Of a stretch of 64,000 nt of DNA, positions 1-64,000 are shown one piece after another. Where the stretch lies: the IMG/VR virus record IMGVR_UViG_3300028920_000066; one strand, 5' to 3'. The translations under genes were made by a program, and so were the position numbers. The notes below the pieces were generated by a model. The model had not been told where the DNA came from. It saw only the letters and a list, made by a program, of their open reading frames with translations, and did not search any database. The first letter of the stretch is position 1, and each line of letters begins with the position of its first letter. This DNA comes from an uncultured virus (IMG/VR IMGVR_UViG_3300028920_000066) (taxonomy: Duplodnaviria > Heunggongvirae > Uroviricota > Caudoviricetes).

Positions 1-360
1 TTTACGGGTATCTCTCGGTCTGTTTTTATGATACTCAAAGCTCTTCCTGTCCCAGTCTTTCCACTTAGATACGGTTATTAACGGAGATTTTGCTTTAATT
101 AACCTGTATAATATTCTTCTCGGAACTTCCAGTAAAGAATCGCTCCCTACGTTATACACTACCTTTATTTTCTTCTCAAGCTTACGATTAAGATGAACCT
201 GTATCAGTTTCTGAATTTTATCCCATATTACAGGATTATCAGGGGCTAACAAGTCTATCAAAGCTTTCTTGACCTCTTTATCTTGGTCAGCATAATATCT
301 GGTAAATATAGTCCTTATCTCACTCTTTTGCTGTTCCGTCAGCTTAATTTTATCGTCCAT
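1..360 (-). CDS. hypothetical protein, 3'-truncated by the window edge (MDDKIKLTEQQKSEIRT...)
   Basis: ATG at 358-360 overlaps the TGA of the upstream ORF; frame stays open to position 1. Confidence 0.7.
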   Translation of the reverse strand, partial: MDDKIKLTEQQKSEIRTIFTRYYADQDKEVKKALIDLLAPDNPVIWDKIQKLIQVHLNRKLEKKIKVVYNVGSDSLLEVPRRILYRLIKAKSPLITVSKWKDWDRKSFEYHKNRPRDTRK

Positions 361-728
361 CACCTATACCCCATTTCTTTCTCAAACTTTTCCTTTTCTA
401 TCTCCCCTATCTTCCTACTTGTATCTTGTGCCCATACGGTTTTAGCTACTGAATTGGCTGTCGCTATCTTGAGAGCTTTATCGATTCTCATCTGGTCTAT
501 CCAGTTGAACCCACATATCTTCTGGGTATTCCCCTCGTGCCAGTAAGATAAATGATAAAATCCTGTGCCATTTGCTTTCCAGATAGCAAAGTTTATATCC
601 CTGCATACAGCATAATAACTATTAAACGTCCAGAACCTGTCAGGGTTCTTTAACTCCTTTATCAGTTTATCAGCCGTAGTTTCTGACTTTTTTTTAACTT
701 TTAACCAACTTGGCAACCTGATTATCAT
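360..728 (-). CDS. hypothetical protein
   Basis: 122 aa ORF, stop/start overlaps with both neighbours. Confidence 0.7.
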   Translation of the reverse strand: MIIRLPSWLKVKKKSETTADKLIKELKNPDRFWTFNSYYAVCRDINFAIWKANGTGFYHLSYWHEGNTQKICGFNWIDQMRIDKALKIATANSVAKTVWAQDTSRKIGEIEKEKFEKEMGYR

Positions 729-928
729 TTTGTCAAATCCTTTATATATTTTAAAATATCGTCCCCGTCTATTACCTTAGTCTTCCCATATGTCTTTTCG
801 TTCTGTCTAACCCATTTTCTTACTGCCGTATATATCCGTTTGCCCTCAGCTTTTGCACCCTGATTATATATTTTGTTCTGTTCTGCCCACTCATTATCCT
901 GTTGTATAGCTCTTAATAGATTACCCAT
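725..928 (-). CDS. hypothetical protein
   Basis: 67 aa ORF with AGGAGG RBS. Confidence 0.7.
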   Translation of the reverse strand: MGNLLRAIQQDNEWAEQNKIYNQGAKAEGKRIYTAVRKWVRQNEKTYGKTKVIDGDDILKYIKDLTK

Positions 929-939
929 TTAATCCTCCT

Positions 940-1548
940 TTAGACACACCAAGAACTCAGCTCATCTATTAAATCATCTATCTCTATCTCCCCTTGCTCA
1001 TAATCAGATATCAAATCTTTTAAATCTGACTTGTATACCATTTCCTCGCTTATTTGGTCATCGTGCTGTGAAGCTACTGTTTGCCAGGGCGTGAACTGTT
1101 TACTTATCTTCCCACCCGATACGTGGTCATAGATACAAGCACAATTATGTAATACTACCGAATAATCAAATAATTCCCTCGCTACTGCGTCTTTGTCCAG
1201 CTCCCCGTTCACTTCCACTATCTCAGCCCAGAACTCTTCATACTTTTTCATATAATTCGGTAGCCTGTCAGTTTCTTTAATATGTCCCTTAAGCTCTTCT
1301 TCATCAAAATACTTCTCATCATTACACTCATCCACCATATTATACTGCGTCTTCCCGTCCCAAGCGTCACAAGATTGAAACCAAAATACCTCATCAGGAT
1401 ACTTATCTATCTCATATTTCTGATTTCTTTTTAACTTTAAGTTGTTTGCTTTATCTTCTCCAAACTTTTTTTTAACTTCTGGGGCTATAAATGTATTCGG
1501 AAGCTTCTGACTCTGACTTTTTTTTAACTTTTTGTTATCCTTAGACAT
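940..1548 (-). CDS. hypothetical protein
   Basis: 202 aa ORF with AAGGAG RBS. Confidence 0.75.
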   Translation of the reverse strand: MSKDNKKLKKSQSQKLPNTFIAPEVKKKFGEDKANNLKLKRNQKYEIDKYPDEVFWFQSCDAWDGKTQYNMVDECNDEKYFDEEELKGHIKETDRLPNYMKKYEEFWAEIVEVNGELDKDAVARELFDYSVVLHNCACIYDHVSGGKISKQFTPWQTVASQHDDQISEEMVYKSDLKDLISDYEQGEIEIDDLIDELSSWCV

Positions 1549-1573
1549 TTTTTTAACTCTCCTTGACTTTTTT

Positions 1574-1930
1574 TTAACTTTTTTCCTTTTCTTTACTTAA
1601 ATTAAGTATAAAGTCTTTAACTTTATGAGCTAATTGATAATTTCTGGACTCCCACTCTCCGTTTACATCGTTAAAGAACTTAGAGTTCTTAATATCCTGT
1701 TCCGTCTGAAGATACACGGTGATACTCCCGTTTCCATAATCATCGTGACCTCCACCGTCTTCTGCTAACAAACCATATCCTTTAGCTCTCAGGGTTATCT
1801 TCCCGTCAAAGTTATTAGTTACCTCAAAGTCAACATCGTGAGGAACTCCGATATGCCACCCAAAGTCCTGCCCGTAGACTATCCTGTTACCCTCTTTAAA
1901 CCTCAAGGTCTTCTTAGCTTCTGTTTTCAT
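1574..1930 (-). CDS. hypothetical protein
   Basis: 118 aa ORF in the co-directional gene run. Confidence 0.7.
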   Translation of the reverse strand: MKTEAKKTLRFKEGNRIVYGQDFGWHIGVPHDVDFEVTNNFDGKITLRAKGYGLLAEDGGGHDDYGNGSITVYLQTEQDIKNSKFFNDVNGEWESRNYQLAHKVKDFILNLSKEKEKS

Positions 1931-2136
1931 CGGTGAACCCCTTTAGCTATGTTCTGCTTCCTCTGAGCTCTCCTACGCTTACGCTCAGCCTTAAATTTGG
2001 TCTTTCTACGCTTATGACGGTTCTTATTCGACTTTACCATACCGTCAAAGCCTACATCAGGTCTATGTTCCTTTTTAGGCGTTATCTTTCCTTTTTTGGG
2101 GCTTTGGTCTACCATAATATCCTCCTGTTTGTTCAT
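1927..2136 (-). CDS. small basic hypothetical protein
   Basis: Lys/Arg-rich ORF; true start may be the internal MVDQ after a CAGGAGG RBS. Confidence 0.55.
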   Translation of the reverse strand: MNKQEDIMVDQSPKKGKITPKKEHRPDVGFDGMVKSNKNRHKRRKTKFKAERKRRRAQRKQNIAKGVHR

Positions 2137-2195
2137 AATAGTTTCTTAACCATATCTGGCTAAAATCTGTAAATACACTACGCTCAAACCAGATA

Positions 2196-2483
2196 TCAAA
2201 TGCTTTCGACATTGATAAGTCCTCTCTTTCGTGCTTCGTCTTCCAAATCTCCGTATATCGGATAATATTCATTTATACCCTCTTCTATCGCTCTGTCTTG
2301 GTCTTGCTCAAAGAAATATGATGCCATTTCTCCCTGAAAGATATTAGGGGCACAGCAAAACGCTTGATACTGACGCTCAAGCATCTTCATAATATTAAGC
2401 AGGTGAGAATCATCCAGTCTGTTTATCGGAATCTTTTCCCCGTCTTTTGTCACCCAATTTCTCGGTCTTCCCATCCTTGCCAC
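2196..2483 (-). CDS. hypothetical phage protein
   Basis: 95 aa ORF (WVTKDGEKIPINRLDDSHLLNI). Confidence 0.65.
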   Translation of the reverse strand: MARMGRPRNWVTKDGEKIPINRLDDSHLLNIMKMLERQYQAFCCAPNIFQGEMASYFFEQDQDRAIEEGINEYYPIYGDLEDEARKRGLINVESI

Positions 2484-2727
2484 TTCCTTTAAACTTTATC
2501 TTCTTAAATTTCACAAATGGTGGAACAAGCACGATTCCATTACCACCACCCGACATAGCATTTTTAATCATCGTGTTTATATCAATTAACATTTCTTTAG
2601 TTGGCAATATATTACGCTTTAAATCCCCAACTGTAACTATCAACAATTCTGTATCCTTTAAAGGTTTTAGTTTAATCTTCTTCAGAAGTTTCTTCTTGGT
2701 TTTAGTATTATCTGTATTTTTTCTCAT
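2410..2727 (-). CDS. hypothetical protein
   Basis: 105 aa ORF, ATGA overlap with upstream gene. Confidence 0.6.
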   Translation of the reverse strand: MRKNTDNTKTKKKLLKKIKLKPLKDTELLIVTVGDLKRNILPTKEMLIDINTMIKNAMSGGGNGIVLVPPFVKFKKIKFKGSGKDGKTEKLGDKRRGKDSDKQTG

Positions 2728-3395
2728 CCTATCACCATCTTTATCTCAAATTCTTCTCTCTTACCCAATTGAGTAGGAGGAACAGTCACAGGCAGGTCAT
2801 ATTTAGCTTTTCCCGCCCTCAAGTTACCAGCCTCATCCTCAAACAATATTCTCGGTGCTCTGCCTACCTTAGCACTACTTTCGGTGCAAAACAGCTTATT
2901 AGGGTCGTGAGGGTTCGGTAAAGTCCATATAAGAGGTGCTAACAGGCTTCCTATACCCCATATCTTAGTTAATCCACCCTTAAGCCCCAAGAACGCTACT
3001 CCATCCCAGTCATATTTAGTTTTCATCTTTCTGCCAAGCTTCATTTGACGCTTCATCTCTATTTCCATATATTCTTTGTCTACGTTATTAACGTTGCGAA
3101 GCCCCATAATAAACAGTTGATACTTCTTATAATCTACCAAATATTTATCCAAAGCTTCAGGTCCAACAATGCTTCCACCTGCACAGCATACAAGGTTATC
3201 CATTTGTTTACCTTTGTATTCTATTGTAGGAAGTTTTACCTCTACGTGGCAGAAGTATCCCGTTCCTATCTGGGTGAGAACGCTCGGCACGTCCCCGAAT
3301 CCTGCTTTGTCTTGTTTTACGTGAACAAAAATAAAATCATAAGGTTGGATTTGTTTAAGTTTATCGGCAAATTCTTCTTTCGTAATACCTGCCAT
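2724..3395 (-). CDS. permuted papain-like (YiiX-type NlpC/P60) amidase/peptidase
   Basis: His motif YFCHVEV precedes KYDW and the Cys motif KLFCTE, the permuted catalytic order. Confidence 0.6.
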   Translation of the reverse strand: MAGITKEEFADKLKQIQPYDFIFVHVKQDKAGFGDVPSVLTQIGTGYFCHVEVKLPTIEYKGKQMDNLVCCAGGSIVGPEALDKYLVDYKKYQLFIMGLRNVNNVDKEYMEIEMKRQMKLGRKMKTKYDWDGVAFLGLKGGLTKIWGIGSLLAPLIWTLPNPHDPNKLFCTESSAKVGRAPRILFEDEAGNLRAGKAKYDLPVTVPPTQLGKREEFEIKMVIG

Positions 3396-3408
3396 AATTT
3401 AAGTCACC

Positions 3409-3786
3409 TCAATTCAAATTTCTTAGATTTTTTTCAAAATTCTTTTTTAACTCCTCAGCCATTTCTAAAATCTGGTCTTCAGAATAATCTGAGTTATTCC
3501 TCATTATCTCCAGAACATCGTCTAAAAGTTCTGGCAACATAGCTTTAAATTTTTTCTGTATCTTAACTTTTTCTGACAAACATTTGATATTACTATGAAC
3601 CTCTTTCTTTAATGCTTTCACATCACGCTTGTCTTCTATTACAACAGCTAAAGCCTGAAAGATAGTTAAGAACCTTTCTTCATCAGTCTTTCCGTCATCT
3701 GCCTTTATTAACTCCATTAGTGCTTCCTGTGTCTTTTCCTGAAACTTTCCCAGCTTTTCGATATATTTATCTTCTAATTCACTCAT
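3409..3786 (-). CDS. hypothetical protein
   Basis: 125 aa helical ORF. Confidence 0.7.
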   Translation of the reverse strand: MSELEDKYIEKLGKFQEKTQEALMELIKADDGKTDEERFLTIFQALAVVIEDKRDVKALKKEVHSNIKCLSEKVKIQKKFKAMLPELLDDVLEIMRNNSDYSEDQILEMAEELKKNFEKNLRNLN

Positions 3787-3977
3787 CGTCTACTCCTTTT
3801 TTTTGCTGTTCTCTTCTTTCCTATTGTTGAACTACCTGAACGACTTACACTCATTGAAAAATCATTAGGGGATTTAAACATATCCTTTTTACAGCTCTTA
3901 CAATATTTACTGGCTTTTGACTTAGCTTCATATGTTTTTCCACAAATATCGCACTCCAGCTCTACTATTTTGCCCAT
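3783..3977 (-). CDS. small zinc-ribbon protein
   Basis: CDIC...CKSC. Confidence 0.65.
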   Translation of the reverse strand: MGKIVELECDICGKTYEAKSKASKYCKSCKKDMFKSPNDFSMSVSRSGSSTIGKKRTAKKRSRR

Positions 3978-4471
3978 AACTTTTCCATTTCTGCCTTATA
4001 TTTTTTAATAATATCTGAATTTGTTATCCTTATAAGGTTTTCATAATTGTTTTCCTCAGCACCTTTAGTAAAATTATAGCTACCAGTATAAAGCACAACA
4101 TTATCTATAATAAGAACCTTATTGTGCATAATCCCACCGTGAGCCCCACGCATTATCTTTACTTTATAACCTTTAGCTAACAACTCATCTATCTGACTAT
4201 ACCTACCTGCACTCTGAATCTTATCTGCAATTATCCTGATAGTTACTCCCCTACTCTTCGCACGATATATAGCTTCTACTATATCCTTTGAAGTCAGGGA
4301 ATAAATCATACAATCAAGAGATACACCAGCCCCGTCTATATCTTTAATTAAATCTACACTACAATGATTGGGTGAGAAACACGCAGAGATATCTGGTGTC
4401 TGTGGACAAGTAACACACCCTGTAAACATTACCACAAAAGCCAAAATTACAACTATTCCTAATCTCCTCAT
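3965..4471 (-). CDS. phospholipase D-family (Nuc-like) nuclease with lipoprotein signal peptide
   Basis: single HKD motif MHNKVLIID...GSYNFT; N-terminus MRRLGIVVILAFVVMFTG-C is lipobox-like. Confidence 0.85.
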   Translation of the reverse strand: MRRLGIVVILAFVVMFTGCVTCPQTPDISACFSPNHCSVDLIKDIDGAGVSLDCMIYSLTSKDIVEAIYRAKSRGVTIRIIADKIQSAGRYSQIDELLAKGYKVKIMRGAHGGIMHNKVLIIDNVVLYTGSYNFTKGAEENNYENLIRITNSDIIKKYKAEMEKLWAK

Positions 4472-4482
4472 TTATTTCCTCC

Positions 4483-4695
4483 TTAGCTATCTACTTTAGT
4501 AGTTTTATATATCTGAACTTCTGTTTGTTCTACCATAAACTTCTGACCACACCCCTCACACTTGGCTATTCCCATAGTGACAGCACCCTTTGTTATAGGT
4601 GACGCTTCTAATTTTACCGACCTAATATCTTTATAATCTTTACCACAATGAGGGCATTTAACTCCCTCCGTTCTGTATCCTTGAGGTAGCCCCAT
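4483..4695 (-). CDS. small zinc-finger protein (MGLPQGYR...)
   Basis: CPHC...CEGC; ATG at 4693-4695 just after the recA stop with a GGAGG RBS. Confidence 0.65.
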   Translation of the reverse strand: MGLPQGYRTEGVKCPHCGKDYKDIRSVKLEASPITKGAVTMGIAKCEGCGQKFMVEQTEVQIYKTTKVDS

Positions 4696-4696
4696 C

Positions 4697-5788
4697 TTAT
4701 TCTTCCTCCTCTTCAACTTCTTCAGCTTCTTCCTTTTTAGGAATAACTCCACCGTTCTTAAGATAAAGTTCTCTTGTTTCTTTATCAATCTTCTTAGCAA
4801 AAGCCTTATCTTCTTTAAGTTTTTCAAGAACAGCTTTCTTCTGCCCTATCTTTTCTCCGTTATAAGAATACCACGTTCCACTCTTTTCAAATATCCCAAC
4901 GTGTGTTGCACCCAGCATAATAGACTTTTCTTTATCAATACCATATCCAAACAGAATATCAAAGAAAGCCTCTTTAAACGGAGCTGACACTTTATTCTTT
5001 ACCACTTTTGCTTTAACTGTATTCCCAACAAGAGCCCCGTCTTTTTCAATTTTATCCTTTCTCCTAATATCTATCCTTACAGAAGAATAGAATTTAAGAG
5101 CACGTCCACCTGGCGTAGTTTCAGGGTTACCAAACATTACCCCTATTTTTTCACGAATCTGATTGATAAACAGAACTACACATCTTGATTTACTGATAAT
5201 AGCTGTAAGCTTTCTCATAGCCTGTGACATAAGTCTTGCCTGAAGACCCATATGAGAATCACCCATATCACCCTCAATCTCTGCTTTAGGCACAAGAGCC
5301 GCCACCGAGTCAACAACAATAATATCCACAGCATTAGACCTTACAAGCGTTTCAGTTATTTCAAGCCCCTGTTCTCCTGTATCGGGCTGTGATATCATAA
5401 GCTCATCAATATTAACTCCTATCTTTGTAGCATACTCAGGGTCAAGAGCATTTTCCGCATCAACATAAGCACACGTGCCCCCAGCCTTTTGGCACTCTGC
5501 AACAATACTCAAAGCAAGAGTTGACTTACCTGATGACTCAGGTCCGAACAATTCGATTACCCTACCACGAGGAACACCACCACACCCAAGAGCCATATCA
5601 AGAGTAAGCGACCCTGTAGGTATTGCTTCTATTCCCACATTAGGTGTATCCCCTAACTTCATAATACTACCCTTACCAAAATCTTTCTCAATCTGTTTAA
5701 TTGCTTCTTCTAACGCTTTCTTTTTATTCGCTTTCTTATCCTTTCCATCTTCTTCTGGTGCACCTGCTGTTGCTTTTTTCTTAGCCAT
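4697..5788 (-). CDS. recA: RecA recombinase
   Basis: GPESSGKS Walker A, VVDSVAAL Walker [20 protein letters not shown]; start moved to MAKKK after AAGGAGG. Confidence 0.97.
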
Positions 5789-5890
5789 CTTTCTGCCTCC
5801 TTTTGTAATTGGCAATAGCGACATCTATCGCTATCTGATTTTGCATAGCTTGATTACGTTTCTTTTTCTTACGAGTTCTTTTACGCTTAA

Positions 5891-6028
5891 TTACAGACAT
5901 ACGAATACCAGCACTATAAATATTAGTATAGTTGGAATTAACCAATTAAAGATAATTCTTTCAATAGGTGTTAATACTTTGCCGTAGATGATGAACTCAT
6001 CTACCTCTCGGTCTGAAAGGTGCTTCAT
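5891..6028 (-). CDS. small membrane protein (not in ORF track)
   Basis: 45 aa MKHLSDREV... ending in a hydrophobic segment WLIPTILIFIVLVFVCL. Confidence 0.45.
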   Translation of the reverse strand: MKHLSDREVDEFIIYGKVLTPIERIIFNWLIPTILIFIVLVFVCL

Positions 6029-6054
6029 ATACAGTTCTAATCCTTTCAATTCAT

Positions 6055-6516
6055 TTAGTTTTTATTTGTTATACCCCTGTATGTATAACTCGTTTCAAAT
6101 CTACTCATATCATAATCTATCTTCTTGCCTGACGTTTGTTCATCAAACGCCTCCCAGAAACTGCCTCGTCTACCACCCTCAGTATATTCGTGGTCAAAAC
6201 GTTTATGTATCGCCAAACGAACTATTTTTGAATCAATTATAAGATTAGATAAAATCTTATGTGTTTTTAATGTCTTCTCTGAACTGGGTTTTTTGATTCC
6301 CCAATATTTTGCCTTGTATTCATCCTTATTCATTTGACAAAACTCCTTTTGTATCCTCATTATAATTATATCAAGGTTCAGGAAATTTGTCAAGAGTTTT
6401 TTTAAGTGGGTGGGCACAGGGGGTAAATCACAAGTAATAGACGAGTAAGGCTCATCCGTTCCATATACGGATACCCTATTCAATTTTGGCTTGGTATTTA
6501 CAAGATAGATATTCAT
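6055..6516 (-). CDS. hypothetical protein
   Basis: 153 aa ORF. Confidence 0.65.
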   Translation of the reverse strand: MNIYLVNTKPKLNRVSVYGTDEPYSSITCDLPPVPTHLKKLLTNFLNLDIIIMRIQKEFCQMNKDEYKAKYWGIKKPSSEKTLKTHKILSNLIIDSKIVRLAIHKRFDHEYTEGGRRGSFWEAFDEQTSGKKIDYDMSRFETSYTYRGITNKN

Positions 6517-6527
6517 CGCCCACCCAC

Positions 6528-6725
6528 CTATTCTAAAAAAGCTGTCAGCTTTAAGCGTTCAACTTTTATTATTTCACCGAGCTGAGCTATTTCATAATTT
6601 TTTCTTTTATTAAATATTTTATTTTCAGCTTGTTTTTTGGTAGATGCTTTGACTAAAAAAAGATGGTCGTCACTAAACTCTTCGTGTAAGGTTTCGACCT
6701 CAATAAGAAAATAATTGGACTTCAT
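6528..6725 (-). CDS. hypothetical protein
   Basis: 65 aa ORF, ATGA overlap with groES. Confidence 0.65.
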   Translation of the reverse strand: MKSNYFLIEVETLHEEFSDDHLFLVKASTKKQAENKIFNKRKNYEIAQLGEIIKVERLKLTAFLE

Positions 6726-7027
6726 TTCGATTCTATGGCAATTATATCTGCCACTTCTATCATAAGATATTGCGTTTTTGCTTTATCATCATCCCGAACT
6801 TCTGACCCCGTATACTTAGCAACTAATACTATGTCACCTTTCTTAAAGTCTACAGGTTCAACTCTCGAACCCCAGTCAATGATTTCAGCTTTAGGTAATT
6901 CATTACTCATTTCTTTTACAGTTGACGGAACTATAATGTCCCCAACTTTATTCATTTCTTCTTTCTTTTCCTGATTCTGGTCTAAAGGTTTGACCATAAT
7001 CTTACTTCCAACAGGTTTAATTTTCAT
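6722..7027 (-). CDS. groES: co-chaperonin GroES (Cpn10)
   Basis: MKIKPVGSKIMVK..GDIIVP..KKGDIVLVAKYTGSEV..YLMIEVADIIA; GAGGAG RBS. Confidence 0.9.
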   Translation of the reverse strand: MKIKPVGSKIMVKPLDQNQEKKEEMNKVGDIIVPSTVKEMSNELPKAEIIDWGSRVEPVDFKKGDIVLVAKYTGSEVRDDDKAKTQYLMIEVADIIAIESK

Positions 7028-7052
7028 TCAATTCTCCTCTCATCTTTTTTTT

Positions 7053-7271
7053 AAATAAACAGCAAGAGAAATATGAAATAGGAATTTCCTTATTCACGAT
7101 TAAGGATTCGGCTGGGCTTCACCCTGCTTTGTGTCTATTTTAAGGTAAGACATAACCACGTCATTTCTGGTTCTCCTTTCGGAAAAACAAGTTTTGACAT
7201 TCGTCTGATAGTTGACGCTGAGTGTTAGTCAGCTTCGAAGTAACCCATTCCTCACTACTTACCATTTATTT
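7053..7271 (-). ncRNA. Y-RNA-like unit 6 (about 219 nt), multi-hairpin non-tRNA cargo
   Basis: terminal stem AAAUAAAUGGUAAG/CUUGCUGUUUAUUU (G-U pairs only on the minus strand), UAGUGA, GGAAUGGG/CCUAUUUC helix, UUACUUCG. Confidence 0.8.
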
Positions 7272-7275
7272 ATTT

Positions 7276-7459
7276 TTTAATGAGAGAAACACGTGATGGG
7301 GATTGCCCTCTAACGGTGGCGAACCGATAAGGTAACGCTCCTTATTCTTCCTCATTAAGGTCGGAATAACCCTGCTCCCATTTCCCTTTCAGCCTTTGGC
7401 TTACTCGGTGAGAGCTTCTCCAATTGTCGAAGTAGCCCATACACTCACTACTCATTAAA
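7276..7459 (-). ncRNA. Y-RNA-like unit 5 (about 184 nt), non-tRNA cargo
   Basis: terminal stem UUUAAUGAG/CUCAUUAAA, UAGUGA, GUG-U-AUGGG/CCCAUCAC helix, CUACUUCG. Confidence 0.8.
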
Positions 7460-7470
7460 TCTCTGTTTTT

Positions 7471-7607
7471 AAAAATTGGGAGAAAGCCGATAAGGGAACA
7501 CACCTTTCGGTGTTTGGTGGGAATTGAACCCACGACCTAAACTTTATAAGAGTTTTGCTCTACCAATTGAGCTACGAAGTAACCCTGTATCTCACTACCC
7601 AATTTTT
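7471..7607 (-). ncRNA. Y-RNA-like unit 4 (about 137 nt) carrying D, anticodon (UAU) and T arms in normal tRNA order
   Basis: scaffold plus UAGCUCAAUUGGUAGAGCA, AAACU-CUUAUAA-AGUUU, AGGUC, GUGGG-UUCAAUU-CCCAC; no acceptor stem. Confidence 0.85.
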
Positions 7608-7610
7608 TCT

Positions 7611-7622
7611 ATTAAAGAACAA
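7611..7622 (-). promoter_or_regulatory. second boxA-like antitermination element inside the RNA array
   Basis: TTGTTCTTTAAT between units 3 and 4; resembles rrn boxA TGCTCTTTAACA. Confidence 0.55.
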
Positions 7623-7631
7623 TTTATTTTT

Positions 7632-7769
7632 AATGTGGAGAAAACCGAGAAGAGAACGTTAGTGCCTTTTCCAATTAGGCTATTCCCCCTCTTGGTGGGG
7701 GAAGTAGGATTCGAACCTACAATCTCTGCATCCAATTTGCGAAGTAACTCTATCTCTCACTACCACATT
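7632..7769 (-). ncRNA. YrlA-like Y RNA (unit 3, about 138 nt) with a circularly permuted tRNA module
   Basis: scaffold, then T arm GUAGG-UUCGAAU-CCUAC, closed acceptor stem UUCCCCC-ACCAAGA-GGGGGAA, D arm GCCU-AAUUGGAAA-AGGC; adjacent to Ro60. Confidence 0.88.
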
Positions 7770-7780
7770 TATTTATTTTT

Positions 7781-7909
7781 AAAGTGGAGGAAACCGATAA
7801 GGGAATTGTTTGTATCCCCCGTAGGGGACATTTTTAGGGTTTGAACCTAATAAAAAACTTTTTGTAAGTTTTTATTAACCGAAGTATCCCTATATCTCAC
7901 TACCACTTT
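7781..7909 (-). ncRNA. Y-RNA-like unit 2 (about 129 nt), degenerate tRNA-like cargo
   Basis: scaffold, AU hairpin, T-arm-like UUAGG-UUCAAAC-CCUAA, and UGUCCCC-UACG-GGGGAUA hairpin. Confidence 0.8.
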
Positions 7910-7913
7910 TATC

Positions 7914-7993
7914 TTATGGGAGAAAACTTACGAGAGTTCTTTTTAAAATTTTTCACGAATTTTCGAAGTATCTCTTCGTATCACTACCCATAA
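7914..7993 (-). ncRNA. Y-RNA-like unit 1 (about 80 nt), minimal scaffold
   Basis: UUAUGGG/CCCAUAA stem, UAGUGA, UACGA-A-GAG/CUCUCGUA helix, AUACUUCG, short AU-rich insert. Confidence 0.8.
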
Positions 7994-8001
7994 TCTTTAT
8001 C

Positions 8002-8051
8002 TTTTAAAGAACATTATTTCAGATTTAGGATGAGTTTCCCCACCCTAAACC
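8002..8051 (-). promoter_or_regulatory. boxB-like GAAA hairpin followed by boxA-like element, leader of the RNA array
   Basis: GGTTTAGGGTGGG-GAAA-CTCATCCTAAATC (8051-8022) with no U tract, then TGTTCTTTAAAA (8013-8002). Confidence 0.6.
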
Positions 8052-8055
8052 AATA

Positions 8056-9567
8056 TTACAATTCTACTTTCTTAATCTTGTTGACAAGTGCTTTCTTATC
8101 CTGTTCTAACAACTTCATCATATCAAACACTTTGTCGCTAAATCCAGCAAGACAGTAAACCTGATTCTCTGGAAACTCAAGCGTTCCATATCCTGCTAAG
8201 TCAAAAGAATACAAGTGAGTTCCTACGCCATACTTATCTTGGTAGGTTTTGAAAGCTTTTGGAGCGGTTACTCCTGAGCTTCCCCATCCCCAACTTGTTT
8301 CTTTCCAACCCTGCATATCCGACATCAAAATTATTCTGTCATATTTCTTTTTAGCTCTTGTGAACGGATATCCAAAGTCTGTTCCACCACCGTGATTATT
8401 CTTAGCAATATGTTCTGTGATTGTCATCACGGAATCTTTTGGATTCACATTAACATATCTTGCGTCATCAGAAAACATTAAAAAATCACAGTTATTAGTT
8501 TTCACAAGCACAGCCGCAAACAACGCCCCAATTTCAATAGGTGTCTGTTTATCTCTATCACCATATCCAAATCCACCCATAGAACCAGAATCGTCTAATG
8601 CAACTAACATACTTCCGTCAAACTTAGGAACATTATTAAGAGAAATTTCTACAGCGTCATCGATAGCAACCATTATATCTCTTGCTCTGTCCAGTCTACT
8701 ATTCTTAAACTCTTTATAAGCAGTATAAAATCTGAAAGGCAATACAAGAGATTTCTTGATTAGCTTCTCGTCCCTTAACATATCAAGAGCCTTATCAAGC
8801 ATATCAGGTGACTGCTCTGCAATATTTCTTAAATTTCTTAAAAGAGCAAAGTATCCAATCTTTCTTGTGCCTACAAGTTCTTTCCAAGCGTCAGCCTTAA
8901 ACTTTTCTTTCTCTTCCTCAGTCTTAGCTGTTTGACCAGCCTTTGTCAACTTAGTTTCCCAAGTTCCATCTGAAGAAAGTTTATTGTCTACAACAAGCTT
9001 TTTTAAAGCCTCAGCGTTCTTTTCTGTAGGTCTTGGTCTTACAAGATTGATAGCGTCAAGTAAAGATACTTCTTTTGTGCCACCCTTATATTTAGCAATT
9101 TGATATGCGTCAAACTTATCAAAAGCTTTAGCAAGACCTTTCTTTAAAGCATTAGGAAGAACAGCTCTCTTCTTATCTTTACTGTATTTATCAAAATAGT
9201 TTGCAAGGATTTCTGTGATATCATCTGTTCTGTAAACTACTTTATTAAAGAAAGATTTACCCCAAGAAACACCCTGTCCTTTGATTTCATTAGCAATTAT
9301 TGAAGCAAGAGCGTGAGTAATAGACCTCATACCAAACTCAGTTCTTGCATAGATACCAGCCTTAGCACCAAATGATAAGTCAGGAAGCTTCTTTACAACA
9401 GCTTCTAACTGTTTCAAAGCTGTTCCAGAATCCCTGTAATACTGGTCTTTCACAAAGCTGGTTAGTAATAAAGACACTAATTCCAACTCTGGACTTTCCT
9501 TGTAAGATTTTCCACCTGCAAGGTTAGTAGTTTTTGTTCCTGCTTTCTTTTTGTTGAATTTGCTCAT
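8056..9567 (-). CDS. Ro60/Rsr RNA-binding protein (TROVE + vWA domains)
   Basis: TTNLAGGKSY, YARTEFGMRS, FDAYQIAKY, TWETKLT, IGYFALLRNLRNI, LVLPFRFYTAY, MIDAS DDSGSM, GGGTDF, SDMQGW; start at MSKFNKK after AGGAGAGG. Confidence 0.95.
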   Translation of the reverse strand: MSKFNKKKAGTKTTNLAGGKSYKESPELELVSLLLTSFVKDQYYRDSGTALKQLEAVVKKLPDLSFGAKAGIYARTEFGMRSITHALASIIANEIKGQGVSWGKSFFNKVVYRTDDITEILANYFDKYSKDKKRAVLPNALKKGLAKAFDKFDAYQIAKYKGGTKEVSLLDAINLVRPRPTEKNAEALKKLVVDNKLSSDGTWETKLTKAGQTAKTEEEKEKFKADAWKELVGTRKIGYFALLRNLRNIAEQSPDMLDKALDMLRDEKLIKKSLVLPFRFYTAYKEFKNSRLDRARDIMVAIDDAVEISLNNVPKFDGSMLVALDDSGSMGGFGYGDRDKQTPIEIGALFAAVLVKTNNCDFLMFSDDARYVNVNPKDSVMTITEHIAKNNHGGGTDFGYPFTRAKKKYDRIILMSDMQGWKETSWGWGSSGVTAPKAFKTYQDKYGVGTHLYSFDLAGYGTLEFPENQVYCLAGFSDKVFDMMKLLEQDKKALVNKIKKVEL

Positions 9568-9633
9568 AACTTCACCTCTCCTGTTTAAGTGCCCGTCCCT
9601 GTAGTTGGACACCGAATATCTATCTTGTATATA

Positions 9634-9662
9634 ATCTTATCAAATTTATAAGTTCTTGTCAA
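9634..9662 (-). promoter_or_regulatory. sigma70-type promoter of the Ro60/Y-RNA/groES unit
   Basis: TTGACA (9662-9657), 17 bp, TAAGAT (9639-9634) with extended -10 TG. Confidence 0.8.
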
Positions 9663-9696
9663 GTTTTTTTTTCATTTTTTTTAATTTTTTTTGCCT

Positions 9697-10722
9697 TTAT
9701 TTATTAGTGTTTTTTAGAACCCCTAAAAGCTTTTCTCTTTTTTTCTTTAAAAAGAACAACCTACCACGTCTTCTATTTCTCTCTTTTCTTATTTGTTTAT
9801 CTTTATTCTTCTTCCAATTATCTTTTGAATTTTTTCTTTGCTTCTCTTTATGTTCTTCTATTTCTTTTTTTGAAAGCTTTCTTTTCTTACGTTCTTGTTT
9901 GTGTTCCTTGTGCCATTCACTTAAAACACTAACAGCGTGGTGCAATTTGAGGTGTTCCTGATTAACAGCATAATGCAATCGATTATAACATTTATTCTTT
10001 ATCTTATTAACAAACTCCCTAATTTCTTTACTTTGCGACTTTATTTTTTTAACCTGTTCCTTATCCATCAAAAACTTATACAAAGCTATAACGTCTTTTA
10101 TATCTGCCGAGTCTACTAAGAACAACATATTCTTTTTATTACTAAAATTATCTTTTGCTTTCTGTAAACTCCAAGCTTTAATATCTGAAGATTTTTCAAC
10201 AACTTCATTAACGCTACGGTTCTGCGTATTCTCCTTTAGATATTTTTTCATTTCCTCAAGCACAGACAACTTATTATCCTTATTAAGAATAAAATAAAAC
10301 GTCTTCATAAAATATTTATAGTTACAAACAACAGGGTCTTTCTTACAATCTATATCTTCTTTATCCCCAAACAACTTCTCCATATCTTTAGTTGTCACCT
10401 GATATTTTCCCGTAATTGCATCATAACCTTTATTAAAAGCCTCAATGTTAATTCTATCGTTCTTATCTTTCTTTATCTCATTATTAACAAATGTATACAA
10501 TCTTTTCAATACGTCAACTTTATCTTCCAGATACTTATTTATATCTTCCCTCAATTCCTTTCTATATTCAACCCTCTCTTTTTTCTTTGCCATACGCTCT
10601 TCATATTCTTCAGGGTTTAATATACTTTTCTTCCTATTAGAAATCTTCTTTAATTCCCCCTCTTCCTTTTCAATTTCTTGTTCGCACCTTTTTAATTCTC
10701 GCTGTGCCTCTTCATAGTTCAT
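9697..10722 (-). CDS. hypothetical charged coiled-coil protein
   Basis: 341 aa Lys/Glu-rich ORF. Confidence 0.7.
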   Translation of the reverse strand: MNYEEAQRELKRCEQEIEKEEGELKKISNRKKSILNPEEYEERMAKKKERVEYRKELREDINKYLEDKVDVLKRLYTFVNNEIKKDKNDRINIEAFNKGYDAITGKYQVTTKDMEKLFGDKEDIDCKKDPVVCNYKYFMKTFYFILNKDNKLSVLEEMKKYLKENTQNRSVNEVVEKSSDIKAWSLQKAKDNFSNKKNMLFLVDSADIKDVIALYKFLMDKEQVKKIKSQSKEIREFVNKIKNKCYNRLHYAVNQEHLKLHHAVSVLSEWHKEHKQERKKRKLSKKEIEEHKEKQRKNSKDNWKKNKDKQIRKERNRRRGRLFFLKKKREKLLGVLKNTNK

Positions 10723-11079
10723 TTATCTTTCCTCCATTCTGGATTCAATTATGTTCTCAATTCCTTTTTGGTCTAACACACCTGACACTACAGCCCTAAC
10801 CTTATTATCTTTATTGATAAACAAAGTGCTTGGTATCTTATCTATTCCTAAAATAACCCGTGATACCTTTGCTACTTTATCTTTATCAACGTTATATATT
10901 CTACATAACATTGTCTTTCCGTCAGAGTTCTTAACGTCCATTTTTATCAACTCATCTGTATACTCTTTACAAAACTTACAGCCATCAGCTATTAACACTA
11001 CAAGCTTCTCTGTATTATCAGCCAATATCCCTTTAACCTCTTCTATATCTTTTTTCATTTGTTCCATAACTTGTTTCAT
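10723..11079 (-). CDS. thioredoxin-like protein
   Basis: GCKFC redox motif and IPST cis-Pro segment. Confidence 0.8.
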   Translation of the reverse strand: MKQVMEQMKKDIEEVKGILADNTEKLVVLIADGCKFCKEYTDELIKMDVKNSDGKTMLCRIYNVDKDKVAKVSRVILGIDKIPSTLFINKDNKVRAVVSGVLDQKGIENIIESRMEER

Positions 11080-11558
11080 ATCTCATCTTCATCCAGACTA
11101 TAATTTGTTTTCTTTACTTTAATATCTTTCTTACAACCCCTACATTTTTTCTCAGCTTTCTTAACACGCTTAGGCAAATTTAATTTATCCCCAAGCCAAG
11201 ACCAAAAGTTTATATCATAAACTTCTATCATTTTTCGCATTTCATCAACGTCATTATTAAACCCATAAGTAGCATTTTGCTCTACAGCCTCTATCATATG
11301 AATCCTTGTAGAACAATAATGTTTTATATAACACCAATAATTTTTAAATTCTTCCATACGTTTGTTTGAAATTTTATAAGATAAACCAAGAATAGCAAAT
11401 AACTTTTGACCCACTTCAGACCTTTGTTGTCTTAAATTTTTAAGCAACTTCGGAGTAAGTTTATAGGTATCAGACCACATACATATATGCTCTATCTGGC
11501 AAGTTATATGCCCTATAATTGCAATATACTCGTCAGCCATCTCGTATCTGTTTTTCAT
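11076..11558 (-). CDS. hypothetical protein
   Basis: 160 aa ORF with GAGAGGA RBS. Confidence 0.7.
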   Translation of the reverse strand: MKNRYEMADEYIAIIGHITCQIEHICMWSDTYKLTPKLLKNLRQQRSEVGQKLFAILGLSYKISNKRMEEFKNYWCYIKHYCSTRIHMIEAVEQNATYGFNNDVDEMRKMIEVYDINFWSWLGDKLNLPKRVKKAEKKCRGCKKDIKVKKTNYSLDEDEI

Positions 11559-11581
11559 AGTCCTCTCATTTCCTTGTTTTT

Positions 11582-11658
11582 TGGTGACGCATAAGGGATT
11601 CGAACCCTTGATAACCTGATAGAAAGTCAGGTGGCTTAGACCACTTGCCCAATGCGTC
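11582..11658 (-). tRNA. tRNA-Glu(TTC), CCA encoded
   Basis: GACGCAT/ATGCGTC acceptor, CCTGA-CTTTCTA-TCAGG anticodon arm, AAGGG-TTCGAAT-CCCTT T arm. Confidence 0.9.
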
Positions 11659-11685
11659 CCATACTCTTCCTATCTTTGTAACTAC

Positions 11686-11714
11686 ATTATATGATTTTTT
11701 TAAAGGTTTGTCAA
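11686..11714 (-). promoter_or_regulatory. consensus sigma70 promoter upstream of tRNA-Glu
   Basis: TTGACA (11714-11709), 17 bp, TATAAT (11691-11686). Confidence 0.88.
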
Positions 11715-11760
11715 GCAGTTTTTTACATTTCTTTAATAAAACTTAGGGGCTTTAAAAGAG

Positions 11761-12222
11761 TTAAAGCTCCTCCGTCCACCAGAAGTATTTTCTTATATCT
11801 TCAGCAGTAGGTTCGCCCTTTGGCTCATACATTTCTACTACTATTCGCTTAACCTTATCAGGGGTTTTTTCTCTTGATAAAGTTCTCTCAATAAGGTTTT
11901 TATCATTATCCAGCTTACCACTACCCTCAAAAGCGTCCCACAATAACTTATGTAAATTATTTGTATCAGCGTTCTTTTTAAGATTATAAGCCGTAAGCTC
12001 TGCTATAACGTATGTATCTTTCCAGCTTGGCATACCTTGTTTATTAGCTTGGTCTTTTATCATCCACTCAAGCTCTTCTTTTAATTGTTTTCCGTCAGGA
12101 GTCATATACATATGTGGTCTTTTTAAAGGCTTACCTTTTCTATCACGAAACGCCATACGATATATAGCATTAACACTTAAAGGCATAGGCAACTCAAATC
12201 TATATTTCTTAATCGTTTCCAT
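11761..12222 (-). CDS. rusA: RusA-family Holliday junction resolvase
   Basis: LPMPLSVNAIY ... DTNNLHKLLWDAFEGSGKLDNDK. Confidence 0.8.
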   Translation of the reverse strand: METIKKYRFELPMPLSVNAIYRMAFRDRKGKPLKRPHMYMTPDGKQLKEELEWMIKDQANKQGMPSWKDTYVIAELTAYNLKKNADTNNLHKLLWDAFEGSGKLDNDKNLIERTLSREKTPDKVKRIVVEMYEPKGEPTAEDIRKYFWWTEEL

Positions 12223-12223
12223 T

Positions 12224-15200
12224 TTACCACTTCCAAATAAATTTTTTCACATCAATATCTTTTATCCTATCGTTTAAAGAATTGCTTGTATCCTCTTTAG
12301 GCTTATCTTTTAATATCCTATTCTCGTCACCAATATACTGACGCTTCAAGGGTTTATCTTCTTTTATACTACCATCTCCAGTTTCTTCTACAGAAAGGTC
12401 TGCTATATCCTTTACAAGAGTATCGTCTTTAAGAAGCTCCTTTATTTTTTCTTTAGTTGTTTTACTTTCTAACTGACTTAATTTGTCTTTTTTCTTTTTC
12501 TTTTTATTCTTTTTAGGCTTTAAGTATTGCATTACATTATCTATATTCCACCTAAAATAATGTTCTTGTGCAGTATTATCTTCTTCACTACCATCATAAA
12601 CTTCTGTGCTCATCATATTAGCTTTTATATCAAACCTTTCGTCCTTTGGATTTATATAATAAAAATCATTTAATATAAATTCAGTATCTGGTTCTACACC
12701 CATTCCTGCTTCTGGCAAAACAACACTCCCAGGCTTACCGTCCAATTCTTTACAAGCTTCTTTTGTCACATAGGCTAACGTAATATGTGGTTTATAATCT
12801 TTATATGTTGTAATATGTTCAAATTTATCCGAAACATTTTTATGTAGTTTATGTAAATCCTCTGATTCTACTTCTATGATAATCACATCATATGGTTTCT
12901 GGTCATCAGAAAATCTTGATAAATTACCAAATTTTATATTAACAGGATTTACCAAACCTAATATCTCATCTGCATTATGTTCTTTTAAACCATATAAAAC
13001 TGTAGCGTGTATTTCGTTTTCACGACCAAAACCTTTTTCTTCAACATATAAATCTTCATCTTTAATAGTCTGTTTAGCAAAATTTCTTATACGTTCAGCT
13101 ATTTCTATAGGTAGCTCTACCATTAAACACCCATATTTTTCTTCTGCACATATTGAATGTTTTATATTAGCTTCCACTACGTCTTTATTAAATGTAGTTA
13201 CTGCTATCTTATGTATAGCGTCCCTAAAAGCTCTTTCGTCTTCTTCCCAAGCGTCATCATTTTCATCGTCTATATATAAATTATTCTTTTCCCAAGTATC
13301 CGAACATAATTCTATATGAACCTGTTCTCTTTCGTCCTCAAATTTTTGCCAATCTTTTGTAGACCATCCACCCAAAACTATATCGGCATACTTCTTTAAT
13401 AAGTCCATATCTATTTTAAGCTCTCCATTATCAAACATCTTAACATATTCATCAACCTTATACCCCGTCACGTCTTTAACCTGCGTAGATTCTTTTATCA
13501 TTGTTTCTGAGTGCTCTGGATACTTATTCTTTTTAAATCCCATACCCTTATACCATTTCTGTAATTTTTTCTTATTACCACCAAAATCTCCTGACGGAGT
13601 AAGCGTTACAACAAGACCGTGCTCTTTGGCATAATCAAGAACTAAATCCATTACTTGTGTGCCTATACCTTGTTGCCTTTCTTCTTTAGGAACAAGTATT
13701 TTATTAACCGTTATAGCTTTCGTGCTTGGGTGATAAGTAGTCCACAAAGTCACATTAGGATATTTCTCTTCTACTAACTTATCCAACTCCTCTATATTAA
13801 CCTCCGAAGAGTTTACACCTTTTTTATTAAGAGTTTTTATACTCAAGTCTATCCTAAAATCATTATCTTTAAATTCATCCCACGTATTATAAATAAGTTT
13901 ATCTCCATAATCCATAACAATAAAATCTTTTGGTGCATATTCTGTTATCAATTCTTCAGCTTTTGTAAGGTCTACCCCAGCCTTACATTCAATGTTAGCT
14001 GTTTCTTCATAAAACCAAAACCTTATCCAACCGTCACGTATCATATTATTAAATGTTTCTGAAGTTGTCGAACCTATTTGTGTATACTTTTTAACAATAT
14101 CTAAATTTTCGTCTATCCACCAGCTATGCGTTTCAGGAACTCCCTCATTCCTAATATTAAAATCTGTGCCATCAGGGGCTATCCAATAAGCACTTCCTAC
14201 CGCGGCATAAACATATCTTAAATTACTTGCTGGTTGTTCAAACATATCCTTTACTCCCCACACCTTAACGTCTTTACCCTCATAAGTTTTCTCTTCTATT
14301 TTATTTACTGCTGTTAGTTTTCCAAGCGTCACAGGTTTATCATCTTCTAACTCGTTTTCTAAAAATTTATCTAAAGCGTCAAAATCTGTTTTTGAACTAA
14401 ACATCACATTAGTTCCATAACTCCATTTTCTTATACGAGCCCAACCACCTACAACCATTCTATCTAATATATCAAATGGACTTGCTTCATACATATCATA
14501 CTTTTCATATACTTCTATGTCCTTATTAGAAAGATATGGTTCAACGTATTCCATATTTTCAGCTTCCAAAACCCATTCTGCGTGAACGTCCCCCACTTCT
14601 ATTACTTCTCCTTTAGGTGTTATAAACCACCCAGCTATCATCTCTGCCTTTATTTTGCTACCAAATATTTTATCCCAAGTAGTATTATAACTTTTATTTA
14701 AAGTTAAGTCTTGCAAATTATAACTATCCATTATAATACTATCACCACTTTTTCCAATGTCCCCCATTAAAGGTTTTATTTTTTCTATAGCGTCCTTTCT
14801 ATTCCCATAATAATTGACACCCCAATAATTCATATCGCTTAATCTTACAGCTATCCAACCGTCTTTTAACATTTCTGCTATAACATCAGCAAGAGCATAA
14901 TACATTTTATTATCATATAGTTTTATCTTTTTATTATTAACCATATCCATCTGTTCATCTGTAAAATATTGTGACAACTCTTCAGCGTTGTCATATATCC
15001 AAGCTCTATGGTCATCCTTGCCCCATTTACCCAATTTAATATATGAGCTATCAGGCTTTACCCAATAGCCCTGACCTGGCATATCAGAAGCTTTTACATT
15101 ACTTTGTATCTCTTCCAGCCACGTTGTCTTATCTTCTAAATTTTTCTTACCCTCGTCAATGACCTTATATAAAAAGTAATAATCGTGATTATCTATATCA

Positions 15201-17080
15201 AATATTTCATAGTTGCCATAATTCTCGGTTATCTTTATCTTTGTGCCTACTGGAAGTTCTTTATATAATATAACATCTTCTATATCATATGGGTCATCTG
15301 GGTCTGGCTCTGGGTTCTCCCCCCAATAATGAACCATTAACGGTTTAGTTACTTCTACCATCGTGCTACTTGCTTTTACATATTCTTCTTCTATCATTCC
15401 TGTTATCGCAAGTCTTACTGCGTGATTAACATCAGGAATTTCTCCAAAGTCACTATAATCAGCCATATCTAATTGGCTTAAAAGACCGTGCTCTTCTAAA
15501 AGGGTCATAAGCCATTCAATATTACCTGCCGTTGCTTTACTTGTGCCTACTCCTAACAGTTCTGATAAATATTCGTGCTGAGTTTCTCTTTCATAATCAT
15601 CACTTAATCCCTTTTCAACTTTCTCTATTATCTTTTTATATTTATAAAACTCTTTCCAAAACTTTTTCCAATTAACTTTTGGAAATTCTTGGTTCTTTAT
15701 TAAGCTTTCTATAAAAGAAAAAGCGTCTTGTCGTGATGATTTAACTTTCTTGTGGTCTTCTACTATCTTATTTATCTTTTTTAATATTGCTTTACCCCAT
15801 TTACCATTATAAGGAACATTAACTGCTCGGTCATCAAGAAATACTAATGCTGTAGAAGATTTCTCATTTGTTATCTTATCATAAGGCACTTCATTCTTAT
15901 CCAGCAACTTCTTTATCTTATCCCTGTCCTCTTTACCTCTGGCTGTGAATATAACTATCTTCCAACCATCTTCTTTTAACTCCTTTAATATCTTCACATT
16001 TTCTTCTATTAAATCTTTTGAACCAGTATAAGGATAATTATCAACAGCAAGAGTTCCGTCAAAATCTATACAGATTTCTTTCTTTCCAGCATTGATTATA
16101 ATCTTTGATTTTATATCTTTAATAAACTGCAACGCATAACCGTGAACAGCGTCCCTTAAAGGTTCTGTCAATACAGCGTCATATATGTGTTGATAAGGGC
16201 TATCTTCACCTATAAGTTCATTATAAAGAGCCTCATTGTTTTCTATAATCCACATCACTAACTCTATATGTTTATCGCTTCTTAACTGGTCGAATTTTTC
16301 AAACTCATCATCAGAAGCCTTTTCTACATTTTTAACAGCATTTACATAATCTGTTAATAATTTTTCATCAACTTTAAGTTCACCACGATTAAGTCTATAT
16401 TCATAATCTTCTACCTTTTTCTTATGCTCTTCATAATTACCTATCACAGACAGACTGTGAACCTCATACATAAACTGGTCAAAGTCTTCGCCAAAGAACT
16501 CGGCTGGAATTTGGTCAGCCATTTCAAATATTTGCTGGTCAGTAAGATTAGGGTTATTTTTCTGAATATTGATTTTTAATTCGGTGTGTAATCTTTGACG
16601 TTCCTTTTCAAGCTCTTCTAAAAGTTCTACATTATATTTAGAGTTCATCATATTATTAAGGTGTGTAAGATATTTATTAAGAACTTCCTCATCTATCTTA
16701 ATATCGCTTATGGTTATTGCCTTACCATAAACATTACCAAATGCGTCTTCTACATATTCATAATCTTTAAGTGCATCTTCCACAACAAACTGTTTAGCAT
16801 AATGATGCACAGCGTCCCTAAAATCTAAATCATCTAAATCATATTGTTTGTTTAGTTCTGGATTTAATCTCAAAAAAGCTTCCGTAAGTTTGTCGTGTAG
16901 GTCAACTCTATGTAAATCTATTATGATAAGTTCTTTTGTGTTATATTCTTTTTTAGCATAATCGTTTTCTTCTTGCCAAACAGAAATATATTCTTCTAAT
17001 TCCTTTTCTGGGATTTTTATTTTATTACTGTTTAGTTTTCGTAAAATTTGTTTACTATTAGAAGTTATTTTATTTTTTAG
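12224..17080 (-). CDS. polyvalent protein: helical repeats, HAD phosphatase, three W-x-x-P-x-G repeats, GNAT, Acb1-like 2H phosphoesterase; probably the -1 frame continuation of the GGDEF gene
   Basis: frame is open from 17080, upstream of the tracked TTG at 16873; DFDGTL/FTARG/FLDDRAV, VPKEERQQGIGT, HATVLY...HITLAY. Confidence 0.85.
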   Translation of the reverse strand, partial: LKNKITSNSKQILRKLNSNKIKIPEKELEEYISVWQEENDYAKKEYNTKELIIIDLHRVDLHDKLTEAFLRLNPELNKQYDLDDLDFRDAVHHYAKQFVVEDALKDYEYVEDAFGNVYGKAITISDIKIDEEVLNKYLTHLNNMMNSKYNVELLEELEKERQRLHTELKINIQKNNPNLTDQQIFEMADQIPAEFFGEDFDQFMYEVHSLSVIGNYEEHKKKVEDYEYRLNRGELKVDEKLLTDYVNAVKNVEKASDDEFEKFDQLRSDKHIELVMWIIENNEALYNELIGEDSPYQHIYDAVLTEPLRDAVHGYALQFIKDIKSKIIINAGKKEICIDFDGTLAVDNYPYTGSKDLIEENVKILKELKEDGWKIVIFTARGKEDRDKIKKLLDKNEVPYDKITNEKSSTALVFLDDRAVNVPYNGKWGKAILKKINKIVEDHKKVKSSRQDAFSFIESLIKNQEFPKVNWKKFWKEFYKYKKIIEKVEKGLSDDYERETQHEYLSELLGVGTSKATAGNIEWLMTLLEEHGLLSQLDMADYSDFGEIPDVNHAVRLAITGMIEEEYVKASSTMVEVTKPLMVHYWGENPEPDPDDPYDIEDVILYKELPVGTKIKITENYGNYEIFDIDNHDYYFLYKVIDEGKKNLEDKTTWLEEIQSNVKASDMPGQGYWVKPDSSYIKLGKWGKDDHRAWIYDNAEELSQYFTDEQMDMVNNKKIKLYDNKMYYALADVIAEMLKDGWIAVRLSDMNYWGVNYYGNRKDAIEKIKPLMGDIGKSGDSIIMDSYNLQDLTLNKSYNTTWDKIFGSKIKAEMIAGWFITPKGEVIEVGDVHAEWVLEAENMEYVEPYLSNKDIEVYEKYDMYEASPFDILDRMVVGGWARIRKWSYGTNVMFSSKTDFDALDKFLENELEDDKPVTLGKLTAVNKIEEKTYEGKDVKVWGVKDMFEQPASNLRYVYAAVGSAYWIAPDGTDFNIRNEGVPETHSWWIDENLDIVKKYTQIGSTTSETFNNMIRDGWIRFWFYEETANIECKAGVDLTKAEELITEYAPKDFIVMDYGDKLIYNTWDEFKDNDFRIDLSIKTLNKKGVNSSEVNIEELDKLVEEKYPNVTLWTTYHPSTKAITVNKILVPKEERQQGIGTQVMDLVLDYAKEHGLVVTLTPSGDFGGNKKKLQKWYKGMGFKKNKYPEHSETMIKESTQVKDVTGYKVDEYVKMFDNGELKIDMDLLKKYADIVLGGWSTKDWQKFEDEREQVHIELCSDTWEKNNLYIDDENDDAWEEDERAFRDAIHKIAVTTFNKDVVEANIKHSICAEEKYGCLMVELPIEIAERIRNFAKQTIKDEDLYVEEKGFGRENEIHATVLYGLKEHNADEILGLVNPVNIKFGNLSRFSDDQKPYDVIIIEVESEDLHKLHKNVSDKFEHITTYKDYKPHITLAYVTKEACKELDGKPGSVVLPEAGMGVEPDTEFILNDFYYINPKDERFDIKANMMSTEVYDGSEEDNTAQEHYFRWNIDNVMQYLKPKKNKKKKKKDKLSQLESKTTKEKIKELLKDDTLVKDIADLSVEETGDGSIKEDKPLKRQYIGDENRILKDKPKEDTSNSLNDRIKDIDVKKFIWKW

Positions 17081-18240
17081 TTTTTTTTTCTACTCTCTAT
17101 TTCTTTTGGCGTTTCGTCATCACAAGTTTCACACTCTTCATTCTTCGTCAAATCCTTGCCGTCATCTGTGTGAGCCTCACAATCCATACCCTCTTCATAT
17201 TCCACTACCATATCACGCCCACCCTCTTTAGCACAATATAAAGCTTTGTCCGCTTCTTTAAATACTTCTTCTGTGCTTTCAGTTTCTTCATAGCCCGTGA
17301 ACCCAATTGATACAGAAATATTAAACCCATTTTCAAACTCAAGTGTTTTAACTTTTTCTCTTAATTCGTCAAGAAAAACTTCTGCTGTCACACTATCATC
17401 AGCAGGTAATAATAATATAAATTCTTCCCCTCCCCACCTGAAAGCAATTGTTTCTTTGTCCAGCATACCACCTAAAGCCTTAAGCACTTCATCCCCCACA
17501 TCGTGCCCATAAGTGTCATTAACGTCTTTAAAATGGTCTACGTCTATGATTGCAAAATACAAAGACTCATCGTCTAAATCTTCTACCACTAAGTCAAAAG
17601 CATTACGATTATATAATTGAGTAAGATTATCTCTCAAAGCAAGGTCTTTCCAATATTCAATATCTTTATCTTTATCTTCATTCTTTATGTTCTGCTCGTT
17701 CTCTTCGTCAGCTTTAATGTTCTCTAAAACTCTATACTTATCTTCACCTAAATATTGTATGTTGATATATGATTTATCTATTATATTAGTAGCGATAGTT
17801 TTGTCACCACCACCTCGCCAATCTTCTACCTGATATCCAAGCTCTGCTAACTCAAGTTCAGAATATACTTTGTTTGCACACACCAAGTTTCGTGCATTAG
17901 CTTCTTCGATTGTTTCCTCTATGATAGCTTTCTTCTCTGGGTCTTTTTCTGTTTTAAGCATATCCTCTAATTCACATACCGTATGCTCTATTAAAAACTC
18001 AAAATATTTATAAGACTCTTCTTCGGTCATATTAGATTTCACCTTTTTAATATGGTATCGTGGTTCTTCTGCTTCATCTTCTCGAATTGTTTTATCTCTA
18101 CTTCTCATACTCGGTTGAAACTCATCTAATAATCTTAAATAAACAGTATCTCCACCAGAACGAGTAAACCTTTCACGTATTCTATAGTCTATACCGTCAT
18201 AGTTAATATAATTTCCAGGGTCGGTATTTTTAGCTTTCAT
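17077..18240 (-). CDS. GGDEF diguanylate cyclase with N-terminal unknown domains
   Basis: DNLTQLYNR, IIDVDHFKDVNDTYGHDVGDEVL, RWGGEEF, ADKALYCAKEGGRD. Confidence 0.92.
   Translation of the reverse strand: MKAKNTDPGNYINYDGIDYRIRERFTRSGGDTVYLRLLDEFQPSMRSRDKTIREDEAEEPRYHIKKVKSNMTEEESYKYFEFLIEHTVCELEDMLKTEKDPEKKAIIEETIEEANARNLVCANKVYSELELAELGYQVEDWRGGGDKTIATNIIDKSYINIQYLGEDKYRVLENIKADEENEQNIKNEDKDKDIEYWKDLALRDNLTQLYNRNAFDLVVEDLDDESLYFAIIDVDHFKDVNDTYGHDVGDEVLKALGGMLDKETIAFRWGGEEFILLLPADDSVTAEVFLDELREKVKTLEFENGFNISVSIGFTGYEETESTEEVFKEADKALYCAKEGGRDMVVEYEEGMDCEAHTDDGKDLTKNEECETCDDETPKEIESRKKN
17080..17089 (-). other. A9 slippery site (AGA AAA AAA AAC TAA), putative -1 frameshift
   Basis: A AAA AAC heptamer in frame 0; the -1 frame has TAG immediately before the run and is then open for about 4.9 kb. 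Confidence 0.75.
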
Positions 18241-18258
18241 CTATTCCTCCAGAGTTGC

Positions 18259-18285
18259 CTTTATAAAATAGAAATATATAACTAA
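18259..18285 (-). promoter_or_regulatory. 27-bp conserved intergenic motif, copy 1 (putative phage-specific promoter)
   Basis: minus strand TTAGTTATAT-N5-TATTTTATAAAG just upstream of the RBS of the GGDEF gene. Confidence 0.7.
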
Positions 18286-18312
18286 AAAGAACAGGGGTAG
18301 ACAAGCTACCCC
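18284..18312 (-). terminator. intrinsic terminator
   Basis: GGGGTAG-CTTGT-CTACCCC followed by TGTTCTTTTT. Confidence 0.6.
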
Positions 18313-18354
18313 CATTCCACCCTCTAATCCTCTTTCATCCCCTTAAACCTACTG

Positions 18355-18588
18355 TTAAAAAGGACTCTTTTTTATCTTTGTTGTATCTACTTCTTGGTCT
18401 TTATCGTAGATACCTATGTCGTTCTTACAATCAGGGCAGAATAGACCGAACCTTTGCCCGTCTATATTCTGCTTTTCTACCTGATTCCACGTCAGCCATT
18501 TTTCTTCCTGTTCTGTCGTGCAGGTTTTACACCTGAAAATCTTCTCATCAGGAATCTCGCTAATCTTCTTAATGTTTTCGTCACCCAT
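18355..18588 (-). CDS. small zinc-binding protein
   Basis: CKTC...CPDC, AGGAGG RBS. Confidence 0.7.
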   Translation of the reverse strand: MGDENIKKISEIPDEKIFRCKTCTTEQEEKWLTWNQVEKQNIDGQRFGLFCPDCKNDIGIYDKDQEVDTTKIKKSPF

Positions 18589-18628
18589 TCTTCGATACCT
18601 CCTTTCTGGTCATCTCGTTTTCTAAGGC

Positions 18629-19195
18629 TTATTGCCTTTTTTTCAAGTTGATTTTTTCAACTTTCCTACCATATCCACGTTCAGTAAGTTCGTCTAATAT
18701 AATTTTATTTAAATCATCATCGTTCTGAATACTATCAGAAAATTTATCATAAAGTTCTTCATAAGTCTTTTGCATCTCATTATTTTCTTCTTCTTCCTCA
18801 TAATCTTCTATTGGACTTACCTCTTTTTTAAACTTTTTATTTCGTGGCGATTTGCCGTCTGGTCTATCTCCAGGAACACTATATACATTTCTCGCAGGTC
18901 CTAAGGAGTTTGTATCTTCTGAGGCGGGCATATCTTGACCACTCCAGTCAAACCCTGCACCTTGTCCAGAACCATCAGATTTAACCATCTTCCATTTTTT
19001 ATCAACAACTTTCCAACTCCCCCCTATTTTATAATTGTTAATCTTCTTAACAAATAGGTCGGCTATTATTGTGCGTAGGTCGTTAGATTTAAAAAAAGGA
19101 TATTTTGTTCTTACAGCTTGAATAGTTACGTCTATATTGAAATGACATTTCTTTAATGTTTCTAATAAATAATTTTCTATCGGATACCTGTTCAT
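18629..19195 (-). CDS. hypothetical protein
   Basis: 188 aa ORF. Confidence 0.7.
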   Translation of the reverse strand: MNRYPIENYLLETLKKCHFNIDVTIQAVRTKYPFFKSNDLRTIIADLFVKKINNYKIGGSWKVVDKKWKMVKSDGSGQGAGFDWSGQDMPASEDTNSLGPARNVYSVPGDRPDGKSPRNKKFKKEVSPIEDYEEEEENNEMQKTYEELYDKFSDSIQNDDDLNKIILDELTERGYGRKVEKINLKKRQ

Positions 19196-19211
19196 ATCAT
19201 TGTCCTCTCAT

Positions 19212-20540
19212 TTATTCAGACATTAAAACCCAATCGTTCAATTCCGTATCGAAAACCCACTTCTGACCATCTGGTGCAGGAGTTGTTGGTTTAGGTGGCT
19301 TCTCTGCCACTATTTTATTTAACTCTTCTTCTGACAATTTAATCTCAAGCTTATCAACAAGTTCACCAAATTCTTCACCTTTGATTTTACCGTCTTTTAT
19401 AGAACTTGTCAATAGAGTTATAACTTCTTTTTTAAATTCGCCATATGCCTCTGATTTATCAAAGTCTTCTTCTGGGTGCTCTTTATCAAAATCCATTACG
19501 TGTTTTTCATACATACTTAAAACAGACGATTCTATACTTTCTGGTTCTACTTTTTCAACACTAACATCGTCATATCCGTTTTCTCTATATTCATCTGCTA
19601 ATTCTTCTGCTTCTTCCTTTGGTAAAAGATAATCATTAACTTCTACTCCACCAACCCAAACAGTATATTCGCCATACTTATTAGAAACTTTTAAAGCATA
19701 TTCTTTTAGTTCATAATTATCAAAATAGTGGTCGTTTCCCTCAAGGTCTTCAACTACCCAAGCTTGATAAGGACCTTGGTCGGTAACAAAATATCCTGCG
19801 TCTTGTAATATTTCTACTGCTTTAGGAACAGTTATTTTACTTTTTCTGCGACCCGACTCTACTTTATTTACTACCTTTCTAAATAATCTTGCACAGTCAT
19901 CAAGAAAGTCCTCAAGATAATCATAAGTTACTTTTTTATCATCATTAAAATTTTCTTGAATATATTCTGATACTTCGTTTAATTTTTCTACTCTTTCTTC
20001 TTCTACTCCTTGCCCTGCTAAATCTTTTAAAATTTTATAAGCACTTTGTCTTAAATCATATGCCCACTCCGTCACCTGTTCAGAATCTAAATCTACTTCC
20101 CTGTCATATTCTGCTAACCATTTTTCTATATCGCCCTCGTCTGCTGATTCTACCTTACCTGGCACAATGTCCAAATCAACAGCTTTCATTATATCTCCAG
20201 CCTTATTAAGCTCTTCAATAACCTTATCCTCAATATCTTTGCTTATCATATGTTCTTCATTTTTATATTTAATATTATCTGCATAATCAGATATCACTTC
20301 TAATAATTCTTTAACACCGTTATTCATAGCAGATACCTCCTTATCGTTTGCGTTTATGACCTCCATACCCTCAGCCTTAGCAAAATCATCACGGTCTTTG
20401 GCTGTTGCAAACCATTGAACATCTCTGTCAGCTACAGCGTCTTCTGTTTCTTCATTGTCTTCCCAATATTCTATTCCATATCTAAGTCCATTATTATCAT
20501 CATCAAAAACATCTTCTGCCATCATATATTCAGCTTTCAT
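19212..20540 (-). CDS. very acidic multidomain protein, possibly an internal virion protein
   Basis: 442 aa Asp/Glu-rich; short domains separated by INAN, VSAM, VESA, VESG, IESS. Confidence 0.7.
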   Translation of the reverse strand: MKAEYMMAEDVFDDDNNGLRYGIEYWEDNEETEDAVADRDVQWFATAKDRDDFAKAEGMEVINANDKEVSAMNNGVKELLEVISDYADNIKYKNEEHMISKDIEDKVIEELNKAGDIMKAVDLDIVPGKVESADEGDIEKWLAEYDREVDLDSEQVTEWAYDLRQSAYKILKDLAGQGVEEERVEKLNEVSEYIQENFNDDKKVTYDYLEDFLDDCARLFRKVVNKVESGRRKSKITVPKAVEILQDAGYFVTDQGPYQAWVVEDLEGNDHYFDNYELKEYALKVSNKYGEYTVWVGGVEVNDYLLPKEEAEELADEYRENGYDDVSVEKVEPESIESSVLSMYEKHVMDFDKEHPEEDFDKSEAYGEFKKEVITLLTSSIKDGKIKGEEFGELVDKLEIKLSEEELNKIVAEKPPKPTTPAPDGQKWVFDTELNDWVLMSE

Positions 20541-20710
20541 TCCTTAACCTCCCTAACCTCTTCTATTTCATCTTCTTGTAGTGCTATATTAAAATCTTTT
20601 TTAAAAGACACTTTTACTTGCCTTATAGCCTCTTTTTCGCTTTCAGCTTCCCTATATTCTGTAAATTCCAGCTTTACGTCTACTGCATATTTTGTCATAT
20701 TTTTCTCCAT
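20537..20710 (-). CDS. small hypothetical protein (57 aa, not in ORF track)
   Basis: MEKNMTKYAVDVKLEF...EVREVKE; ATGA overlap with the next gene; directly downstream of motif copy 2. Confidence 0.6.
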   Translation of the reverse strand: MEKNMTKYAVDVKLEFTEYREAESEKEAIRQVKVSFKKDFNIALQEDEIEEVREVKE

Positions 20711-20717
20711 TATATTT

Positions 20718-20744
20718 CTTTATAAAATAAAAAAATATAACTAA
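20718..20744 (-). promoter_or_regulatory. 27-bp conserved intergenic motif, copy 2
   Basis: plus strand CTTTATAAAATA-AAAAA-ATATAACTAA. Confidence 0.7.
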
Positions 20745-20748
20745 TTTT

Positions 20749-21120
20749 TTAACTAATAGCACCCTGTATTTCGTCTAATCTATTCCCAACATCACTACCC
20801 TCTGTTTTAGCTTTTTCTCTATCAAAATAAGCAAAATGTTGTCTATCTCCACCATATTTGACAGAAAGCCACCTTAAAGCCTCATCACCTTTATCTGTAA
20901 GAATAAACTGCCTCATCCCAAGTAAGACATTATGAAACTCTATTCCTACACCCTGTATCCAACCATTATGAATACAATATCGAAAAAGTTCTACCATTTC
21001 GTCCAATTTCATCTTGGGTGCTTTCATTCTCATCAGTTGTGCCTGTTCCACTACTTTATGTGGTTGTTTATCACCAAAAAACTTTAACAACGCCAATATG
21101 GTTGCTTCAGGAAATTTCAT
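20749..21120 (-). CDS. hypothetical protein, possibly winged-helix
   Basis: 123 aa; FILTDKGDEAL resembles a wHTH wing; AGGAGG RBS. Confidence 0.65.
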   Translation of the reverse strand: MKFPEATILALLKFFGDKQPHKVVEQAQLMRMKAPKMKLDEMVELFRYCIHNGWIQGVGIEFHNVLLGMRQFILTDKGDEALRWLSVKYGGDRQHFAYFDREKAKTEGSDVGNRLDEIQGAIS

Positions 21121-21128
21121 ATATCCTC

Positions 21129-21755
21129 CTACACTTTTATTTTATACAGAGATAACACTTCAGTTAAGTCGTCTGCTATTTCACGATACTTCTTTTCAGG
21201 TAACCTTTTCTTAAGAACGCCTCTTATAATTATCAATAACTTACTCAACTCTTCTTTTAAAAACTGTTTATGTTGATTGCTCTCCATCATCGTAAGCTTC
21301 ATTTTATCTTCTTTTTCTATAATGTCAGCCAAAACTTTCTGTTGATTCAATAAAAGAGCGTCCATCTCAGCTATTATCCTTTGAGGGTTTCGGGTTTGTT
21401 CATTTACAACTGCTGTAATTCTCTCAACCCCTATCTTTCTCAGCCACTCCATAACTGCCGCTTTATTTTTATAATCCACAACGTTCTGTGGCATATTTGT
21501 AAAATTATTTACCATACTATTATCTTGCTTACTGGGAACTTCTACTTTTGCAGGAATAAGAATATCAGACTTTCTGCTTTCTTTCAGCCCGTCTAAATAT
21601 TTTCTAAGCTCTTTAATGTTAAACTTTATATCGCCTTTATAATATCTCTTTATATATTTCATTATATCTTTTTCGTCTAAGTCTTCAAACTCCATAAGCA
21701 TAGCCACATCATACAATATGCTCTTAGGCAAAAGATATATTTCTTTAATACTCAT
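21129..21755 (-). CDS. hypothetical protein
   Basis: 208 aa ORF. Confidence 0.7.
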   Translation of the reverse strand: MSIKEIYLLPKSILYDVAMLMEFEDLDEKDIMKYIKRYYKGDIKFNIKELRKYLDGLKESRKSDILIPAKVEVPSKQDNSMVNNFTNMPQNVVDYKNKAAVMEWLRKIGVERITAVVNEQTRNPQRIIAEMDALLLNQQKVLADIIEKEDKMKLTMMESNQHKQFLKEELSKLLIIIRGVLKKRLPEKKYREIADDLTEVLSLYKIKV

Positions 21756-22591
21756 TATGTCCAGAACTCCTTTTGTGTTTTATTATGAATTTTTCTTATT
21801 TTTTTTGCTAAACGTCTTATTTCTAAAGTTATATATACCTGAGTAGTTTCTAATAATCTTGCTATATCCGTAACCCTTATTCCTAATAATAATAACGCAC
21901 ATATTTTTTTTTGATTCTCTGTGAGGTTTTTAAAATAATATTTATAAAAAATAGAAAAATCAAAAATTCTATCATATAATTCAAATCCATTTTGATATTG
22001 TTTTAACGGTCGGGTGCTTGGAAGAAAAATTCCGTTCTCATCTATATCGTTTAAGTGTTCATTTTCCGTTTCGGAAAATCGTTCATCTCTATCTATACGC
22101 TCGTCTTCCATATAAATAAGATTATAATCTCTCTCGAAAAATACAGTTTCATTCTTTTTATAAAAATACTGAAGCATATGTAAATTATATTTTAATTTAT
22201 ATCTTTGTTTCTTTATATAAAGACAATAATAAGCAGGTTCTACTTTTCCACTCTTACGAGTAATACTACCAATTTTTTTCAATCTAAAATCATATTTACT
22301 TATTTCTTTAATAGGCTCAGGTTTAAAATCTCCAATATTATAATTCCAAGATTTCAGTTTAACTTTTTGATACGAACCGTCAAATTTTCTTCCTATTCTT
22401 TGTAAATAATATTTACTTATTTTAAATTTAAAATCATTAAAATCTATAGGACACTCTGTTATAATATAATAATCAAACACAGAAAAACTTATGTTTTTCT
22501 TTTTAACAAAACTTATAAACTTATTTAAAATATAATCATTCGGAACAGCATAACAAAAACCCTCAACCATAAGCATTTCACCCTCAAACAA
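21755..22591 (-). CDS. sigma-factor-like protein (C-terminal region-4-type HTH)
   Basis: LTENQKKICALLLLGIRVTDIARLLETTQVYITLEIRRLAKKIRK. Confidence 0.6.
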   Translation of the reverse strand: MFEGEMLMVEGFCYAVPNDYILNKFISFVKKKNISFSVFDYYIITECPIDFNDFKFKISKYYLQRIGRKFDGSYQKVKLKSWNYNIGDFKPEPIKEISKYDFRLKKIGSITRKSGKVEPAYYCLYIKKQRYKLKYNLHMLQYFYKKNETVFFERDYNLIYMEDERIDRDERFSETENEHLNDIDENGIFLPSTRPLKQYQNGFELYDRIFDFSIFYKYYFKNLTENQKKICALLLLGIRVTDIARLLETTQVYITLEIRRLAKKIRKIHNKTQKEFWT

Positions 22592-22853
22592 ATTTTTTTC
22601 CTTTCTTTCGGTGCTCTTCTTTTAATTTCTCTATTCCTCTGGCAGTTCGATTGAGCATCGTCATTTTACTCTGCAACATAGCCTTTCGCAACTGGGGGTC
22701 GTCTAAATCTACATACGCCTGTATTTGAGGCAGTATCATAAGAAAATATGTATCAAAAGACATCACGTCTTTTAGCCCACACGTATCATAAAACTCTTTC
22801 GCCATCTTATGTATTTTATTTTCGTCTAACTTATGCTTTTTATATTCAGCCAT
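22584..22853 (-). CDS. hypothetical protein
   Basis: start at MAEYKK after GGAGG. Confidence 0.65.
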   Translation of the reverse strand: MAEYKKHKLDENKIHKMAKEFYDTCGLKDVMSFDTYFLMILPQIQAYVDLDDPQLRKAMLQSKMTMLNRTARGIEKLKEEHRKKGKKFV

Positions 22854-22896
22854 AATTCCTCCATACAGTAAATTATACTGTGAGTTATTTAATTTG

Positions 22897-23658
22897 TCAA
22901 ATATTCTTAATCTGTAATTCGGTTCTAAATGGGGCTTTTTTAAATTTAACTTTTGAAGCAAGTATTTTATCTTTCTTGAGTATATCTTTTATAGGTTTAA
23001 TTCTAACACTAACCGTGTTATTATCAGCTAAACCTAAAACCCTTGCCTCCTCATAAGTAATTGTATCCTTTTCGATTTCCTTTTTACTTAATTCAAGCCC
23101 CAGCTCAGTTAAAGGAAGTGTGCCTCCACTTGCCTCTATTTTATCATATATTATTTCCTTAACTTGTTTTTCCATTTCTTCTACAGCCTTTCTTCTACTG
23201 GACACTAAAGTAAAAATATTAAACAACTGTTCATTATTCATATTATCTGTTTTCATATGAAAATCTCCCAGAAAAGCCTCTTCTAATTCTGGACAATCTT
23301 TTCTATTAACACAATCCTGACAATAAGCACCAGCCATTAGTCTATCTTCGGGATATTTTATCGGCTTATCAAATTCTTTTATATGTTCTAAATCAAGATT
23401 AACATAGTTAATTTTAAATATAACTTTTTTATATCCTTTGCCAAGAACATAATTTATTATTATCTTCTGCCACATATATAGTTTAGACGTGCTATAATCA
23501 TAATCATCACAAAAAATTATAAATTTATCTTTATCTCCCTCTTTTTCATATTTAAAATCTAAAATATAGTTCTTAAGAATAACTTTCTTATCTTTACCTT
23601 TAACCTCTGTGCCGTCATCTAAATCTGGGCAATACTTTACTTTTGTTAAATTTATCAT
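22897..23658 (-). CDS. divergent Cas4/PD-(D/E)XK-like protein
   Basis: AGAYCQDCVNRKDCP Cys cluster and ILDFKY; catalytic motif not clearly complete. Confidence 0.4.
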   Translation of the reverse strand: MINLTKVKYCPDLDDGTEVKGKDKKVILKNYILDFKYEKEGDKDKFIIFCDDYDYSTSKLYMWQKIIINYVLGKGYKKVIFKINYVNLDLEHIKEFDKPIKYPEDRLMAGAYCQDCVNRKDCPELEEAFLGDFHMKTDNMNNEQLFNIFTLVSSRRKAVEEMEKQVKEIIYDKIEASGGTLPLTELGLELSKKEIEKDTITYEEARVLGLADNNTVSVRIKPIKDILKKDKILASKVKFKKAPFRTELQIKNI

Positions 23659-23667
23659 TTTCTCCTC

Positions 23668-26355
23668 CTAAAATAACGAACCCATATCTCCGTGTTTCTT
23701 TTTCTTCTTCAATTGTTTTCTCATCTCAAGCAAATCGTCTGTAGTATAATTTTTACCAAAAGCGTTCTTAAAAAATCCGTGTGATATTAGAACTTCCATT
23801 ACCGTTTTATTAACCTTGCAACGCTCTAAAAAATCTTCAGCGTCTTTATAAGGTTTATTAACTATAACTTCTATAATACTTTTTTCTCCAATACCCTTTA
23901 AAGACTTAGCCCCTGGCAAAATTTTACCGTCTTTATCAAGCTCAAACTGATATGTTATTTCATTAAGATTATATGGCTTAATAACAAATCCTTGATTTAA
24001 ACACTCATCTATCGTAGCCTCAAACTTTGCTTGTTCTTTTTTCTGACTAAGTTCAAAATTGTTCAAGGTCGCTATAATAAAATACTTACGATAATAACAT
24101 TTAAGATAAGCCATTTGATATGCCAATAATGTATAAGATACACTATGTGATTTATTAAACGTATACCCAGCAGACTGCTCAAGAAAAGCAACAGCCTCTT
24201 CTACGTCTTGCTTGTTATATTTTTCATACATATAATGATAATAATTATGTTCATTAAGTAAGTCTTTAATGCTACACTTCTCAAGCTGTTTACGATAAAT
24301 ATCTGCCTCTCCCACGCTTATGTCCATCCAATCTGATAAAATAGATATAATCTGTTCCTGATAAATTAAAAGCCCATATGTTTTTTCCAAATGCTTTTCT
24401 AATAATTTTGGTGTTTTATATTTCCCACCAAACCTACGACTTTCATATTTATCATCTGTTTTTATAGACAAAGCACCAGGTCGGTTAATAGCGTTAATTT
24501 CAACAAGGTGTTTAAACCTATCAGGTTTCATTCTTTCTAACATTCCCATTATTTTAACTATCCTCCACCCCTCCTTACGTTTATAACCTTTCATAGACGG
24601 TGTATCAAATTGAAATATATTATTAACGTCTATATCTCTAAACATCTGTAATATATTCTGGTCATTTAAATCAAGATTATGTATATCTACATCTTTATTC
24701 TCGTGCTCTCTTATAAGCGTAAGTGTGTCATCTATAATATCAAGACCTTTGATTCCAAGTATATCCATCTTTAAAAACTTCTTACTCGTAAGAGTATCCC
24801 CGTCAATAGCACTTACTACTTCCTTTGCTGTAGCGTTATATACCGTAGGCATATATTCATAAACTGGCTTATCTGTAACAACCACACCAGCCGCGTGTGT
24901 TCCGAACTGTCTTATATTACCCTCCAGTTTACTCGCTATCTCAAAATACTTACTATATTTTTCTTTTATATCCTTACGCTCTATATTTTCTACAACAAAG
25001 TTAGCTTCTTTAAACGGAATATTATAAATTCTTAATACATCCTTTAAAGCATTTTTTAACTTAAATTCCACATAAGAGCCTATCTGAACCACGTTCTCTT
25101 CGCCATACTTCTTAATATAAGATAAAACCTTTTGACGCTGTGACTTTTGAAAGTCAACATCTATATCAGGCATTTTTCTTCTTGTAGGATTTAAAAACCT
25201 TTCAAAAGAAAGATTAAATTTTAAAGGGTCAACATCAGTAATATCAAGCATATAAGCTACAACCGAACCAGCCGCACTCCCACGACCACCACCAACAAAA
25301 ATATCACTCTGTTTAGCCCAGCTTACTATATCTTGCACAATCCAAAAGTATTCTAAAAAACCAAGTTCTTTAATAACACCATATTCATATTTTAATCTTT
25401 TTTTATATTCTTCTATGGGTTTTGCTTTAGGTTTTTTTTGAAGATTTTCACGTATAATATTCTTCATTGTTTCTTCTTTAAAATCTACTTTCGGGAACAC
25501 AAACTCTTTAGAATATATTTCATATTCTTCAACCTTATGTGATATTTGTAATGTGTTTTCCAAACACTCTTCTACAACAGGCTTTTCAAAAACATCACTC
25601 ATTATCGTTATTATCTCGTCATAAGTTTTAAGATAAAGGTCTTTATCGTCCATAACCCAACCTTTACCGTTCTTAATATCTTCTATAGTTACTTTATCAT
25701 TTATGTTATGAAGTATCTGCTGAATTTTATAATCTGATTTATTTATATAATGAGTATCGGTTGTTATAATACTTTTTATATCGTGTTTCTTAGAAAGCTC
25801 ATACATTAACTTCCATAAGTCTTTATAATGACTTGTTCTTGATAAAGCTATATATTCAAAATAAAAGTCCTCACCAAATATATGTTTAAGTCTTTTTATG
25901 TTATTTTCTACCTTTGTGTTGTCTTTTTCTAATAATGGTTTAGCTATAATCCCCGAAGAACAAGCCGTAGAACATATAACGTTTCCACCCATTTGTTCTA
26001 AATTATTCCAGTCTATTCTTGGACGATAATAGAATCCATTCTTATTTGCGTCATATTGAGCTTTAAGGAGTGCTCTATAGCCGTCATAATTTTTAGCTAA
26101 TAAAAGAATATGATAAGGCTTATCTTTTGTAGTCTTATCGTCAACAAAATAAGCCTCAATCCCTATAATAGGTTTTAACCCCGATTGTTTACAAGCGTCA
26201 TAATAATCAAACACTCCTGCGAGAGTGCCGTGATTAGTTTGTGCATATGCTATACCGCCCATTTCTTTTACTTTCTCAAGATATTTAATGGGCTTATACA
26301 TACCATCCTTTAACGAATATGTATCGTGATTATGAAGACTAACGTATTTTTCCAT
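23668..26355 (-). CDS. dnaE: DNA polymerase III alpha subunit
   Basis: PHP SLHNHDTYSLKDG, GRGSAAGS, FERFLNP, MPDIDVDF, GTHAAGVV, FLKMDILG, FNKSHS. Confidence 0.96.
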   Translation of the reverse strand: MEKYVSLHNHDTYSLKDGMYKPIKYLEKVKEMGGIAYAQTNHGTLAGVFDYYDACKQSGLKPIIGIEAYFVDDKTTKDKPYHILLLAKNYDGYRALLKAQYDANKNGFYYRPRIDWNNLEQMGGNVICSTACSSGIIAKPLLEKDNTKVENNIKRLKHIFGEDFYFEYIALSRTSHYKDLWKLMYELSKKHDIKSIITTDTHYINKSDYKIQQILHNINDKVTIEDIKNGKGWVMDDKDLYLKTYDEIITIMSDVFEKPVVEECLENTLQISHKVEEYEIYSKEFVFPKVDFKEETMKNIIRENLQKKPKAKPIEEYKKRLKYEYGVIKELGFLEYFWIVQDIVSWAKQSDIFVGGGRGSAAGSVVAYMLDITDVDPLKFNLSFERFLNPTRRKMPDIDVDFQKSQRQKVLSYIKKYGEENVVQIGSYVEFKLKNALKDVLRIYNIPFKEANFVVENIERKDIKEKYSKYFEIASKLEGNIRQFGTHAAGVVVTDKPVYEYMPTVYNATAKEVVSAIDGDTLTSKKFLKMDILGIKGLDIIDDTLTLIREHENKDVDIHNLDLNDQNILQMFRDIDVNNIFQFDTPSMKGYKRKEGWRIVKIMGMLERMKPDRFKHLVEINAINRPGALSIKTDDKYESRRFGGKYKTPKLLEKHLEKTYGLLIYQEQIISILSDWMDISVGEADIYRKQLEKCSIKDLLNEHNYYHYMYEKYNKQDVEEAVAFLEQSAGYTFNKSHSVSYTLLAYQMAYLKCYYRKYFIIATLNNFELSQKKEQAKFEATIDECLNQGFVIKPYNLNEITYQFELDKDGKILPGAKSLKGIGEKSIIEVIVNKPYKDAEDFLERCKVNKTVMEVLISHGFFKNAFGKNYTTDDLLEMRKQLKKKKKHGDMGSLF

Positions 26356-26371
26356 TGGTTTCCTTTTTATT

Positions 26372-26445
26372 TGGCTACGGGGGGTGGGCTCGAACCACCA
26401 TTCACAGATTCAAAGTCTGTTGTCCTACCATTGGACGACCCCGTA
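26372..26445 (-). tRNA. tRNA-Gln(TTG), CCA encoded
   Basis: TACGGGG/CCCCGTA acceptor with U1-A72, ACAGA-CTTTGAA-TCTGT, GGTGG-TTCGAGC-CCACC. Confidence 0.93.
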
Positions 26446-26446
26446 T

Positions 26447-26929
26447 TTATTCACACAGTTCTTTTCTCAAAACTTTAATTTGACAACTCTGTGCTTCTGT
26501 CTTACTTTCTAACGCTTTAATCTTTGCCTCATTAAGGTTCTTGCGATGAATAAGATAATTCTGGTTCTTTTGAAGCTTGACTATTTGAGTTTTCATCTTT
26601 TCAACTTCTTCTACTTTTGAATCATAGTCCAGCCTAAAATCATCCAGATTTTTAATTGTAACCTCTATCTTGTCTTTAACTTCGCCTAAATCCTTTACTA
26701 TATCCTTTATTTTACTATTTAATTGTTCGTTTGTCAAGGCAAAAATCATAAACACAACACAGGTTATTGCTATTCCCAAAAACGCAAGAAAATTACTATC
26801 CTTAATTTTTTCTTCTTCTATCGGGTTGCTCTCTATTTGTTTGCTTGTAACAACTTTCTTTTTCTTCATTTCCTTTCGGTTCTTAGCTTTTTTTCTGATA
26901 CTCAACTGATTCACCTCCTCTCTTTCCAA
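26447..26929 (-). CDS. membrane-anchored coiled-coil protein
   Basis: TM segment FLAFLGIAITCVVFMIFAL followed by heptad-like region; start uncertain. Confidence 0.65.
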   Translation of the reverse strand: MEREEVNQLSIRKKAKNRKEMKKKKVVTSKQIESNPIEEEKIKDSNFLAFLGIAITCVVFMIFALTNEQLNSKIKDIVKDLGEVKDKIEVTIKNLDDFRLDYDSKVEEVEKMKTQIVKLQKNQNYLIHRKNLNEAKIKALESKTEAQSCQIKVLRKELCE

Positions 26930-27152
26930 TTTCTTCTATTTTCTCATTAGCTTTTATTTTCTTTACTAATTCATATCCGTTCATTAAAGAATATTCCGTT
27001 CCATTTATCTTTACTTTGTTTGTAAAACCCACAATAGAGTGAATGTCTTTGACCTTAAATCTCCAAATGTTTCTGCCGTAAATAATCTCTAACCAATTTC
27101 TTTTACAGCTTTGAATTTTAATACCACCAAAACTGTTTATAATATATTTCAT
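26883..27152 (-). CDS. hypothetical protein
   Basis: 89 aa ORF, ATGA overlap. Confidence 0.6.
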   Translation of the reverse strand: MKYIINSFGGIKIQSCKRNWLEIIYGRNIWRFKVKDIHSIVGFTNKVKINGTEYSLMNGYELVKKIKANEKIEEIGKRGGESVEYQKKS

Positions 27153-27586
27153 TCTTTTGCGATATTGGTTATTTTTTTAAGGTCAATATAATCCTCTACC
27201 ATTAACTCCTTATACTCCTTTACATCAGGCTGAACTAAAACAGGAGCTCCATTCTCATTAATAGCACAATGAAGAAGACAATGTGCCATAACATAAATCT
27301 GGTCAGAATCGTCTAAATCATTCCAATATGCTCTGTCTATTGCTATTACATAATCTACTTCAGGCATATACAACTGAAGCAAATCTTTTACTAACATTAC
27401 TTTATACTTCTTACTTTCCAATTCTTTAACGTTTGTGGTAATAAAAAATTTCATAACGTGTGGTGACTGCAACTGAAATGTTCCTGTTTCAAAAATCTTA
27501 CCTGCCAAATCTCTCAGCTCTTTTGATTCTTCCCAGGGGTTTTTGTCTTTTGCCATTTCTTCCTTTAATTCATTTTTGCTTACCAT
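27149..27586 (-). CDS. putative phage metallopeptidase-like protein
   Basis: DYVIAIDRAYW ... AHCLLHC ... PDVKEY; the HExxH glutamate is replaced by Cys. Confidence 0.55.
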   Translation of the reverse strand: MVSKNELKEEMAKDKNPWEESKELRDLAGKIFETGTFQLQSPHVMKFFITTNVKELESKKYKVMLVKDLLQLYMPEVDYVIAIDRAYWNDLDDSDQIYVMAHCLLHCAINENGAPVLVQPDVKEYKELMVEDYIDLKKITNIAKE

Positions 27587-27605
27587 CTTTTTCTCCTCTC
27601 CTTTT

Positions 27606-28283
27606 TTAAATTTCTGGTGGTGTTATTTGCTTAACTATATCGTCTATAACAATTGATGCGTCTAAAATTTTATTAACAGCTATTTCTAATTCCCTTTTAA
27701 CTTCTGGAAGCTTTAACATCTTTTTACTCTTTAATATTTTTTTATCTTCTTTTGTTAAATCCTGCTTAAATAAATCGTCTATACCCAAATATTCAAACGG
27801 GCTATATTGCTTAATAAAAGTTAAATATTTTTCTGGATTCTTTACGTTACCCTCATCACGCTCTTTAAGGTCAAGATTAAAAAGCTGTGCAATACCCGTG
27901 CAAGAATAAATTTTATCCCCCAATAAAAATTTCTTAGGATAAGTAAATTCCCCAACCCAAAATCCTGTATAAAGGTCACGATATATCATACACTCAACAG
28001 TATAAGGCACTCCTTTAATTATTTTACTACCTGCCTTTACAATACCTCCCCCTGTGGTCTGTGCTTCTGCTCTACTCACAAAAGTGTGTGATTTTGAAAC
28101 CTCTACATCAAAAGCTAACATCTTTTGATACTTCTTACCTTGTTCTTTTTTATAATTTTTTGCATACTGTATTCCTAATTTGCCAGTTCCATTAGCTCTT
28201 AAAAAATCTATAAGCTCCTGAAATTCTTCTGGAGTTCTGTCAAACTTTTCCAATATCTTTATTACGTTTTCTGATAAACTCAT
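27606..28283 (-). CDS. hypothetical protein
   Basis: start at MSLSEN overlapping the sbcC stop. Confidence 0.7.
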   Translation of the reverse strand: MSLSENVIKILEKFDRTPEEFQELIDFLRANGTGKLGIQYAKNYKKEQGKKYQKMLAFDVEVSKSHTFVSRAEAQTTGGGIVKAGSKIIKGVPYTVECMIYRDLYTGFWVGEFTYPKKFLLGDKIYSCTGIAQLFNLDLKERDEGNVKNPEKYLTFIKQYSPFEYLGIDDLFKQDLTKEDKKILKSKKMLKLPEVKRELEIAVNKILDASIVIDDIVKQITPPEI

Positions 28284-30109
28284 TTCTTTTCTCCTATCCA
28301 AGAATTTTCACCATCCGAACTTACTATCAAGTGATTTTTAAAATATCTTTTCATTTCGTCATCGTGACTTATAACAAATATAGTTTTATCTTCTGTATCC
28401 AAAAGACTTAGTATATCTGTTATAATTCCACTATTATGACCGTCTATTGGGTCAAAAATTTCATCAAAGAACATTATGCTTATATCAGTCTGGCTAAACT
28501 TTGAAAACAATTTATACATAGCTATTTGAAATACTATTTCAAATACTCTACGTTCACCTTTTGAAAACTCTTTAAGTTCACTTTCTTGACCTTTTCTCAC
28601 AACTCTTATTTTCATTGTGTTTCGTTTGTCAACATTAAAATCAGTATCAATCTTTATAGTCATATCATCAAATATTTTTATTAACATATCATTTATCTCG
28701 CCTTGTAAAAAGTCTACTATTTTAGCAACAGCAAATTGTTTAAGCCCATCTTTACCAAAAACTTTCTTAATAACTTCAAAGTCTTCTATGTTTTTCTTTA
28801 ACTTATTATTAGTCTTTTTATATTCTTCCAGCTTTGCCTGTTTATCAAGCAACATTTTATACTGAGCTTGAACATCTGCAAACTCTATTTGTTTAGTTCT
28901 AATATCCTGTAACGAAACCTTTGAGTCTTTATATTTGCGATATTCTTTATAATCCCTTACAAACTTTCTTATTTCATCCCTTAAATCTTTTATTTGAGCC
29001 TTAACATCATAATATTTTTTCTTACCTGCTTCAAAATCTACCTTTTTGTTATCATAATCTATCTTTGATTTTTTCTTAACCTTTATCTCTTCCTCAAGCT
29101 TTTTAACTAAAACCTCATATTTTAAATATTCCTTTTCTGCTTTTTGCCTTTCGCTTTCATACTTCATTTTAAATTTACCACGATATTCTTCTGACAAATC
29201 AGAATCGCAAGTAGGACACTTCGGTGTATCAACAAAGCTATTTAATTTTTCACAAGCATTATCTTCCTTTACCCCAGCCTGACTGCGTTTGTCTTTAAGT
29301 GTGCCTAATTCTTTTTGTAGCTCTTCTATTTCCTCGTCCATATTATGCTCGGCAAGTTCCTGTTTTATAACTTTTAATTTTCTTCTACGTGATTTATTTT
29401 CGTCTATCATCTCTTTATATCTTGGTGCGTCTTTATCAACTTGTTTTTTAAATTCAAGATACTTTCTAATTCCATCTTCTTCTGCCTGTATATTTAATAA
29501 CTCTCTTCTTGTTTTTTCTTCTTTTATCTTTACTTTGTCTATATCTTTTAATTCTTCCACATATATCTCTATCATTTTATCAAGTCTATTTTTATTCATA
29601 TCACTAAGCTTATCTTTAACCTTTTCATAAAGGTCATCTATAAAATCAATACTTATTAGTTTCATAAGAATGTTTTTCTTTGAACTATCATCTAAATTAA
29701 AAAACGTATTATCAGAATCAAAAATATAAGTATAAGCCAACATATCATAATCAAGTTTAAGTCTATTGTTAATATACTTCTGCATTTCTGTCTTTCTTCC
29801 CATATGAGGGTCTGCGTCACCTGTTTGAAACTTTACACGCTTATCTGTTCTGATTATTTTATTATTGTCAAACTCAAGTTCTACTTTAAACTTGCCCGTA
29901 TGATATTTAGAAATATCATTTAATCCCCTAATAGTTTTTCCAAAGAGAGCAAATATAACGAGTTCCATAACAGCAGACTTACCAACTCCATTAGACTTAC
30001 TAAAGTCCCCATCCGTATTAGCTAATATAAGAAAAGTATCTTGCTCAAAGTTAATATCTATTTTATCAAACTTAAATACGTTCTCAGCATATAATCTTTT
30101 TATTTTCAT
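28280..30109 (-). CDS. sbcC: SbcC/Rad50-like (gp46-like) ATPase
   Basis: NGVGKS Walker A, coiled coil with CPTC zinc hook, FSKGE signature, FFDE Walker B, ISH. Confidence 0.9.
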   Translation of the reverse strand: MKIKRLYAENVFKFDKIDINFEQDTFLILANTDGDFSKSNGVGKSAVMELVIFALFGKTIRGLNDISKYHTGKFKVELEFDNNKIIRTDKRVKFQTGDADPHMGRKTEMQKYINNRLKLDYDMLAYTYIFDSDNTFFNLDDSSKKNILMKLISIDFIDDLYEKVKDKLSDMNKNRLDKMIEIYVEELKDIDKVKIKEEKTRRELLNIQAEEDGIRKYLEFKKQVDKDAPRYKEMIDENKSRRRKLKVIKQELAEHNMDEEIEELQKELGTLKDKRSQAGVKEDNACEKLNSFVDTPKCPTCDSDLSEEYRGKFKMKYESERQKAEKEYLKYEVLVKKLEEEIKVKKKSKIDYDNKKVDFEAGKKKYYDVKAQIKDLRDEIRKFVRDYKEYRKYKDSKVSLQDIRTKQIEFADVQAQYKMLLDKQAKLEEYKKTNNKLKKNIEDFEVIKKVFGKDGLKQFAVAKIVDFLQGEINDMLIKIFDDMTIKIDTDFNVDKRNTMKIRVVRKGQESELKEFSKGERRVFEIVFQIAMYKLFSKFSQTDISIMFFDEIFDPIDGHNSGIITDILSLLDTEDKTIFVISHDDEMKRYFKNHLIVSSDGENSWIGEKK

Positions 30110-30243
30110 TTATCTCTCCCAACGTCTGGTCTTCCAGTCCAGCCACAAGCCTCACACAAATAAATTCCTAAATTAGGTCTTACACAAATATATACACCTC
30201 TACCACAATTACCACACAAATAACCAAATCCAATTTTTATCAT
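30106..30243 (-). CDS. 45 aa zinc-ribbon protein between sbcD and sbcC (not in ORF track)
   Basis: MIKIGFGYLCGNC...YLCEACGW; ATGA overlaps at both ends. Confidence 0.65.
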   Translation of the reverse strand: MIKIGFGYLCGNCGRGVYICVRPNLGIYLCEACGWTGRPDVGRDK

Positions 30244-31175
30244 TCTTCCTCCAACAATAACTGGATATCGCCTTTTTCAATATAGTTTCTTACACGGTCA
30301 AATAAATCTCCCCTACCCAACGTTTCAAGATATTCCTTTAACAACCCATCAATATTTAAATTCTTTGTGTCTATAGCTTGTTTTTCTGTCACATACTTAA
30401 TATTCATTATCTTCTTTTCCTTTAACGCCTTAACTATTTCCTCTTTATCTTTCATATCTTTAAGTTCTAAAATAATATTTGTTCGGTCATCAACGTCTTT
30501 CAGGTCTTCAAGGGTCTTTACTACTTTTTGTTTAATATTATGTTTTACATTTTTGTATATTACTTCTCCGTCTTTTATTAAAGCTATTTTATATTCATAC
30601 TCAAGTTCATCAAGTTTATGAGGAACAAAACTTCCAAGATAAGTTATATTGCCTTTTTGCTGAAACTTATGTATGTGACCAAGTATAAATTGTTTATCAT
30701 CAAGAGAACCATCATAATCTAATTCGCCTTTAAGTTTTCTCTTTCCCAACTCATACTCAAAACTAAAATGCCCTACAACATATTTTGTTTTTACGTTCTT
30801 AACTATTTTTCCCAGTTTATCAAAATCAAAAAGATAGGCTACCAGCGTTACATCCCCTATTACCTCATACTCTGATACTATTTCGTCTTGCAAAAAGGGT
30901 TCTATGGCTACAAGAGAGTTTTGTTCAGTAGCATTATCTATATCGTGATTACCAAGAATAAATCTTTTAGGAATTTTAATACGGCTAACAAACTCAGAAA
31001 ACACTTTACGAAATTCATTGTGGGGCTCTGGGGAATTAAAATAATCCCCCAGAAACACCACCATATCTTCTTTGTTAATTAGCTCTACTAACTTATCCAC
31101 TTTTTCTTGAAACAAATCCAGCGTTTTAATATTTCCCAGCTTTGCGTCAAGGTGTAGGTCGCCAATAATTATCAT
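30240..31175 (-). CDS. sbcD: SbcD/Mre11-like (gp47-like) metallophosphoesterase nuclease
   Basis: GDLH, LGDYF, GNHD, VGH, GHIH. Confidence 0.9.
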   Translation of the reverse strand: MIIIGDLHLDAKLGNIKTLDLFQEKVDKLVELINKEDMVVFLGDYFNSPEPHNEFRKVFSEFVSRIKIPKRFILGNHDIDNATEQNSLVAIEPFLQDEIVSEYEVIGDVTLVAYLFDFDKLGKIVKNVKTKYVVGHFSFEYELGKRKLKGELDYDGSLDDKQFILGHIHKFQQKGNITYLGSFVPHKLDELEYEYKIALIKDGEVIYKNVKHNIKQKVVKTLEDLKDVDDRTNIILELKDMKDKEEIVKALKEKKIMNIKYVTEKQAIDTKNLNIDGLLKEYLETLGRGDLFDRVRNYIEKGDIQLLLEEE

Positions 31176-31552
31176 ATATCGTCTTCCTCAATTTTTTTTA
31201 ATGTTTCCTTTGGAGCTTTTTCTTTTGGCTCTGCTGTTTCTTCTTTTTTCGCTGACTTCTTTTCTTCTTTCTTTTCTACTGGTTTTCCTTTAGAAAGCTC
31301 TTCTACTTTAACTATCGCTTCGTCTAAATCTTTTGGGGGGATATCCCCGTCATTAACTTTTTTACAAACCTTACTAACATTAGTTGCTACGGGCCAAGCC
31401 AACTTAATTATATGCTTGTTATTAACAAGCTCATCAAACTCTCCCTGAATAGTCAAGGAAGTCCTGACACTTGAATAATTTCCAAGATTTTTAGTCTGGC
31501 TATGTTCTATTGTTAGTATTATCGGTGTCTGTCTTCTTTGTTCATCTCCCAT
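31172..31552 (-). CDS. hypothetical protein
   Basis: 126 aa; TKNLGNYSSVR motif. Confidence 0.65.
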   Translation of the reverse strand: MGDEQRRQTPIILTIEHSQTKNLGNYSSVRTSLTIQGEFDELVNNKHIIKLAWPVATNVSKVCKKVNDGDIPPKDLDEAIVKVEELSKGKPVEKKEEKKSAKKEETAEPKEKAPKETLKKIEEDDI

Positions 31553-31568
31553 AACGCATTACCTCCGA

Positions 31569-32051
31569 TTAAAAGTCATCAGCGTCAGAGCTTGGTGCAC
31601 CTTTAGGGGCTTCGCTTTCAAACTCTTCGTCTTTAGGTTTCTGTTCCTGTGGCTGAGCCTTTTCCTGTATTTCCTGCCCTTTTCTCAAAGGAATTACATT
31701 TACAATCTTAGGAAAAGACTGTGCAGGGTTTTTAGTGCTGGGTTTATTCTCTACAACAATTTTGCATTGTTTACCTACAAAATCGTCTGTATCAAATGAA
31801 GCACCTAAATCAAAATCTTTACCACCATTAAGGGCACTAAACCACTTATAAGTTTTTCTTCCTATTGCAACCTTTTTATCTGTCATACCCGTAATAGTAT
31901 CAAACGATGCGTCTTCAGGAGCGTCCAACAATTTAAAATGAAAATAAAACACATCACCAAAAGTTGACGTTCCCTCTTCAATCTTTTCACACTTTGCTAC
32001 ATAATCTCCGTCAGGGATTCCCTGAGATTCTTCAACTGTTACTTTTGCCAT
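31569..32051 (-). CDS. single-stranded DNA-binding protein (OB fold)
   Basis: IPDGDYVA... core, acidic tail ending SDADDF, position in the replication module. Confidence 0.7.
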   Translation of the reverse strand: MAKVTVEESQGIPDGDYVAKCEKIEEGTSTFGDVFYFHFKLLDAPEDASFDTITGMTDKKVAIGRKTYKWFSALNGGKDFDLGASFDTDDFVGKQCKIVVENKPSTKNPAQSFPKIVNVIPLRKGQEIQEKAQPQEQKPKDEEFESEAPKGAPSSDADDF

Positions 32052-32625
32052 TTACTTTTTCCTCCTTATGGAATTTTAAAAAATCTTTTTTTATAGTAAA
32101 ACCTCCGTTTACTACTGACTCACCACCTTTCTCTTCTATTTTGGCTTTATAGCAAAAAAAGTTTAAAAGCCTTTTATAATCATAAAAGACTTCTCCGTTC
32201 CACTCACGAACCTGAGAAACTAATATGAGGTTTTTCTTATTCCTTTTTACTAAATTAAATATCCTCAAAAGAACATTAGCGTTCTCTTCTATTACTGTAG
32301 CAGTCAAGCTATCAATAATAAAATAATCTACATCATTAACAAGCCTTTGCATCAACTTTAAAATCTCTTCTGCGTCATTTTGATTAGTATAAATAATGTT
32401 TACGTGTTTTCCCATTACACCCAAAAAAGGATAGGGAGTCGCCTCTGTATCAAAATATACAACAGCCTTATCTGAATTATTATTTATTAACCAATAACAA
32501 AACAACGTCTTACCGACAAAAGGCTCACCATATACGTTCACTATATCGCCCTCTTTAATAACAACACCGTCCACTATATTAAGCGTATCTTGGGGCTTAT
32601 GTAAAATATCAAGAAAGTTAATCAT
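32032..32625 (-). CDS. short RecA/RadB-like ATPase
   Basis: GEPFVGKT, YFDTE, FIIDS, SQVR; start at MINFLD. Confidence 0.75.
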   Translation of the reverse strand: MINFLDILHKPQDTLNIVDGVVIKEGDIVNVYGEPFVGKTLFCYWLINNNSDKAVVYFDTEATPYPFLGVMGKHVNIIYTNQNDAEEILKLMQRLVNDVDYFIIDSLTATVIEENANVLLRIFNLVKRNKKNLILVSQVREWNGEVFYDYKRLLNFFCYKAKIEEKGGESVVNGGFTIKKDFLKFHKEEKVNGKSNS

Positions 32626-33181
32626 TTTGTTTTTCTTTTGCCACAGGCAACGTTCCCATCTTTTCCTGTATCTGCATAACAGATACCTTACGACTAACTT
32701 TATTATCAAACTGGTTAATCAAATCAGCAAATATTTTTACTCTTCCCAATAACTCTTTACTTTTTATAATCTGCTTCTCGGCAAAATAAATATATTTATA
32801 ACAGTCTTTAAGTTCGTTGTCGATATAAGCGTTCTTCTCTGCTATGTTTTTAAAACTCCCGTCTTTAACTTCTTTACTTATAAGCATAGCATCGTGAAGC
32901 TCTTTATAAGAATTTTGGAATGTTTTTAACAACGCCTGTGTAGAAGAATCATATGACATAGACATCGCCCATAAATTTGTTATATCTTTTTGCACATCAG
33001 AAAAGTCATCCATAATATCATAAATTTCTATTATATTATTATTGTTTGGATTAAACTTCTTGTTGATTATCTTATCTGATACTTCCTTTAACTTACTCTC
33101 TATATCTTTTTCTATCCTATGTTCCGTATCAAACTGCTCTTTAACAGCCTTTAACTTTTCAAGAATTTCTTCTAATTCCAT
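32618..33181 (-). CDS. coiled-coil protein, possibly a UvsY-like recombination mediator
   Basis: helical 187 aa; functional guess from gene context only. Confidence 0.5.
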   Translation of the reverse strand: MELEEILEKLKAVKEQFDTEHRIEKDIESKLKEVSDKIINKKFNPNNNNIIEIYDIMDDFSDVQKDITNLWAMSMSYDSSTQALLKTFQNSYKELHDAMLISKEVKDGSFKNIAEKNAYIDNELKDCYKYIYFAEKQIIKSKELLGRVKIFADLINQFDNKVSRKVSVMQIQEKMGTLPVAKEKQND

Positions 33182-33209
33182 TCATATTCTCCTCTCATTT
33201 CATAAATAT

Positions 33210-33238
33210 ATATTATCATATTACCCCTACCTTGTCAA
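33210..33238 (-). promoter_or_regulatory. sigma70-type promoter
   Basis: TTGACA (33238-33233), 17 bp, TG-A-TAATAT. Confidence 0.7.
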
Positions 33239-33242
33239 CAGA

Positions 33243-33446
33243 TTAAAAATACTTTTTTATAGCTTTTTCCGAGAATCCAAAGGATATTCTATTACCTATC
33301 CTAACAACACCATTATAATATATCCTGAGCACAACTTTATTGCCTTGAACTCTAACATACCTTGTATGATAACTTAAAACATATTCTTTATGTTCTCTTA
33401 CAAACTTCTCTACCATATCCCTTTTATATGAACGCCCAATAAACAT
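33243..33446 (-). CDS. hypothetical protein
   Basis: 67 aa ORF. Confidence 0.55.
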   Translation of the reverse strand: MFIGRSYKRDMVEKFVREHKEYVLSYHTRYVRVQGNKVVLRIYYNGVVRIGNRISFGFSEKAIKKYF

Positions 33447-33452
33447 ACTTGC

Positions 33453-33869
33453 CTACTTTAAAAGAAATTCTTTTAACGTATTTATTTTATATGCGACATA
33501 ACCATTTTTCCACTTACCGTCTGGCTTATAACCGTCTATAGGATTACGCACCACTATCCTTTGAGCTATATAATGTAATTGAAATCTTACCCCGTCTTTT
33601 AAAAAACTTAAATATCTAACTGTTTCATTTAAACCTATTGAATATCTATTTTTGATATAACTTATAAAACGTTGTAATTCGTCATCGGGTAATCGTCCCA
33701 TTAGCTCCTTTACAGAAGTCACTTCATAATCTTCTGGAACAATACGTGTGCTTTCGTCAGCCATTACATACACTTTAAATGACCCATCAGGTTCTTGTGC
33801 TAAAACTTTAAATTTCGTTCCTTTTTGGGTTACATATCTGTGACCTATAGTCATATCCTTAGCTAACAT
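33453..33869 (-). CDS. hypothetical protein
   Basis: 138 aa ORF. Confidence 0.65.
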   Translation of the reverse strand: MLAKDMTIGHRYVTQKGTKFKVLAQEPDGSFKVYVMADESTRIVPEDYEVTSVKELMGRLPDDELQRFISYIKNRYSIGLNETVRYLSFLKDGVRFQLHYIAQRIVVRNPIDGYKPDGKWKNGYVAYKINTLKEFLLK

Positions 33870-34335
33870 CTTTTTCCTTTCTAAGGCGTTCTAACAGCCC
33901 CGAATATAATTTTATCAATATTTCTTTCTCCCCACTATGCAAGTCCATCATCTCGCCATATAATTTAACTATATTGATATCAGCACCGTCTTTTACCATC
34001 TTGCGAAGTTCGTCACATAATTTAAAATAAAATTCTAAGTTCTTTTTCTTCGCAAAAATATAATTACCACTCGAAGAAAAATTTTTATTTAAAAAGTGCA
34101 ACGCTTCTACAAAATCTTTATTTTCCATTTTCATAACTATACTTATAGAGTCAAAGAACATATCACAACCAAAACACTTTCCTGTATTGTTGTCTTCATA
34201 AATATGTGCTGACGGGTCTTTATCATTATGAAATATACATACCATTTTATTATTAACAACTGGTATATCATAATACGACAGCACGTCAAAAATATTTACG
34301 TTCTTAGCTTTTTTATAAAGCTCGTTATATGCCAT
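33859..34335 (-). CDS. stand-alone DnaG-type CHC2 zinc-finger protein
   Basis: CIFHNDKDPS...KCFGC...DSISIVMKMENKDFVEAL; no TOPRIM domain. Confidence 0.8.
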   Translation of the reverse strand: MAYNELYKKAKNVNIFDVLSYYDIPVVNNKMVCIFHNDKDPSAHIYEDNNTGKCFGCDMFFDSISIVMKMENKDFVEALHFLNKNFSSSGNYIFAKKKNLEFYFKLCDELRKMVKDGADINIVKLYGEMMDLHSGEKEILIKLYSGLLERLRKEKDVS

Positions 34336-35438
34336 TACGCCCTCACAGGCATTATTACATAAACTACTTTATCATCTCCATTATATTCTTTTAAAGCAAT
34401 AGGGTGAGCTACGTCATTTATCCTCACAACCACTTCGTCTGTTTCTATTACTCTTAAAACATCTAAAATATAATGTATGTTATAACCTATTGTGCCTACA
34501 ACTTTTCCTTTATTGATTATATCTATTTCTTCATTTCCCTCACCCTCGTCAGGCTTCTGACTGTTTATCACTATTCTTTTTTCTTCATAATTAAAGTTGC
34601 ATATATTTTGAGATGATACAGTTTGTATTCTTTTTAAAGCACTTACCAGACTTGACTTTTCTATCACTATCTCGTGTTCGTTCATATTTAACTGAGCTAC
34701 TTTTTTATAATCAGGAAAACTCTCATCAATATGTCTTGATACAACTTCAAAACCATTATCAAAAACAAATTTAACAAGATTATCAAATATCTCTACCCTA
34801 ACATTTCCTGTATCACTTGCTAATAAAGGAGTTATATTTTTTATAGTTGGTAAAGGTAAAAGTATTTTAACAGCCTGTTCTGTTTTAATATTTGATTTTG
34901 TATCAAGAAGTTTATATGCAAGTCTATGAGAATTTGTGGCTACAACATCTGTTTCGTTTAAATCAATTTTTATAAAAACAGCTCTTAAATTTCTTCTGCT
35001 GTCATCTTTTAAAGCACAAAATTCAACCTTTTCAAATATACGGCTAAGCCTCTGTGAATTGATTGTAAAAGAATTTTTAAGTTTATCTGTATCAAGATAA
35101 ACAAAAGTTGTATCACTTTTTGGCAACGAATATTTAAACTTCTTTCCCTTAATTATTATCTTTGTTTCTTCGACATTAAGGTTAAACTTATCCTGTGGGA
35201 GCTCTTTTAACAAGCTCATAAATTTTTCTATAGGCAATAAGAACTCTCCCTCTGCGTCAACATTTTCAATAGAAAAACCACCAGAGAAACCAAAGTCACC
35301 ATTTGTTGTTTTAATAAAACCTTTCTTATCTTTAATTGTTACTAAAGCGTTCTTACTCGAAAACTTACCGTCCCCTAAAAAAGTCTGAGCTACATCAAAT
35401 GTTACTGAAATCTTTTCCCTTGATAATTCACAATTCAT
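34335..35438 (-). CDS. dnaN: DNA polymerase III beta sliding clamp
   Basis: VVATNSHRLA, SRHIDESFPDY, IGYNIHYILDVL, YVIMPVR. Confidence 0.93.
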   Translation of the reverse strand: MNCELSREKISVTFDVAQTFLGDGKFSSKNALVTIKDKKGFIKTTNGDFGFSGGFSIENVDAEGEFLLPIEKFMSLLKELPQDKFNLNVEETKIIIKGKKFKYSLPKSDTTFVYLDTDKLKNSFTINSQRLSRIFEKVEFCALKDDSRRNLRAVFIKIDLNETDVVATNSHRLAYKLLDTKSNIKTEQAVKILLPLPTIKNITPLLASDTGNVRVEIFDNLVKFVFDNGFEVVSRHIDESFPDYKKVAQLNMNEHEIVIEKSSLVSALKRIQTVSSQNICNFNYEEKRIVINSQKPDEGEGNEEIDIINKGKVVGTIGYNIHYILDVLRVIETDEVVVRINDVAHPIALKEYNGDDKVVYVIMPVRA

Positions 35439-35450
35439 TTCTATTCCTCC

Positions 35451-36728
35451 TTATGTTGTGTTTTGTTCTTCTTGTCCAGAACGAATATCTACAGCGTCTT
35501 GCATTTTATTTATAGCAAAGTCAACTAAAAATCTTAACGACACACCACTCCTGCCCTCACGATTTTTTATAATAAACATATCCATTATGTGCAACTGGGT
35601 CTTATTACGTTTAAGATAAGCAACAAAATCACTATGGTGTGCAATTAAATCTGACTGACTAATATGTTCAAGTCCAACTATCTCCCCCTCTTTCTCAGCC
35701 TCCATAGTTTTTCTATTAGCCTGAACCGCACTTATCATAACAACATCTTCCTGCTTAGCTATTTTTTTTAATCCTTTTGATACAGCACCCCACATTTCTG
35801 TTTCGCTTTTATATCCTCGTTCATACATTAAACCAAGATAATCTACCACAACAAAATCAAGTGGGTGTTGTTTTTTAAAATCTCTTATAACACTTCTAAT
35901 TAAATTTAAATTAACTTCCTCATCACCCATACACTCTACAAACATTAAAGGTGGTTTTTTATCTTTTACCATATTTAAAATATCACCATAATAATCGTGG
36001 TCTACCTTACCGTGCTTTATGAGGTCACTTGATATACCAGAGATACGACTATCAAACAATCTTTCCATCTGTTCAAGATACATCTCAAGAGAAAAATATA
36101 ATCCAACATATCCTTGCTCTGAAAGATTATAAGCAAAATTAAAAAGAGTTCTTGTCTTACCTACAGAACTTCTACCAAAAAATAAGTAATATTCCTTTTT
36201 ATTAAACCCATTTGTATATTTATCAAACTGTTCAAAGCCTGACGGAATAGAAGAATATGTTTCTGCTTGTTGAACACGCTTTGCTCTTTCGTCAAGATTT
36301 TCATATACAAATCTTGTTCTAATACCAGATTCATCATCAGATATACGTTCTAAGTTTGAAAGTTTATACACCACATCTTTAAGGTCTATATTCGTATAAT
36401 CTATTTCTCCAGTTATTCTTTGAACGTTTTTCTTTATAAATTCCTTTTTAAGTTCTTCTACAAGGAATTGATAATTTTCATTAACATAAGATTTTTTATA
36501 TTTTACAAACATTATCATATATTCATTTGCATCAGCTTCTAATATTACATACTTTTCAAAATCTTTTTCTGTAGGAATACCTTGATAATGAATATAAAAA
36601 TCCATAATTAACTTTGCAAACTTTTTTAACTTAGCGTCATATATATATTTAATACAGTTATTCTTAATAAAATCTTTTAAAAAATATTCATTAAATAAAT
36701 AAAAAATAATCTTCTCAGCAGTATTCAT
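35451..36728 (-). CDS. dnaB: DnaB-like replicative helicase
   Basis: GRSSVGKT, FSLEM, VVDYLGL, QANR, KNREG. Confidence 0.9.
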   Translation of the reverse strand: MNTAEKIIFYLFNEYFLKDFIKNNCIKYIYDAKLKKFAKLIMDFYIHYQGIPTEKDFEKYVILEADANEYMIMFVKYKKSYVNENYQFLVEELKKEFIKKNVQRITGEIDYTNIDLKDVVYKLSNLERISDDESGIRTRFVYENLDERAKRVQQAETYSSIPSGFEQFDKYTNGFNKKEYYLFFGRSSVGKTRTLFNFAYNLSEQGYVGLYFSLEMYLEQMERLFDSRISGISSDLIKHGKVDHDYYGDILNMVKDKKPPLMFVECMGDEEVNLNLIRSVIRDFKKQHPLDFVVVDYLGLMYERGYKSETEMWGAVSKGLKKIAKQEDVVMISAVQANRKTMEAEKEGEIVGLEHISQSDLIAHHSDFVAYLKRNKTQLHIMDMFIIKNREGRSGVSLRFLVDFAINKMQDAVDIRSGQEEQNTT

Positions 36729-36736
36729 ATTAACTC

Positions 36737-37309
36737 CTATTTAATTTTAATTCCTATGCTATCCACATCAAACTCAACCACATCAGGTTCACCCTCTAAA
36801 TTTATACACACAGGCGAGTGCAAAAATATTGTCTGTTTATTTCTATCCATACGTTTCATAAGCTCAATACGATAATTAACATCTGTCATTTTACTTGCCA
36901 TATCGTCAAATAAAATTACATCTGCCTGTGAAATTGCTACTAAATCAGCAGGATTCATTTCTCTGCTTCTACTATGAACATATACTGTAATTTTTCCTGA
37001 TTCCATTTTTTTCCTTGCTATATCAAATCCAATCAATTTAACATATAATTCTGCACCTTTTAAAATCAAAAAAGGTTTATCTATTATATCAGGTAATCGT
37101 TTTTCATAAGCAGGTGATTCAAATTTAACTTTATATCTTTCTGGTATATTTAATATTTGTTCTATAACTGTTTGCTCCGTGCAAGAACAAAATTCCGATA
37201 TACTTTTATATCCTGCTCTACACTTTTCACACTTTTCCCAGGGTTTTAGTTCATTTATACGTTCTGCAATATCGTCTGTAATAAACATTTCTAATCTATT
37301 TATATTCAT
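36737..37309 (-). CDS. DnaC/IstB-like helicase loader with degenerate Walker A
   Basis: N-terminal CEKC..CSC, IPERY, LILKG without GKT, ADVILFDD; adjacent to dnaB. Confidence 0.5.
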   Translation of the reverse strand: MNINRLEMFITDDIAERINELKPWEKCEKCRAGYKSISEFCSCTEQTVIEQILNIPERYKVKFESPAYEKRLPDIIDKPFLILKGAELYVKLIGFDIARKKMESGKITVYVHSRSREMNPADLVAISQADVILFDDMASKMTDVNYRIELMKRMDRNKQTIFLHSPVCINLEGEPDVVEFDVDSIGIKIK

Positions 37310-38214
37310 CCTCTTCCCTCTTTTTTGGTCATAACCTCAACCAATTGGTCTTTAATATATTCATATTGAAAATATTTATCAGTATGTTTTGTTTTTAACA
37401 ATAGTTCTGACATATTTAATTTTTCTTCACCACTTAATACTTCATATATTTTTACTTTCGCATAAAACCCATTACTATATGTATGTTTATTTTTTAATTC
37501 TTCAAATGTTATTTTATCATATATTTTATATAATTTCATACATATTTGCTTTTCATCATTTGAAAAAGTATCCCAATTGCCTAAATTCATATAATACTTT
37601 ATCTTACGCTTTTCAATAGGACTTATAGTCACGTCCAAGTGCCTCCATAAATCAGACACAGATTTTTTACCATTCAAGATTAGTAAATAACTATTGATTG
37701 TATTTTCATCACATATCCACCCAAGATAAATAGCGTCACCTTTATAGTTTCCAAACATAACACAACGCTTCACATATTTTTTAACTACCTTTTGGTCATA
37801 TCCGTTTTTATAAAAAGTATCCATTACTTTTTCAAGTTTTTTAGCATAAGACTGTCTTGTGCTTTTAGACGTATTTAAAAGGATTCCATAATTATCTTCA
37901 TAAAGTTTTTCAAAATATTCAAGCAACATATTTGGTGTCATCACAGGTTCTTTAATAATTTTTTTCTTACGCATTTTAATTGGCTTTAATACAAGTCTTG
38001 AATATAATTTTACTTCATATTCTTTTTCTTGCTGAGGTTCATCGTCAACACCAATTCCTTTATATTCTATAACCTTACCATTGATTATAATTGTTTTATT
38101 ATAAAAATATCTATACTTACTTAAAGCAAAAATTAAGTCCTGCATAGAAATTTTAGTAAGACAGTTAATTACATTATCTTTTTCTTCTAAAAGTATTATT
38201 TCATTTATCATCAT
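37306..38214 (-). CDS. hypothetical protein, possibly replication initiator
   Basis: 302 aa; position upstream of the loader/helicase genes. Confidence 0.55.
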   Translation of the reverse strand: MMINEIILLEEKDNVINCLTKISMQDLIFALSKYRYFYNKTIIINGKVIEYKGIGVDDEPQQEKEYEVKLYSRLVLKPIKMRKKKIIKEPVMTPNMLLEYFEKLYEDNYGILLNTSKSTRQSYAKKLEKVMDTFYKNGYDQKVVKKYVKRCVMFGNYKGDAIYLGWICDENTINSYLLILNGKKSVSDLWRHLDVTISPIEKRKIKYYMNLGNWDTFSNDEKQICMKLYKIYDKITFEELKNKHTYSNGFYAKVKIYEVLSGEEKLNMSELLLKTKHTDKYFQYEYIKDQLVEVMTKKEGRG

Positions 38215-39701
38215 ATCTCCTCTATTTCTTCTATAGAATCAATTCTATGCACATCAAATTCTGGTTCGCTTTCAAATAAACGTAATCTGCTCTTTGCAAA
38301 TTTTTTAAAATAATCTTTAAGTTCTTCGTCTTCATATTCATTATAATCAAAGAAGTCTACTACAATCGGTATTTTCCCTTTTACCATTCTAAGCACACGA
38401 CCCACTTGTTGATAAGCGTCAATAGAAGACTTAACACTTCTTGGATTTACAAGAACATCAAGATTAGGTATATCTACCCCCTCTCCAAATAAAGTTGATA
38501 AGACTATATTATATTCTCCGTCATTCATTTTTTGAATTGCTTTTTGTTTTTGTTGGGCTGTGTTAGACCCTGTTATTTTTTTTATTGTCAAATCTGCGTC
38601 ATTCATTTCTTGAAGTATTTCATAAACTTGTTTAAGGTGGTCTAACCTTACAAAAGATACAAGAACTATTTTTCCTTTACGTGCAAATTTATAAGACACT
38701 TCAGCTATATTGCGATTACGCTGTTCGTTGTTCATAAGAATATCATAACTTTCTTTAAAACTAAATTTTTTATCAATTCGATAAGGTTGTTTAATAACAT
38801 AAATCTTTGGCTTAGCAAGGTAGCCTTGTTTTATAAGTGTAGAAACTTTCAAATCATATATCTGTTGTCCTATTAAAGCTTCTAACATCATATCGTATCC
38901 GTCCTCACGAAAAGGTGTAGCACTAAACCCGTATCTGAATAGTGTCTTGTTCGAACTCCTCAAGAGTAATCCTAACTCATTCATAGATAAGTGGTGAACC
39001 TCGTCAACAATAACCATTTGCATATCCTTTAACAAGGAATCCCATTTTAATTTTTGTGATTTAATTTTACCACCATACTTGCCTATTGTCAACTTATTTT
39101 CTTTAACAATCAAACTTTGAAAGGTAGCAACCGTTATTCTATTTTTTGGGTCATAATGTTTTTCGTCACCAATGTAATTTATTTGGTCGCCACTAAGCCC
39201 AAGCCTTTGTTCTATTTTATCACGTATTTGTCTAAAAAGTGTAGACCTATTAACAATGATTAAAGTTTTAACAGGAATATCTGCTGTAAGCTTTATAAAC
39301 ATCTCAGTCTTACCTGCCCCAGTCGGAGCTTTTACTATTCCACGTTTCTTTTTTTTACAATCTTTTACAATATCTTGTTGATAATCTCTTAAAGTAATAC
39401 CTTTTAAGTCTACATCTTGTATTTCAATTTTATCATTACGATATTCACGAACAAGTTCATAAGGTATTTTATCTGTAGCTAATATTTTTAACATCCTCGC
39501 AACCATACCCGTATAAACCAAACACCCATTATTCTTAACTTTAAATAGTTCTATCCACCCGTCCCATTCTCCGTCCTGATACTTCTTAGAAAAGAAATAA
39601 GAACTTGGTCTGAATCTTAACCTCTCTCTAAACTGTTGCACGTCATAATCACTTAGACCAAAAACTCTTGTCCATACATTTCCAATATACAGTTTTACCA
39701 A
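38211..39701 (-). CDS. SF2 DExH helicase (UvsW-like)
   Basis: LRDYQ, APTGAGKT, VDEVHH, SAT, EGVDIP, QQVGRVLR. Confidence 0.9.
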   Translation of the reverse strand: MVKLYIGNVWTRVFGLSDYDVQQFRERLRFRPSSYFFSKKYQDGEWDGWIELFKVKNNGCLVYTGMVARMLKILATDKIPYELVREYRNDKIEIQDVDLKGITLRDYQQDIVKDCKKKKRGIVKAPTGAGKTEMFIKLTADIPVKTLIIVNRSTLFRQIRDKIEQRLGLSGDQINYIGDEKHYDPKNRITVATFQSLIVKENKLTIGKYGGKIKSQKLKWDSLLKDMQMVIVDEVHHLSMNELGLLLRSSNKTLFRYGFSATPFREDGYDMMLEALIGQQIYDLKVSTLIKQGYLAKPKIYVIKQPYRIDKKFSFKESYDILMNNEQRNRNIAEVSYKFARKGKIVLVSFVRLDHLKQVYEILQEMNDADLTIKKITGSNTAQQKQKAIQKMNDGEYNIVLSTLFGEGVDIPNLDVLVNPRSVKSSIDAYQQVGRVLRMVKGKIPIVVDFFDYNEYEDEELKDYFKKFAKSRLRLFESEPEFDVHRIDSIEEIEEI

Positions 39702-39729
39702 TCTTCAACCTCTGCTCACATTTTTATTA

Positions 39730-39865
39730 TTTAAACTATTTAACTATTACTTATTAACTATCTATATTTAACTATCTATATTTAACTATACTATAGATAG
39801 TTGTATATATTATTTCTATATAGTCAAAGGGTAGTAGTCCTTTTTTTAACTTGTGTAACTATTTT
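39730..39865. repeat. AT-rich non-coding region with tandem TTAACTAT(CTATAT) repeats, candidate replication origin
   Basis: about five AACTAT cores in 39730-39800; lies at the head of the replication module. Confidence 0.5.
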
Positions 39866-39979
39866 GTTAATTTTATTCTCCTAATGATTGATATGTCTTT
39901 CTTTTACTTAATTTCTTGCCCCGCCTTAAAATAAGCTGTTTTAAGCCAATTTGAGGTTTAATGGCACGAATACCCCTAT

Positions 39980-40195
39980 TTAATTAAAATAATGCCCAGA
40001 AACGGCTTTTAAACGACAAATAGAGGGGTATTTAGCCGTCTTCTTGAGATTTTTTGCGTAAATCTTGCTTAAGCATCTGCCTGACACGTTTTCTTCCCTT
40101 GCTCTTAAAATATCGTTTAGCTTTAGTCTGAGCGTCATCAGGGTGAGATGGTCGCTTGGCTGAGTAAAGCTTTCGGTTATATTCCATTGTTTCAT
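39980..40195 (-). CDS. small hypothetical protein
   Basis: GGAGG RBS and its own promoter. Confidence 0.55.
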   Translation of the reverse strand: MKQWNITESFTQPSDHLTLMTLRLKLNDILRAREENVSGRCLSKIYAKNLKKTAKYPSICRLKAVSGHYFN

Positions 40196-40224
40196 TATGC
40201 CTCCAAATAATTTAAGTATGATTT

Positions 40225-40253
40225 ATGTTATCACGAAGTTAAAAAAAAGTCAA
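40225..40253 (-). promoter_or_regulatory. sigma70-type promoter overlapped by a TGAC-T8-AACT motif
   Basis: TTGACT (40253-40248), 17 bp, TG-A-TAACAT. Confidence 0.65.
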
Positions 40254-40255
40254 TA

Positions 40256-40303
40256 GAAAAAATAAAGGAAGTGAGTTTTAACTATTTACAAAACTCACTT
40301 CCT
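40256..40303 (-). terminator. intrinsic terminator closing the structural gene transcript
   Basis: perfect 14-bp inverted repeat AGGAAGTGAGTTTT/AAAACTCACTTCCT followed by TTATTTTTTCT. Confidence 0.75.
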
Positions 40304-40322
40304 ATATAGGTTATTATCTTGT

Positions 40323-40520
40323 TTAGCTTATATCGTTGATTAGTTTATTAACTTGATATCCTAAGTCAAAATTTTCAGCCATAAAATTTGCATACTCTTT
40401 ATCTTCTTTTGAAAATTTACGATTTTTTATTTCATATACACGAGTCTGACACTCTCGACAAAGTTTACCTTTAGCGTTTCTAATTATTTTTCCACATTGA
40501 CAAATTTTTATATATCCCAT
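40323..40520 (-). CDS. small zinc-binding protein
   Basis: CQCG...CREC; start MGYIK. Confidence 0.6.
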   Translation of the reverse strand: MGYIKICQCGKIIRNAKGKLCRECQTRVYEIKNRKFSKEDKEYANFMAENFDLGYQVNKLINDIS

Positions 40521-40521
40521 T

Positions 40522-41565
40522 TTACGCCTCAAAAAACTCCATAATTTTTTCTTTTGTGATATATTTAACAGCGAGGTCATATCCTTTTTGCATCTGTTCT
40601 ATGTTTCCAAATTCTAAAGCACTACCTGTTGATTCATCAGGATATAACTTTAAAAATTCAACTGTTGGATATTCATCAGAAACTTCTGCAAGACGTTGAT
40701 AAATTTCTATTGCCGTCCACATTTTTTGTTCAAAGAAATCCATAGCAACTTGTGGCATCCTTGCCCCTACACCAAAAACATTGTCTGCTACTTTTTCATC
40801 TGCTTTTGTTTTAGGGTGTGTAGCAACAACAATTATTTTTGTTGCCCCACGTCTTATAGCTGTTCCAACAGGGTCATTATTTCCAAAACCACCGTCAACG
40901 TGTAAGTGTCCTCTTCCTGCTCCAATTCTTGGTGGAAATGCTAAAGGAATAGCAGAAGTTCTTTTAGCTAATTCTTCGCACCCTAAATCACAATTATCTT
41001 TTGTGTAAACGTCTTCTTCTATTTGTGAAATATCTGTAGCAGTAGTAACAACGTCAAGGTCTTTAAAATCTTTAAGAGTAAGACCTTTAAATTCTCGGTC
41101 GCATATAGAATACAAACCTGTAGGTCTTAAAATACTTTTAGACCCGTTATCCTTAAAGGTTTGTCCGATGATTCCCATAAAACCACCGATACCACCTTTA
41201 ATTTCCCCCTCATAAACGTCTTTATTACAAGTAATTCCACTCCACATCAAAAGAGCTTTTTCAAATTCGTTAATATATTTTGCTATTGTTAAACCATTAA
41301 GCCCTCCTACTGAAGTTCCTGTAATACCTGTAAGACATTTTAAAAGACCTATTTGCTGTAGCCAAGCAACAGCTCCAATTTGCCACCTACCACAAGCACC
41401 ACCACCTGGTAAAACTAAATAAATCTTTTCTTTCTTTTTAATTTCTTCAGCTTCTGTTAATACATCAAATTGATTTTCAATTTTTTTAAGCTGAATTGCT
41501 ACAGGTTTTTCTTCTTCTTTCTTTTTAAAAATGTTACCAATCCAATCTGTTAAAAAGAATCCCAT
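40522..41565 (-). CDS. patatin-like phospholipase
   Basis: GGGACG oxyanion loop, GTSVG nucleophile, SAIP..FPP, VDGG. Confidence 0.9.
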   Translation of the reverse strand: MGFFLTDWIGNIFKKKEEEKPVAIQLKKIENQFDVLTEAEEIKKKEKIYLVLPGGGACGRWQIGAVAWLQQIGLLKCLTGITGTSVGGLNGLTIAKYINEFEKALLMWSGITCNKDVYEGEIKGGIGGFMGIIGQTFKDNGSKSILRPTGLYSICDREFKGLTLKDFKDLDVVTTATDISQIEEDVYTKDNCDLGCEELAKRTSAIPLAFPPRIGAGRGHLHVDGGFGNNDPVGTAIRRGATKIIVVATHPKTKADEKVADNVFGVGARMPQVAMDFFEQKMWTAIEIYQRLAEVSDEYPTVEFLKLYPDESTGSALEFGNIEQMQKGYDLAVKYITKEKIMEFFEA

Positions 41566-41589
41566 CTCTAATCTCCTCCTCTAAATAAT

Positions 41590-41736
41590 TTATTTTATTC
41601 GCTTCTTCCTTAAACTTTCGTTAGCTTTCCTCGTCTTCTTTTTCAGCGTCTTAAAACTTTTTTTTATCGCAATAGTTTTCATTACAGTTTCTTTCAACTT
41701 ATGCGATATTTCGTCTAATTTACTTATGGTGTCCAT
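41590..41736 (-). CDS. small basic protein (48 aa, not in ORF track)
   Basis: MDTISKLDEISHKL...RKKRIK with AAGGTG RBS. Confidence 0.45.
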   Translation of the reverse strand: MDTISKLDEISHKLKETVMKTIAIKKSFKTLKKKTRKANESLRKKRIK

Positions 41737-41748
41737 TATCTATTCACC

Positions 41749-42219
41749 TTATTTTGTTAAAAATTTTCCTAAAAGTTCCAAATGTTTTTCAAGCAACCCA
41801 GACCCACCGTATATAAATATCAAAATCAACAAGATTGCTACTACAATTACAGCAACATATTTGGAATTTTTAAAGATTGAAACTATGTCTTTAAAGCTCC
41901 AACCTTTGTTCTTAAATTTATTTTGAAGAATTTCCATACGTTCTTTAAAATCTAATTGACTAATTAAAGTATTTAATTTACTTTGTGTATCATTTACAAC
42001 TGGATTTATTTTTTCATATAAATCATTAAGAAACTTCATACGCTCATTTAATAACTGTAGGTCAGCACCGTGTTTTTGTTCCATATCGGCAAGGTCATCT
42101 AAAGTATCTTTAAATGTATTAAGAGTTGAGGTAATATTTACCAAAGATTTGTGTATATCTAAAATAATTTGTAATTCCTTATCTGTAATTAAATTATTAT
42201 TTTTATCACCGTTTCCCAT
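41749..42219 (-). CDS. coiled-coil membrane protein (holin/haemolysin-like architecture)
   Basis: coiled coil then C-terminal TM segment YVAVIVVAILLILIFIYG. Confidence 0.5.
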   Translation of the reverse strand: MGNGDKNNNLITDKELQIILDIHKSLVNITSTLNTFKDTLDDLADMEQKHGADLQLLNERMKFLNDLYEKINPVVNDTQSKLNTLISQLDFKERMEILQNKFKNKGWSFKDIVSIFKNSKYVAVIVVAILLILIFIYGGSGLLEKHLELLGKFLTK

Positions 42220-42229
42220 TTATTCCTCC

Positions 42230-42670
42230 TTACGGCAACGCTTCAAATACAACATACATTTCATATCCTGTTTCAGGACTCCATTTAAGTTGAATTGTGT
42301 CGTCAGTCAAAGTAGTTGTTATAACTTCATAATCATATGAAGCACCCTCTCTTAATACTTGCCCATTATAAATAACTAAAAGCAGTTTTGTTGTATCTAT
42401 TTGTCTTGAACCACTTATAACATAGTCTGTAGCCGAACTGGAAGTAAAACTATCAAAAGTAAATCCTGTAGCAGAAATTAAAGATTCTATTTTTGTCCAA
42501 ATAGTTGGAGTGGCAGAAGTGTGGTCATAAGGTAATGTTTCAGCGTTAATACCTGAGCCATCGCCTGTATCTAATGTCTTTAAATCTTCTGCTTGAATAG
42601 TTCCATTTATAATTTTATCACTATCAATGATATTATCATTTAAATCTGGTTCTCTTATTCTTCTTCCCAT
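42230..42670 (-). CDS. putative tail/virion structural protein
   Basis: LLLVIYNGQVLREGASYDY beta-rich module, related to 45416-45733. Confidence 0.6.
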   Translation of the reverse strand: MGRRIREPDLNDNIIDSDKIINGTIQAEDLKTLDTGDGSGINAETLPYDHTSATPTIWTKIESLISATGFTFDSFTSSSATDYVISGSRQIDTTKLLLVIYNGQVLREGASYDYEVITTTLTDDTIQLKWSPETGYEMYVVFEALP

Positions 42671-42682
42671 TTTATTACCTCC

Positions 42683-43030
42683 TTATAATGCTGGTGCAAA
42701 AACTTTAAAAGCGTCATATAAATTTTGCAACGCTGTCTGGTTAGCAGTAGGCGTTATTGTAGGAGCTGGAATAAGTGGCTGGTTTTCTTCTGCAAAAGAT
42801 TCGCCATATATTTCTTCTCCATTATCGCCATTAAACTTAATATTTAAATTATATGTTTGTTTTATAATATTATTTGGTGTTTCTTTATCATAAATAGTTG
42901 TTATTAAAAATTGCATATCAACTACATTATAAAAATTTATCAAATAACTTAATACATATGTTGTATAATTTAATGAATCATCTGTATTTTCACTTGCAAC
43001 TGTTAAAACTAATTCGTGTGGTGATGCCAT
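42683..43030 (-). CDS. hypothetical protein in tail module
   Basis: 115 aa ORF. Confidence 0.6.
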   Translation of the reverse strand: MASPHELVLTVASENTDDSLNYTTYVLSYLINFYNVVDMQFLITTIYDKETPNNIIKQTYNLNIKFNGDNGEEIYGESFAEENQPLIPAPTITPTANQTALQNLYDAFKVFAPAL

Positions 43031-43044
43031 TTAAGTTATACTCC

Positions 43045-45402
43045 TTATGGTGATATCCTACGCATAATCATTATTCCTGTTACATACATTCTTTCACTTG
43101 TATTTTTAGGAAAAGGCACGGTGCTTCTAAAACTTACTACTCCAGAACCAATTAAATGTGGTGTTATAGCTACAGGATATGTTCCAAACCCGTAATTATT
43201 TTCTACTGTTCCCAATGATGTGTGAGTTGCTATTGAAACAATTTCATATTTAGACCCGTCCCAAGTTACACTTCCCTCACCTTTACCAGTAGTTCCTGGT
43301 AAATAACGCAAGTCCGCTTTAAAAGCCCATAACTCCCAGTTGTCTGTTCTTCCACTATTGTCGCCACCAACTCCAGCACCATCTCCGTGAATATTTAATC
43401 CACCACTAATAGGTATTTTATGAATTATTGTTTGTTCTAAACTTTGATTTCCAATTTCTGTTCTAAAATCATCATTTGCCTGTTCGTTAAATATGTCTTT
43501 AGAAGTTAATGTCGCTGGAACTTTTTGACTATAATTTATAGAATCTGTTCCATAATATGCTGATTTAGGAAAAATAGATACAAGCGTAGACGCTCCCCAA
43601 GAGCCTCTAAAATATAATCTTAAATTTCCTGTATTAAAATCCATATTAAGTTGTGTCGTTCCATTATTTTGTAATGGGGGGAAATAACTTTGACCACTAC
43701 CAGTTTCAATAACTTCAAGATAACCGTCTGTAGCAGGGTCATAATTTGTAACATATATTGCACAATTAAAAACCATTTTATCAGAAGATGGAGGGTTTGC
43801 AGTAAGATTAAAATTAAGAGTAACATATTCATTAGTTTGTATATTACTACATTGAAACCCATAATTTATTCCATAAACATTTGTTCCACCTACTCCATTT
43901 AATCCTACAAAATGATTATAAATATTATCAACAGTATCTGTTTCAATCCATTGACTTGGTCCTGTAAAATATGCCATAGGAATTAAATTCTTATTATTTG
44001 CAACTCTACTTGTTTCACTTGGTCTTATTTTTTCATAAGACGTATTTGTTGTGCCCAAACCTATAATAGGTTGTATCTGGTCAGGGTTTGAACCAGCATA
44101 TCCCTCGTGAACTCTAAGCTCACAATTACCACCACTATTTAACCACCATACATATCCTAAAGTAACACCTTTATCTAAAACGTTATCAAATCTAATATCA
44201 CTTGCTAAAGTTGAAACAAACACAGATTTTAATGTTACATAATCTGTATCGTCTAATCCATCGTGGTCAAAATAAATTCTATACCACCCCTCATCAGGAT
44301 TAGCTCCACCTCCATTACCATCGCCACTAAAATTTAATCTTACAGCACTTATACCCGAATCAAAAGGTTCTGCATTACTTAAACTAAATACACGTCCGTC
44401 AGAATGAACTTCATAATTTGCATTTCTATCTAAACGAATATAATGTTCATCAGCAGGTAAATCACCTGAATTAAATTTATTTGTAATTTGTCTTGCAGTT
44501 TCTAAAACTTGTTGCTGAGAATTAGTTCCTACACCCGTTTTATATACTATACCATTAGAAATAATACGGCTATTCTCTGTAAAACTATCTCTCTCCATTC
44601 CACCAGTATGTAAAGAATTTACCCCGTGTGGGTTTTCTGGTCTTATAAGTTTATCGCCTAAAGCGTTAATATGGTCTTTTAAAGTAGTTTCTGTTCCGTC
44701 CGTATATTCAGACGGTGAAGCCGAACTATCTACTTCTATATTTACGCTTTCTTGTTTTATACCAGCATAATTTCTTTCAGGGGCAGTTGCTGGATTATTC
44801 ACATCGTCATAAAAAGTAAGAACTGTTCCAACTTTATTTATTCTTCCTAAATATAGAACATCAGCAGGGGGTTGGGCAGAGTTATTAAATCTAATAATAA
44901 TTCTATATCCCTCGTGGGTTTTTGGATAAAACACCACTCCGTCCTTATTAACAGCAGTAAAAACAGAATCTTTAAGATTTTCATATCCTATCCATATATA
45001 ATAATCTCCATCACCAGAAGATAATGGTATTTGAATATTTCCTTGATTTTGAAATTCAGTAGGAGTAGTTTTATATGTTTCATTTGAAGCAATATAATAT
45101 AATCTTCCTCCAGCGTCTACAAAATACATAGCAGTCACACCAACTGAAGAAACAGGTATATCAAAATATAATCCTTGATTTGGTGTAGCTATATAATTTG
45201 TCTGGTCAAAAGCTACTAATTGGGGTTGTTTTAAAAACCCATATTCAAAATCGCCTAATGTGTTTTTAGGTATTTGTCTTATAATACCTTTTTCTAAATA
45301 TGCACCGACATAATTTCTAACATTATTAAACATCCACTCTTGCATATTATTCATATCTTGAACTGACACTCTACGTTTATTAAAAAACTCGTATGACCTC
45401 AT
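43045..45402 (-). CDS. putative tail fibre / baseplate-attached protein
   Basis: 785 aa beta-rich; N-terminal FFNKRRVSVQDMNNMQ, internal HINA..NPHGV. Confidence 0.6.
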   Translation of the reverse strand: MRSYEFFNKRRVSVQDMNNMQEWMFNNVRNYVGAYLEKGIIRQIPKNTLGDFEYGFLKQPQLVAFDQTNYIATPNQGLYFDIPVSSVGVTAMYFVDAGGRLYYIASNETYKTTPTEFQNQGNIQIPLSSGDGDYYIWIGYENLKDSVFTAVNKDGVVFYPKTHEGYRIIIRFNNSAQPPADVLYLGRINKVGTVLTFYDDVNNPATAPERNYAGIKQESVNIEVDSSASPSEYTDGTETTLKDHINALGDKLIRPENPHGVNSLHTGGMERDSFTENSRIISNGIVYKTGVGTNSQQQVLETARQITNKFNSGDLPADEHYIRLDRNANYEVHSDGRVFSLSNAEPFDSGISAVRLNFSGDGNGGGANPDEGWYRIYFDHDGLDDTDYVTLKSVFVSTLASDIRFDNVLDKGVTLGYVWWLNSGGNCELRVHEGYAGSNPDQIQPIIGLGTTNTSYEKIRPSETSRVANNKNLIPMAYFTGPSQWIETDTVDNIYNHFVGLNGVGGTNVYGINYGFQCSNIQTNEYVTLNFNLTANPPSSDKMVFNCAIYVTNYDPATDGYLEVIETGSGQSYFPPLQNNGTTQLNMDFNTGNLRLYFRGSWGASTLVSIFPKSAYYGTDSINYSQKVPATLTSKDIFNEQANDDFRTEIGNQSLEQTIIHKIPISGGLNIHGDGAGVGGDNSGRTDNWELWAFKADLRYLPGTTGKGEGSVTWDGSKYEIVSIATHTSLGTVENNYGFGTYPVAITPHLIGSGVVSFRSTVPFPKNTSERMYVTGIMIMRRISP

Positions 45403-45415
45403 TTTAATTTCCTCC

Positions 45416-45733
45416 TTATGTCATATCTCTTCTGTAATCACAAACAACATCTTGTCCTGTCTGTGGTTCGTTACCAGCAGTAAAACTAAAAGAATTAGCT
45501 CCTGTTTCTATATAATGCTTAGAAACACCTTTCAATTGTCTTATACCATCAACTAAAACTATTAAACTTCCTGAAACATAATTGTTGGCTGTAGTAAAAC
45601 TGGCATTACTTCCATTTATTAACCCTACTGGAATTTCATCACGGATATCCCATTGTGTTATTATCTCAAAATTTCTATTTATTTCGTCTTTTAATATAAC
45701 GGTATTAGCTACAAAATTAAATTTTAAACCCAT
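45416..45733 (-). CDS. putative virion structural protein
   Basis: PVGLINGSNASFT..LIVLVDGIRQ..HYIE module. Confidence 0.6.
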   Translation of the reverse strand: MGLKFNFVANTVILKDEINRNFEIITQWDIRDEIPVGLINGSNASFTTANNYVSGSLIVLVDGIRQLKGVSKHYIETGANSFSFTAGNEPQTGQDVVCDYRRDMT

Positions 45734-45993
45734 TATTTGTTCTCCTTTCCATTTGTTAAGAAATTAAACATATCTACACCAGATTGTAAGGCACTAAATC
45801 CTGCTGTTATATATCTTTCTTTTGTTTCATCGTCTAAGTCTTCATAACTTACAACTGAATATTGAAACATATGTTTTTTAATTTCTTCTGGGAACTGGTC
45901 GTTCTTAATAATATCATCACTAATTATTCCCAGCATAGTATAAAACATTTTACCAATTTTATCTGCTACTTCATCATCTCGTCTTATGTCCAT
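45733..45993 (-). CDS. hypothetical protein
   Basis: 86 aa ORF. Confidence 0.6.
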   Translation of the reverse strand: MDIRRDDEVADKIGKMFYTMLGIISDDIIKNDQFPEEIKKHMFQYSVVSYEDLDDETKERYITAGFSALQSGVDMFNFLTNGKENK

Positions 45994-45994
45994 A

Positions 45995-46381
45995 TTAACC
46001 CCACAAACATACGTCCCAAAGCCCTACGTCCCACCTGCAAGGTTCTGGAATAGTTGTTATATCGCCCTCGCTTATAATTCCATATGAAATTGCACACTCG
46101 CCTATTTCAATACCGTCATAAGCACATACTCTATATAATACGTTTTCAGGAGCATAATCTATATAAAACACATCTGGGTCTACAAAATTGTCTGGGGTTT
46201 CTACAAAGTATATTGGATTTCCCCATTCAATTCCATTAGGGTTTGCTGTTTTATATACATAATAACCAACTATATTTGTATAGTTTTGGTCTATATCTTT
46301 TACAACTTTATCCCATACTAATATAGCCGCACTCCCACTTCTATTTATATAAAAATTTTCAGGTTTTTTAGGCTTAGCCAT
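45995..46381 (-). CDS. fibronectin type III-like structural protein
   Basis: PKKPEN..LVWD..IVGYYVYK..YRVCAYD. Confidence 0.55.
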   Translation of the reverse strand: MAKPKKPENFYINRSGSAAILVWDKVVKDIDQNYTNIVGYYVYKTANPNGIEWGNPIYFVETPDNFVDPDVFYIDYAPENVLYRVCAYDGIEIGECAISYGIISEGDITTIPEPCRWDVGLWDVCLWG

Positions 46382-48111
46382 TATGTAGACTCCAAAAAGT
46401 AGTAGTTTATTTTAATAAACGCAGGTTTATTCTGCTCACATAAAGGAATCAATTCTTCCTTTATAAAATAAGAATATATAACTATATATTGGTCACCAGC
46501 TAAAGGCACACCTACTTGTTGTCCTCCTGTAAAACCAAGTATCGTTTCGCCTGTTCCACCCACTATTTTTATTGCGTAGCCGTCAAATCTAACGTATTGG
46601 CTTGGTCCTGAAACCTCTATACTCGCTGGAGAACCTGTGAAAAAATTATTTATTTGTGATACAACGTCTGCTATAGATATTGGGTCTGTGCCACTAAATT
46701 TTATTTCTACTTGTTCATTATCAACGTCAATAATTAAAGTCTTACCTGTAATATTAAATCCAGAAGCACCGTCTACCGTTCCTATCATATTTATAGGAGG
46801 GCTTAACCATTCTATAGCCCACACGTTACTACCAGCAGTAGGATACTCTACAAGATTAAAATCTGTTCCCTCAACATAGCCAGATATTAAAATAGGGTGG
46901 GTTATTGTGTTAATAAGGTCTTTGTGAACCATAAAATCACGCACGTCTGAACTGCGTGTTTTTACAACTTGTATTTCTTTACTTCCCTCTTTAACACGTA
47001 AATCTATTTTATTTCCATAAAAATTTTCGTCATATAAAGTAATAATATCAAAATCGTCATCAATAAAGTCATCATCTGAAGTTGTTAAAAACCCCAATAA
47101 AGGTAAAGCCGTCCCGCCCTTTATAATGATAACTCCTCCAGCAGGAGCTCCTAAAGTGCCGTCAGCTATTAACATCACGTGACCTGGCTGAGGTGCATAT
47201 GGGTGAGTAGACGCATTAGCCGCCACAACCGACCCATAAGCTATATTTATTTGATTTACTATATCTCCAATAGTAGCTGTGGTAGTAAAAGTCATATCAA
47301 TAATAGTAGTTTCTATTTGAAAACTAAAAGTTAAACCATTTAAATCCACACCTGTTGCTACATCTTCTGTTCCTGTAATAACCCTTGTATCCCAAAGATA
47401 AAAATCTTTAAAGTTCCAGTATAGAGGAAGTTGTGCTGTAGAAACAAATGGAGGATACCAAGTTTCTGGAATAACCCATCCGTTTTCATCACGATAACTA
47501 AAAATATCAGGATATACTCCCGTAAAACTTTTAACAAGTTCTTTTAAACTCCAATATGTCATAGAGTTGACAAACAAATGATTTATTTGTTCGTTTGTTG
47601 ATGAGCCTATTAGTATTCGTCTATAATCAGCTAAGTCCCAGCCGTAAGGTTTTCCAAATCCATAAAACCATCCAATTTTATTAAAAAGCATATCGTCTTG
47701 TAAATATTTATCCCATACATTTCCAAACATTTTAAATAATTCAACATAATCATAGTTATATTCTAAAGATAAAACATTAAGAAATAAAAAACTATTTGTA
47801 GAATAATATACTTCTTCTCTATATGGTTCTCCGTCAATCTCTGTTCTAACTGTAAACTTTCCATATGGGGGTTTAATCTTTAAATATAAAGCGTGTGTAG
47901 GAAGAATTTTTTTAGTTTCATAAAATTTATCATTTATATAAATATCTACGTCTGTTCCCACAGAGTAGCTACTTGGAAATTGTTCTACATAAGTAACAAT
48001 TTCTACAGCAGGTATTATATTTCTTTCTTTAAAATAAACTAACCCATTAGGCAATTGTGCAACAAGGTCATCAAAAATACTATTGTTGCCATCAAAAGCA
48101 AAAAATCCCAT
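46381..48111 (-). CDS. putative baseplate wedge protein
   Basis: follows baseplate J; ends KPAFIKINY; two copies of a module also present in the sheath. Confidence 0.6.
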   Translation of the reverse strand: MGFFAFDGNNSIFDDLVAQLPNGLVYFKERNIIPAVEIVTYVEQFPSSYSVGTDVDIYINDKFYETKKILPTHALYLKIKPPYGKFTVRTEIDGEPYREEVYYSTNSFLFLNVLSLEYNYDYVELFKMFGNVWDKYLQDDMLFNKIGWFYGFGKPYGWDLADYRRILIGSSTNEQINHLFVNSMTYWSLKELVKSFTGVYPDIFSYRDENGWVIPETWYPPFVSTAQLPLYWNFKDFYLWDTRVITGTEDVATGVDLNGLTFSFQIETTIIDMTFTTTATIGDIVNQINIAYGSVVAANASTHPYAPQPGHVMLIADGTLGAPAGGVIIIKGGTALPLLGFLTTSDDDFIDDDFDIITLYDENFYGNKIDLRVKEGSKEIQVVKTRSSDVRDFMVHKDLINTITHPILISGYVEGTDFNLVEYPTAGSNVWAIEWLSPPINMIGTVDGASGFNITGKTLIIDVDNEQVEIKFSGTDPISIADVVSQINNFFTGSPASIEVSGPSQYVRFDGYAIKIVGGTGETILGFTGGQQVGVPLAGDQYIVIYSYFIKEELIPLCEQNKPAFIKINYYFLEST

Positions 48112-48121
48112 TATTTACTCC

Positions 48122-49591
48122 TTACACGTTTATAGTAATATCATTCGCTCTTATATATTCGTTTGCTTCTACTTCTAATTGATTCACTTGAGCTACTGTT
48201 TCTTCCACAAAATTAAATATATCAAACGGTATTTCTACACTATCTACACCTGCCGTATTTTCTATAACACCTACTATATCTGATTGTGATAAATCGTCCC
48301 CTAACCCTAAATTTGTTATAAAGTTTAATATATTTGTTGTTGTATTGCTTATAACTTCATTGATATCAAAATTTGGTAATGTGGTAATAGTAGCACTAAC
48401 ATTTATTAAACGTTCTATAGCCTTTTTTACTAAAGCCATATCTTCAACAGCATTAGCTTTTTTAATAGTATTGCCCAAAATAGCATACTCGTCTTGTTGA
48501 AGAAAATTTTGTATTTCCTCAATCAAAGGATAATAAGAATATGTTATTTCAAAAGGTAGTGACGGAGAAGTTCCAAAAATAACAGCCGTTCTATCAGCAT
48601 AACTATGAGCCAAAGCCCCAGTATCAGGTTCAACACTTGCTGTTGGTGGTGCACTTATAAGTGTAGATATAGGCTGTTTAGAAAAAATAAAACCGTCCTG
48701 TCCACCCTCATATAAATTAAATTCATTTACTGTTTCTGTATTTTGAACAGTTAGTGTTTCTTCTAAAACCCAGATATCAACAGCACCTCCGTAAGAGCTT
48801 ACGTCCCTTTCCATTAACTCATCACCAGCAACAACTACTAAAACGTCTTTAACATCCCTAAAATTATCAAGAATAAGGCTTTTGTATCCATTTTTTGTCC
48901 CAAAATTATTTCCAGATAGTTTATTTTTAATCCTTTCAATGAAAGCGTCATCTGTTTCTTCGTCATATCCATTAGTAAAGTTATCTTTATTAAAAACATA
49001 ATTAAGACCACTTATGCTGTTAATAAATTGTGTAACAGTTCCACTTACTGTATTGCCGTTTATTCCAGATTCAACCGCCTCAACGGGCACAGCAACTACA
49101 TATAGGTTGCTTTCAGCGTCATACAAGTCAGTCCCTGGGGTTTCCATAATAATTTCTTGAGTTACTTTATAAACTTTATTATCTAAAGTTTGAATTTGAG
49201 TGCCTACGGGTATAGTAATATCTTGACTGGGAGGGTCTATTCTTCCCATATAAACAATTCCTGTAGTAGCTACTGCTGGAAATCGTGAAAGCTTATAATT
49301 ATCGCCTATTTTATTTATAAAATTAGCCAAATCTATTTTAACATCATCAACTGTTTTTAATTCTATACTTGCAATTTCTTCTAATGCCGCTTCACTATTT
49401 AATAAAATTTGAATAGTAAACAAGCTTTGAAGAGCCTTAACATAATCCTGTAATACTCTATTCTTATTTAGAACATAAGCTGTAGGGGTAATAAATGAGT
49501 CTGATATTACTGACCCAGGATTTACTACTATATCTGTTCTAATTGATAGAAGTTTATTTTTTATGTCATTGTAAACGCTTTCTATTGACAT
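48122..49591 (-). CDS. baseplate J-like wedge protein
   Basis: ITIPVGT, VEAVESGINGN, FTNGYDEETDDAFIERI, GGAVDIWV. Confidence 0.88.
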   Translation of the reverse strand: MSIESVYNDIKNKLLSIRTDIVVNPGSVISDSFITPTAYVLNKNRVLQDYVKALQSLFTIQILLNSEAALEEIASIELKTVDDVKIDLANFINKIGDNYKLSRFPAVATTGIVYMGRIDPPSQDITIPVGTQIQTLDNKVYKVTQEIIMETPGTDLYDAESNLYVVAVPVEAVESGINGNTVSGTVTQFINSISGLNYVFNKDNFTNGYDEETDDAFIERIKNKLSGNNFGTKNGYKSLILDNFRDVKDVLVVVAGDELMERDVSSYGGAVDIWVLEETLTVQNTETVNEFNLYEGGQDGFIFSKQPISTLISAPPTASVEPDTGALAHSYADRTAVIFGTSPSLPFEITYSYYPLIEEIQNFLQQDEYAILGNTIKKANAVEDMALVKKAIERLINVSATITTLPNFDINEVISNTTTNILNFITNLGLGDDLSQSDIVGVIENTAGVDSVEIPFDIFNFVEETVAQVNQLEVEANEYIRANDITINV

Positions 49592-49602
49592 AACTTGCCT
49601 CC

Positions 49603-50019
49603 TTATAAATTAGACGTTTCGTCTATTTTTAAATATTCTCCGTCAGTTAAAACCAGAGAAATTCTTATATTTAATTGTCTTTCATTTACAATTTCCATAT
49701 CTAACTTTTCAAGATTTTGTATGTTTATATCTTCATTTTTATTAAGCTCTTGAATCCATTGAATGGCATATATTATTTCATTTTTTAAATCATTATAAAT
49801 TAAATTGCTTGTTCTATTATTCATTAAGAAAGGTATGTTTGTTCCATAAGTAGGAAATAATGGGGCTGTGCCTTGTTGGGTTAAAATAAACTTACAAATT
49901 TCTTGTCTTATTTTATCTTTGCCATTTATAAGTTGAATATCTCCGTTTATAGCAATATCATTAAAATTAGCATAAAACAACCCGTCTGAACTCTGTAATA
50001 ATTTTATTTCGTTTGGCAT
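49603..50019 (-). CDS. gp25/GpW-like baseplate protein
   Basis: KIRQEICKFILTQQGTAPLFPTYGT. Confidence 0.8.
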   Translation of the reverse strand: MPNEIKLLQSSDGLFYANFNDIAINGDIQLINGKDKIRQEICKFILTQQGTAPLFPTYGTNIPFLMNNRTSNLIYNDLKNEIIYAIQWIQELNKNEDINIQNLEKLDMEIVNERQLNIRISLVLTDGEYLKIDETSNL

Positions 50020-50400
50020 TTAAATCTCCCATAAATTTCTATTTTTCAATTCCCTTTCCATTTTTTCTTTTTCTTTTTTATCTTTTTCTTCTTTGTATTT
50101 ACGTCTTAATTCTGTATAATTTTTAAATCTTCTAATAAAACAATTGATTACTTCTACCATATAGCCAGATTTTTCAACGTCTTGCCTTGCATATTCTAAA
50201 TATTTTTCGGCTACGTCTAATTGTTTAACCCCTTGTTCATACTTTAAGTATTTCAAATAAGCCTCTATATTTTTGTCGGCAATACAATCTGCTAATTTTA
50301 CCTTTGCTTCTTCTTCACTTTCATAATAAAGATACATCTTAATCAATTCATCTCGGTTCATTGTCTTTTCTAAACCCATAATTTTCTCCTCTCTATTCAA
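50020..50400 (-). CDS. hypothetical protein
   Basis: 126 aa ORF. Confidence 0.6.
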   Translation of the reverse strand: MNREEKIMGLEKTMNRDELIKMYLYYESEEEAKVKLADCIADKNIEAYLKYLKYEQGVKQLDVAEKYLEYARQDVEKSGYMVEVINCFIRRFKNYTELRRKYKEEKDKKEKEKMERELKNRNLWEI

Positions 50401-50890
50401 GGGAATCTATATAATTCTGAACTTGTTCGATTTCTAAATCAATAGTTCGAAGTTCTGCTTTAAAAAATAACTTTTTATAACTAATAATCCCTAATCTATA
50501 TTTAAATTCAAGCATATCTGAGTTTGCATCAGAAAATTGAACATTGGCTATATTCATTATTCCGTTGTTAATGCCCTTTTCCTGAAGACTCTTTATTGTA
50601 TCATCTTCATTAAAATTGTCAACTTCCTCTTTTAAAATAGCTTCGCTTTCTTCAAGATACGAAACCCTTTTATTAAGTTCATCACGATTAGTTCTCATTA
50701 ACGTTAATATTTTATTTAATAAAGTTTTAACATCATTTTTCCAAGCTGTTTGGTCAGCCTCAGAGCTTTCCTGAACGTTTTTTGGCAAAGTCTTCTTATA
50801 AAAACTTATAGTTTCTTTATTTTTTCCTGATAAAACTTTCTCATCATCTATATAGCTTCCTGAATTTATTCCACTTAAAATATCGCCCAT
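50393..50890 (-). CDS. hypothetical coiled-coil protein
   Basis: start at MGDIL overlapping the upstream stop. Confidence 0.6.
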   Translation of the reverse strand: MGDILSGINSGSYIDDEKVLSGKNKETISFYKKTLPKNVQESSEADQTAWKNDVKTLLNKILTLMRTNRDELNKRVSYLEESEAILKEEVDNFNEDDTIKSLQEKGINNGIMNIANVQFSDANSDMLEFKYRLGIISYKKLFFKAELRTIDLEIEQVQNYIDSLE

Positions 50891-51624
50891 TATTTTTTCG
50901 CCTTTACATTTTCGCTTCCTAATATTGGTGCACCCGTTACAAAACAAAATGGATGCGTAGGAACATTATCTGGTGACGGGACACCCCCAGTTACAACCTT
51001 ACCTAAAAGTTCTGCCCCTAAGTTTATTTTATCACCTTTAATTTGAACTTGATTATTGTTATCTATTGTTATTTCCACATCTTTTCTGGCAATAGTCATA
51101 CCCTCATCGTTTATAGTCATTAAAAATTCATATTCTGGTTCTGTTTCTCCGTCTTCTGTGTCTTCTTCATTAACAACTTTTCTACCTATCGTAATATCTT
51201 TATCTAATTTTAAATATACTCCATCATAAGTATTAACTTCAAATTCTTTTAATTGAGCTATAAATCCATTTAATGTAAGTTCAAAATGATTAAGAAGAGT
51301 AGAATCAACAAATACTATTTTGCCATTTCTATCTAAGTGTATATACTGCCCAAACAATCCCATTAACTGAACCTCTCCAGACCTTAAGGGGTATTCGTTT
51401 TGTCTTATTAAAGGATTATTTTGAATTTCCCAAATCTTTATTGCTTTAAATATTTTATCGTCTATATTATAATATAATACACTATTTCCCACAACTGGCA
51501 TTATCTGTAATTGTAAAATATTATCTAATGGAACAGTTACAACAGTTGCATCATAATTGTCTTTTACAAGTATTGTGTTATCTGTTTCGTTTACTCCTAT
51601 TATTGTTCCCATTTTAAACATCAT
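50890..51624 (-). CDS. baseplate central spike (gpV-like)
   Basis: OB-like N-terminus with MPVVG, LRSGEV, beta-repeat C-terminus with HPFC tip. Confidence 0.65.
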   Translation of the reverse strand: MMFKMGTIIGVNETDNTILVKDNYDATVVTVPLDNILQLQIMPVVGNSVLYYNIDDKIFKAIKIWEIQNNPLIRQNEYPLRSGEVQLMGLFGQYIHLDRNGKIVFVDSTLLNHFELTLNGFIAQLKEFEVNTYDGVYLKLDKDITIGRKVVNEEDTEDGETEPEYEFLMTINDEGMTIARKDVEITIDNNNQVQIKGDKINLGAELLGKVVTGGVPSPDNVPTHPFCFVTGAPILGSENVKAKK

Positions 51625-51635
51625 ATCGATTCTCC

Positions 51636-54600
51636 TTATAATCCTTGCCTGAAAACTTCTTTCTCAGGGTTTAAGAAATCTTTATCGTTCACCTCAACGT
51701 GATATACATCAACAGTATATTGACGCATATCTTGTTCTTTTGTGTTTAATCCTTTAAGCTGATTTAAATCAAAATTTAATGTAGCCTGAGTGATAACTAC
51801 TTTATCAAAATATTTAAGCAACAAAGTATTAAATTTAGCTAAAGCCGAACTTTTTAAATTATAATATCCCAATAGCCCATAATATACCCAGGGTAATTTA
51901 TTGCTACCAGTTTGTGCAGGTAATATAAAATCTATAGCTCTACCTTGTTTATGAACTTCTTGCTTTTCTGCATTTTCATTTATGCCTAATTTTTTTAATT
52001 TTTTTAAATCATCTTGAGTAGGAACAGCCATAAGTGTGTTATATTCTAATATTGTGTGCATATTAAAGAAAAATCCTGGACTAAAATACTTTAGTGAGTT
52101 GTTACTTGGTATTTCTTGAGTAAATATATTGTTCCAAAAATGATTTCCATAATAAACTTTTTCAATTTTAACTTTATCGTCTGCAACGTTCATCTCTATT
52201 TCAACGCCTTTAGGCATATATCTTATTTCTTTTCCTGCTGGAAACTCAAATATATCATCTATATAAGGTGATTTGTGAGTCCAATTATTACTATCTGTAA
52301 ATTTATAAACATCTGCCTTATCCCCCACGCTGGTTGAATCCCAGTCAGGCCCTATCTCTCCATTAAAACCTTTTGTTTTAAAAAACATATTTGGTGCATA
52401 CGGTGTTTTAAATACTTCAAACATTTCCATATCAAGCTCTATAATTCTATTAGCTAATTTTTGAGATATTTTTGTTAAGCCGTCACTTGTTTTTGTTACA
52501 AGAGGAAGTCTTGAGGGGAATTGATAAACAAGAGTATTGTCTTTTGCTATAGGCTCTTTATTTTTAGAACTATTATTATATGCTACTTTAAAGTTTACAA
52601 ATTCAGCATATGGATTGGTATAAGTTAATTTCTGATAATTATCGATAGTTTGAGTTCTTTCTACTTTATTTTTTAAAACTACATTTTTATCCAAAACTTT
52701 AATAAAAGTATTATAAATTTTATCATTAGCACTTTTACCACCGTCATTTGCCCCTGATTTATCTTGACTATTAAATTCAACATATTCTATTTTATCATAA
52801 TATTGTTCCGTAGCCAGTATATAAGGATAATCGCCTAAAAAGTTACCCACACTTAACCCTTGACCAACAAGCGTTATTCCTGTTTGGTCAGCAGATGAAC
52901 GGAAAAATCTTTCCATTTTAAGTTTATAACTTTTATACCATAAATATTTATCATCAAAAAATACTAAATCTTTACTTTTGGTTTCATCTCTAACTTGATT
53001 TTTAAGTTTATTTATTTGTGCTTTTGTTTCTGGGTCTGAATAAGTAAGTTCTATAAGGTCAATTACAGACGGCATAGTTTTAAAAATAGGAACGTTTTTA
53101 AACCAACCACCGTCTATAAGTATTTGTTTAAAAGCATTTCTTCTTTCTGCTTTTTTATTTTCATATTCTGTAGGTGAAACATTTCTTAAACTTTTATCTT
53201 GAAAGTCTTCAATATAACCATAAGGGTGATATATATTATATAAATCGTCTAATACTCTATTTAAAGTATCAGAATCACCTAATTCAGATAAATTAAGTAA
53301 TTTTATATCTCTTATAAAAGCAAAGTCTAAATCATATATAATATAAGTTCCATAAGAATATGCTTTCGATATTGTGGTTAAATATCCCATAATACCCTTA
53401 TTAGAAACTATTCTTTTTCCACTTATTAAATCTTCAATTTCATCTCCCATAGTGCCTAAACTTTTTAAATCAGGTAAATCTATATAATATAATCTACCTA
53501 ATTCAAATTTAAGTTTTTCTATTGGCAGGTCAGATTTAATAGAAATTCTTAATACCCTTGAGCCATTATTTATTTTATGATTATATAACATAGCTAATAT
53601 TCTTGCAGTTTTAGGAGCTATAGCATTAGGATTATTTCTTGCCCCCTCGTATCTAAATCCAAATTTTACCAATGCTGGAATATCTTCATAAAACTGAGGA
53701 GGTATACTTTCAATTACTCCGACATAGGGCCACGTAAAAAATGCGTCACTTCTGGTTTCTATACTGGTATTATCTGCTACATAACTATAATCTTGTATCT
53801 TATCTCTGGATATTACATATTCTGATTCTTGTTTAAATTGAGATACATCTGGGTCAGGATTAAAATCTTCTAACGGAAAATAATTATATAATGGAGGTCT
53901 AACTACCAGCGTTCCATTATAATCAACAAACATATCATACATAGCGTTTTGAATAATGTTTTCAAAAACCTCACGTGTGGTTTTAAGTGTAGGCAAAATA
54001 ACAGGCATAGAAGCTTTTACTTTTTCGTTATATGTTTTATGTTTACCGTTTGTTATTCTACACAGTCTTAAATCTTCATTATAAAAAGGTTTATAAACAT
54101 TTTCGTTATACAAATACAACAAATACATCATAGGAAACATAATATTAAAAGATTCAAATGTTTCATATTGAGCTGGGTCTAATATATACTCTATAGTTTT
54201 TGACTGGTCATTATCTATTTTACATTTATATAATCCACTCATTATCGTTTCTATTATCTCAAAAGTATTTTGATTGTTAAAAATATCTTGAAAAGGTGTT
54301 GCGTCTTTAAATATTAAGTCTTTACCTTTAATGCCATAATCTGCAAGACTTCTATCTGAAGATATTTTAGCCAAAGCATAAATTTTACCTACATTTACAA
54401 GTGTTATTTTTTGAACTGAAAATTCATTATATTTAATACCATCTTCTATATTAGATACGAAACCTAAAAATATTACTTGGTTTTCTTCCATTATTTCTAT
54501 TAAATCATTTTCTTGAATCTCAAATTCGCCTTGTTTTATTTCTAAAGAAGCTACGTCTGTTATATTATTAAGCTGTAATTTAAGAGTATAATTTGTATAA

Positions 54601-54869
54601 TAATCTGATAAATCAAATGTCAACAATTCAAAAGCTGTATCATTTATATTTTTTAATATAGAGTCAAGTTTAGTTTCATAAAATTTTATATATTCTCCGT
54701 CATTTTTATCTATAAGATTACGCCAAAAAAAATCTGACCTTGAATCAAGTTCTTGTCTAAAATCATAATCTAATACATATGTTAAATTTAAATCTTGATT
54801 AGTATTTGCTGTAGACGAACCTACGATTCCTAATCTATATAATGTTATTTTAAAAGACGTGTCTGCCAT
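51636..54869 (-). CDS. putative baseplate hub protein
   Basis: 1077 aa between tape measure and spike; MFVDYNGTLVVRPPLYN, KFGFR. Confidence 0.6.
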   Translation of the reverse strand: MADTSFKITLYRLGIVGSSTANTNQDLNLTYVLDYDFRQELDSRSDFFWRNLIDKNDGEYIKFYETKLDSILKNINDTAFELLTFDLSDYYTNYTLKLQLNNITDVASLEIKQGEFEIQENDLIEIMEENQVIFLGFVSNIEDGIKYNEFSVQKITLVNVGKIYALAKISSDRSLADYGIKGKDLIFKDATPFQDIFNNQNTFEIIETIMSGLYKCKIDNDQSKTIEYILDPAQYETFESFNIMFPMMYLLYLYNENVYKPFYNEDLRLCRITNGKHKTYNEKVKASMPVILPTLKTTREVFENIIQNAMYDMFVDYNGTLVVRPPLYNYFPLEDFNPDPDVSQFKQESEYVISRDKIQDYSYVADNTSIETRSDAFFTWPYVGVIESIPPQFYEDIPALVKFGFRYEGARNNPNAIAPKTARILAMLYNHKINNGSRVLRISIKSDLPIEKLKFELGRLYYIDLPDLKSLGTMGDEIEDLISGKRIVSNKGIMGYLTTISKAYSYGTYIIYDLDFAFIRDIKLLNLSELGDSDTLNRVLDDLYNIYHPYGYIEDFQDKSLRNVSPTEYENKKAERRNAFKQILIDGGWFKNVPIFKTMPSVIDLIELTYSDPETKAQINKLKNQVRDETKSKDLVFFDDKYLWYKSYKLKMERFFRSSADQTGITLVGQGLSVGNFLGDYPYILATEQYYDKIEYVEFNSQDKSGANDGGKSANDKIYNTFIKVLDKNVVLKNKVERTQTIDNYQKLTYTNPYAEFVNFKVAYNNSSKNKEPIAKDNTLVYQFPSRLPLVTKTSDGLTKISQKLANRIIELDMEMFEVFKTPYAPNMFFKTKGFNGEIGPDWDSTSVGDKADVYKFTDSNNWTHKSPYIDDIFEFPAGKEIRYMPKGVEIEMNVADDKVKIEKVYYGNHFWNNIFTQEIPSNNSLKYFSPGFFFNMHTILEYNTLMAVPTQDDLKKLKKLGINENAEKQEVHKQGRAIDFILPAQTGSNKLPWVYYGLLGYYNLKSSALAKFNTLLLKYFDKVVITQATLNFDLNQLKGLNTKEQDMRQYTVDVYHVEVNDKDFLNPEKEVFRQGL

Positions 54870-54887
54870 TCTTTCTCTCTTTCCTTA

Positions 54888-55622
54888 TTAAGGTTTTTTA
54901 TCAACTATTTTGCCTGTTTCTGTTGCTGTTGTTGAGCCCTTTACACTATCAGATTGTGTTTTATATTTTTTTGCGTCTGCTCTTTTTTCATCATTAATAG
55001 GCTTACCAATAAATTTTAAATCAAAAGCATATGTATCAGGAAGCTTTGCGTTCTCACTAAAATTAAAAGACGTAATAACACCTTGAAAATTGTCCAGACC
55101 CTGAAGACCGTTCTCTACTACCATACGAAATCTTGGCTTTTTAAAATAATTATAATTAACTTCTGACAAATATTCTTGTATTTTTTTATATATATCAAGA
55201 ACTATATTATCAGAACCTAAAAAAGCGTTAGCAGATATTACGGATACTCCTTTTAAAGATATTGATACAGGTTTTATATACCAGTTAATTAAATCTGCAT
55301 TAGTTAATCCAGTAAACATAGCATTACCTACTTCAAAATTATAACTTATTTCCTCAACATAAAACCTTATTTGGTCTGATAGATTTTCTTCATTAGACAC
55401 AACAGTATCTGTTACATAAGTAGGTTGTCTTAATCCTTGCCTATATTGGTCATATTTTAAATTATATTCCTTTAAATCATCTTGATATTCTGGAGAATCC
55501 GTTCCCCCCTCATAATCAGAAGCATTAGGCTTTTGAGGTTTAGTTGTTTTCTCTGGAACGTTCTTTGAAAAAACAGAATTAAGAACATATCTAAGTGTTA
55601 TATATTTATTTCTTTGTATCAT
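54888..55622 (-). CDS. putative tail tube initiator / baseplate protein
   Basis: FQGVITSFNFSENAKLP..AFDLKF; position after the tape measure. Confidence 0.5.
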   Translation of the reverse strand: MIQRNKYITLRYVLNSVFSKNVPEKTTKPQKPNASDYEGGTDSPEYQDDLKEYNLKYDQYRQGLRQPTYVTDTVVSNEENLSDQIRFYVEEISYNFEVGNAMFTGLTNADLINWYIKPVSISLKGVSVISANAFLGSDNIVLDIYKKIQEYLSEVNYNYFKKPRFRMVVENGLQGLDNFQGVITSFNFSENAKLPDTYAFDLKFIGKPINDEKRADAKKYKTQSDSVKGSTTATETGKIVDKKP

Positions 55623-55627
55623 TTATT

Positions 55628-57388
55628 TTATCCTCCAGGTGCTCCATATGTTGATTTTGACGCTGTTGCTGGAACTTTATTTGTAGCAGTTAAAGAGCTT
55701 CTTAGGTCTTTCAAACTTTTCTTTGCCTCATCACTTCCTTTCCAATTAACAAGAACAGCCGCCATCTCTACTATAACATTCAACATCTTCTTTAATGTTC
55801 CTGCTATAATTTCATCTATATTATTACCTACAGCCATTTCTACACCTATTTGACTCATAACATCTCCCTCTCCACCAAAAACTTCCATCATTTGCTTCAT
55901 CTGTTCTTCTCTTGATTTACCTAACAATTCTTCAGGTTTAAATTTACCAAAGGTTACAGCGTCTATAAGTTTCATTTGCATAGCTTCGCCCATACCTGCT
56001 GTTACACCCATTTGTTGCAACATCATTTGGGCATAAGCTTTATTACCTTTAGTAACGTCTTTAACTTTATTAATAATAGCTATATTTTTAGCCAAAGGAG
56101 AAGTTTCTATGGCTGACATATAATCAGAAGTAAATCCTTTACCACTCGGACCTTTTAACGCCATATAAGTAAATGTATTAGCAGATTTTGTAAGACCATT
56201 AACACCCTTAATAACTTCAGCTACTTCTCTATCTGTCATACCTACAGCGTCAGCAAATGCTCTTACATTCTTAATCAATGGCATAAAATGACGTGCCATT
56301 TCGTCTACATCTCTTCCTGTTCCAAGCATAGCTTCACCCATATTATCAAACATTTCCATTATCAATGGTGTTCCAACCCTTGCTATACTTGACATTTTAC
56401 TTATTCCAGCACCTAATGTTTTTATACCGTCAACAGAACTTAACTTCCATTTTACAGCTATACCTGTAAGTTTTTGTGTTGCTTCAGCAGAACCCGTTAA
56501 AGCCCAAGACATTTTAGCAAGTTGAAGAGTAAGTGTTTGTGAGTGATTAATAGCCATTATTGTTGTTGCTTGTGTTACTTGAGTAATGCCTTGTTGTTTT
56601 ATTGCCATATATCCCAAAGAGGTTATATGTTCTTGTTGTGCTTGTTTATAAAGAGCCATAGCTTGGTCTGTAGTTATCCAAGCATTTTTTAATTCTGTTA
56701 AACTATATAAAGATTTAGTAGCTTCCATACCCATAGCTTTAAATCCCTCTTTAGTCATATTCATTCCACCACCAGCAGACATCAAAGCAGGAGTAATATT
56801 AGCCATTCTCTGATACATAATACCAGCCGCCTGAGAAGCCAATTTAATAGCTAAAGCTACTGCACCAACAATACCACCTAATTTTATAAGTTGTGGCATT
56901 ATTTTTCCAGAAGCTTCTTTTCCAATAACTTTTGTCATACCCTCAGCCATTTCCAATGACATTTTTTTGTATCTGGCTTTCACCATACTTAACATACCTT
57001 TTTCTTCTGCTTCTACTATTTCCCTTTTGGCTTTTGACATATGAAGCTCAAACAATTGTCTGCGTATAAAAGATTTTCTTAATGCTGAATCTGTTCCTGT
57101 TTGAACTGCATATAATTTTTCAAATCCCTCAATCATATTATTTGTAGATTTATTAGCTACTTTTAATTCTGCTGACGCTAATTCTTCAAAGTTTTTATTA
57201 AGAGTATGAATAGAGGCTTCACCCTTATTAAGCTTTTCAAAATTTATTCCCACCTTTTCAAAAGCAAGAGCTATCTTCTGAGCATCTTTAACTTTTAATC
57301 CCTTGAACATACCACGAACTAAAGCCGCGGCTTGTTGGGCTTCTTTTAACTCTTTTTCTGACATTCCTTTTTGGTCTTCGTTAGCCAT
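55628..57388 (-). CDS. tape measure protein
   Basis: Ala/Met/Lys-rich helical 586 aa directly after the frameshifted chaperone pair. Confidence 0.75.
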   Translation of the reverse strand: MANEDQKGMSEKELKEAQQAAALVRGMFKGLKVKDAQKIALAFEKVGINFEKLNKGEASIHTLNKNFEELASAELKVANKSTNNMIEGFEKLYAVQTGTDSALRKSFIRRQLFELHMSKAKREIVEAEEKGMLSMVKARYKKMSLEMAEGMTKVIGKEASGKIMPQLIKLGGIVGAVALAIKLASQAAGIMYQRMANITPALMSAGGGMNMTKEGFKAMGMEATKSLYSLTELKNAWITTDQAMALYKQAQQEHITSLGYMAIKQQGITQVTQATTIMAINHSQTLTLQLAKMSWALTGSAEATQKLTGIAVKWKLSSVDGIKTLGAGISKMSSIARVGTPLIMEMFDNMGEAMLGTGRDVDEMARHFMPLIKNVRAFADAVGMTDREVAEVIKGVNGLTKSANTFTYMALKGPSGKGFTSDYMSAIETSPLAKNIAIINKVKDVTKGNKAYAQMMLQQMGVTAGMGEAMQMKLIDAVTFGKFKPEELLGKSREEQMKQMMEVFGGEGDVMSQIGVEMAVGNNIDEIIAGTLKKMLNVIVEMAAVLVNWKGSDEAKKSLKDLRSSLTATNKVPATASKSTYGAPGG

Positions 57389-57390
57389 AT

Positions 57391-57650
57391 TTACCTCTTA
57401 TTTTTCTTTCTACTTTGAGCCATAGCCATTAACTCTTCAAAACTTATATCTCCAGCGTCATATTCAACACTCTTATCTCCAATAGCGTCTTTCATAGCTT
57501 TTTCTTCTAACTCAATATCATATTCCATATTACCAACACACCAAGCTATTTGTGACGGAGTGAGTTTAAGCAGTTCTGGGTCATTAGGCAACTTGTGTAA
57601 GTTTTTACAAATCAGCCAAAAAGTTCTACTGTATCTATCTTTTATTGTGC
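57391..57650 (-). CDS. tail assembly chaperone, -1 frameshift extension (GT-like)
   Basis: the -1 frame after the A9 run reads STIKDRYSRTFWLICKNLHKLPNDPEL... into the tracked 66 aa ORF. Confidence 0.8.
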
Positions 57651-58070
57651 TTTTTTTTTAACCTGAGAGAACTTTTTAGAAACCTCATTTTCATACTGTG
57701 TGATAAGACCAGAAATAACACCCTCACCAAGTCCTTTTAATAAATCTTCTATTTCTTCAGACTTTTTGGCAGGAAAAGTCTTACCTTTAACAGTAGCACT
57801 TACTAAAGCTTTAGAAATTTTTAACACGTTAAGAGTATTGGTATAGACATTTGGAGAACCTGTAATAAGAACACCACGTTTTTCCATTTCGTTGTCTATA
57901 TCTTCTAAATCTTTCTGTGTCAATTCTCTTAGGGTGAACTCTACGTCTTTGTTAATTTGCAAAGTAAACTCCATATTTCCTGAAATAAGTCTTCTTAATT
58001 CAGTAATATTAAGTTCTGTTCCTAACTCTTCACCCTGTCCGTTCACGTCTACTTCAATTTTCTTCTCCAT
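57642..58070 (-). CDS. tail assembly chaperone (G-like)
   Basis: FTLRELT motif; between tube and tape measure; ends GTT AAA AAA AAA GCA CAA TAA. Confidence 0.8.
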   Translation of the reverse strand: MEKKIEVDVNGQGEELGTELNITELRRLISGNMEFTLQINKDVEFTLRELTQKDLEDIDNEMEKRGVLITGSPNVYTNTLNVLKISKALVSATVKGKTFPAKKSEEIEDLLKGLGEGVISGLITQYENEVSKKFSQVKKKAQ

Positions 58071-58085
58071 TTCCTATCTCCTCCT

Positions 58086-58739
58086 TTAAAAGTTTATATC
58101 TAAATCAAATGTGTTTCCAGCATTTGGCAATTCTACCCCCAAAGAACTTAAAGCTTCAGCACCTAAATTTACTCCCGTCTGAATAATATCAATAGGGGCA
58201 AATGTTCTTGCAACGTCTATATTAAGTTTTGATATAAGAAGCAAATTACCGTCCATATCATAAGCAACATTGTCACTTTTAATCCAGCAATCCAAGTGTA
58301 TTATGCTTTTAATTTCCCCGTCAGGAGCTTCCATAAGTTCTACTATCATCATAGGAGCTGTTTGTTTAATTGCTCCCCCATAATTTATAGACAAAACGCT
58401 ATCAAAAAGATTATTGTCTTTATAAAATTGAACCTTATCTAAAGTTAAAGCTATATCAATTTTTCCTGGTATCTTTTGAACTGTTTCATAATTACCAAGA
58501 ATACGCTTTTCTGAAATATCTCTGGAATATGTTTTGCTAACTGATTTTACTCCACCAATAAGAGTTCCAGAATTTCCTAATGCTTGACTTAATACCGTAG
58601 AATAAAAATCAGTATAAGCTCTACCTACGGTGCTTACAAGCGAAGAAAAAATTTGAGGATAAATGTAACCACCAAAATCAATTGACTGGCTTACTCTCCC
58701 CTGTGTGTGGGGAATGGAGTGTGTTTTCTTGACTGCCAT
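58086..58739 (-). CDS. tail tube-like protein 2
   Basis: paralog of 58765-59292 (MAVKK.., LTLDKV.FYK, CWI). Confidence 0.7.
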   Translation of the reverse strand: MAVKKTHSIPHTQGRVSQSIDFGGYIYPQIFSSLVSTVGRAYTDFYSTVLSQALGNSGTLIGGVKSVSKTYSRDISEKRILGNYETVQKIPGKIDIALTLDKVQFYKDNNLFDSVLSINYGGAIKQTAPMMIVELMEAPDGEIKSIIHLDCWIKSDNVAYDMDGNLLLISKLNIDVARTFAPIDIIQTGVNLGAEALSSLGVELPNAGNTFDLDINF

Positions 58740-58764
58740 CTCTGTATCCTTTTCAAGTTATTTA

Positions 58765-59292
58765 TTAGCCAACACCCTCGATAATTCCTGCCGTGTTGAT
58801 ATTTAAAGACTGAGCTAATAATAAATCACCAGGTGCCGCTTCAAATTCATAAGGGTTATTTTGAATCCAACTACCCCAGAATGTCCAAGTTCTTTGAATT
58901 ACATCATCAGGAGCAAGTAATTGTAATTGTATAATCTGTGGCTTGTCCTGATAACCAACATCAGCCGCTCCAAATCCTAACGTTTCAAAAAATGTTTCTT
59001 TATATAATACAACCGTGTCTAAAGTAAGTTTATAGGTAGGTAATCCTGGATAAGTTTCTTTTACTGTTCCAGGTGCTGTTCTGTTAAAAACCCTATATTG
59101 ACCTCCACCCTCTCTGTCGTTAGTATAAGTAAATTTTGTAACACTACCCACTTCTACTAAGGGCTGTGATAAAATATCTGCCGCTGTAAAATCCTTTGTC
59201 CCGTCATAGCCATTAGGGGTCATAAGAATTGCTATATACGGTTTTAACCTTACTCCTGTATACGGAACTGAGTAATCTTTTTTTACTGCCAT
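58765..59292 (-). CDS. tail tube protein
   Basis: directly after the sheath; ETYPG..LTLDTVVLY..GSWI. Confidence 0.75.
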   Translation of the reverse strand: MAVKKDYSVPYTGVRLKPYIAILMTPNGYDGTKDFTAADILSQPLVEVGSVTKFTYTNDREGGGQYRVFNRTAPGTVKETYPGLPTYKLTLDTVVLYKETFFETLGFGAADVGYQDKPQIIQLQLLAPDDVIQRTWTFWGSWIQNNPYEFEAAPGDLLLAQSLNINTAGIIEGVG

Positions 59293-59313
59293 TTTGTATT
59301 ACCTCCTATTGTT

Positions 59314-61461
59314 TTATTGCTGTATTGTAGCCCCAAAAGTTACAGATATCCAGTTCAGGTCAAACGTAGGTCTGAACAAGAACCTTATATCTAATTGTCT
59401 TGGGTCATTTTCATTAAATTGAATTTCAACGTTCTGATATCCAGCAATAGTCCCTGTATTAACTTTTTCAGTTAATATCAAGTTTATAAAGCTGTCAGCA
59501 ATCGCAAGTATATTCTTACCATTGTTTATTATCCTTACATTGATAAGTGTTGAAGAAAGAGTTCCTCTTAATGTCTTTTTAAGGTCGTCTATCTGTTTGA
59601 TTACTTTTAATTCACTATCAATAATATCGTCTACCTTAGTTGAAAGATAATGAATTATTTTATAATCAACACCTTGCTTTTCAGTCACGATAGCACCGTT
59701 GCCACCAAGAGTTCTTTTTTCTTGTCTTAAATATGGGTCATCAATATAATCAAATAATAATGTTTTACCACTTATTGGCTCACCAGCGTCATAGTTTGGA
59801 TTAGTTATTAACCCAGCTATAGCTGAAGCTATATAGCTTCCGTCTAATTGCCCAAGTCCTGTTATTCTTGCATATGGGCTTGATACAACGCCAACTCTTG
59901 CGTCTTTAATTCCTGTTGTAAGATTAACAACATCTTGGAAGTCGGTTATTGAGGCTTTTACGCCAAATAGAGCCATTCTTTCTTGTTTAGTGGTTACTCC
60001 ATTCATTTCATTAAGATAAGATTTTATGTAGCTTACAATTGAATCATTTTCATCTACACCTTTCATATATACCATACACCATCCCTGAAATCCATTTACC
60101 AATTCTTTTGTATTATCAATAGCTTTTCTCATATTGTTGTCGTCAACAATGTCTTCTTCACTTTGGCTACCCATAAAAAGAGTTGCACCGTGATTTTGAG
60201 CTATTGTTGAAGCTATTGAAATTTCAGATTCAGGTCCGTTTTTAATTGAAATGTCAGAAGTTTCATCAAGAACTTCTGAAAGAACTGGTGCTACGGTAAC
60301 ATCATTTGTGTCATCGTCAATAGCCATTATTACTCTTATTTGACCCTCTCCCGTTCCACCTGTTACTTTAATGTAATTCCCTGCCGATAAACCTGAAAGG
60401 TCTGTCTTAGGTAAAATGTCAAATGTTGAGGTAGCGTCTGGGGCGGTTGCCAATGCAGGAGATACTGTAATATTATCTCCAGTATCGTCTACGTCTGTAA
60501 CAATACTTGTTTCACCAGAACCTGTTCCAGCAGTTCCAACATAATAATCACCAACATTTATATCCGACAAGTCAGGAGAACCAGTAACATTAACAACAGT
60601 TGTTGTTGAAGTTCCAGTAGCTGTTCCTGAAAAAGTTGGGGTTGCTGATGAAGGACCTACTTTAATATTAGTTGTTGTGTTGCCAAAACTATAAGCTTTC
60701 CCTGAAACTATTTCTGTTGGAATAGCATATGCACCATACTCAGCGTAAACGTCTTCAAGTCTTGAGAAAAGCTTAGGAACATATTCAGAAGAAAGTTTTA
60801 ACCTTTTGTATACAATTGTATATGTTTGACCCTCTGCTGGTTCTTTACTTATTATTTTCTGACCTTGAACATAACCTAAATCAGCTAATGAAGAACCACC
60901 CTCAATTATAACCAAGTCACCAGTAATTTTAATATATTCTTCTGAACCTACAGTTTCTTTTGTTACAGGAGTATCTGTTGTTCCTGACGCAGTTTGATAA
61001 TCTGCATTTATCTGGTCAATTACACCAGAACCACCGTCTATAACTATAGGGTCTGTTCCTGTAAATGTGACAGTAAATGTTGTTGAATCAATATTTAATT
61101 TTAAAGTTTTACCGTTCACGTTATATCCTGAACTTCCATCTGCTGTATTAAGCAGGTCTTGTGGCTGATTCCAATCAACGTAATAAGCTCCTCCACTTTC
61201 TATAAGCTTATAATCCACGTCCTTTGTATAAATAATATTGTTTGAGTCGCTGATACTCAAAATTTTAACAACAGTATATTCATCTGTTATTAAATCTGTA
61301 TCAAGATTTGTCCTTTCAATTCCTGCTGATATATCGTATTCCTTTCTTCCCAGACCAACAAAGATAGGAATAAATGTCCCTCCTGTTACATTAGGTGCTG
61401 GAACGTTCTCTATCTTAATATAAACTCCTGGTTCAACATACTGGTTTGTGAAACTTGGCAT
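59314..61461 (-). CDS. contractile tail sheath protein
   Basis: N-terminal YVEPGVYI, C-terminal DPRQLDIRFLFRPTFDLNWISVTF. Confidence 0.9.
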   Translation of the reverse strand: MPSFTNQYVEPGVYIKIENVPAPNVTGGTFIPIFVGLGRKEYDISAGIERTNLDTDLITDEYTVVKILSISDSNNIIYTKDVDYKLIESGGAYYVDWNQPQDLLNTADGSSGYNVNGKTLKLNIDSTTFTVTFTGTDPIVIDGGSGVIDQINADYQTASGTTDTPVTKETVGSEEYIKITGDLVIIEGGSSLADLGYVQGQKIISKEPAEGQTYTIVYKRLKLSSEYVPKLFSRLEDVYAEYGAYAIPTEIVSGKAYSFGNTTTNIKVGPSSATPTFSGTATGTSTTTVVNVTGSPDLSDINVGDYYVGTAGTGSGETSIVTDVDDTGDNITVSPALATAPDATSTFDILPKTDLSGLSAGNYIKVTGGTGEGQIRVIMAIDDDTNDVTVAPVLSEVLDETSDISIKNGPESEISIASTIAQNHGATLFMGSQSEEDIVDDNNMRKAIDNTKELVNGFQGWCMVYMKGVDENDSIVSYIKSYLNEMNGVTTKQERMALFGVKASITDFQDVVNLTTGIKDARVGVVSSPYARITGLGQLDGSYIASAIAGLITNPNYDAGEPISGKTLLFDYIDDPYLRQEKRTLGGNGAIVTEKQGVDYKIIHYLSTKVDDIIDSELKVIKQIDDLKKTLRGTLSSTLINVRIINNGKNILAIADSFINLILTEKVNTGTIAGYQNVEIQFNENDPRQLDIRFLFRPTFDLNWISVTFGATIQQ

Positions 61462-61480
61462 TTTTTATTACCTCCTAATT

Positions 61481-61747
61481 TTATATTTCCTCTTCTGGAA
61501 TTAGTGTATCTTGCTTATCTTCTTCTTTTTCTTCCTGTTTTTTCTTTTTGCTACGTTTAGTTTTGTTTTTTTGTATCTTAGGCATAACTTTAAGTTCTTC
61601 TTCTATTTGTTTTGATTTAACTACTTTGTTTTGTATAAGTCTTATTATTACATCGTCTAATTCTTTTACTACAATAAACTGTTTATACTTTAAAGATTTA
61701 CCTTTTACTGTAATCTGTCCAAATGTTTCATTTGTTATCTTAAACAT
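61481..61747 (-). CDS. hypothetical protein
   Basis: 88 aa ORF upstream of the sheath. Confidence 0.6.
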   Translation of the reverse strand: MFKITNETFGQITVKGKSLKYKQFIVVKELDDVIIRLIQNKVVKSKQIEEELKVMPKIQKNKTKRSKKKKQEEKEEDKQDTLIPEEEI

Positions 61748-61756
61748 TTTAACTCC

Positions 61757-62467
61757 TTATTTCTTATATGGGTTCGGTGGCTCTGGAGGTTTCGGTGTCG
61801 GCTTCGCTGGTTTCGGTATATCACTTGCATCCCCATAATAAGTTCCAATCTGAAAATCTATATTTTGTATTGTGTCATATAAATCTTTATCCAAATAGTG
61901 AGTGAACTCCGTTTGACACTCTATCGTAATAGTGTTTCTATGAACAACCTTATTAGGTCCTTCCACACTTCCCTCTTCAGAAGTTATTCCACCATTTGTT
62001 ATATCCACATACGCTATATTTTTTTCTAAGAACTTTTTCTTAAATAAATATCTAACATAAACACCTACGATATCTGAAAGGTGTTCTATGTCCCTTTTTG
62101 TTCCTGCCAGAATATCTATGTTTACTCCAATTTTAAGAAAGCCTCCATAAAGATATCCTTTTATTCCATCTACCTCTACGCTGGTTTCTTTCATAAACTC
62201 GTCACCAACATAAGTCATACTCATATCCCCTCCACCCAATGTTACAACTATTATCGGCAACTTGGATATCCTTTGAGGATAATCGCTTCGTATATCTACT
62301 TGGCTCAAGTTTATATCTCGGCTATACCTATATTTTTCTGGTGTAGCAGGGTGTTCAAAAGCCACTCTTAAAGCTGTTATGAACGCTCGTTCTATATAAT
62401 TATTATATAAATATATAAAAAACGGTTCTTCTACTTGCCCTTGTCTGGGTCTTTCATCAACATTCAC
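61757..62467 (-). CDS. putative tail completion / neck protein
   Basis: YPQRISKLPIIVV; position before the sheath. Confidence 0.55.
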   Translation of the reverse strand: MNVDERPRQGQVEEPFFIYLYNNYIERAFITALRVAFEHPATPEKYRYSRDINLSQVDIRSDYPQRISKLPIIVVTLGGGDMSMTYVGDEFMKETSVEVDGIKGYLYGGFLKIGVNIDILAGTKRDIEHLSDIVGVYVRYLFKKKFLEKNIAYVDITNGGITSEEGSVEGPNKVVHRNTITIECQTEFTHYLDKDLYDTIQNIDFQIGTYYGDASDIPKPAKPTPKPPEPPNPYKK

Positions 62468-62477
62468 CGTCTTACTC

Positions 62478-62504
62478 CTTTATAAAATAAAATTATATAA
62501 CTAA
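62478..62504 (-). promoter_or_regulatory. 27-bp conserved intergenic motif, copy 3, heading the tail operon
   Basis: plus strand CTTTATAAAATA-AAATT-ATATAACTAA. Confidence 0.7.
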
Positions 62505-62506
62505 TT

Positions 62507-62761
62507 TTAAGGCAAAATTCCTGTAATAGGTGTTCCACTTGCTGTTGAACCAGTTACTGTTTGAGTGCTTTGCCAAGCAGTCCAAGTCAAATGAACCCCC
62601 TCAGCAATAGCGTCTACTATCTCGTCTAATTGGTCTTGAAGCTGGTCTTGATGTTCTGTAACCTCATTAGTTTCAGCATTAAATTCTTGTCTATAAAACC
62701 CTTTTGCTAATAGCTGAGTTTTAATATTTTGTTTAAGCAAATCCTTACTGGGAGCGGGCAT
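62507..62761 (-). CDS. hypothetical virion-associated protein
   Basis: 84 aa ORF with GGAGG RBS. Confidence 0.6.
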   Translation of the reverse strand: MPAPSKDLLKQNIKTQLLAKGFYRQEFNAETNEVTEHQDQLQDQLDEIVDAIAEGVHLTWTAWQSTQTVTGSTASGTPITGILP

Positions 62762-62762
62762 T

Positions 62763-63257
62763 TTATACTACCTCCTTTTTCTTTCGTTTCTTTATAAAAT
62801 CCCAAATCAATGGAATTAAAAACCCTATAGCTAAAACCTGATAAGTAATAGGGTTATGAAACATATTGTAAAAAAAATCTCCAATACCTGAAGCAGAACT
62901 ACTATAATCCATATCTGGAGATAACATAACTATATCTCCTCCAGAACCATATCCTCCAACTCCCCCACCACCAATGCCAGACCCTGAAGTTCCTATTTCT
63001 TCTACAATATCAAGGTCTGGGTGTATAGCCTCGTCTATAGGTAATTTTGCTTTTAGTTTTCCTTTTGACGTTTTCTGTAAAAAATATATTCCCCAATTTA
63101 CGAGCGTCATAACCGAAAAGCCTAAAACCATTATCCCGTTTCTAACATCTTTAATCCACTCACCTATGGCTTCACCTTTAAGTTTTAATATCTCTGCTTG
63201 AAGTTTTTCTTTTTTTAACTGTTCAAGTGTTTTCTCTTTTTTCTTTTTCTTCCCCAT
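62763..63257 (-). CDS. two-TM membrane protein, holin candidate
   Basis: two hydrophobic segments with basic termini, close to the endolysin; start MGKKKK after AAGGAG. Confidence 0.5.
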   Translation of the reverse strand: MGKKKKKEKTLEQLKKEKLQAEILKLKGEAIGEWIKDVRNGIMVLGFSVMTLVNWGIYFLQKTSKGKLKAKLPIDEAIHPDLDIVEEIGTSGSGIGGGGVGGYGSGGDIVMLSPDMDYSSSASGIGDFFYNMFHNPITYQVLAIGFLIPLIWDFIKKRKKKEVV

Positions 63258-63537
63258 CTTGTAGCTCCTTTGATTTAGACAGGTCAAACTCTTCTCTATC
63301 ATAAAATTCTGCTTGTTTACCCTCGTTCCATTGTTTTACTGGGCGGAAGTAACCAACTACTCTGCTGTATACTTCACATTCTGTTCCTTTTACGTTTTCT
63401 AATTCTTCTTCCAATTCCTTTATTTGCGATAATATTTTTTTATTTTGGGGAGTAAGTTCTATCCTTTGTCCGTCCAAAATAATTGTTTCATATTCCTTTA
63501 CTTCAATTTCAGTTTTTTCAATAGTCAAATCACCCAT
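63223..63537 (-). CDS. stand-alone NrdD C-terminal glycyl-radical domain protein
   Basis: CEVYSRVVGYFRPVKQWNEGKQAEFYDR; start MGDLTIEK after AAGGAGG. Confidence 0.8.
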   Translation of the reverse strand: MGDLTIEKTEIEVKEYETIILDGQRIELTPQNKKILSQIKELEEELENVKGTECEVYSRVVGYFRPVKQWNEGKQAEFYDREEFDLSKSKELQDGEEKEKRENT

Positions 63538-64000
63538 TGAAATCCTCCTTATAAGAATCATAAAATTGTAAACCAGGACAGCTCTTATAACTTGCATACT
63601 CTCGGTGATAACTAATTTTTAAATCACCGAATTTATCTTTCAAATATCGTATCAACATTTTCAATAATAGTAATTGCGATTCATTTGGGCGATTCTTATC
63701 GAAGTTACCCACAACACATATTCCTATACTCTTTGAATTGTGCCCAACCGTGTGAGCACCACCTTGATTTAAAGGTCTACCCACTTTTACAACATAATCT
63801 TCTACATTAAGAAATTGGTCTGCCTTATTAAAAGCCGTTAAGTCTTTTTCTATAATGTAATGATAACCTATGTCGCTCCAGGGTTTTGTTACTTTTTTAC
63901 CCTTTTCAATTAACTGTTTCGCTTCATCTTCCGTGATAATATTACCCTCATATCTCCAACTCGTATGAAATCTTTTTATTGCTTCAAAATCTGATAATTC
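63530..64000 (-). CDS. N-acetylmuramoyl-L-alanine amidase (Amidase_2) endolysin, 5'-truncated by the window edge
   Basis: WSDIGYHYII, GRP..GAHTVGHNSKSIGICVVGNFD, YHRE..KSCPG; frame open to 64000. Confidence 0.9.
   Translation of the reverse strand, partial: ELSDFEAIKRFHTSWRYEGNIITEDEAKQLIEKGKKVTKPWSDIGYHYIIEKDLTAFNKADQFLNVEDYVVKVGRPLNQGGAHTVGHNSKSIGICVVGNFDKNRPNESQLLLLKMLIRYLKDKFGDLKISYHREYASYKSCPGLQFYDSYKEDFNG

What the first reader, a model, noticed from the sequence alone, without database searches (positions are those of the whole stretch)
7053..9662. Phage Ro60 with an array of six modular Y-like RNAs: one conserved scaffold, six different cargos
Seen: the roughly 1 kb gap between Ro60 and groES is filled by six co-oriented units (7914-7993, 7781-7909, 7632-7769, 7471-7607, 7276-7459, 7053-7271; 80-219 nt). 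Each reads terminal stem - G-UAGUGA - helix, bulged in five of six - N-UACUUCG - variable cargo - helix partner - pyrimidine tract ending CU - terminal stem. Paired positions covary (GAUA-U-AGGG/CCCUUAUC, GAGA-U-AGAG/CUCUUCUC, GUG-U-AUGGG/CCCAUCAC, UACGA-A-GAG/CUCUCGUA) while UAGUGA and UACUUCG are invariant. G-U pairs fix the minus strand as the RNA. Established: Ro60/Rsr binds the terminal stem of Y RNAs, the other end acts as an effector module (PNPase tether in Deinococcus, tRNA mimic in YrlA), and characterised loci have one or two Y RNAs. Inference: the phage uses Ro60 as a common chassis for an interchangeable set of RNA effectors or decoys, e.g. against host anticodon nucleases, RNA toxins or RNA decay. 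I do not know of a described six-member, cargo-swapped array.
Basis: partly seen in the sequence, partly recalled or inferred. Interest (0 to 1): 0.95.

Follow-up and report, generated by a model that had tools for sequence, protein, structure and literature searches.

The report
Phage Ro60 with six Y-like RNAs
A phage carries the RNA-binding protein Ro60 followed by six small RNA genes that share one conserved stem but hold different inner domains, and the same layout turns out to be common beside Ro60 in other phages and in bacteria.

Summary
Six co-oriented units fill the gap between a TROVE/vWA Ro60 gene and groES. All six have the pattern UAGUGA-N(5-14)-UACUUCG, against 0.02 matches expected by chance. 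Their two helices covary, and the domains enclosed by the helices ("cargo") are unrelated.

The same scaffold lies on the Ro60 strand beside Ro60 homologues:
- 62 of 74 phage-side sources, 99 covariance-model hits, none on the opposite strand.
- 45 of 79 bacterial loci, 59 hits.

Pairing is 90.7% against 61.6% in shuffles, 0 of 500 shuffles as high.

The units are best read as a divergent YrlA-like class of Ro60-bound Y RNAs. Units 2-4 carry tRNA-like domains, unit 1 is minimal, and units 5-6 are orphans. Rfam 15 does not hold the scaffold.

Six is not unique. By reading I count eight units in Caulobacter phage CcrColossus (three are in the 2014 catalogue), five in Xanthomonas phage Tabio, six in the closest uncultured relative, and six in a verrucomicrobial genome (my detector counts seven).

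Ro60 binding, expression and the decoy or adaptor function are untested. Verdict: a real feature and a new variant of a known kind, moderately interesting.

The parts
9634..9662 (-). sigma-70-like promoter candidate upstream of Ro60 (TTGACA, 17 nt, TAAGAT, TG before the second hexamer)
   Evidence: Weak evidence: 10 promoter-like sites were found in 6500-10000, against 9.6 expected in shuffles.
8056..9567 (-). Ro60 / Rsr homologue (TROVE ring plus vWA domain), 503 aa, ATG at 9567
   Evidence: Pfam TROVE 60.9 bits (cut-off 23) and vWA_Ro60 37.4 bits (cut-off 27.7). PHROG 850 'RNA-binding protein', E 3.4e-45. Thermus phage phiLo Ro60 structures 9KOP/9L5Y, E 7.2e-21. D325, S327 and S329 are invariant in 13 homologues; that they form the vWA metal-binding (MIDAS) motif D-x-S-x-S is my reading.
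8024..8049 (-). hairpin directly after the Ro60 stop codon, with no T run after it
   Evidence: Read from the sequence. Not called as a terminator. Function unknown.
7914..7993 (-). unit 1, 80 nt: scaffold with a minimal 26-nt cargo
   Evidence: Covariance model R1: 49 bits, E 1.4e-11. Fold z-score -1.82.
7781..7909 (-). unit 2, 129 nt: cargo is a long A/U hairpin, a T-arm-like hairpin and a G/C hairpin; no D arm
   Evidence: Fold z-score -3.43. A unit of the same architecture is in L136 at 3740-3868.
7632..7769 (-). unit 3, 138 nt: YrlA-type cargo (T arm, acceptor-like hairpin, D arm)
   Evidence: Rfam YrlA RF02553: 31.4 bits, E 1.5e-4, below the gathering score of 69. Fold (z-score -1.94).
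7471..7607 (-). unit 4, 137 nt: cargo is D arm, anticodon arm (UAU) and T arm in tRNA order plus one extra hairpin; the scaffold stands where the acceptor stem would be
   Evidence: Rfam tRNA: 55.3 bits, model positions 4-67 only. ARAGORN calls tRNA-Ile(tat) at 7509-7581. By my reading only 3 of 7 acceptor pairs can form. Fold z-score -3.17.
7276..7459 (-). unit 5, 184 nt: 126-nt multi-hairpin cargo of unknown kind
   Evidence: fold z-score -1.87. No Rfam match. No blastn match in 332 loci.
7053..7271 (-). unit 6, 219 nt: 153-nt multi-hairpin cargo of unknown kind; helix 2 has no bulge and two G-U pairs
   Evidence: fold z-score -3.90; 0 of 200 shuffles fold as well. No Rfam match on the minus strand. 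No blastn match.
6722..7027 (-). groES-like co-chaperonin, next gene downstream; its ribosome-binding site begins about 20 nt after unit 6
   Evidence: Pfam Cpn10 40.6 bits. PHROG 3188. No minus-strand terminator-like site between Ro60 and this gene.

Best explanation
The six units are genes for Ro60-partner non-coding RNAs. They are a divergent, YrlA-related class of bacterial and phage Y RNA, arranged as an array behind the phage's own Ro60 gene.

Each RNA has two modules.

Module 1 is constant. The 5' and 3' ends pair into a terminal stem. This continues into a short irregular helix (UAGUGA opposite UUUUCU, with a 3-nt bulge on the 3' strand). A second helix of 8-9 bp follows, and the module ends in a junction that always reads UACUUC.

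Module 2 is whatever the second helix encloses: almost nothing in unit 1, tRNA-like folds in units 2-4, and two larger unknown folds in units 5-6.

Shown here: the anatomy, the strand, the covariation of both helices, the invariance of the two motifs, and the linkage to Ro60 in phages and bacteria.

Inferred from what is established for Y RNAs (Deinococcus Yrn1, Salmonella and Mycobacterium YrlA/YrlB, phage phiLo Yrl1/2):
- The array is transcribed with Ro60 and cut into single RNAs.
- Ro60 binds the constant module. UAGUGA sits where YrlA RNAs carry their GNCGAA motif.
- Each variable module brings a different partner to the Ro60 ring, or occupies that partner. Candidates are a nuclease such as PNPase or a tRNA-handling enzyme.

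On this reading the phage redirects host RNA decay, RNA quality control or tRNA-directed defences during infection.
For: - Six of six units carry both motifs, against 0.02 expected. Cognate arms pair best.
- Covariance model R1 was built from seven short units of other loci. It finds 99 hits at E<=1e-3 in 62 of 74 phage-side sources, all on the Ro60 strand. It finds 59 hits in 45 of 79 bacterial Ro60 loci, all on the Ro60 strand.
- On the 99-row alignment, 90.7% of cells pair against 61.6% in shuffles. There are 628 double-change cells against 208. The covariation score is 0.726 against 0.209. 0 of 500 shuffles reach these values, and partners slid by 1-3 columns give 46-56%.
- The MAFFT-only seed alignment gives 87.8% against 64.9%, 0 of 500.
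- Inside the 'internal loop' an A-U pair changes to G-C: 80 A-U, 18 G-C.
- UAC is present in 99 of 99 hits and UUC in 97-99 of 99.
- A motif-plus-structure detector gives 87 hits on the Ro60 strand against 1 on the other strand.
- The flanking protein genes are not conserved: 0 of 160 loci for seven of eight neighbours, recA in 9 of 80 phage loci. The RNA array is the only constant companion of Ro60.
- Unit 3 matches YrlA and unit 4 a tRNA core.
- Literature: Y RNAs are modular and encoded near Ro60 on the same strand, and M. smegmatis YrlA and YrlB come from one precursor (Chen 2014, PMC4201824, passages and section 5). phiLo Ro60 binds two phage Yrl RNAs and host PNPase (PMC12135203, abstract and passages).
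Against: - There is no expression or binding evidence for this window.
- No unit reaches Rfam's YrlA cut-off (31.4 against 69 bits; only unit 3 is hit).
- The literal YrlA motif GNCGAA is absent: 0 of 6 units, 0 of 99 hits.
- Two contigs with model-supported units (L066, L027) show no TROVE gene in the 52-60 kb held. Both are fragments, 15-17% complete.
- The Ro60 loci of phiLo and Vibrio phage Va1 gave no model match, and that of HGTV-1 only a weak one (14.3 bits, E 0.44), so the scaffold is not universal.
- The cargos of units 1, 2, 5 and 6 have no detectable relatives, so their structures rest on single-sequence folds with modest z-scores (-1.8 to -3.9).
- The 99-row alignment was fitted to the model, which favours pairing. 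The model's seeds all carry UACUUC, which favours finding it.
- The promoter call is no better than chance.
Confidence: 0.8

Rival explanations
1. The units are precursors of tRNAs or tRNA-like RNAs. The constant module is a leader-trailer duplex that is removed by RNase P, RNase Z or other nucleases, the released cargo is the working molecule, and Ro60 at most chaperones the precursor.
For: - Unit 4 scores 55.3 bits on the tRNA model.
- In 5 of 297 distinct units ARAGORN calls a tRNA that starts at the UACUUC junction: window Ile-UAU, csAssE-Sib Tyr-GUA and Lys-UUU, cr111_1 Gln-UUG, L256 Ile-GAU.
- Three of these are annotated as tRNA genes in GenBank.
- M. smegmatis YrlA is cut by RNase P and receives CCA in vivo (Chen 2014, passage).
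Against: - In unit 4 the tRNA model covers positions 4-67 only, and by my reading 3 of 7 acceptor pairs can form. The window's two tRNAs called at Rfam's cut-off match the model end to end at 64 bits.
- No CCA is encoded.
- Only 7 of 297 units give any ARAGORN call.
- Units 1, 5 and 6 and the many 64-90-nt units have no tRNA-like part, yet they keep the scaffold.
- A leader-trailer that is thrown away would not need an invariant UACUUC.
Confidence: 0.07
2. The scaffold is the binding site of another protein, host or phage (for example an exoribonuclease or an RNA chaperone). It sits beside Ro60 only because both belong to one RNA-metabolism module. UACUUC, not UAGUGA, would be the key contact.
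For: - UACUUC is the most conserved element and lies far from the position of the known Ro60 contact.
- Two contigs hold units without a detectable TROVE gene.
- phiLo Yrl RNAs also bind PNPase on their own (PMC12135203, discussion passage).
Against: - Units lie within a few hundred bases of Ro60, on its strand, in 62 of 74 and 45 of 79 loci that were picked by the Ro60 protein alone.
- No other neighbouring gene is conserved.
- Of eight pattern-found loci with model-supported units, six have Ro60 nearby: within the 2.5-kb flank in five, just beyond it in L019.
- This rival is not exclusive: a second protein at UACUUC is compatible with Ro60 at the stem.
Confidence: 0.08
3. The units are not working RNAs. 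They would be a repeat family such as miniature inverted-repeat elements, or cis-acting hairpins that stabilise or punctuate the Ro60-groES transcript.
For: Each unit is bounded by a short inverted repeat. The units are packed with 4-24-nt spacers inside what looks like one operon.
Against: - The inverted repeats differ between copies while keeping complementarity: 4-12 of 15 arm positions are shared. Copies of a mobile element share their ends.
- The interiors are unrelated.
- Two short motifs are invariant across loci whose Ro60 proteins are only 25-57% identical to the window's.
- Strand bias is complete.
- There are no copies elsewhere in the window.
Confidence: 0.03

Closest known systems
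YrlA RNAs (Rfam RF02553; Salmonella, Mycobacterium and 22 phages in Chen et al. 2014, PMC4201824)
   Same: - Encoded beside Ro60 on its strand.
- The 5' and 3' ends pair.
- A conserved 5'-strand motif follows directly after the terminal stem.
- A tRNA-like effector module is present: unit 3 has T arm, acceptor-like hairpin and D arm in YrlA order.
- Some loci hold several copies.
   Different: - The motif is UAGUGA, not GNCGAA(N)G. Relatives with UGGCGA bridge the two.
- There is a second, invariant UACUUC junction motif and a conserved pyrimidine 3' strand.
- Rfam's model does not reach its cut-off.
- Half of the window's units, and most short units elsewhere, have no tRNA-like domain.
Caulobacter phage CcrColossus Ro60 locus (three YrlA listed in Table S2 of Chen et al. 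2014)
   Same: A phage Ro60 with an upstream tandem array. The units show the same order of stem, 5' motif, helix, UACUUCG or UUCUUCG, cargo, helix, pyrimidine tract, stem. R1 hits two of them.
   Different: By my reading there are eight units, of which only three are catalogued. The 5' motif is GGCGUAG, GC content is high, and the array lies upstream rather than downstream of Ro60.
Deinococcus radiodurans Yrn1 and the Ro60-Y RNA-PNPase machine (RYPER)
   Same: Two-module logic: a Ro60-binding stem plus an effector module that tethers a partner. This is the working model borrowed here.
   Different: No sequence or model similarity was detected. The partner of the window's RNAs is unknown, and no PNPase gene is seen in the window.
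Thermus phage phiLo Ro60 with Yrl1 and Yrl2 (PMC12135203; PDB 9KOP, 9L5Y)
   Same: A phage-encoded Ro60, homologous to the window's (E 7.2e-21), with phage-encoded Y-like RNAs next to it. Binding to Ro60 and to host PNPase was shown in vitro.
   Different: There are two RNAs, and they carry a CGAA motif in a large bulge. Neither R1 nor the motif scan finds the UAGUGA/UACUUC scaffold in that locus.
Metazoan Y RNAs
   Same: A small RNA whose paired ends hold the Ro60 site in a bulged helix, with a variable loop region. Most vertebrates have two to four kinds (Chen 2014, introduction).
   Different: No Rfam Y_RNA match at E<=10. The genes there are dispersed polymerase III genes, not an operon array.

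Membership tests
Y RNA in the functional sense (RNA partner of Ro60) | Encoded close to a Ro60 gene on the same strand (the rule used for bacteria and phages in Chen et al. 2014) | tested here: met
   All six units lie 62-1003 nt downstream of the Ro60 stop codon, on its strand.
Y RNA in the functional sense (RNA partner of Ro60) | 5' and 3' ends pair into a long stem that holds a conserved site | tested here: met
   Both helices covary. UAGUGA is present in 6 of 6 units.
Y RNA in the functional sense (RNA partner of Ro60) | Bound by Ro60 in cells or in vitro | not testable with these tools
   No RNA run holds the stretch. No RNA-protein modelling tool was on hand.
YrlA (Rfam RF02553) | Score at or above the curated gathering score (69 bits) | tested here: not met
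   Only unit 3 is hit, at 31.4 bits, E 1.5e-4. There is no hit at the gathering threshold.
YrlA (Rfam RF02553) | GNCGAA(N0-1)G motif near the 5' end | tested here: not met
   0 of 6 window units and 0 of 99 model hits carry it. The same position reads UAGUGA, UGGCGA and similar.
YrlA (Rfam RF02553) | tRNA-like domain with T arm, acceptor-like hairpin and D arm | tested here: inconclusive
   Present in unit 3. Unit 2 has the T arm and hairpin only. Unit 4 has D, anticodon and T arms in tRNA order. Absent from units 1, 5 and 6.
tRNA (for unit 4) | Complete cloverleaf with a 7-bp acceptor stem | tested here: not met
   The Rfam tRNA model matches positions 4-67 of 71 only. By my reading of the sequence, 3 of 7 acceptor pairs can form.
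Ro60 / TROVE protein (for the gene at 8056-9567) | TROVE ring domain followed by the Ro60-type vWA domain, each above Pfam's cut-off | tested here: met
   TROVE 60.9 bits against a cut-off of 23, and vWA_Ro60 37.4 against 27.7. Homology to solved phiLo Ro60.

The most novel reading that the evidence does not exclude
Ro60 of this clade, in phages and bacteria alike, works as a common ring-shaped chassis. It is loaded from a genomic array with up to eight different adaptor RNAs. The invariant UACUUC junction is a second docking site shared by all of them. Each cargo aims the complex at, or soaks up, a different client. The grafted near-complete tRNAs (Ile-UAU here; Lys-UUU, Tyr-GUA and Gln-UUG in crAss-like phages) would be decoys or sensors for tRNA-cleaving defence nucleases. 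The array would then be a multi-target counter-defence or RNA-surveillance hub.
Probability: 0.2. Interest if true: 0.85.

Novelty: new variant of a known kind. Interest (0 to 1): 0.6.

Why it matters
Y RNAs are thought to work as two-part adaptors, but very few effector partners are known. In bacteria only the tRNA-like YrlA type has been catalogued widely.

This locus and its relatives show a strictly conserved Ro60-side module joined to many different inner domains. These are arranged in arrays of up to eight. In two verrucomicrobial genomes the order of cargos is conserved.

This has three consequences:
- It gives a ready-made natural series of 'same handle, different head' RNAs for finding what Y RNA heads bind.
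- Several genes annotated as phage tRNAs are probably Ro60-linked mimics.
- The published count of Y RNAs per locus is probably too low.

Cultured, harmless systems carry the same scaffold (CcrColossus on Caulobacter, Brevundimonas phages), so the questions can be tested directly.

Tried and rejected
1. MAFFT on 15 short units misaligned the 3' halves. I used a 7-sequence subset instead.
2. Model R1 cannot span long cargos. With filters off, only unit 1 of the window is found properly, and units 2 and 3 give misaligned hits of 14 bits. Long units were therefore located with my own scripts.
3. An unconstrained duplex search of 5' arms against downstream sequence did not discriminate between strands.
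4. A permissive structural detector was too noisy: 1550 against 1741 hits, and after a motif filter 191 against 85. It was replaced by stricter versions (87 against 1; 130 against 7 and 203 against 13).
Only 5 of 80 loci had Ro60 in the flank.
6. No RNA holder is listed for the stretch. The one run listed is a DNA run that may be the source sample.
7. The metagenome scan gave no Ro60 closer than 56% identity, so the cargos of units 5 and 6 could not be tested by comparison. blastn of the cargos found only generic T-arm and D-arm matches for units 3 and 4, and nothing for units 1, 2, 5 and 6.
8. Synteny of neighbouring proteins: none.
9. No whole genome is held for the window. The 2020 Annual Review on bacterial Ro60 (PMC10870794) is not held, so a statement there on array size would have escaped me.
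10. The repeated 17-mer before units 1 and 4 was considered as a phage promoter. It occurs only at those two places, so this stays open.
11. A protein-coding reading of the gap was rejected. The short ORFs listed there cut across units of unequal length, and the conservation pattern is one of base pairs.
12. Structure prediction and complex prediction were not used.


Full report
**What is there.** I read the minus strand of 6800-9800. It runs in this order:
- a promoter-like site;
- a 503-codon gene with a TROVE domain (60.9 bits) and a Ro60-type vWA domain (37.4 bits);
- a hairpin;
- six packed units separated by 4-24 nt;
- a groES-like gene (Cpn10, 40.6 bits).

The pattern UAGUGA-N(5-14)-UACUUCG occurs six times in the 64-kb window, all in this gap and all on the minus strand. 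The mean in shuffles is 0.02, and 0 of 100 shuffles reach six.

The window is phage DNA. 68 of 73 long ORFs lie on one strand, and it encodes a DNA polymerase, a DnaB-like helicase, SbcCD, a RecA/UvsX-type recombinase, baseplate proteins and a tail sheath. No whole genome is held for it.

**Anatomy.** Each unit reads as follows:
- 7-nt terminal stem strand;
- UAGUGA;
- helix strand (9 nt in units 1-5, 8 nt in unit 6);
- one nucleotide;
- UACUUCG;
- cargo of 26, 75, 84, 77, 126 and 153 nt;
- helix partner;
- an 8-nt tract ending UUUCU or UUCCU;
- terminal stem partner.

The stems differ between units: 4-12 of 15 arm positions are shared. They stay complementary within each unit. Cognate arms give -16.3 kcal/mol on average against -10.1 for non-cognate arms, and each cognate pair is the best in its row and column. 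This excludes simple recent duplication as the reason for the shared motifs.

**Strand.**
- The tRNA and YrlA model matches are on the minus strand.
- Unit 6 needs G-U pairs.
- Units 5 and 6 fold much better on the minus strand (-54.6 against -45.2 and -58.9 against -44.6 kcal/mol). Unit 1 does not.

**Comparison with other loci.** tblastn with the Ro60 protein finds homologues in 101 phage records. The best is a 634-kb uncultured phage at 55% identity. At least 545 stretches of IMG/VR encode a relative.

I built covariance model R1 from seven 66-74-nt units found beside Ro60 in other contigs, with 20 base pairs. I gave it 74 of the 87 phage-side sources on hand. The 13 loci left out gave the same detector output as another locus or lie on a contig already fetched. 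I took them to be duplicates and did not verify this one by one.

R1 gave 99 hits at E<=1e-3 in 62 of the 74 sources, every one on the Ro60 strand.

| Measure on the 99-row alignment | Observed | Shuffled |
|---|---|---|
| Cells forming a standard pair | 90.7% | 61.6% |
| Cells changed on both sides | 628 | 208 |
| Covariation score | 0.726 | 0.209 |

- 0 of 500 shuffles reach these three values.
- 19 of 20 pairs change on both sides; 3 of 500 shuffles do as well.
- Sliding the partners by 1-3 columns gives 46-56% pairing.

That alignment is fitted to the model. The MAFFT-only seed alignment gives the same picture: 87.8% against 64.9%, 0 of 500.

The apparent internal loop is partly a helix. 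Its A-U pair turns into G-C in 18 of 99 rows: UAGUGA with UUUCU against UGGUGA with UUUCC.

UAC is present in 99 of 99 hits and UUC in 97-99 of 99. The seeds all carry these letters, so the hits are biased towards them.

In short units the apical part reads U-UAC-UUC, 5-12 nt, GAA, A-rich, CA. UUC may therefore pair with GAA.

**Array size elsewhere.** R1 cannot bridge long cargos, so I used scripts.

| Detector | Ro60 strand | Opposite strand | Units per locus |
|---|---|---|---|
| Strict (both motifs, stem at least 6 of 7, helix, pyrimidine tract) | 87 | 1 | 0-4 in the 80 phage loci; 6 in the window |
| Broader, phage loci | 130 | 7 | 0-5 |
| Broader, bacterial loci | 203 | 13 | up to 7 |

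These loci include near-duplicates, so they are not independent.

Counts by reading the sequence:
- The closest relative, L136 (Ro60 57% identical), has six units with different cargos directly upstream of Ro60.
- Caulobacter phage CcrColossus has eight. Three are listed in Table S2 of Chen et al. 2014, and one overlaps a GenBank 'tRNA-Gln'.
- Xanthomonas phage Tabio, a 43-kb phage, has five.
- Brevundimonas phage Marchewka shows four 5' motifs upstream of Ro60, and the detector places four units there.
- The crAss-like phage csAssE-Sib has three, two of them annotated as tRNA-Tyr and tRNA-Lys.

**Bacteria.** At least 592 stretches of bacterial genomes encode a relative of this Ro60. The 80 best that were kept are 41-53% identical; they come from Saprospiraceae, Verrucomicrobiota, Hymenobacter and Prosthecobacter among others.
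- R1 hits 45 of the 79 loci I gave it, with 59 hits, all on the Ro60 strand. I left out one 1.8-kb contig.
- A 5.2-Mb Nibricoccus contig shows six clear units upstream of rsr by reading; the detector counts seven.
- A second verrucomicrobial locus has the same kinds of cargo in the same order.

The scaffold is therefore the Y RNA handle of a whole Ro60 clade. It is not a phage invention, and an array of six is ordinary within that clade.

**Limits of the linkage.**
- The Ro60 loci of phiLo and Vibrio phage Va1 gave no model match, and that of HGTV-1 only a weak one (14.3 bits, E 0.44). Streptomyces phage Quantum has one weak hit.
- Among 80 loci found by DNA pattern alone, R1 supports units in eight. 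Six of these have Ro60 nearby, within the 2.5-kb flank in five and just beyond it in L019. Two contig fragments show no TROVE gene.

**Relation to known families.**
- At gathering thresholds, Rfam 15 reports only tRNA in the window.
- At relaxed thresholds, unit 3 matches YrlA at 31.4 bits against a cut-off of 69. Unit 4 matches tRNA at 55.3 bits over model positions 4-67.
- The motif that defines YrlA, GNCGAA(N0-1)G (Chen 2014, section 6 passage), is absent: 0 of 6 units and 0 of 99 hits. The same position holds UAGUGA, UAGCGA, UGGCGA and, in CcrColossus, GGCGUAG. My inference is that this is a graded series towards the YrlA motif.
- I therefore do not file the units as YrlA members. I call them a YrlA-related class with the same working logic.

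Cargo kinds:
- Units 2-4 have a T-arm-like hairpin; units 1, 5 and 6 do not.
- Among distinct units, 29 of 98 from phage loci and 110 of 200 from bacterial loci have such a hairpin.
- In 5 of 297 distinct units a near-complete cloverleaf in tRNA order starts at the junction: the window's Ile-UAU, Tyr-GUA, Lys-UUU, Gln-UUG and Ile-GAU.

**How it most likely works.**

Shown:
- structure, strand and motif conservation;
- exclusive companionship with Ro60, with no other neighbouring gene conserved.

Inferred:
- Co-transcription from the Ro60 promoter. There is no minus-strand terminator-like site before groES, but the promoter call itself is at chance level.
- Processing into single RNAs, as for M. 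smegmatis YrlA and YrlB (Chen 2014).
- Ro60 binding at the stem and UAGUGA.
- Cargo-specific recruitment or sequestration of partners.

Published support for a phage role:
- phiLo Ro60 binds two phage Yrl RNAs and forms complexes with host PNPase (PMC12135203, abstract and passages).
- A Ro60-like protein of phage Bas63 counters the ppl defence system, and its authors suspect Y RNAs among the adjacent tRNA genes (preprint 10.1101/2024.10.10.617714, one passage).
- A Listeria phage has three abundant non-coding transcripts upstream of an Rsr-like gene (PMC12282133, discussion passage).
- Jumbo-phage TROVE proteins are grouped with RNA repair systems (PMC7824862, one passage).

**Novelty.** Five full-text searches found no description of this scaffold, of the UACUUC motif, or of arrays larger than three. 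In the parts of the 2014 supplementary tables that I read (Table S2 whole, Table S1 part 5), the largest entry is three per locus. I could not see the 2020 Annual Review or parts 1-4 of Table S1 beyond three matched rows.

The finding is a real variant of a known kind, and by these searches uncatalogued. Its main value is the general pattern it reveals, not the single locus.

**Not resolved.**
- Expression: no RNA holder is listed.
- The role of UACUUC.
- The folds and partners of units 5 and 6, which have no relatives in 332 loci.

Noticed in passing
window 12224-16873 (-): A 1549-aa multidomain protein. It has an Acb1-like / 2H phosphoesterase domain (residues 1285-1372, 33.4 bits) and sub-threshold GNAT hits (residues 1045-1115). 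PHROG hits to phosphoheptose isomerase and polynucleotide kinase families cover residues 263-371. It may be a counter-defence or RNA-end-processing giant protein, 2.7 kb from Ro60.
   Followed up: partly
window 17077-18240 (-): A phage gene with a full GGDEF diguanylate-cyclase-type domain (110 bits).
   Followed up: no
window 7996-8012 and 7604-7620 (-): The 17-mer GTTCTTTAAWAGAWAAA occurs exactly twice, just upstream of unit 1 and of unit 4. It may be an internal promoter or a processing signal that splits the array into two groups of three. Unexplained.
   Followed up: partly
window 44073-44152 (-): ARAGORN calls a tRNA-Leu(tag) here. Rfam's tRNA model does not reach its cut-off, and the site lies inside a 785-codon ORF. 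It is probably a false call.
   Followed up: no
L132 1638-2835 (CcrColossus, JX100810.1 about 108499-109696): There are eight scaffold units upstream of TROVE gp139. Five are absent from the 2014 YrlA table. One overlaps the GenBank 'tRNA-Gln', and two annotated 'terminators' lie inside units.
   Followed up: partly
L134 2496-2915 (csAssE-Sib) and L220 1389-1520 (cr111_1): The genes annotated as tRNA-Tyr, tRNA-Lys and tRNA-Gln in crAss-like phages sit inside Ro60-type scaffolds directly upstream of Ro60. The Tyr-like one has G instead of U at position 33 of the anticodon loop. They are likely Y-like tRNA mimics, not decoding tRNAs.
   Followed up: partly
L289 2010-2900 and L293 2310-2910: Two verrucomicrobial rsr loci carry arrays with the same succession of cargo kinds, including a non-tRNA-like cargo of about 130 nt with long shared stretches. 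This suggests that each cargo is an orthologous, separately selected RNA.
   Followed up: no
L066 2989-3094 and 4465-4547; L027 1759-1892: Model-supported scaffold units (R1 E 2e-6 to 1e-4) lie on viral contig fragments that show no TROVE gene in the 52-60 kb held. Either Ro60 lies elsewhere in those genomes or the RNA can exist without it.
   Followed up: partly
window 7130-7172 (-), inside unit 6: An AGGAG box followed 7 nt later by a 9-codon ATG-to-TAG mini-ORF lies within the cargo of unit 6. The box is sequestered in a GAAA-capped hairpin in the predicted fold. Probably chance.
   Followed up: no

Follow-up and report, generated by a model that had tools for sequence, protein, structure and literature searches.

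Previous reports indicate that bacterial Y RNAs bind Ro60 through a terminal stem while their other end reaches partner proteins, and that Yrn1 of Deinococcus radiodurans tethers Ro60 to PNPase (10.1101/312249). Y RNA genes of bacteria and phages are described as lying beside the Ro60 gene on the same strand (PMC4201824). The YrlA class (Rfam RF02553), which occurs in bacteria and mycobacteriophages, has this layout and joins a long terminal stem to a tRNA-like module (PMC4201824; 10.1101/312249), the tRNA fold of which is modified by TruB and DusA (PMC4201824). In YrlA the module is circularly permuted, with variable region, T arm, closed acceptor and D arm in that order, and the Y stem stands in place of the anticodon stem, so that there is no anticodon loop. 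Yrn1, in the description of Chen et al., has its T and D arms in the orientation opposite to that of YrlA, and the stem-loop between them takes the position of the anticodon arm (PMC4201824). Its D-loop features are reported as partial, its loop has 6 nt, it lacks a variable region, and its likeness to tRNA is less evident (PMC4201824; 10.1101/312249). Among phages, the Thermus phage phiLo encodes a Ro60 with adjacent Yrl1 and Yrl2 RNAs, and this Ro60 is reported to bind both Y-like RNAs together with host PNPase (PMC12135203). In phage Bas63, some tRNA genes beside a Ro60-like gene have been speculated to be Y RNAs (PMC11482910).

The locus reported here lies in a 64,000-nucleotide stretch of DNA from an uncultured virus (the window, by which we mean that whole stretch). 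The window is phage DNA, with a G+C content of 32.5% and genes for baseplate J, a phage metallopeptidase, DNA polymerase III alpha, a sliding clamp, DnaB, a primase, RecA and RusA. On its minus strand, six Y-like RNA units stand in tandem (7061-7991) between a Ro60 homologue and a GroES-like gene (Table 1), which is the layout described for bacterial and phage Y RNA genes. The Ro60 homologue contains the Pfam domains TROVE (E 1.7e-16) and vWA_Ro60 (E 3.1e-9), matches PHROG 850 (RNA-binding protein, E 3.4e-45) and shares 55% identity with a protein encoded by an uncultured phage of 634 kb. A promoter-like site upstream of Ro60 may drive both the gene and the array; it is a match to the consensus only, with 6 such sites found against 7.1 expected in shuffled sequences. 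A search of the minus strand from 8056 to 7050 found no terminator-like site.

The six units have a scaffold in common, which consists of a variable outer stem, UAGUGA, a helix often with one bulged base, UACUUCG and then the module, followed on the 3' side by CCCUUAUC-GGYUUYCUCC and the return strand of the outer stem. Together with UUUCU, UAGUGA makes up a conserved loop of this scaffold. Our subject is unit 4, which falls within the interval 7471-7607 delimited by the first-pass annotation. Its 5' and 3' ends pair into a long stem of the Y RNA type with a bulged helix, and the elbow residues A14, G18, G19, U54, U55, C56 and A58 and the pair G53:C61 are all present.

Table 1. Positions of the array, its neighbours and the parts of unit 4 in the window
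Feature	Position	Strand	Remarks
Sigma-70-like promoter match TTGACA-17-TAAGAT	9634-9662	minus	TG present; upstream of Ro60
Ro60/Rsr homologue, 518 aa	8056-9612	minus	Directly upstream of the array, same strand
Unit 1	7916-7991	minus	Scaffold and short hairpin module, YrlB-like in size
Unit 2	7783-7907	minus	Anticodon-like arm, T arm and UACG-capped hairpin, without D arm
Unit 3	7634-7767	minus	YrlA-type permuted tRNA mimic: T arm, closed hairpin, D arm
Unit 4	7474-7604	minus	Scaffold and complete non-permuted tRNA mimic
Unit 5	7279-7456	minus	Non-tRNA module and extra insert in the 3' strand; shared scaffold motifs
Unit 6	7061-7264 (ends approximate)	minus	Scaffold, D-like arm, insert of ~72 nt, T-like arm, CGAA, hairpin
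GroES-like gene	6722-7027		
Unit 4, outer stem 5' strand AAUUGGG	7604-7598	minus	Pairs with CCCAAUU
Unit 4, UAGUGA		minus	Between outer stem and bulged helix
Unit 4, helix 5' strand GAUA-C-AGGG	7591-7583	minus	One-base bulge C7587
Unit 4, UACUUCG, then UA	7581-7575	minus	Same in all six units and in units of relatives
Unit 4, D arm GCUC-AAUUGGUA-GAGC	7572-7557	minus	A14, G18, G19 present
Unit 4, anticodon arm AAACU-CUUAUAA-AGUUU	7555-7539	minus	5-bp stem, 7-nt loop CUUAUAA with U33 and A37
Unit 4, anticodon UAU	7548-7546	minus	
Unit 4, variable loop AGGUC		minus	Between anticodon and T arms
Unit 4, T arm GUGGG-UUCAAUU-CCCAC	7533-7517	minus	
Unit 4, CAA(A) acceptor remnant and capping hairpin	7500-7516	minus	This copy reads CAAA
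Unit 4, hairpin ACACC-GAAA-GGUGU	7513-7500	minus	Followed by GUU
Unit 4, CCCUUAUC	7496-7489	minus	3' side of the scaffold
Unit 4, GGCUUUCU		minus	Between CCCUUAUC and CCCAAUU
Unit 4, outer stem 3' strand CCCAAUU	7480-7474	minus	

Like YrlA, unit 4 lies beside Ro60 on the same strand, combines a long terminal stem with a tRNA-like module, matches it in the type of its D and T arms (GCUC...GAGC and GGUUCNANNCC) and closes its acceptor-like arm with a loop that leaves no CCA. Unlike YrlA, it keeps the normal order of D, anticodon, variable and T arms, it retains a full anticodon arm, and its Y stem would join the acceptor arm laterally. Since its arms do not follow the permuted order and RF02553 fails to match it even at E up to 10, unit 4 falls outside the YrlA class. 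The two topologies stand next to each other in the array, as the first-pass annotation had claimed: unit 3, with its permuted order, matches RF02553 at 31.4 bits (E 1.5e-4), which is below the gathering score of 69. The closest known RNA in topology is Yrn1, compared here by its published description, which has the same succession of D, anticodon and T arms; in unit 4, however, the tRNA score covers all four arms, and the anticodon loop is of the canonical kind, with 7 nt. The YrlA of Mycobacterium smegmatis has, like unit 4, a closed acceptor arm of tRNA length, but its topology is permuted and its cleavage by RNase P followed by CCA addition has been shown. The phiLo locus resembles our array in that a phage Ro60 is accompanied by adjacent Y-like RNAs, and its Ro60 binding and PNPase recruitment may serve as a model for the action of the array; Yrl1 and Yrl2 are described as stem-bulge-stem RNAs with a CGAA motif, and the available account mentions no anticodon or tRNA-body feature (PMC12135203). 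A literature search returned no account in print of a Y RNA that has a complete tRNA body (D, anticodon, variable and T arms) with an anticodon loop both canonical and variable. The Bas63 speculation and the remarks on Yrn1 come nearest in print.

The sequence UACUUCG occupies the place of the Ro60 motif in the six units and in their relatives. The published motif, on the 5' strand, is GNCGAAN0-1G or CGAA (PMC4201824, PMC12135203), with GGUCCGA in animals; UACUUCG is not a literal GNCGAAN0-1G, unit 4 reading UACUUCGUA at this point. Three of the six units contain UUCGA(A/C), and a crAss-like relative reads AUCGAA at the same place. We consider UACUUCG a probable Ro60-contact motif by analogy, with the CG core of the published GNCGAA/CGAA, and the scaffold of unit 4 presumably binds the Ro60 encoded just upstream.

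Rfam and ARAGORN both recognize a tRNA body in the module. The Rfam tRNA model (RF00005) matches unit 4 with 55.3 bits (E 3.6e-9 in the 64-kb window) and ARAGORN calls tRNA-Ile(tat) at 7509-7581 on the minus strand, where the first-pass annotation had expected a pseudo or truncated Ile-TAT call; both programs find the order of a normal cloverleaf (D, anticodon, variable and T arms) and so bear out the non-permuted body that it had proposed. The Rfam match stops short, however, being confined to positions 4-67 of the 71 in the model. In common with an ordinary phage tRNA-Ile(UAU), unit 4 has these four arms and a match to AUA, but it lacks the 7-bp acceptor stem and the CCA, and its body sits inside a covarying, Ro60-linked scaffold. 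The acceptor strands UACUUCG and CAAACAC form only 3 of 7 pairs and no CCA follows, whereas the true tRNA-Glu and tRNA-Gln of the window have 7/7 acceptor pairs each and an encoded CCA. By this acceptor test, unit 4 is not a functional tRNA.

It could still be argued that unit 4 encodes a working tRNA-Ile(UAU) and that its Y-like flanks amount to a paired leader and trailer, from which host RNase P and 3' processing free a chargeable tRNA for AUA. The high tRNA score would fit this explanation, and so would codon usage. Among the Ile codons in 17 long ORFs of the window, ATA (478) exceeds ATT (303) and ATC (38) and makes up 58%, so the UAU of unit 4 corresponds to a decoder of the phage's commonest Ile codon, and the true tRNAs Glu-UUC and Gln-UUG likewise match preferred A-ending codons. 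The agreement between UAU and the most used Ile codon would equally suit decoding. The missing acceptor pairs and CCA speak against a working tRNA, as do the comparative data presented below, and we judge this explanation quite unlikely.

To place unit 4 in a wider context, relatives were collected in several ways. Close or distant relatives of the window's Ro60 were found in 11 viral contigs. In these contigs the Y-like units are found upstream of Ro60 and contain GAGWUACUUCG, even in a G+C-rich contig with a Ro60 only 29% identical. One of these loci (L002) has three units: one is a short hairpin, one is of the YrlA type, and the third is of a tRNA type in normal order whose hairpin is capped by GAAA. 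In the 634-kb phage with the closest Ro60 relative, the units within 4 kb are all short. The pattern GTAGTGA-N12-ACTTCG had no match in 12 Ro60-relative loci, the units of which have other 5' loops. A viral collection was also scanned with the pattern UACUUCG-NN-GC..GC..GGUUCNANNCC, which contains no Ro60 term. This gave 60 loci, which were divided by eye into 36 with the full design and 24 coding or chance matches, three of the 24 later being scored with the covariance model described next.

The covariance model R1 was built from 31 distinct sequences with a hand-drawn structure, L040 being omitted as a variant of L020 with a short duplication. All of the 28 member loci on which R1 was run match over the full length with at least 81.9 bits; the doubtful loci L028, L042 and L062 gave no match at E 1e-3. 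Within the array, R1 gives unit 4 a score of 128.4 bits. Full-length matches were also obtained with units 2 and 6 (42.9 and 31.9 bits), the insert of unit 6 being located where the anticodon arm would be, and the true tRNAs of the window match R1 in its tRNA core only. Unit 1 has the outer stem, UAGUGA, bulged helix and UACUUCG in common with the array, and unit 5 folds weakly (z -0.30). Ro60 was found inside the 3-kb flanks of 26 of the 36 member loci and of 0 of the 24 other matches.

These results bear on the possibility that unit 4, lying between repeats, is a tRNA pseudogene in decay or looks like a tRNA by chance. Its broken acceptor stem would be in line with decay, and ARAGORN alone would say tRNA. 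The R1 score, the covariation of the flanks, which repeats do not explain, and the linkage to Ro60 among members set against its absence among chance matches all argue the other way. We regard such an origin as extremely improbable, and it is already contradicted by these sequence comparisons.

The same pattern gave at least 120 matches in a collection of bacterial and archaeal genomes, and among the 80 loci examined five were members (88-107 bits), with Ro60 adjoining in three of the five, including a cultured Lachnospiraceae isolate (L120). In the crAss-like phage csAssE-Sib (OR575929.1), the annotated tRNA-Tyr and tRNA-Lys are full-length R1 matches (51.0 and 76.1 bits) and sit directly upstream of a gene annotated as 'Ro sixty-related protein'; in cr111_1, also crAss-like, the annotated tRNA-Gln is an R1 match of 60.3 bits. 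Many metagenomic members are likewise called tRNAs by ARAGORN. R1 matches to crAss001 and Rhizobium phage TM39 were weak or limited to the tRNA part, and a blastn search of 50,697 phage records with the array returned five short tRNA-like matches and nothing else. We also considered 'full-length' R1 matches of 40-65 bits as candidate Y-embedded tRNAs and rejected them, since most are ordinary tRNAs with forced flanks and without UACUUCG. A Pfam search of 49 flanking ORFs at 20 loci revealed no recurrent partner gene, and RNA ligase, RtcB and nuclease families were absent from them.

Two lines of evidence bear on the proposed structure. First, pairs were counted in the 35 best full-length R1 matches (E up to 1e-12), five of which were outside model building. 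Standard pairs fill 93.5% of the cells compared with 69.3% after shuffling, and none of 500 shuffles reached the observed value; the 35-sequence alignment is fitted to R1, which biases the count towards the proposed structure. When the 3' partners were slid by 1-3 columns as a control, 35-49% of the cells were paired. Changes on both sides were seen in 26 of the 32 pairs, distributed over the outer stem (4/4), scaffold helix (7/7), D stem (2/4), anticodon stem (5/5), T stem (3/5) and capping hairpin (4/4, with 74% of its cells paired as aligned). A MAFFT-based RNAalifold prediction, with compensatory changes in 16 of 20 predicted pairs, points in the same direction as the slid controls. In addition, the pair G19:C56 has become A19:U56 jointly in two related members. 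Compensatory changes have preserved the capping hairpin as well as the scaffold, which speaks against a working tRNA.

Secondly, folding of the single sequence gives partial agreement. A 143-nt stretch with unit 4 folds better than 200 of 200 shuffles (z -3.35), and all three arms (D, anticodon and T) as well as the hairpin appear in its centroid. The pair probabilities of unit 4 are 0.58-0.68 in the anticodon stem, 0.59 in the D stem and 0.89-0.97 in the T stem, so the thermodynamic ensemble lends the arms moderate backing. The minimum free energy fold of unit 4 (130 nt) is a different one, at -35.9 compared with -27.4 kcal/mol for the proposed fold, a gap of 8.5, and the structure of unit 4 therefore rests mainly on the comparative data.

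What had been described as a scaffold in the place of the acceptor stem needs to be qualified. A canonical acceptor stem and CCA are indeed missing, but a remnant of the arm persists and is closed, and the scaffold would enter it sideways. The last 3-4 bases of UACUUCG pair with CGA(A) after the T stem across the family: the UCG faces a near-invariant CGA, forming U:A in 27, C:G in 32 and G:C in 27 of 35 sequences, and the G:C of the remnant has changed to U:A in two related sequences that read UUCU...AGAA. The window copy has CAA for CGA and hence a C.A mismatch, as do L138 and L148. The remnant is followed by the extra hairpin that the first-pass annotation had noticed after the T arm. Its loop is a GNRA tetraloop in 19 of 35 sequences (GAAA 13, GCAA 4, GAGA 1, GUAA 1), the hairpin is absent in five of 35 members, and in four more an A/U hairpin is dubious. 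We infer that remnant and hairpin would stack on the T stem as a closed, acceptor-like arm of ~7-8 bp, into which the scaffold would run at a three-way junction. As transcribed, unit 4 has no free 3' end to charge, because the remnant of 3-4 bp continues into the tetraloop-capped hairpin.

A two-piece chargeable tRNA tethered to Ro60 would be conceivable if the capping hairpin were an RNase P site: cleavage there, addition of CCA and charging would yield a split tRNA, tied to Ro60 by the scaffold, that delivers Ro60 and a bound exonuclease to ribosomes or decodes at a codon chosen by the anticodon, here AUA. The YrlA of M. smegmatis offers a precedent, being cut by RNase P and receiving CCA (PMC4201824), and the inferred geometry would suit it, with an acceptor-like stack of 7-8 bp and a 4-nt loop equal to NCCA in length. 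Yet five members have no hairpin at all, and the scaffold would branch within the acceptor arm, the binding site of RNase P and synthetases. We hold this scenario to be very improbable.

Some members come closer to complete tRNAs. In a subclass comprising L065:2540, L014:2540, L016:2241, L015:3425 and the crAss-like units, six or so bases are inserted after UACUUCG and the unit nests a tRNA with a complete, A/U-rich acceptor stem of 6-7 bp, which in the four named loci begins at the G of UACUUCG. These relatives are a point in favor of working tRNAs. The anticodons, in contrast, argue that the units of the family are not decoders. Bacterial tRNAs for Leu, Ser and Tyr have a long extra arm, whereas eight of 34 units bear Leu, Ser or Tyr anticodons on bodies with variable loops of 4-5 nt. 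Full-acceptor tRNAs with the anticodon of a unit occur at the same locus (Cys-GCA in L014, L034, L045 and L065; Lys-UUU in L041 and L029), and A34 triplets (AUU, AUC), which are unusual among bacterial tRNAs, occur five times in the family.

The shape of the anticodon loop is conserved while the triplet is not. The loop has 7 nt in 34 of 35 family sequences, with U at position 33 in 32/34, a purine at position 37 in 34/34 and a pyrimidine at position 32 in 32/34. The triplets are of 17 kinds, among them GCA (5), GAU, UUG, AUC and CUU (3 each) and UAU (2, in unit 4 of the window and in L016). The rarity of UAU had been a point of interest in the first-pass annotation; with 17 triplets on one chassis, UAU as such is not notable, and in the related phage tRNA clusters examined ARAGORN calls true tRNA-Ile(UAU) five times (L015, L019, L021, L058, L061). 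In a comparison of seven close pairs, which represent few lineages, the GCA lineage kept its triplet across 9-15% divergence. One pair that is 11% diverged outside the arm has replaced GAA by UUU (3/3 bases) while 1 of the 14 other arm positions changed, and another has exchanged the whole anticodon arm. These sequences give no more than a hint of selection on the triplet. The diversity of anticodons is compatible with neutral drift too.

The loop data have to be weighed against a simpler role, in which the tRNA fold is a nuclease-resistant cap that stabilizes the Y RNA and the anticodon arm is inherited without a target of its own. Such stabilization has been proposed for YrlA (PMC4201824), drift could account for the 17 triplets, and units of the same array are short of tRNA parts, unit 2 having no D arm and unit 6 a 72-nt insert at the place of the anticodon arm. 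On the other side, 32-34 of 34 sequences retain the loop length, U33 and the purine at position 37, with covariation in 5/5 stem pairs, and the GCA lineage has retained its triplet across its 9-15% divergence. Moreover, YrlA-type units fold stably without an anticodon loop, and both kinds are present in one array. We therefore consider the cap explanation unlikely.

Taken together, unit 4 is very probably a phage Y RNA with a non-permuted, closed mimic of a whole tRNA, its module being a class-I tRNA look-alike with the elbow and a canonical anticodon loop exposed. The best overall explanation, to which we assign a probability of about 0.7, is a Ro60-bound Y RNA carrying a sealed, non-permuted tRNA mimic that shows an anticodon loop. 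How such an RNA would act is more tentative, and we put forward a decoy or tether mechanism against an anticodon-directed enzyme at somewhat less than even odds, by analogy with described systems. According to this proposal, the array would be co-transcribed with Ro60 and cut into units, and unit 4 would be bound by Ro60. The resulting RNP would present its uncharged tRNA mimic to a factor recognizing anticodon stem-loops. The likeliest such factor would be a host defence or stress nuclease that cleaves tRNAs, or an enzyme that modifies anticodons. The RNP could then act as a competitor of the authentic tRNA, or it could hold the factor close to Ro60 and the exonuclease that partners it. Because the triplet differs between phages, it may be tuned to the target. 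As to precedents, YrlA is reported to remain uncut by a Salmonella anticodon nuclease and has been proposed as a competitive inhibitor of that nuclease (PMC7790460); the conserved loop shape of the present family fits a decoy of this kind.

In conclusion, the role of the tRNA-like module of bacterial Y RNAs has been a standing question since 2014, for which YrlA, having no anticodon loop, provides few experimental handles. A canonical loop with a triplet that varies between phages, and sometimes copies that of an adjacent true tRNA, is a direct and mutable handle. The triplet could serve to predict the target in each phage, and swapping it could reveal the host enzyme, defence system or codon-dependent process that responds. 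As units of this family are annotated as ordinary tRNAs by ARAGORN and in two crAss-like phage genomes, tRNA counts of phages and analyses of their codon adaptation may be inflated in the vicinity of Ro60 genes. The Ro60-adjacent members in the cultured Lachnospiraceae isolate and the relatives in crAss-like phages are possible bench systems.

The array at 7061-7991 (minus strand), directly downstream of the Ro60 gene, carries six units built on one scaffold, each with a different module. Because these modules differ while the scaffold is common to all, our results suggest that several adaptors serve one Ro60. On each of two related viral contigs (L019 and L041) a YrlA-type permuted unit occurs together with two whole-tRNA units, the units flanking the Ro60 gene on both sides. 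Arrays that mix the two types are thus a common arrangement among phages of this group.

Two nested tRNA-type units, on viral contigs L065 and L014, display the D loop AGCUGAUA and the T loop UUUGAAU. The elbow pair is A19:U56 instead of G19:C56, so that both partners of this tertiary contact have changed in a compensatory way. The same units have a UGG anticodon, G37 and a G3.U70 pair.

The annotated Halovirus HGTV-1 feature lies 3 kb upstream of the TROVE gene of this virus, with RtcB nearby, and was matched by blastn to unit 3 of the window, a YrlA-type permuted tRNA mimic. The covariance model of the whole-tRNA Y unit gave no match to this feature. It is possibly a Y RNA and not, as annotated, a tRNA with an intron.

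Features discussed in the text, with their positions
Feature	Sequence	Positions	Strand	Remarks
Array module: short hairpin	window	within 7061-7991	-	
Array module: tRNA-like, lacking D arm	window	within 7061-7991	-	
Array module: YrlA type	window	within 7061-7991	-	
Array module: whole tRNA	window	within 7061-7991	-	
Array module: non-tRNA	window	within 7061-7991	-	additional ~30-nt insert in 3' scaffold strand
Array module: tRNA-like	window	within 7061-7991	-	72-nt insert at anticodon-arm position
Multidomain ORF, 1549 aa	window	12224-16873	-	~2.6 kb upstream of Ro60
GGDEF diguanylate-cyclase-like protein	window	17077-18240	-	E 1.3e-31
Patatin-like phospholipase	window	40522-41565	-	E 4.5e-17
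tRNA-Leu(tag) call	window	44073-44152	-	ARAGORN; inside 785-aa ORF 43045-45402
YrlA-type permuted unit	L019	1786-1960		
YrlA-type permuted unit	L041	3291-3465		
Nested tRNA-type unit	L065	2540-2691	-	
Nested tRNA-type unit	L014	2540-2690	-	
L076 feature, 132 nt	Halovirus HGTV-1, KC292026.1	1983-2114		annotated 'tRNA-Asp (gtc) + intron'

The multidomain ORF has a HAD/PNK-phosphatase-like region at residues 263-371 (PHROG 415/1238), followed by a GNAT acetyltransferase domain at about 1045-1115. At residues 1284-1373 it has a 2H phosphoesterase resembling Acb1 and 2'-5' RNA ligases (PHROG 755, 'RNA ligase'), and its product is possibly an RNA-end healing or anti-CBASS enzyme. The GGDEF protein and the patatin-like phospholipase are candidate signalling or counter-defence genes of the phage. 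The tRNA-Leu(tag) call is probably a false positive, given its location within an ORF, the lack of an Rfam call at this position and the rarity of the CTA codon in the window (32 uses).

Finally, a scaffold of Lachnospiraceae bacterium A4 contains a two-gene module consisting of Ro60 and a Y-tRNA unit with a UGG anticodon and G37. It is flanked by a LytTR two-component system on one side and a serine recombinase gene on the other, and is possibly a small mobile island of a cultured gut bacterium.

Follow-up and report, generated by a model that had tools for sequence, protein, structure and literature searches.

Background and the locus

Neither polyvalent proteins nor Acb1-type nucleases are new in themselves. 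In the available sections of the work on polyvalent proteins by Iyer, Burroughs, Anand, de Souza and Aravind 2017 (PMC5512222), 2H, GGDEF and GNAT are listed among the domains of these proteins, 2H is predicted to degrade defence nucleotides, and 2H domains of the polyvalent type never associate with RNA ligases. Acb1, an anti-CBASS nuclease of the T4 gp57B family, uses an HxT/HxT tetrad, forms a cyclic phosphate as its intermediate and leaves a 3′-phosphate product (excerpt of PMC9117128). For GGDEF-type domains, a base-reading rule assigns Asn to G and Ser to A (excerpt of PMC12657218), and a tail chaperone with a −1 frame extension is the classic g/gt arrangement (excerpt of PMC5009743). 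A literature search returned no paper joining 'Acb1' with 'polyvalent protein', and another search returned none that, judged by title, deals with frameshift-joined phage polyvalent proteins.

The locus described here lies in a 64,000-nucleotide stretch of DNA (the window) from an uncultured myovirus of marine-sediment origin. It is placed within the replication/recombination module, and head genes are not adjacent to it. A Ro60 homologue is encoded by the same phage, along with tRNAs and a Y-RNA-like element. The locus consists of two overlapping frames that meet at a run of nine A residues:

17077..18240, minus strand: ORF1, 387 aa, comprising an N-terminal region, a GGDEF domain and a Cys/His tail; TAA stop at 17077-17079
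17081..17089, minus strand: A9 run, proposed −1 slip site; 0 frame AGA AAA AAA AAC TAA, −1 frame AAA AAA AAA CTA
12224..17089, minus strand: ORF2 frame, 1621 codons from stop to stop, −1 relative to ORF1

The earlier note had read 12224-18240 as one open reading frame, which it is not under translation table 11, since the ORF1 stop codon lies at 17077-17079 and the long frame is shifted by −1 from that of ORF1. Its description of the locus as one gene stands only if a −1 slip at the A9 run joins the frames; as they stand, there are two.

ORF1 carries a GGDEF-type cyclase domain

17212..17640, minus strand: GGDEF diguanylate-cyclase domain, ORF1 residues 201-343, GGEEF intact
17122..17199, minus strand: conserved tail motif YEEGMDCxAH..KN..C, C-terminal to the GGDEF domain

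ORF1, already called in the protein database as a 387-aa entry, contains the GGDEF domain that had been proposed. The domain matches PF00990 at 1.3e-31 (110 bits, cut-off 23.8) and TIGR00254 at 116.8 bits (cut-off 37.4), and has 52 sequence matches in the PDB, mostly named diguanylate cyclases (best 2.4e-24). Residues D233, D235, N241, D250 and R268 are invariant in all eight aligned sequences. As in PleD, WspR and DgcZ, ORF1 has GGEEF, metal-binding Asp residues, and a guanine-reading Asn and Asp, with the roles assigned by mapping to PleD. ORF1 differs from these proteins in being phage-encoded and in bearing a clade-specific Cys/His tail, in which G351, M352, D353, C354, H357, K366, N367 and C370 are invariant in 8/8 aligned relatives; its GGDEF domain is also about 15 residues shorter than solved ones. 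An RxxD inhibitory site is not seen ahead of GGEEF in the ORF1 sequence. The cyclase would make c-di-GMP from GTP.

Three of the seven closest ORF1 relatives (P0160, P0161 and P0163) are single polypeptides carrying both GGDEF and HAD domains, with 50-60% identity to ORF1 residues 188-375 and 45-48% to the HAD domain of ORF2, while P0159 and P0165 are stand-alone cyclases. Within 7 kb of the 17 viral GGDEF loci (29-39% identity), no ORF2-like sequence occurs.

ORF2 is a multi-enzyme protein with relatives among polyvalent proteins

16100..17047, minus strand: helical linker repeats H1-H3, ORF2 residues 15-330 (Smith-Waterman z 5.5-7.0, score reached by 0/200 shuffles)
15755..16087, minus strand: small capless HAD phosphatase domain, residues 335-445, with DxDGT, T-A-R and DD motifs
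13910..15172, minus strand: three beta-rich repeats B1-B3, residues 640-1060 (z 6.1-8.1)
13505..13792, minus strand: GNAT-like domain, residues 1100-1195; RQQGIG fits the acetyl-CoA motif
13175..13492, minus strand: helical linker repeat H4, residues 1200-1305 (z 9.9 to H3, 7.4 to H2)
12620..13150, minus strand: 2H phosphoesterase domain, residues 1314-1490, HxT/HxT tetrad H1361, T1363, H1435, T1437
12227..12619, minus strand: Lys-rich C-terminal tail, residues 1491-1621, conserved to the final Trp

Four helical repeats had been claimed and exist beyond chance, with pairwise z of 5.5-9.9 against 200 shuffles except for H1/H4 (z 3.0), but they are not consecutive: H1-H3 separate GGDEF from HAD, and H4 separates GNAT from 2H. 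The three further repeats claimed, B1-B3, likewise exceed chance, and occur also in P0010, P0011, P0048, P0083, P0127 and P0145. They match no Pfam family and nothing in the atlas, a word-based search for longer proteins returned only the ORF2 product, and the AF2 model of the region (pLDDT 37) is unusable. BLAST self-comparison of the protein gave no repeats, whereas Smith-Waterman comparison with shuffles did detect them.

The HAD domain is present as described, with intact DFDGTL, FTAR and DDRA motifs. Specifically, D342, D344, T346, T382, K386/K391, D419 and D420 (motifs I-IV) are invariant in 3/3 family proteins. The domain matches phrog_1238 at 1.4e-16 and phrog_415, a polynucleotide kinase, at 1.3e-7. 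Among natural proteins in the PDB it matches best the RNA-repair enzyme Pnkp1, in its phosphatase domain (4xrp, 4.8e-4), followed by 1xpj (5.9e-4); a designed TIM-barrel ranked above 4xrp through a short repeated stretch. An NCBIfam model for BT0820-type HAD proteins matches at 5e-8, below its cut-off, and Pfam HAD scores are below cut-off in the window's protein, with Hydrolase_3 above cut-off in P0010.

The GNAT-like domain was also correctly placed, with Acetyltransf_1 just over its cut-off (21.9 against 20.7 bits), three other GNAT models below theirs, and weak PDB matches (E 0.011-0.77). It shares 46-56% identity with a domain of P0004-P0007, 42% with the GNAT domain of P0038 and, over 146 aa, 32% with P0008, an ART-PolyVal carrier. 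In the C-terminal tail, invariant columns reach W1621 in all three proteins aligned; this tail, which has no match in the atlas, is found also in P0010, P0013, P0014 and P0015.

The reading of ORF2 as a polyvalent conflict protein holds, as giant conflict proteins contain homologues of its GNAT-like and 2H domains. ORF2 alone brings HAD, GNAT-like and 2H domains together in one phage polypeptide, and the GNAT-like domain is common to other polyvalent proteins (32-56% identity to P0004-P0008). Proteins with a related 2H domain carry it fused to portal, SLT, ART-PolyVal, InPase, NUDIX, Tad3 and LPD1 domains. The same HAD domain occurs in 17 of 149 2H-domain relatives and lies N-terminal to 2H in 16 of those 17, and P0038 has the order HAD, GNAT, 2H. 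Like the polyvalent proteins in the available sections of PMC5512222, the locus combines many unrelated conflict-type enzymatic domains in one phage polypeptide. In contrast to the proteins in those sections, ORF1 and ORF2 are without MuF, portal or LPD domains (our Pfam search of both found no portal or MuF domain) and have no head genes beside them; they add a recurrent small HAD, new repeats, and a cyclase attached through a proposed −1 slip. P0010 and P0015, the nearest relatives over the full length, lack GGDEF, and their sequences begin with the HAD domain or close to it. A search of phage DNA gave no match to the locus, scans of viral contigs using ORF2 and P0010 as queries found no relative, and a metagenome scan found only three loci, none sharing the architecture.

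The 2H domain lies between Acb1 and LigT

The 2H domain, with YGCLM, HATVLY and HITLAY, is where it had been reported, and its tetrad is intact and invariant in 58/58 sequences. Acb1 is its top match by sequence and by profile. In the full-protein Pfam search, Acb1 scores 33.4 bits and 2_5_RNA_ligase2 27.7 bits, and with the isolated domain Acb1 (PF23474) scores 37.6 and 2_5_RNA_ligase2 (PF13563) 32.4, against cut-offs of 27 for both models; among members of the 2H family, PF13563 is matched in 57/58 and Acb1 in 52/58. The family profile scores 36 bits against Acb1 and 25 bits against an archaeal LigT-like protein in the PDB. In its 2H fold and its HxT/HxT tetrad the domain agrees with Acb1 (7t26/7t27, 9q2g), and its AF2 model (pLDDT 89.9) can be superposed on 7t26 over 133 of that structure's 137 residues at 2.7 Å with Z 12.7. 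It differs in that identity to Acb1 is only 15-17%, the generic 2′-5′ RNA ligase family scores nearly equal, and the domain is embedded in a giant protein, whereas Acb1 is a protein of about 150 aa.

Fold matches, at Z 11.5-13.4, give CPDase, LigT, Usb1 and Acb1 tied scores, with CPDase and LigT on top, and neither Foldseek nor VIA-align could part Acb1 from LigT, CPDase or Usb1. Among the nearest viral models (BFVD), labels of 2′-5′ RNA ligase or cyclic phosphodiesterase precede any Acb1 label; the best NCBIfam model is RNA 2′,3′-cyclic phosphodiesterase, below its cut-off, and tblastn against 50,697 phage records gave no Acb1-annotated match (19 records matched). The clade around the domain, 4039 proteins at E<=0.001, is placed between Acb1 and LigT. 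The label 'Acb1-like' therefore stands as the top-scoring Pfam assignment, but marginally, and the narrow Pfam preference together with the fold tie makes cleavage of cyclic nucleotides by this domain plausible.

An alternative that accepts the slip holds that 2H and HAD form a cassette for healing RNA 3′ ends and are not a signal nuclease. The 2H domain would open the 2′,3′-cyclic phosphate ends left by host RNA-cleaving toxins (anticodon nucleases, HEPN RNases), and HAD would remove the phosphate, restoring tRNA or mRNA ends. The Pnkp1 and phrog_415 matches of the HAD domain point this way, as do the NCBIfam, BFVD and top fold matches of the 2H domain, the union in P0148 of 2H, a CCA-adding enzyme and both an HD and a ligase domain, and the Ro60 homologue, Y-RNA-like element and tRNAs of the phage. 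Against it, sequence profiles rank Acb1 first, in P0083 this 2H domain is paired with Tad3, which inhibits a nucleotide-signal defence, and no RNA ligase or polynucleotide kinase was found in the window; the lack of any association between polyvalent-type 2H domains and RNA ligases, in the sections of PMC5512222 noted above, also counts against it. We consider the healing cassette a serious possibility but on balance unlikely.

The two frames meet in a slippery A9 run

The ORF2 frame opens at 17089 within the A9 run, four codons ahead of the ORF1 stop. Its first 72 codons contain no stop and no ATG, GTG or TTG, while the other two frames contain 7 and 10 stops; in the phage, only 10 of 16,452 off-frame 72-codon windows are stop-free. 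These codons are coding: they encode the first linker repeat, H1, which begins at about residue 15-17. The first canonical start is TTG at 16873 (residue 73), which we rejected as the true start of ORF2, because it lies inside H1 and no Shine-Dalgarno sequence is seen before it. The overlap thus combines a slippery X_XXY_YYZ sequence with a coding, start-less downstream frame.

In this respect the junction resembles tail-chaperone g/gt and dnaX, in which a slippery A-rich heptamer ends the upstream ORF and the downstream frame has no start, and as in those systems two N-terminally coincident products would be expected. It differs from both in that the extension is 1621 codons of enzymes and not a small structural domain. 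Nor was a stimulator found at the ORF1/ORF2 junction, and the slip here could be transcriptional; the sole stem near the A9 run, about 16 nt downstream, is AU-rich and unconvincing (−8.4 kcal/mol, z −3.3).

A second A9 run in the window (57651-57659) stands at the end of a 142-aa ORF. This ORF is flanked by the sheath gene and by a 586-aa ORF that matches no family but that we take, by position and composition, for the tape measure. At this run the −1 frame has no stop for 88 codons and matches phrog_4988, a tail assembly chaperone, at 6e-6; a stimulatory structure is absent at this site also (z −0.4). The tail-chaperone run with its −1 extension and the single-chain GGDEF+HAD proteins among the ORF1 relatives (3/7) together lead us to read the ORF1/ORF2 junction as a programmed slip.

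Two independent neighbouring genes, with ORF2 starting at a non-canonical codon or at TTG 16873 and the A9 overlap a coincidence, seem improbable to us. Gene callers do give separate 387- and 1549-aa proteins, and A9 is not rare on this A-rich strand (4 coding-strand runs in the window against about 7 expected from composition). Since P0010 and P0015 have no GGDEF and P0159 and P0165 are lone cyclases, both halves can work unfused. However, two separate genes would leave 72 open codons without a canonical start, a TTG within a repeat, a frame that opens exactly in the slippery run, and relatives with GGDEF and HAD in frame.

Homopolymers are the commonest site of indel errors, and a true run of A10 (or A7) would give one continuous ORF of about 2005 codons. 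This we regard as very improbable: the contig of run X1, the only run covering the stretch, is identical at the A9 run at depth 59 with no indel (an agreement that is not independent, because the run may be the assembly's own source), and the tail-chaperone A9 fits the expected two-frame design. General homopolymer miscalling was rejected, because another A9, within a sigma-like ORF, stays in frame in an intact ORF with homology spanning the run.

The locus shares a promoter-like motif with tail genes

18259..18284, minus strand: promoter-like bipartite motif TAGTTATAT-N6-ATTTTATAAAG, 18 nt upstream of the ORF1 ATG
18288..18318, minus strand: terminator-like hairpin closing the upstream small-gene unit, 13-pair stem with 6 GC pairs, then TTTTT

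A GGAGG ribosome-binding site sits between the motif and the ORF1 ATG. The window contains four exact copies, the others at 20718-20743, 46459-46484 and 62478-62503, and one copy with two mismatches at 50458-50483, all on the minus strand. The five copies compare with 0.11 expected, and 0/100 shuffles reach five. The claim that the locus and the tail genes have a promoter motif in common is therefore borne out. The further suggestion in the note, that the product may be packaged and injected, draws circumstantial support from this motif and from the portal-fused relatives of the 2H domain; the placement in the replication/recombination module, away from head genes, and the lack of a portal or MuF domain do not favour it.

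Proposed mechanism

We favour, with about even confidence, a slip-joined fusion of a cyclase to a polyvalent protein whose 2H and HAD domains act on host immune cyclic oligonucleotides. A late-type transcription unit would yield two proteins from one message. Normal decoding would give the 387-aa diguanylate cyclase, while a −1 slip on the A9 run, either ribosomal on A_AAA_AAA/C or by an extra A from RNA polymerase, would carry translation into the 1621-codon frame. The resulting fusion of about 2000 aa would comprise the cyclase, three helical linkers, HAD, three beta repeats, the GNAT-like domain, one linker, 2H and the conserved tail. In this protein, 2H may open a 3′-5′ or 2′,3′-cyclic phosphodiester to leave a terminal phosphate, which HAD may then remove. 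The favoured substrates would be host immune cyclic oligonucleotides, as with Acb1, and RNA ends with a 2′,3′-cyclic phosphate are a close alternative.

A more elaborate version is a long shot. The slip would set a fixed ratio between free cyclase and cyclase tethered to 2H and HAD; the nuclease and phosphatase would erase immune cyclic nucleotides while the cyclase fills the cell with large amounts of a dinucleotide that the nuclease spares, keeping Panoptes-type decoy-guard systems silent or reprogramming host c-di-GMP behaviour, and virions would take up the long form by way of its C-terminal tail, so that it acts on entry.

Significance

What is new here is a nucleotide cyclase apparently coupled by recoding to a multi-enzyme conflict protein, an arrangement that would give a set product ratio. 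The long multi-enzyme protein is likely used against bacterial defences. Also new, the recurring GGDEF+HAD and HAD+2H pairings point to a defined two-step nucleotide chemistry, and the substrate of the 2H clade, once settled, would annotate thousands of phage proteins.

Two frames meet at a nine-A run

The earlier note read 12224-18240 as a single ORF. The locus instead contains two frames on the minus strand: ORF1, a 387-aa GGDEF frame (17077-18240), and ORF2, a long frame of 1621 codons (12224-17089) that lies at -1 relative to ORF1. The 3' end of ORF1 reads AGT AGA AAA AAA AAC TAA, and the long frame begins with the first A (17089) of the nine-A run (A9). It continues from there for 72 codons, free of stops and of ATG, GTG and TTG, before its first canonical start (TTG at 16873) is reached; the same stretch holds 7 and 10 stops in the two other frames. 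Off-frame reading of 13 long ORFs in the phage gave 16,452 windows of 72 codons, just 10 of them stop-free. In addition, in the Smith-Waterman alignment the match between the first helical linker repeat (H1) and the third (H3) sets in near ORF2 residue 17; if H1 is to be whole, translation must begin before the TTG.

Nine is the longest A run on the coding strand and is reached only four times. One of these four A9 runs lies in frame within a sigma-like ORF whose homology extends across it, which argues against systematic homopolymer miscalls. A contig from sequencing run X1 (depth 59) matches 16600-17600 base for base, free of indels, and lends weak independent support, since X1 may be the assembly's own source. 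Downstream of the junction, folding gives at best an AU-rich stem (-8.4 kcal/mol, z -3.3) whose start is ~16 nt off. Transcriptional slippage readily occurs at A9 runs. A -1 slip at A9, ribosomal or transcriptional, would join ORF1 to ORF2, in an apparent case of recoding at the cyclase junction.

Another A9, at 57651-57659 on the minus strand (region 57391-58070), ends a 142-aa ORF (…FSQVKKKAQ-stop). On one side of this ORF are the sheath gene and its tube-like neighbours, on the other a 586-aa ORF that we take, from its position and composition, to be the tape measure, and that matched no family. The -1 frame at this A9 is open for 88 codons, up to the 586-aa ORF, and the extension matches phrog_4988, tail assembly chaperone (6e-6). 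No good stimulator was found at the ORF1/ORF2 junction or at the tail site (tail z -0.4). The tail arrangement is the conserved g/gt one described in PMC5009743, where A_AAA_AAC is listed among shifty heptamers. At this tail site, a place expected to show recoding, the phage apparently relies on A9 and a -1 shift; the ORF1/ORF2 junction shares the design.

ORF1 encodes a predicted diguanylate cyclase

All the domains named in the earlier note were recovered where it had placed them. ORF1 residues 201-343 form the GGDEF domain (Pfam 1.3e-31; TIGR00254 116.8 bits against a cut-off of 37.4), which matches 52 PDB sequences, mostly named diguanylate cyclases (best 2.4e-24). The GGEEF motif is intact, and no RxxD inhibitory site was seen before it in the ORF1 sequence. 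In 8 of 8 close relatives D233, D235, N241, D250 and R268 do not vary; we take these residues, by mapping to PleD, to make the metal, guanine and phosphate contacts. An Asn=G rule is given in PMC12657218, and the most likely product of the ORF1 cyclase would be c-di-GMP.

The segment after the GGDEF domain, YEEGMDCxAH…KN..C (17122-17199, minus strand), is invariant in all eight sequences compared (ORF1 and its relatives P0159-P0165). Four of the eight carry an extra CxxC, which suggests a small metal site in this tail.

ORF2 combines a HAD domain, a GNAT-like domain and a 2H domain

ORF2 contains a small HAD domain (residues 335-445) with DFDGTL, FTAR and DDRA motifs. It matches phrog_1238 (1.4e-16), Pnkp1 4xrp (4.8e-4) and 1xpj (5.9e-4) in the PDB, and the NCBIfam BT0820-type HAD at 5e-8, below the cut-off of that model. 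The GNAT-like domain (residues 1100-1195) scores 21.9 bits with Acetyltransf_1 against a cut-off of 20.7, the remaining GNAT models falling below theirs, and the 2H domain occupies residues 1314-1490. ORF2 also holds repeats, whose significance was measured by Smith-Waterman alignment against 200 shuffles: helical H1-H3 (residues 15-330) and H4 (1200-1305) give z 5.5-9.9, except for H1/H4 (z 3.0), and beta-rich B1-B3 (residues 640-1060) give z 6.1-8.1.

Three of the seven closest relatives of ORF1 (P0160, P0161 and P0163) hold, in one chain of 363-398 aa, a GGDEF domain, the same tail motif and then a HAD domain. Identity is 50-60% to ORF1 residues 188-375 for the GGDEF domain and 45-48% to ORF2 residues 334-452 for the HAD domain, and NCBIfam confirms both domains. 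The three are Rosetta-stone fusions of both frames. Other relatives speak against fusion being obligatory: P0159 and P0165 stop after the tail motif, P0162 and P0164 bear other extensions, and the nearest full-length ORF2 relatives, P0010 (1712 aa, with 55% identity across the 2H domain and tail) and P0015 (1799 aa), lack a GGDEF domain and have their N-terminus at or close to the HAD domain. Given these GGDEF-less proteins and the varied endings of the GGDEF relatives, the cyclase and H1-H3 linkers seem to have been added, in this lineage specifically, to a HAD…2H protein.

A 2H clade close to Acb1

A full HMMER search with the 2H domain recovered 4039 proteins at E<=0.001 (1499 at E<=1e-10), whose lengths run from ~175 aa (solo proteins) to 5614 aa (giants). 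When the domain was aligned with 57 solo members from the best 150 of the 4039, neither HxT motif varied. A single-sequence search of the PDB returned only three Acb1 entries (E 0.018-0.54), and a profile search ranked 9q2g (4.4e-8, 36 bits) and 7t26 (2.3e-5) ahead of archaeal LigT-like PH0099 (1e-4, 25 bits), with no match to E. coli LigT. In Pfam, the isolated domain scores 37.6 bits with Acb1 and 32.4 with 2_5_RNA_ligase2; among family members, 2_5_RNA_ligase2 is matched by 57 of 58 and Acb1 by 52 of 58.

The AF2 model of the domain is confident (pLDDT 89.9). Foldseek places Usb1 first and Acb1 next, and VIA Z values for CPDase (13.4), LigT (13.2), Usb1 (12.9) and Acb1 7t26 (12.7) all fall within one unit; 133 of 137 residues of 7t26 superpose on the model at 2.7 Å. 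The nearest viral models are labelled 2'-5' RNA ligase/cyclic phosphodiesterase (E 3e-13 to 1e-10), the first Acb1 label following at 6e-8. A tblastn search of 50,697 phage records gave 19 records at 29-35% identity, none annotated as Acb1. As to the Acb1-like character proposed in the earlier note, the sequence and profile searches put Acb1 first by a narrow margin, and the fold comparisons cannot choose among Usb1, CPDase, LigT and Acb1. On these comparisons the 2H domain is a phage-specific clade adjoining Acb1, its identity as Acb1 being unproven.

A possible two-step reaction

The same HAD domain occurs in 17 of the best 149 2H relatives (BLAST E<=1e-4), or 17 of the 69 with at least 400 aa, and is N-terminal to the 2H domain in 16 of the 17, often directly adjoining; the order HAD, GNAT, 2H of P0038 is that of ORF2. 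The B repeats are common to 6 and the C-terminal tail to 4 of the 149. According to PMC9117128, the Acb1 reaction relies on an HxT/HxT tetrad and yields, by way of a cyclic-phosphate intermediate, a linear product ending in a 3'-phosphate. The 2H domain would open a phosphodiester to leave a terminal phosphate, and the HAD domain would remove that phosphate to leave a hydroxyl, a route that fits the position of HAD before 2H in many relatives.

We tentatively favour immune cyclic oligonucleotides as the substrate, a reading that draws on the profile scores that put Acb1 first and on a fusion to Tad3. A somewhat less probable substrate is RNA ends with a 2',3'-cyclic phosphate, in keeping with the match of HAD to Pnkp1 and the Ro60 and Y-RNA-like genes of the phage.

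Promoter-like motif and genomic setting

Upstream of ORF1, a terminator-like hairpin (18288-18318, minus strand) is followed by a bipartite 26-nt motif, then by GGAGG and ATG. Its 20 specified bases occur in four exact copies and one with 2 mismatches, against 0.11 expected, all on the coding strand and usually with GGAG and a start codon 3' of the motif.

Sites of the motif TAGTTATAT-N6-ATTTTATAAAG
18259-18284, minus strand, near ORF1
20718-20743, minus strand, near ORF1
46459-46484, minus strand, tail/baseplate region
50458-50483, minus strand, tail/baseplate region
62478-62503, minus strand, tail/baseplate region

The motif, which resembles the T4 late -10 element, is likely a phage-specific (late?) promoter, and a sigma-like gene lies at 21755-22591. 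The sharing of a promoter motif with tail genes, claimed previously, is borne out, and makes co-expression of ORF1/ORF2 with them plausible.

The window (~32% G+C) carries almost all genes on the A-rich minus strand and is read as an uncultured myovirus. It has no DNA-level match among phage records, and the sole run containing it is a marine-sediment metagenome. ORF1/ORF2 sits in the replication/recombination region, which also holds SbcCD, primase, clamp and helicases, outside the head and tail genes.

Landmark genes
4697-5824, UvsX, replication/recombination block
11761-12222, RusA, replication/recombination block
23668-26355, family-B DNA polymerase, replication/recombination block
48122-50019, baseplate wedge proteins
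59314-61461, tail sheath

The named cellular proteins nearest the GGDEF domain are from Sulfurospirillum, Sulfurimonas, Hydrogenothermus and Campylobacterota, which, with the G+C content, gives a weak hint of a Campylobacterota host. Further genes are listed below; 7509-9612 may be a phage Ro/Y-RNA module.

Other features, all on the minus strand
3965-4471, PLD-like nuclease (5e-30)
6722-7027, GroES/Cpn10 (2.6e-10)
7509-7581, tRNA-like gene, Ile, anticodon TAT, downstream of the Ro60 homologue
7639-7738, YrlA (Y RNA-like) match, downstream of the Ro60 homologue (31.4 bits, E 1.3e-4, below the gathering score of 69)
8056-9612, Ro60/TROVE homologue (TROVE 1.7e-16, Ro60 vWA 3e-9)
10723-11079, thioredoxin-like protein (score below cut-off)
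11582-11658, tRNA-Glu (TTC), Rfam and ARAGORN agreeing
26372-26445, tRNA-Gln (TTG), Rfam and ARAGORN agreeing
27149-27586, phage metallopeptidase (3.8e-12)
40522-41565, patatin-like phospholipase (4.5e-17)
44073-44152, tRNA-Leu call within ORF 43045-45402, ARAGORN only
688-695, 1466-1473, 1518-1525 and 1568-1575, A8 runs with common flanks (…GTT A8 GT…)

The A8 runs suggest a repeated Lys-rich unit in ORFs 360-728 and 940-1548.

Kinship with polyvalent proteins

Thirty proteins were scanned with Pfam: 27 of the 149 2H relatives, P0009 and two ORFs of L001, a locus with a portal-fused 2H relative. The scan revealed 2H fusions to portal proteins (L001:8345-10738 and P0009), SLT (3), ART-PolyVal (2), InPase (2), NUDIX, LMW phosphatase, CCA-adding enzyme and Tad3, a Thoeris inhibitor. 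The Tad3 domain lies in P0083 (1702 aa), together with an Acb1-like 2H domain and B repeats 32% identical to those of ORF2, making this relative a candidate multi-target anti-defence protein.

The fusions match the account of polyvalent proteins in PMC5512222. That paper lists 2H, GGDEF and GNAT among the domains of such proteins; it also describes 2H joined to portal and MuF, with a proposed role for 2H in degrading defence nucleotides or as an RNase. Taken together, the earlier note is borne out in most of what it observed and in part of what it concluded. We file ORF1/ORF2 with these known polyvalent proteins, from which it is set apart by the apparent recoding at the cyclase junction and by the recurrent GGDEF+HAD and HAD+2H modules.
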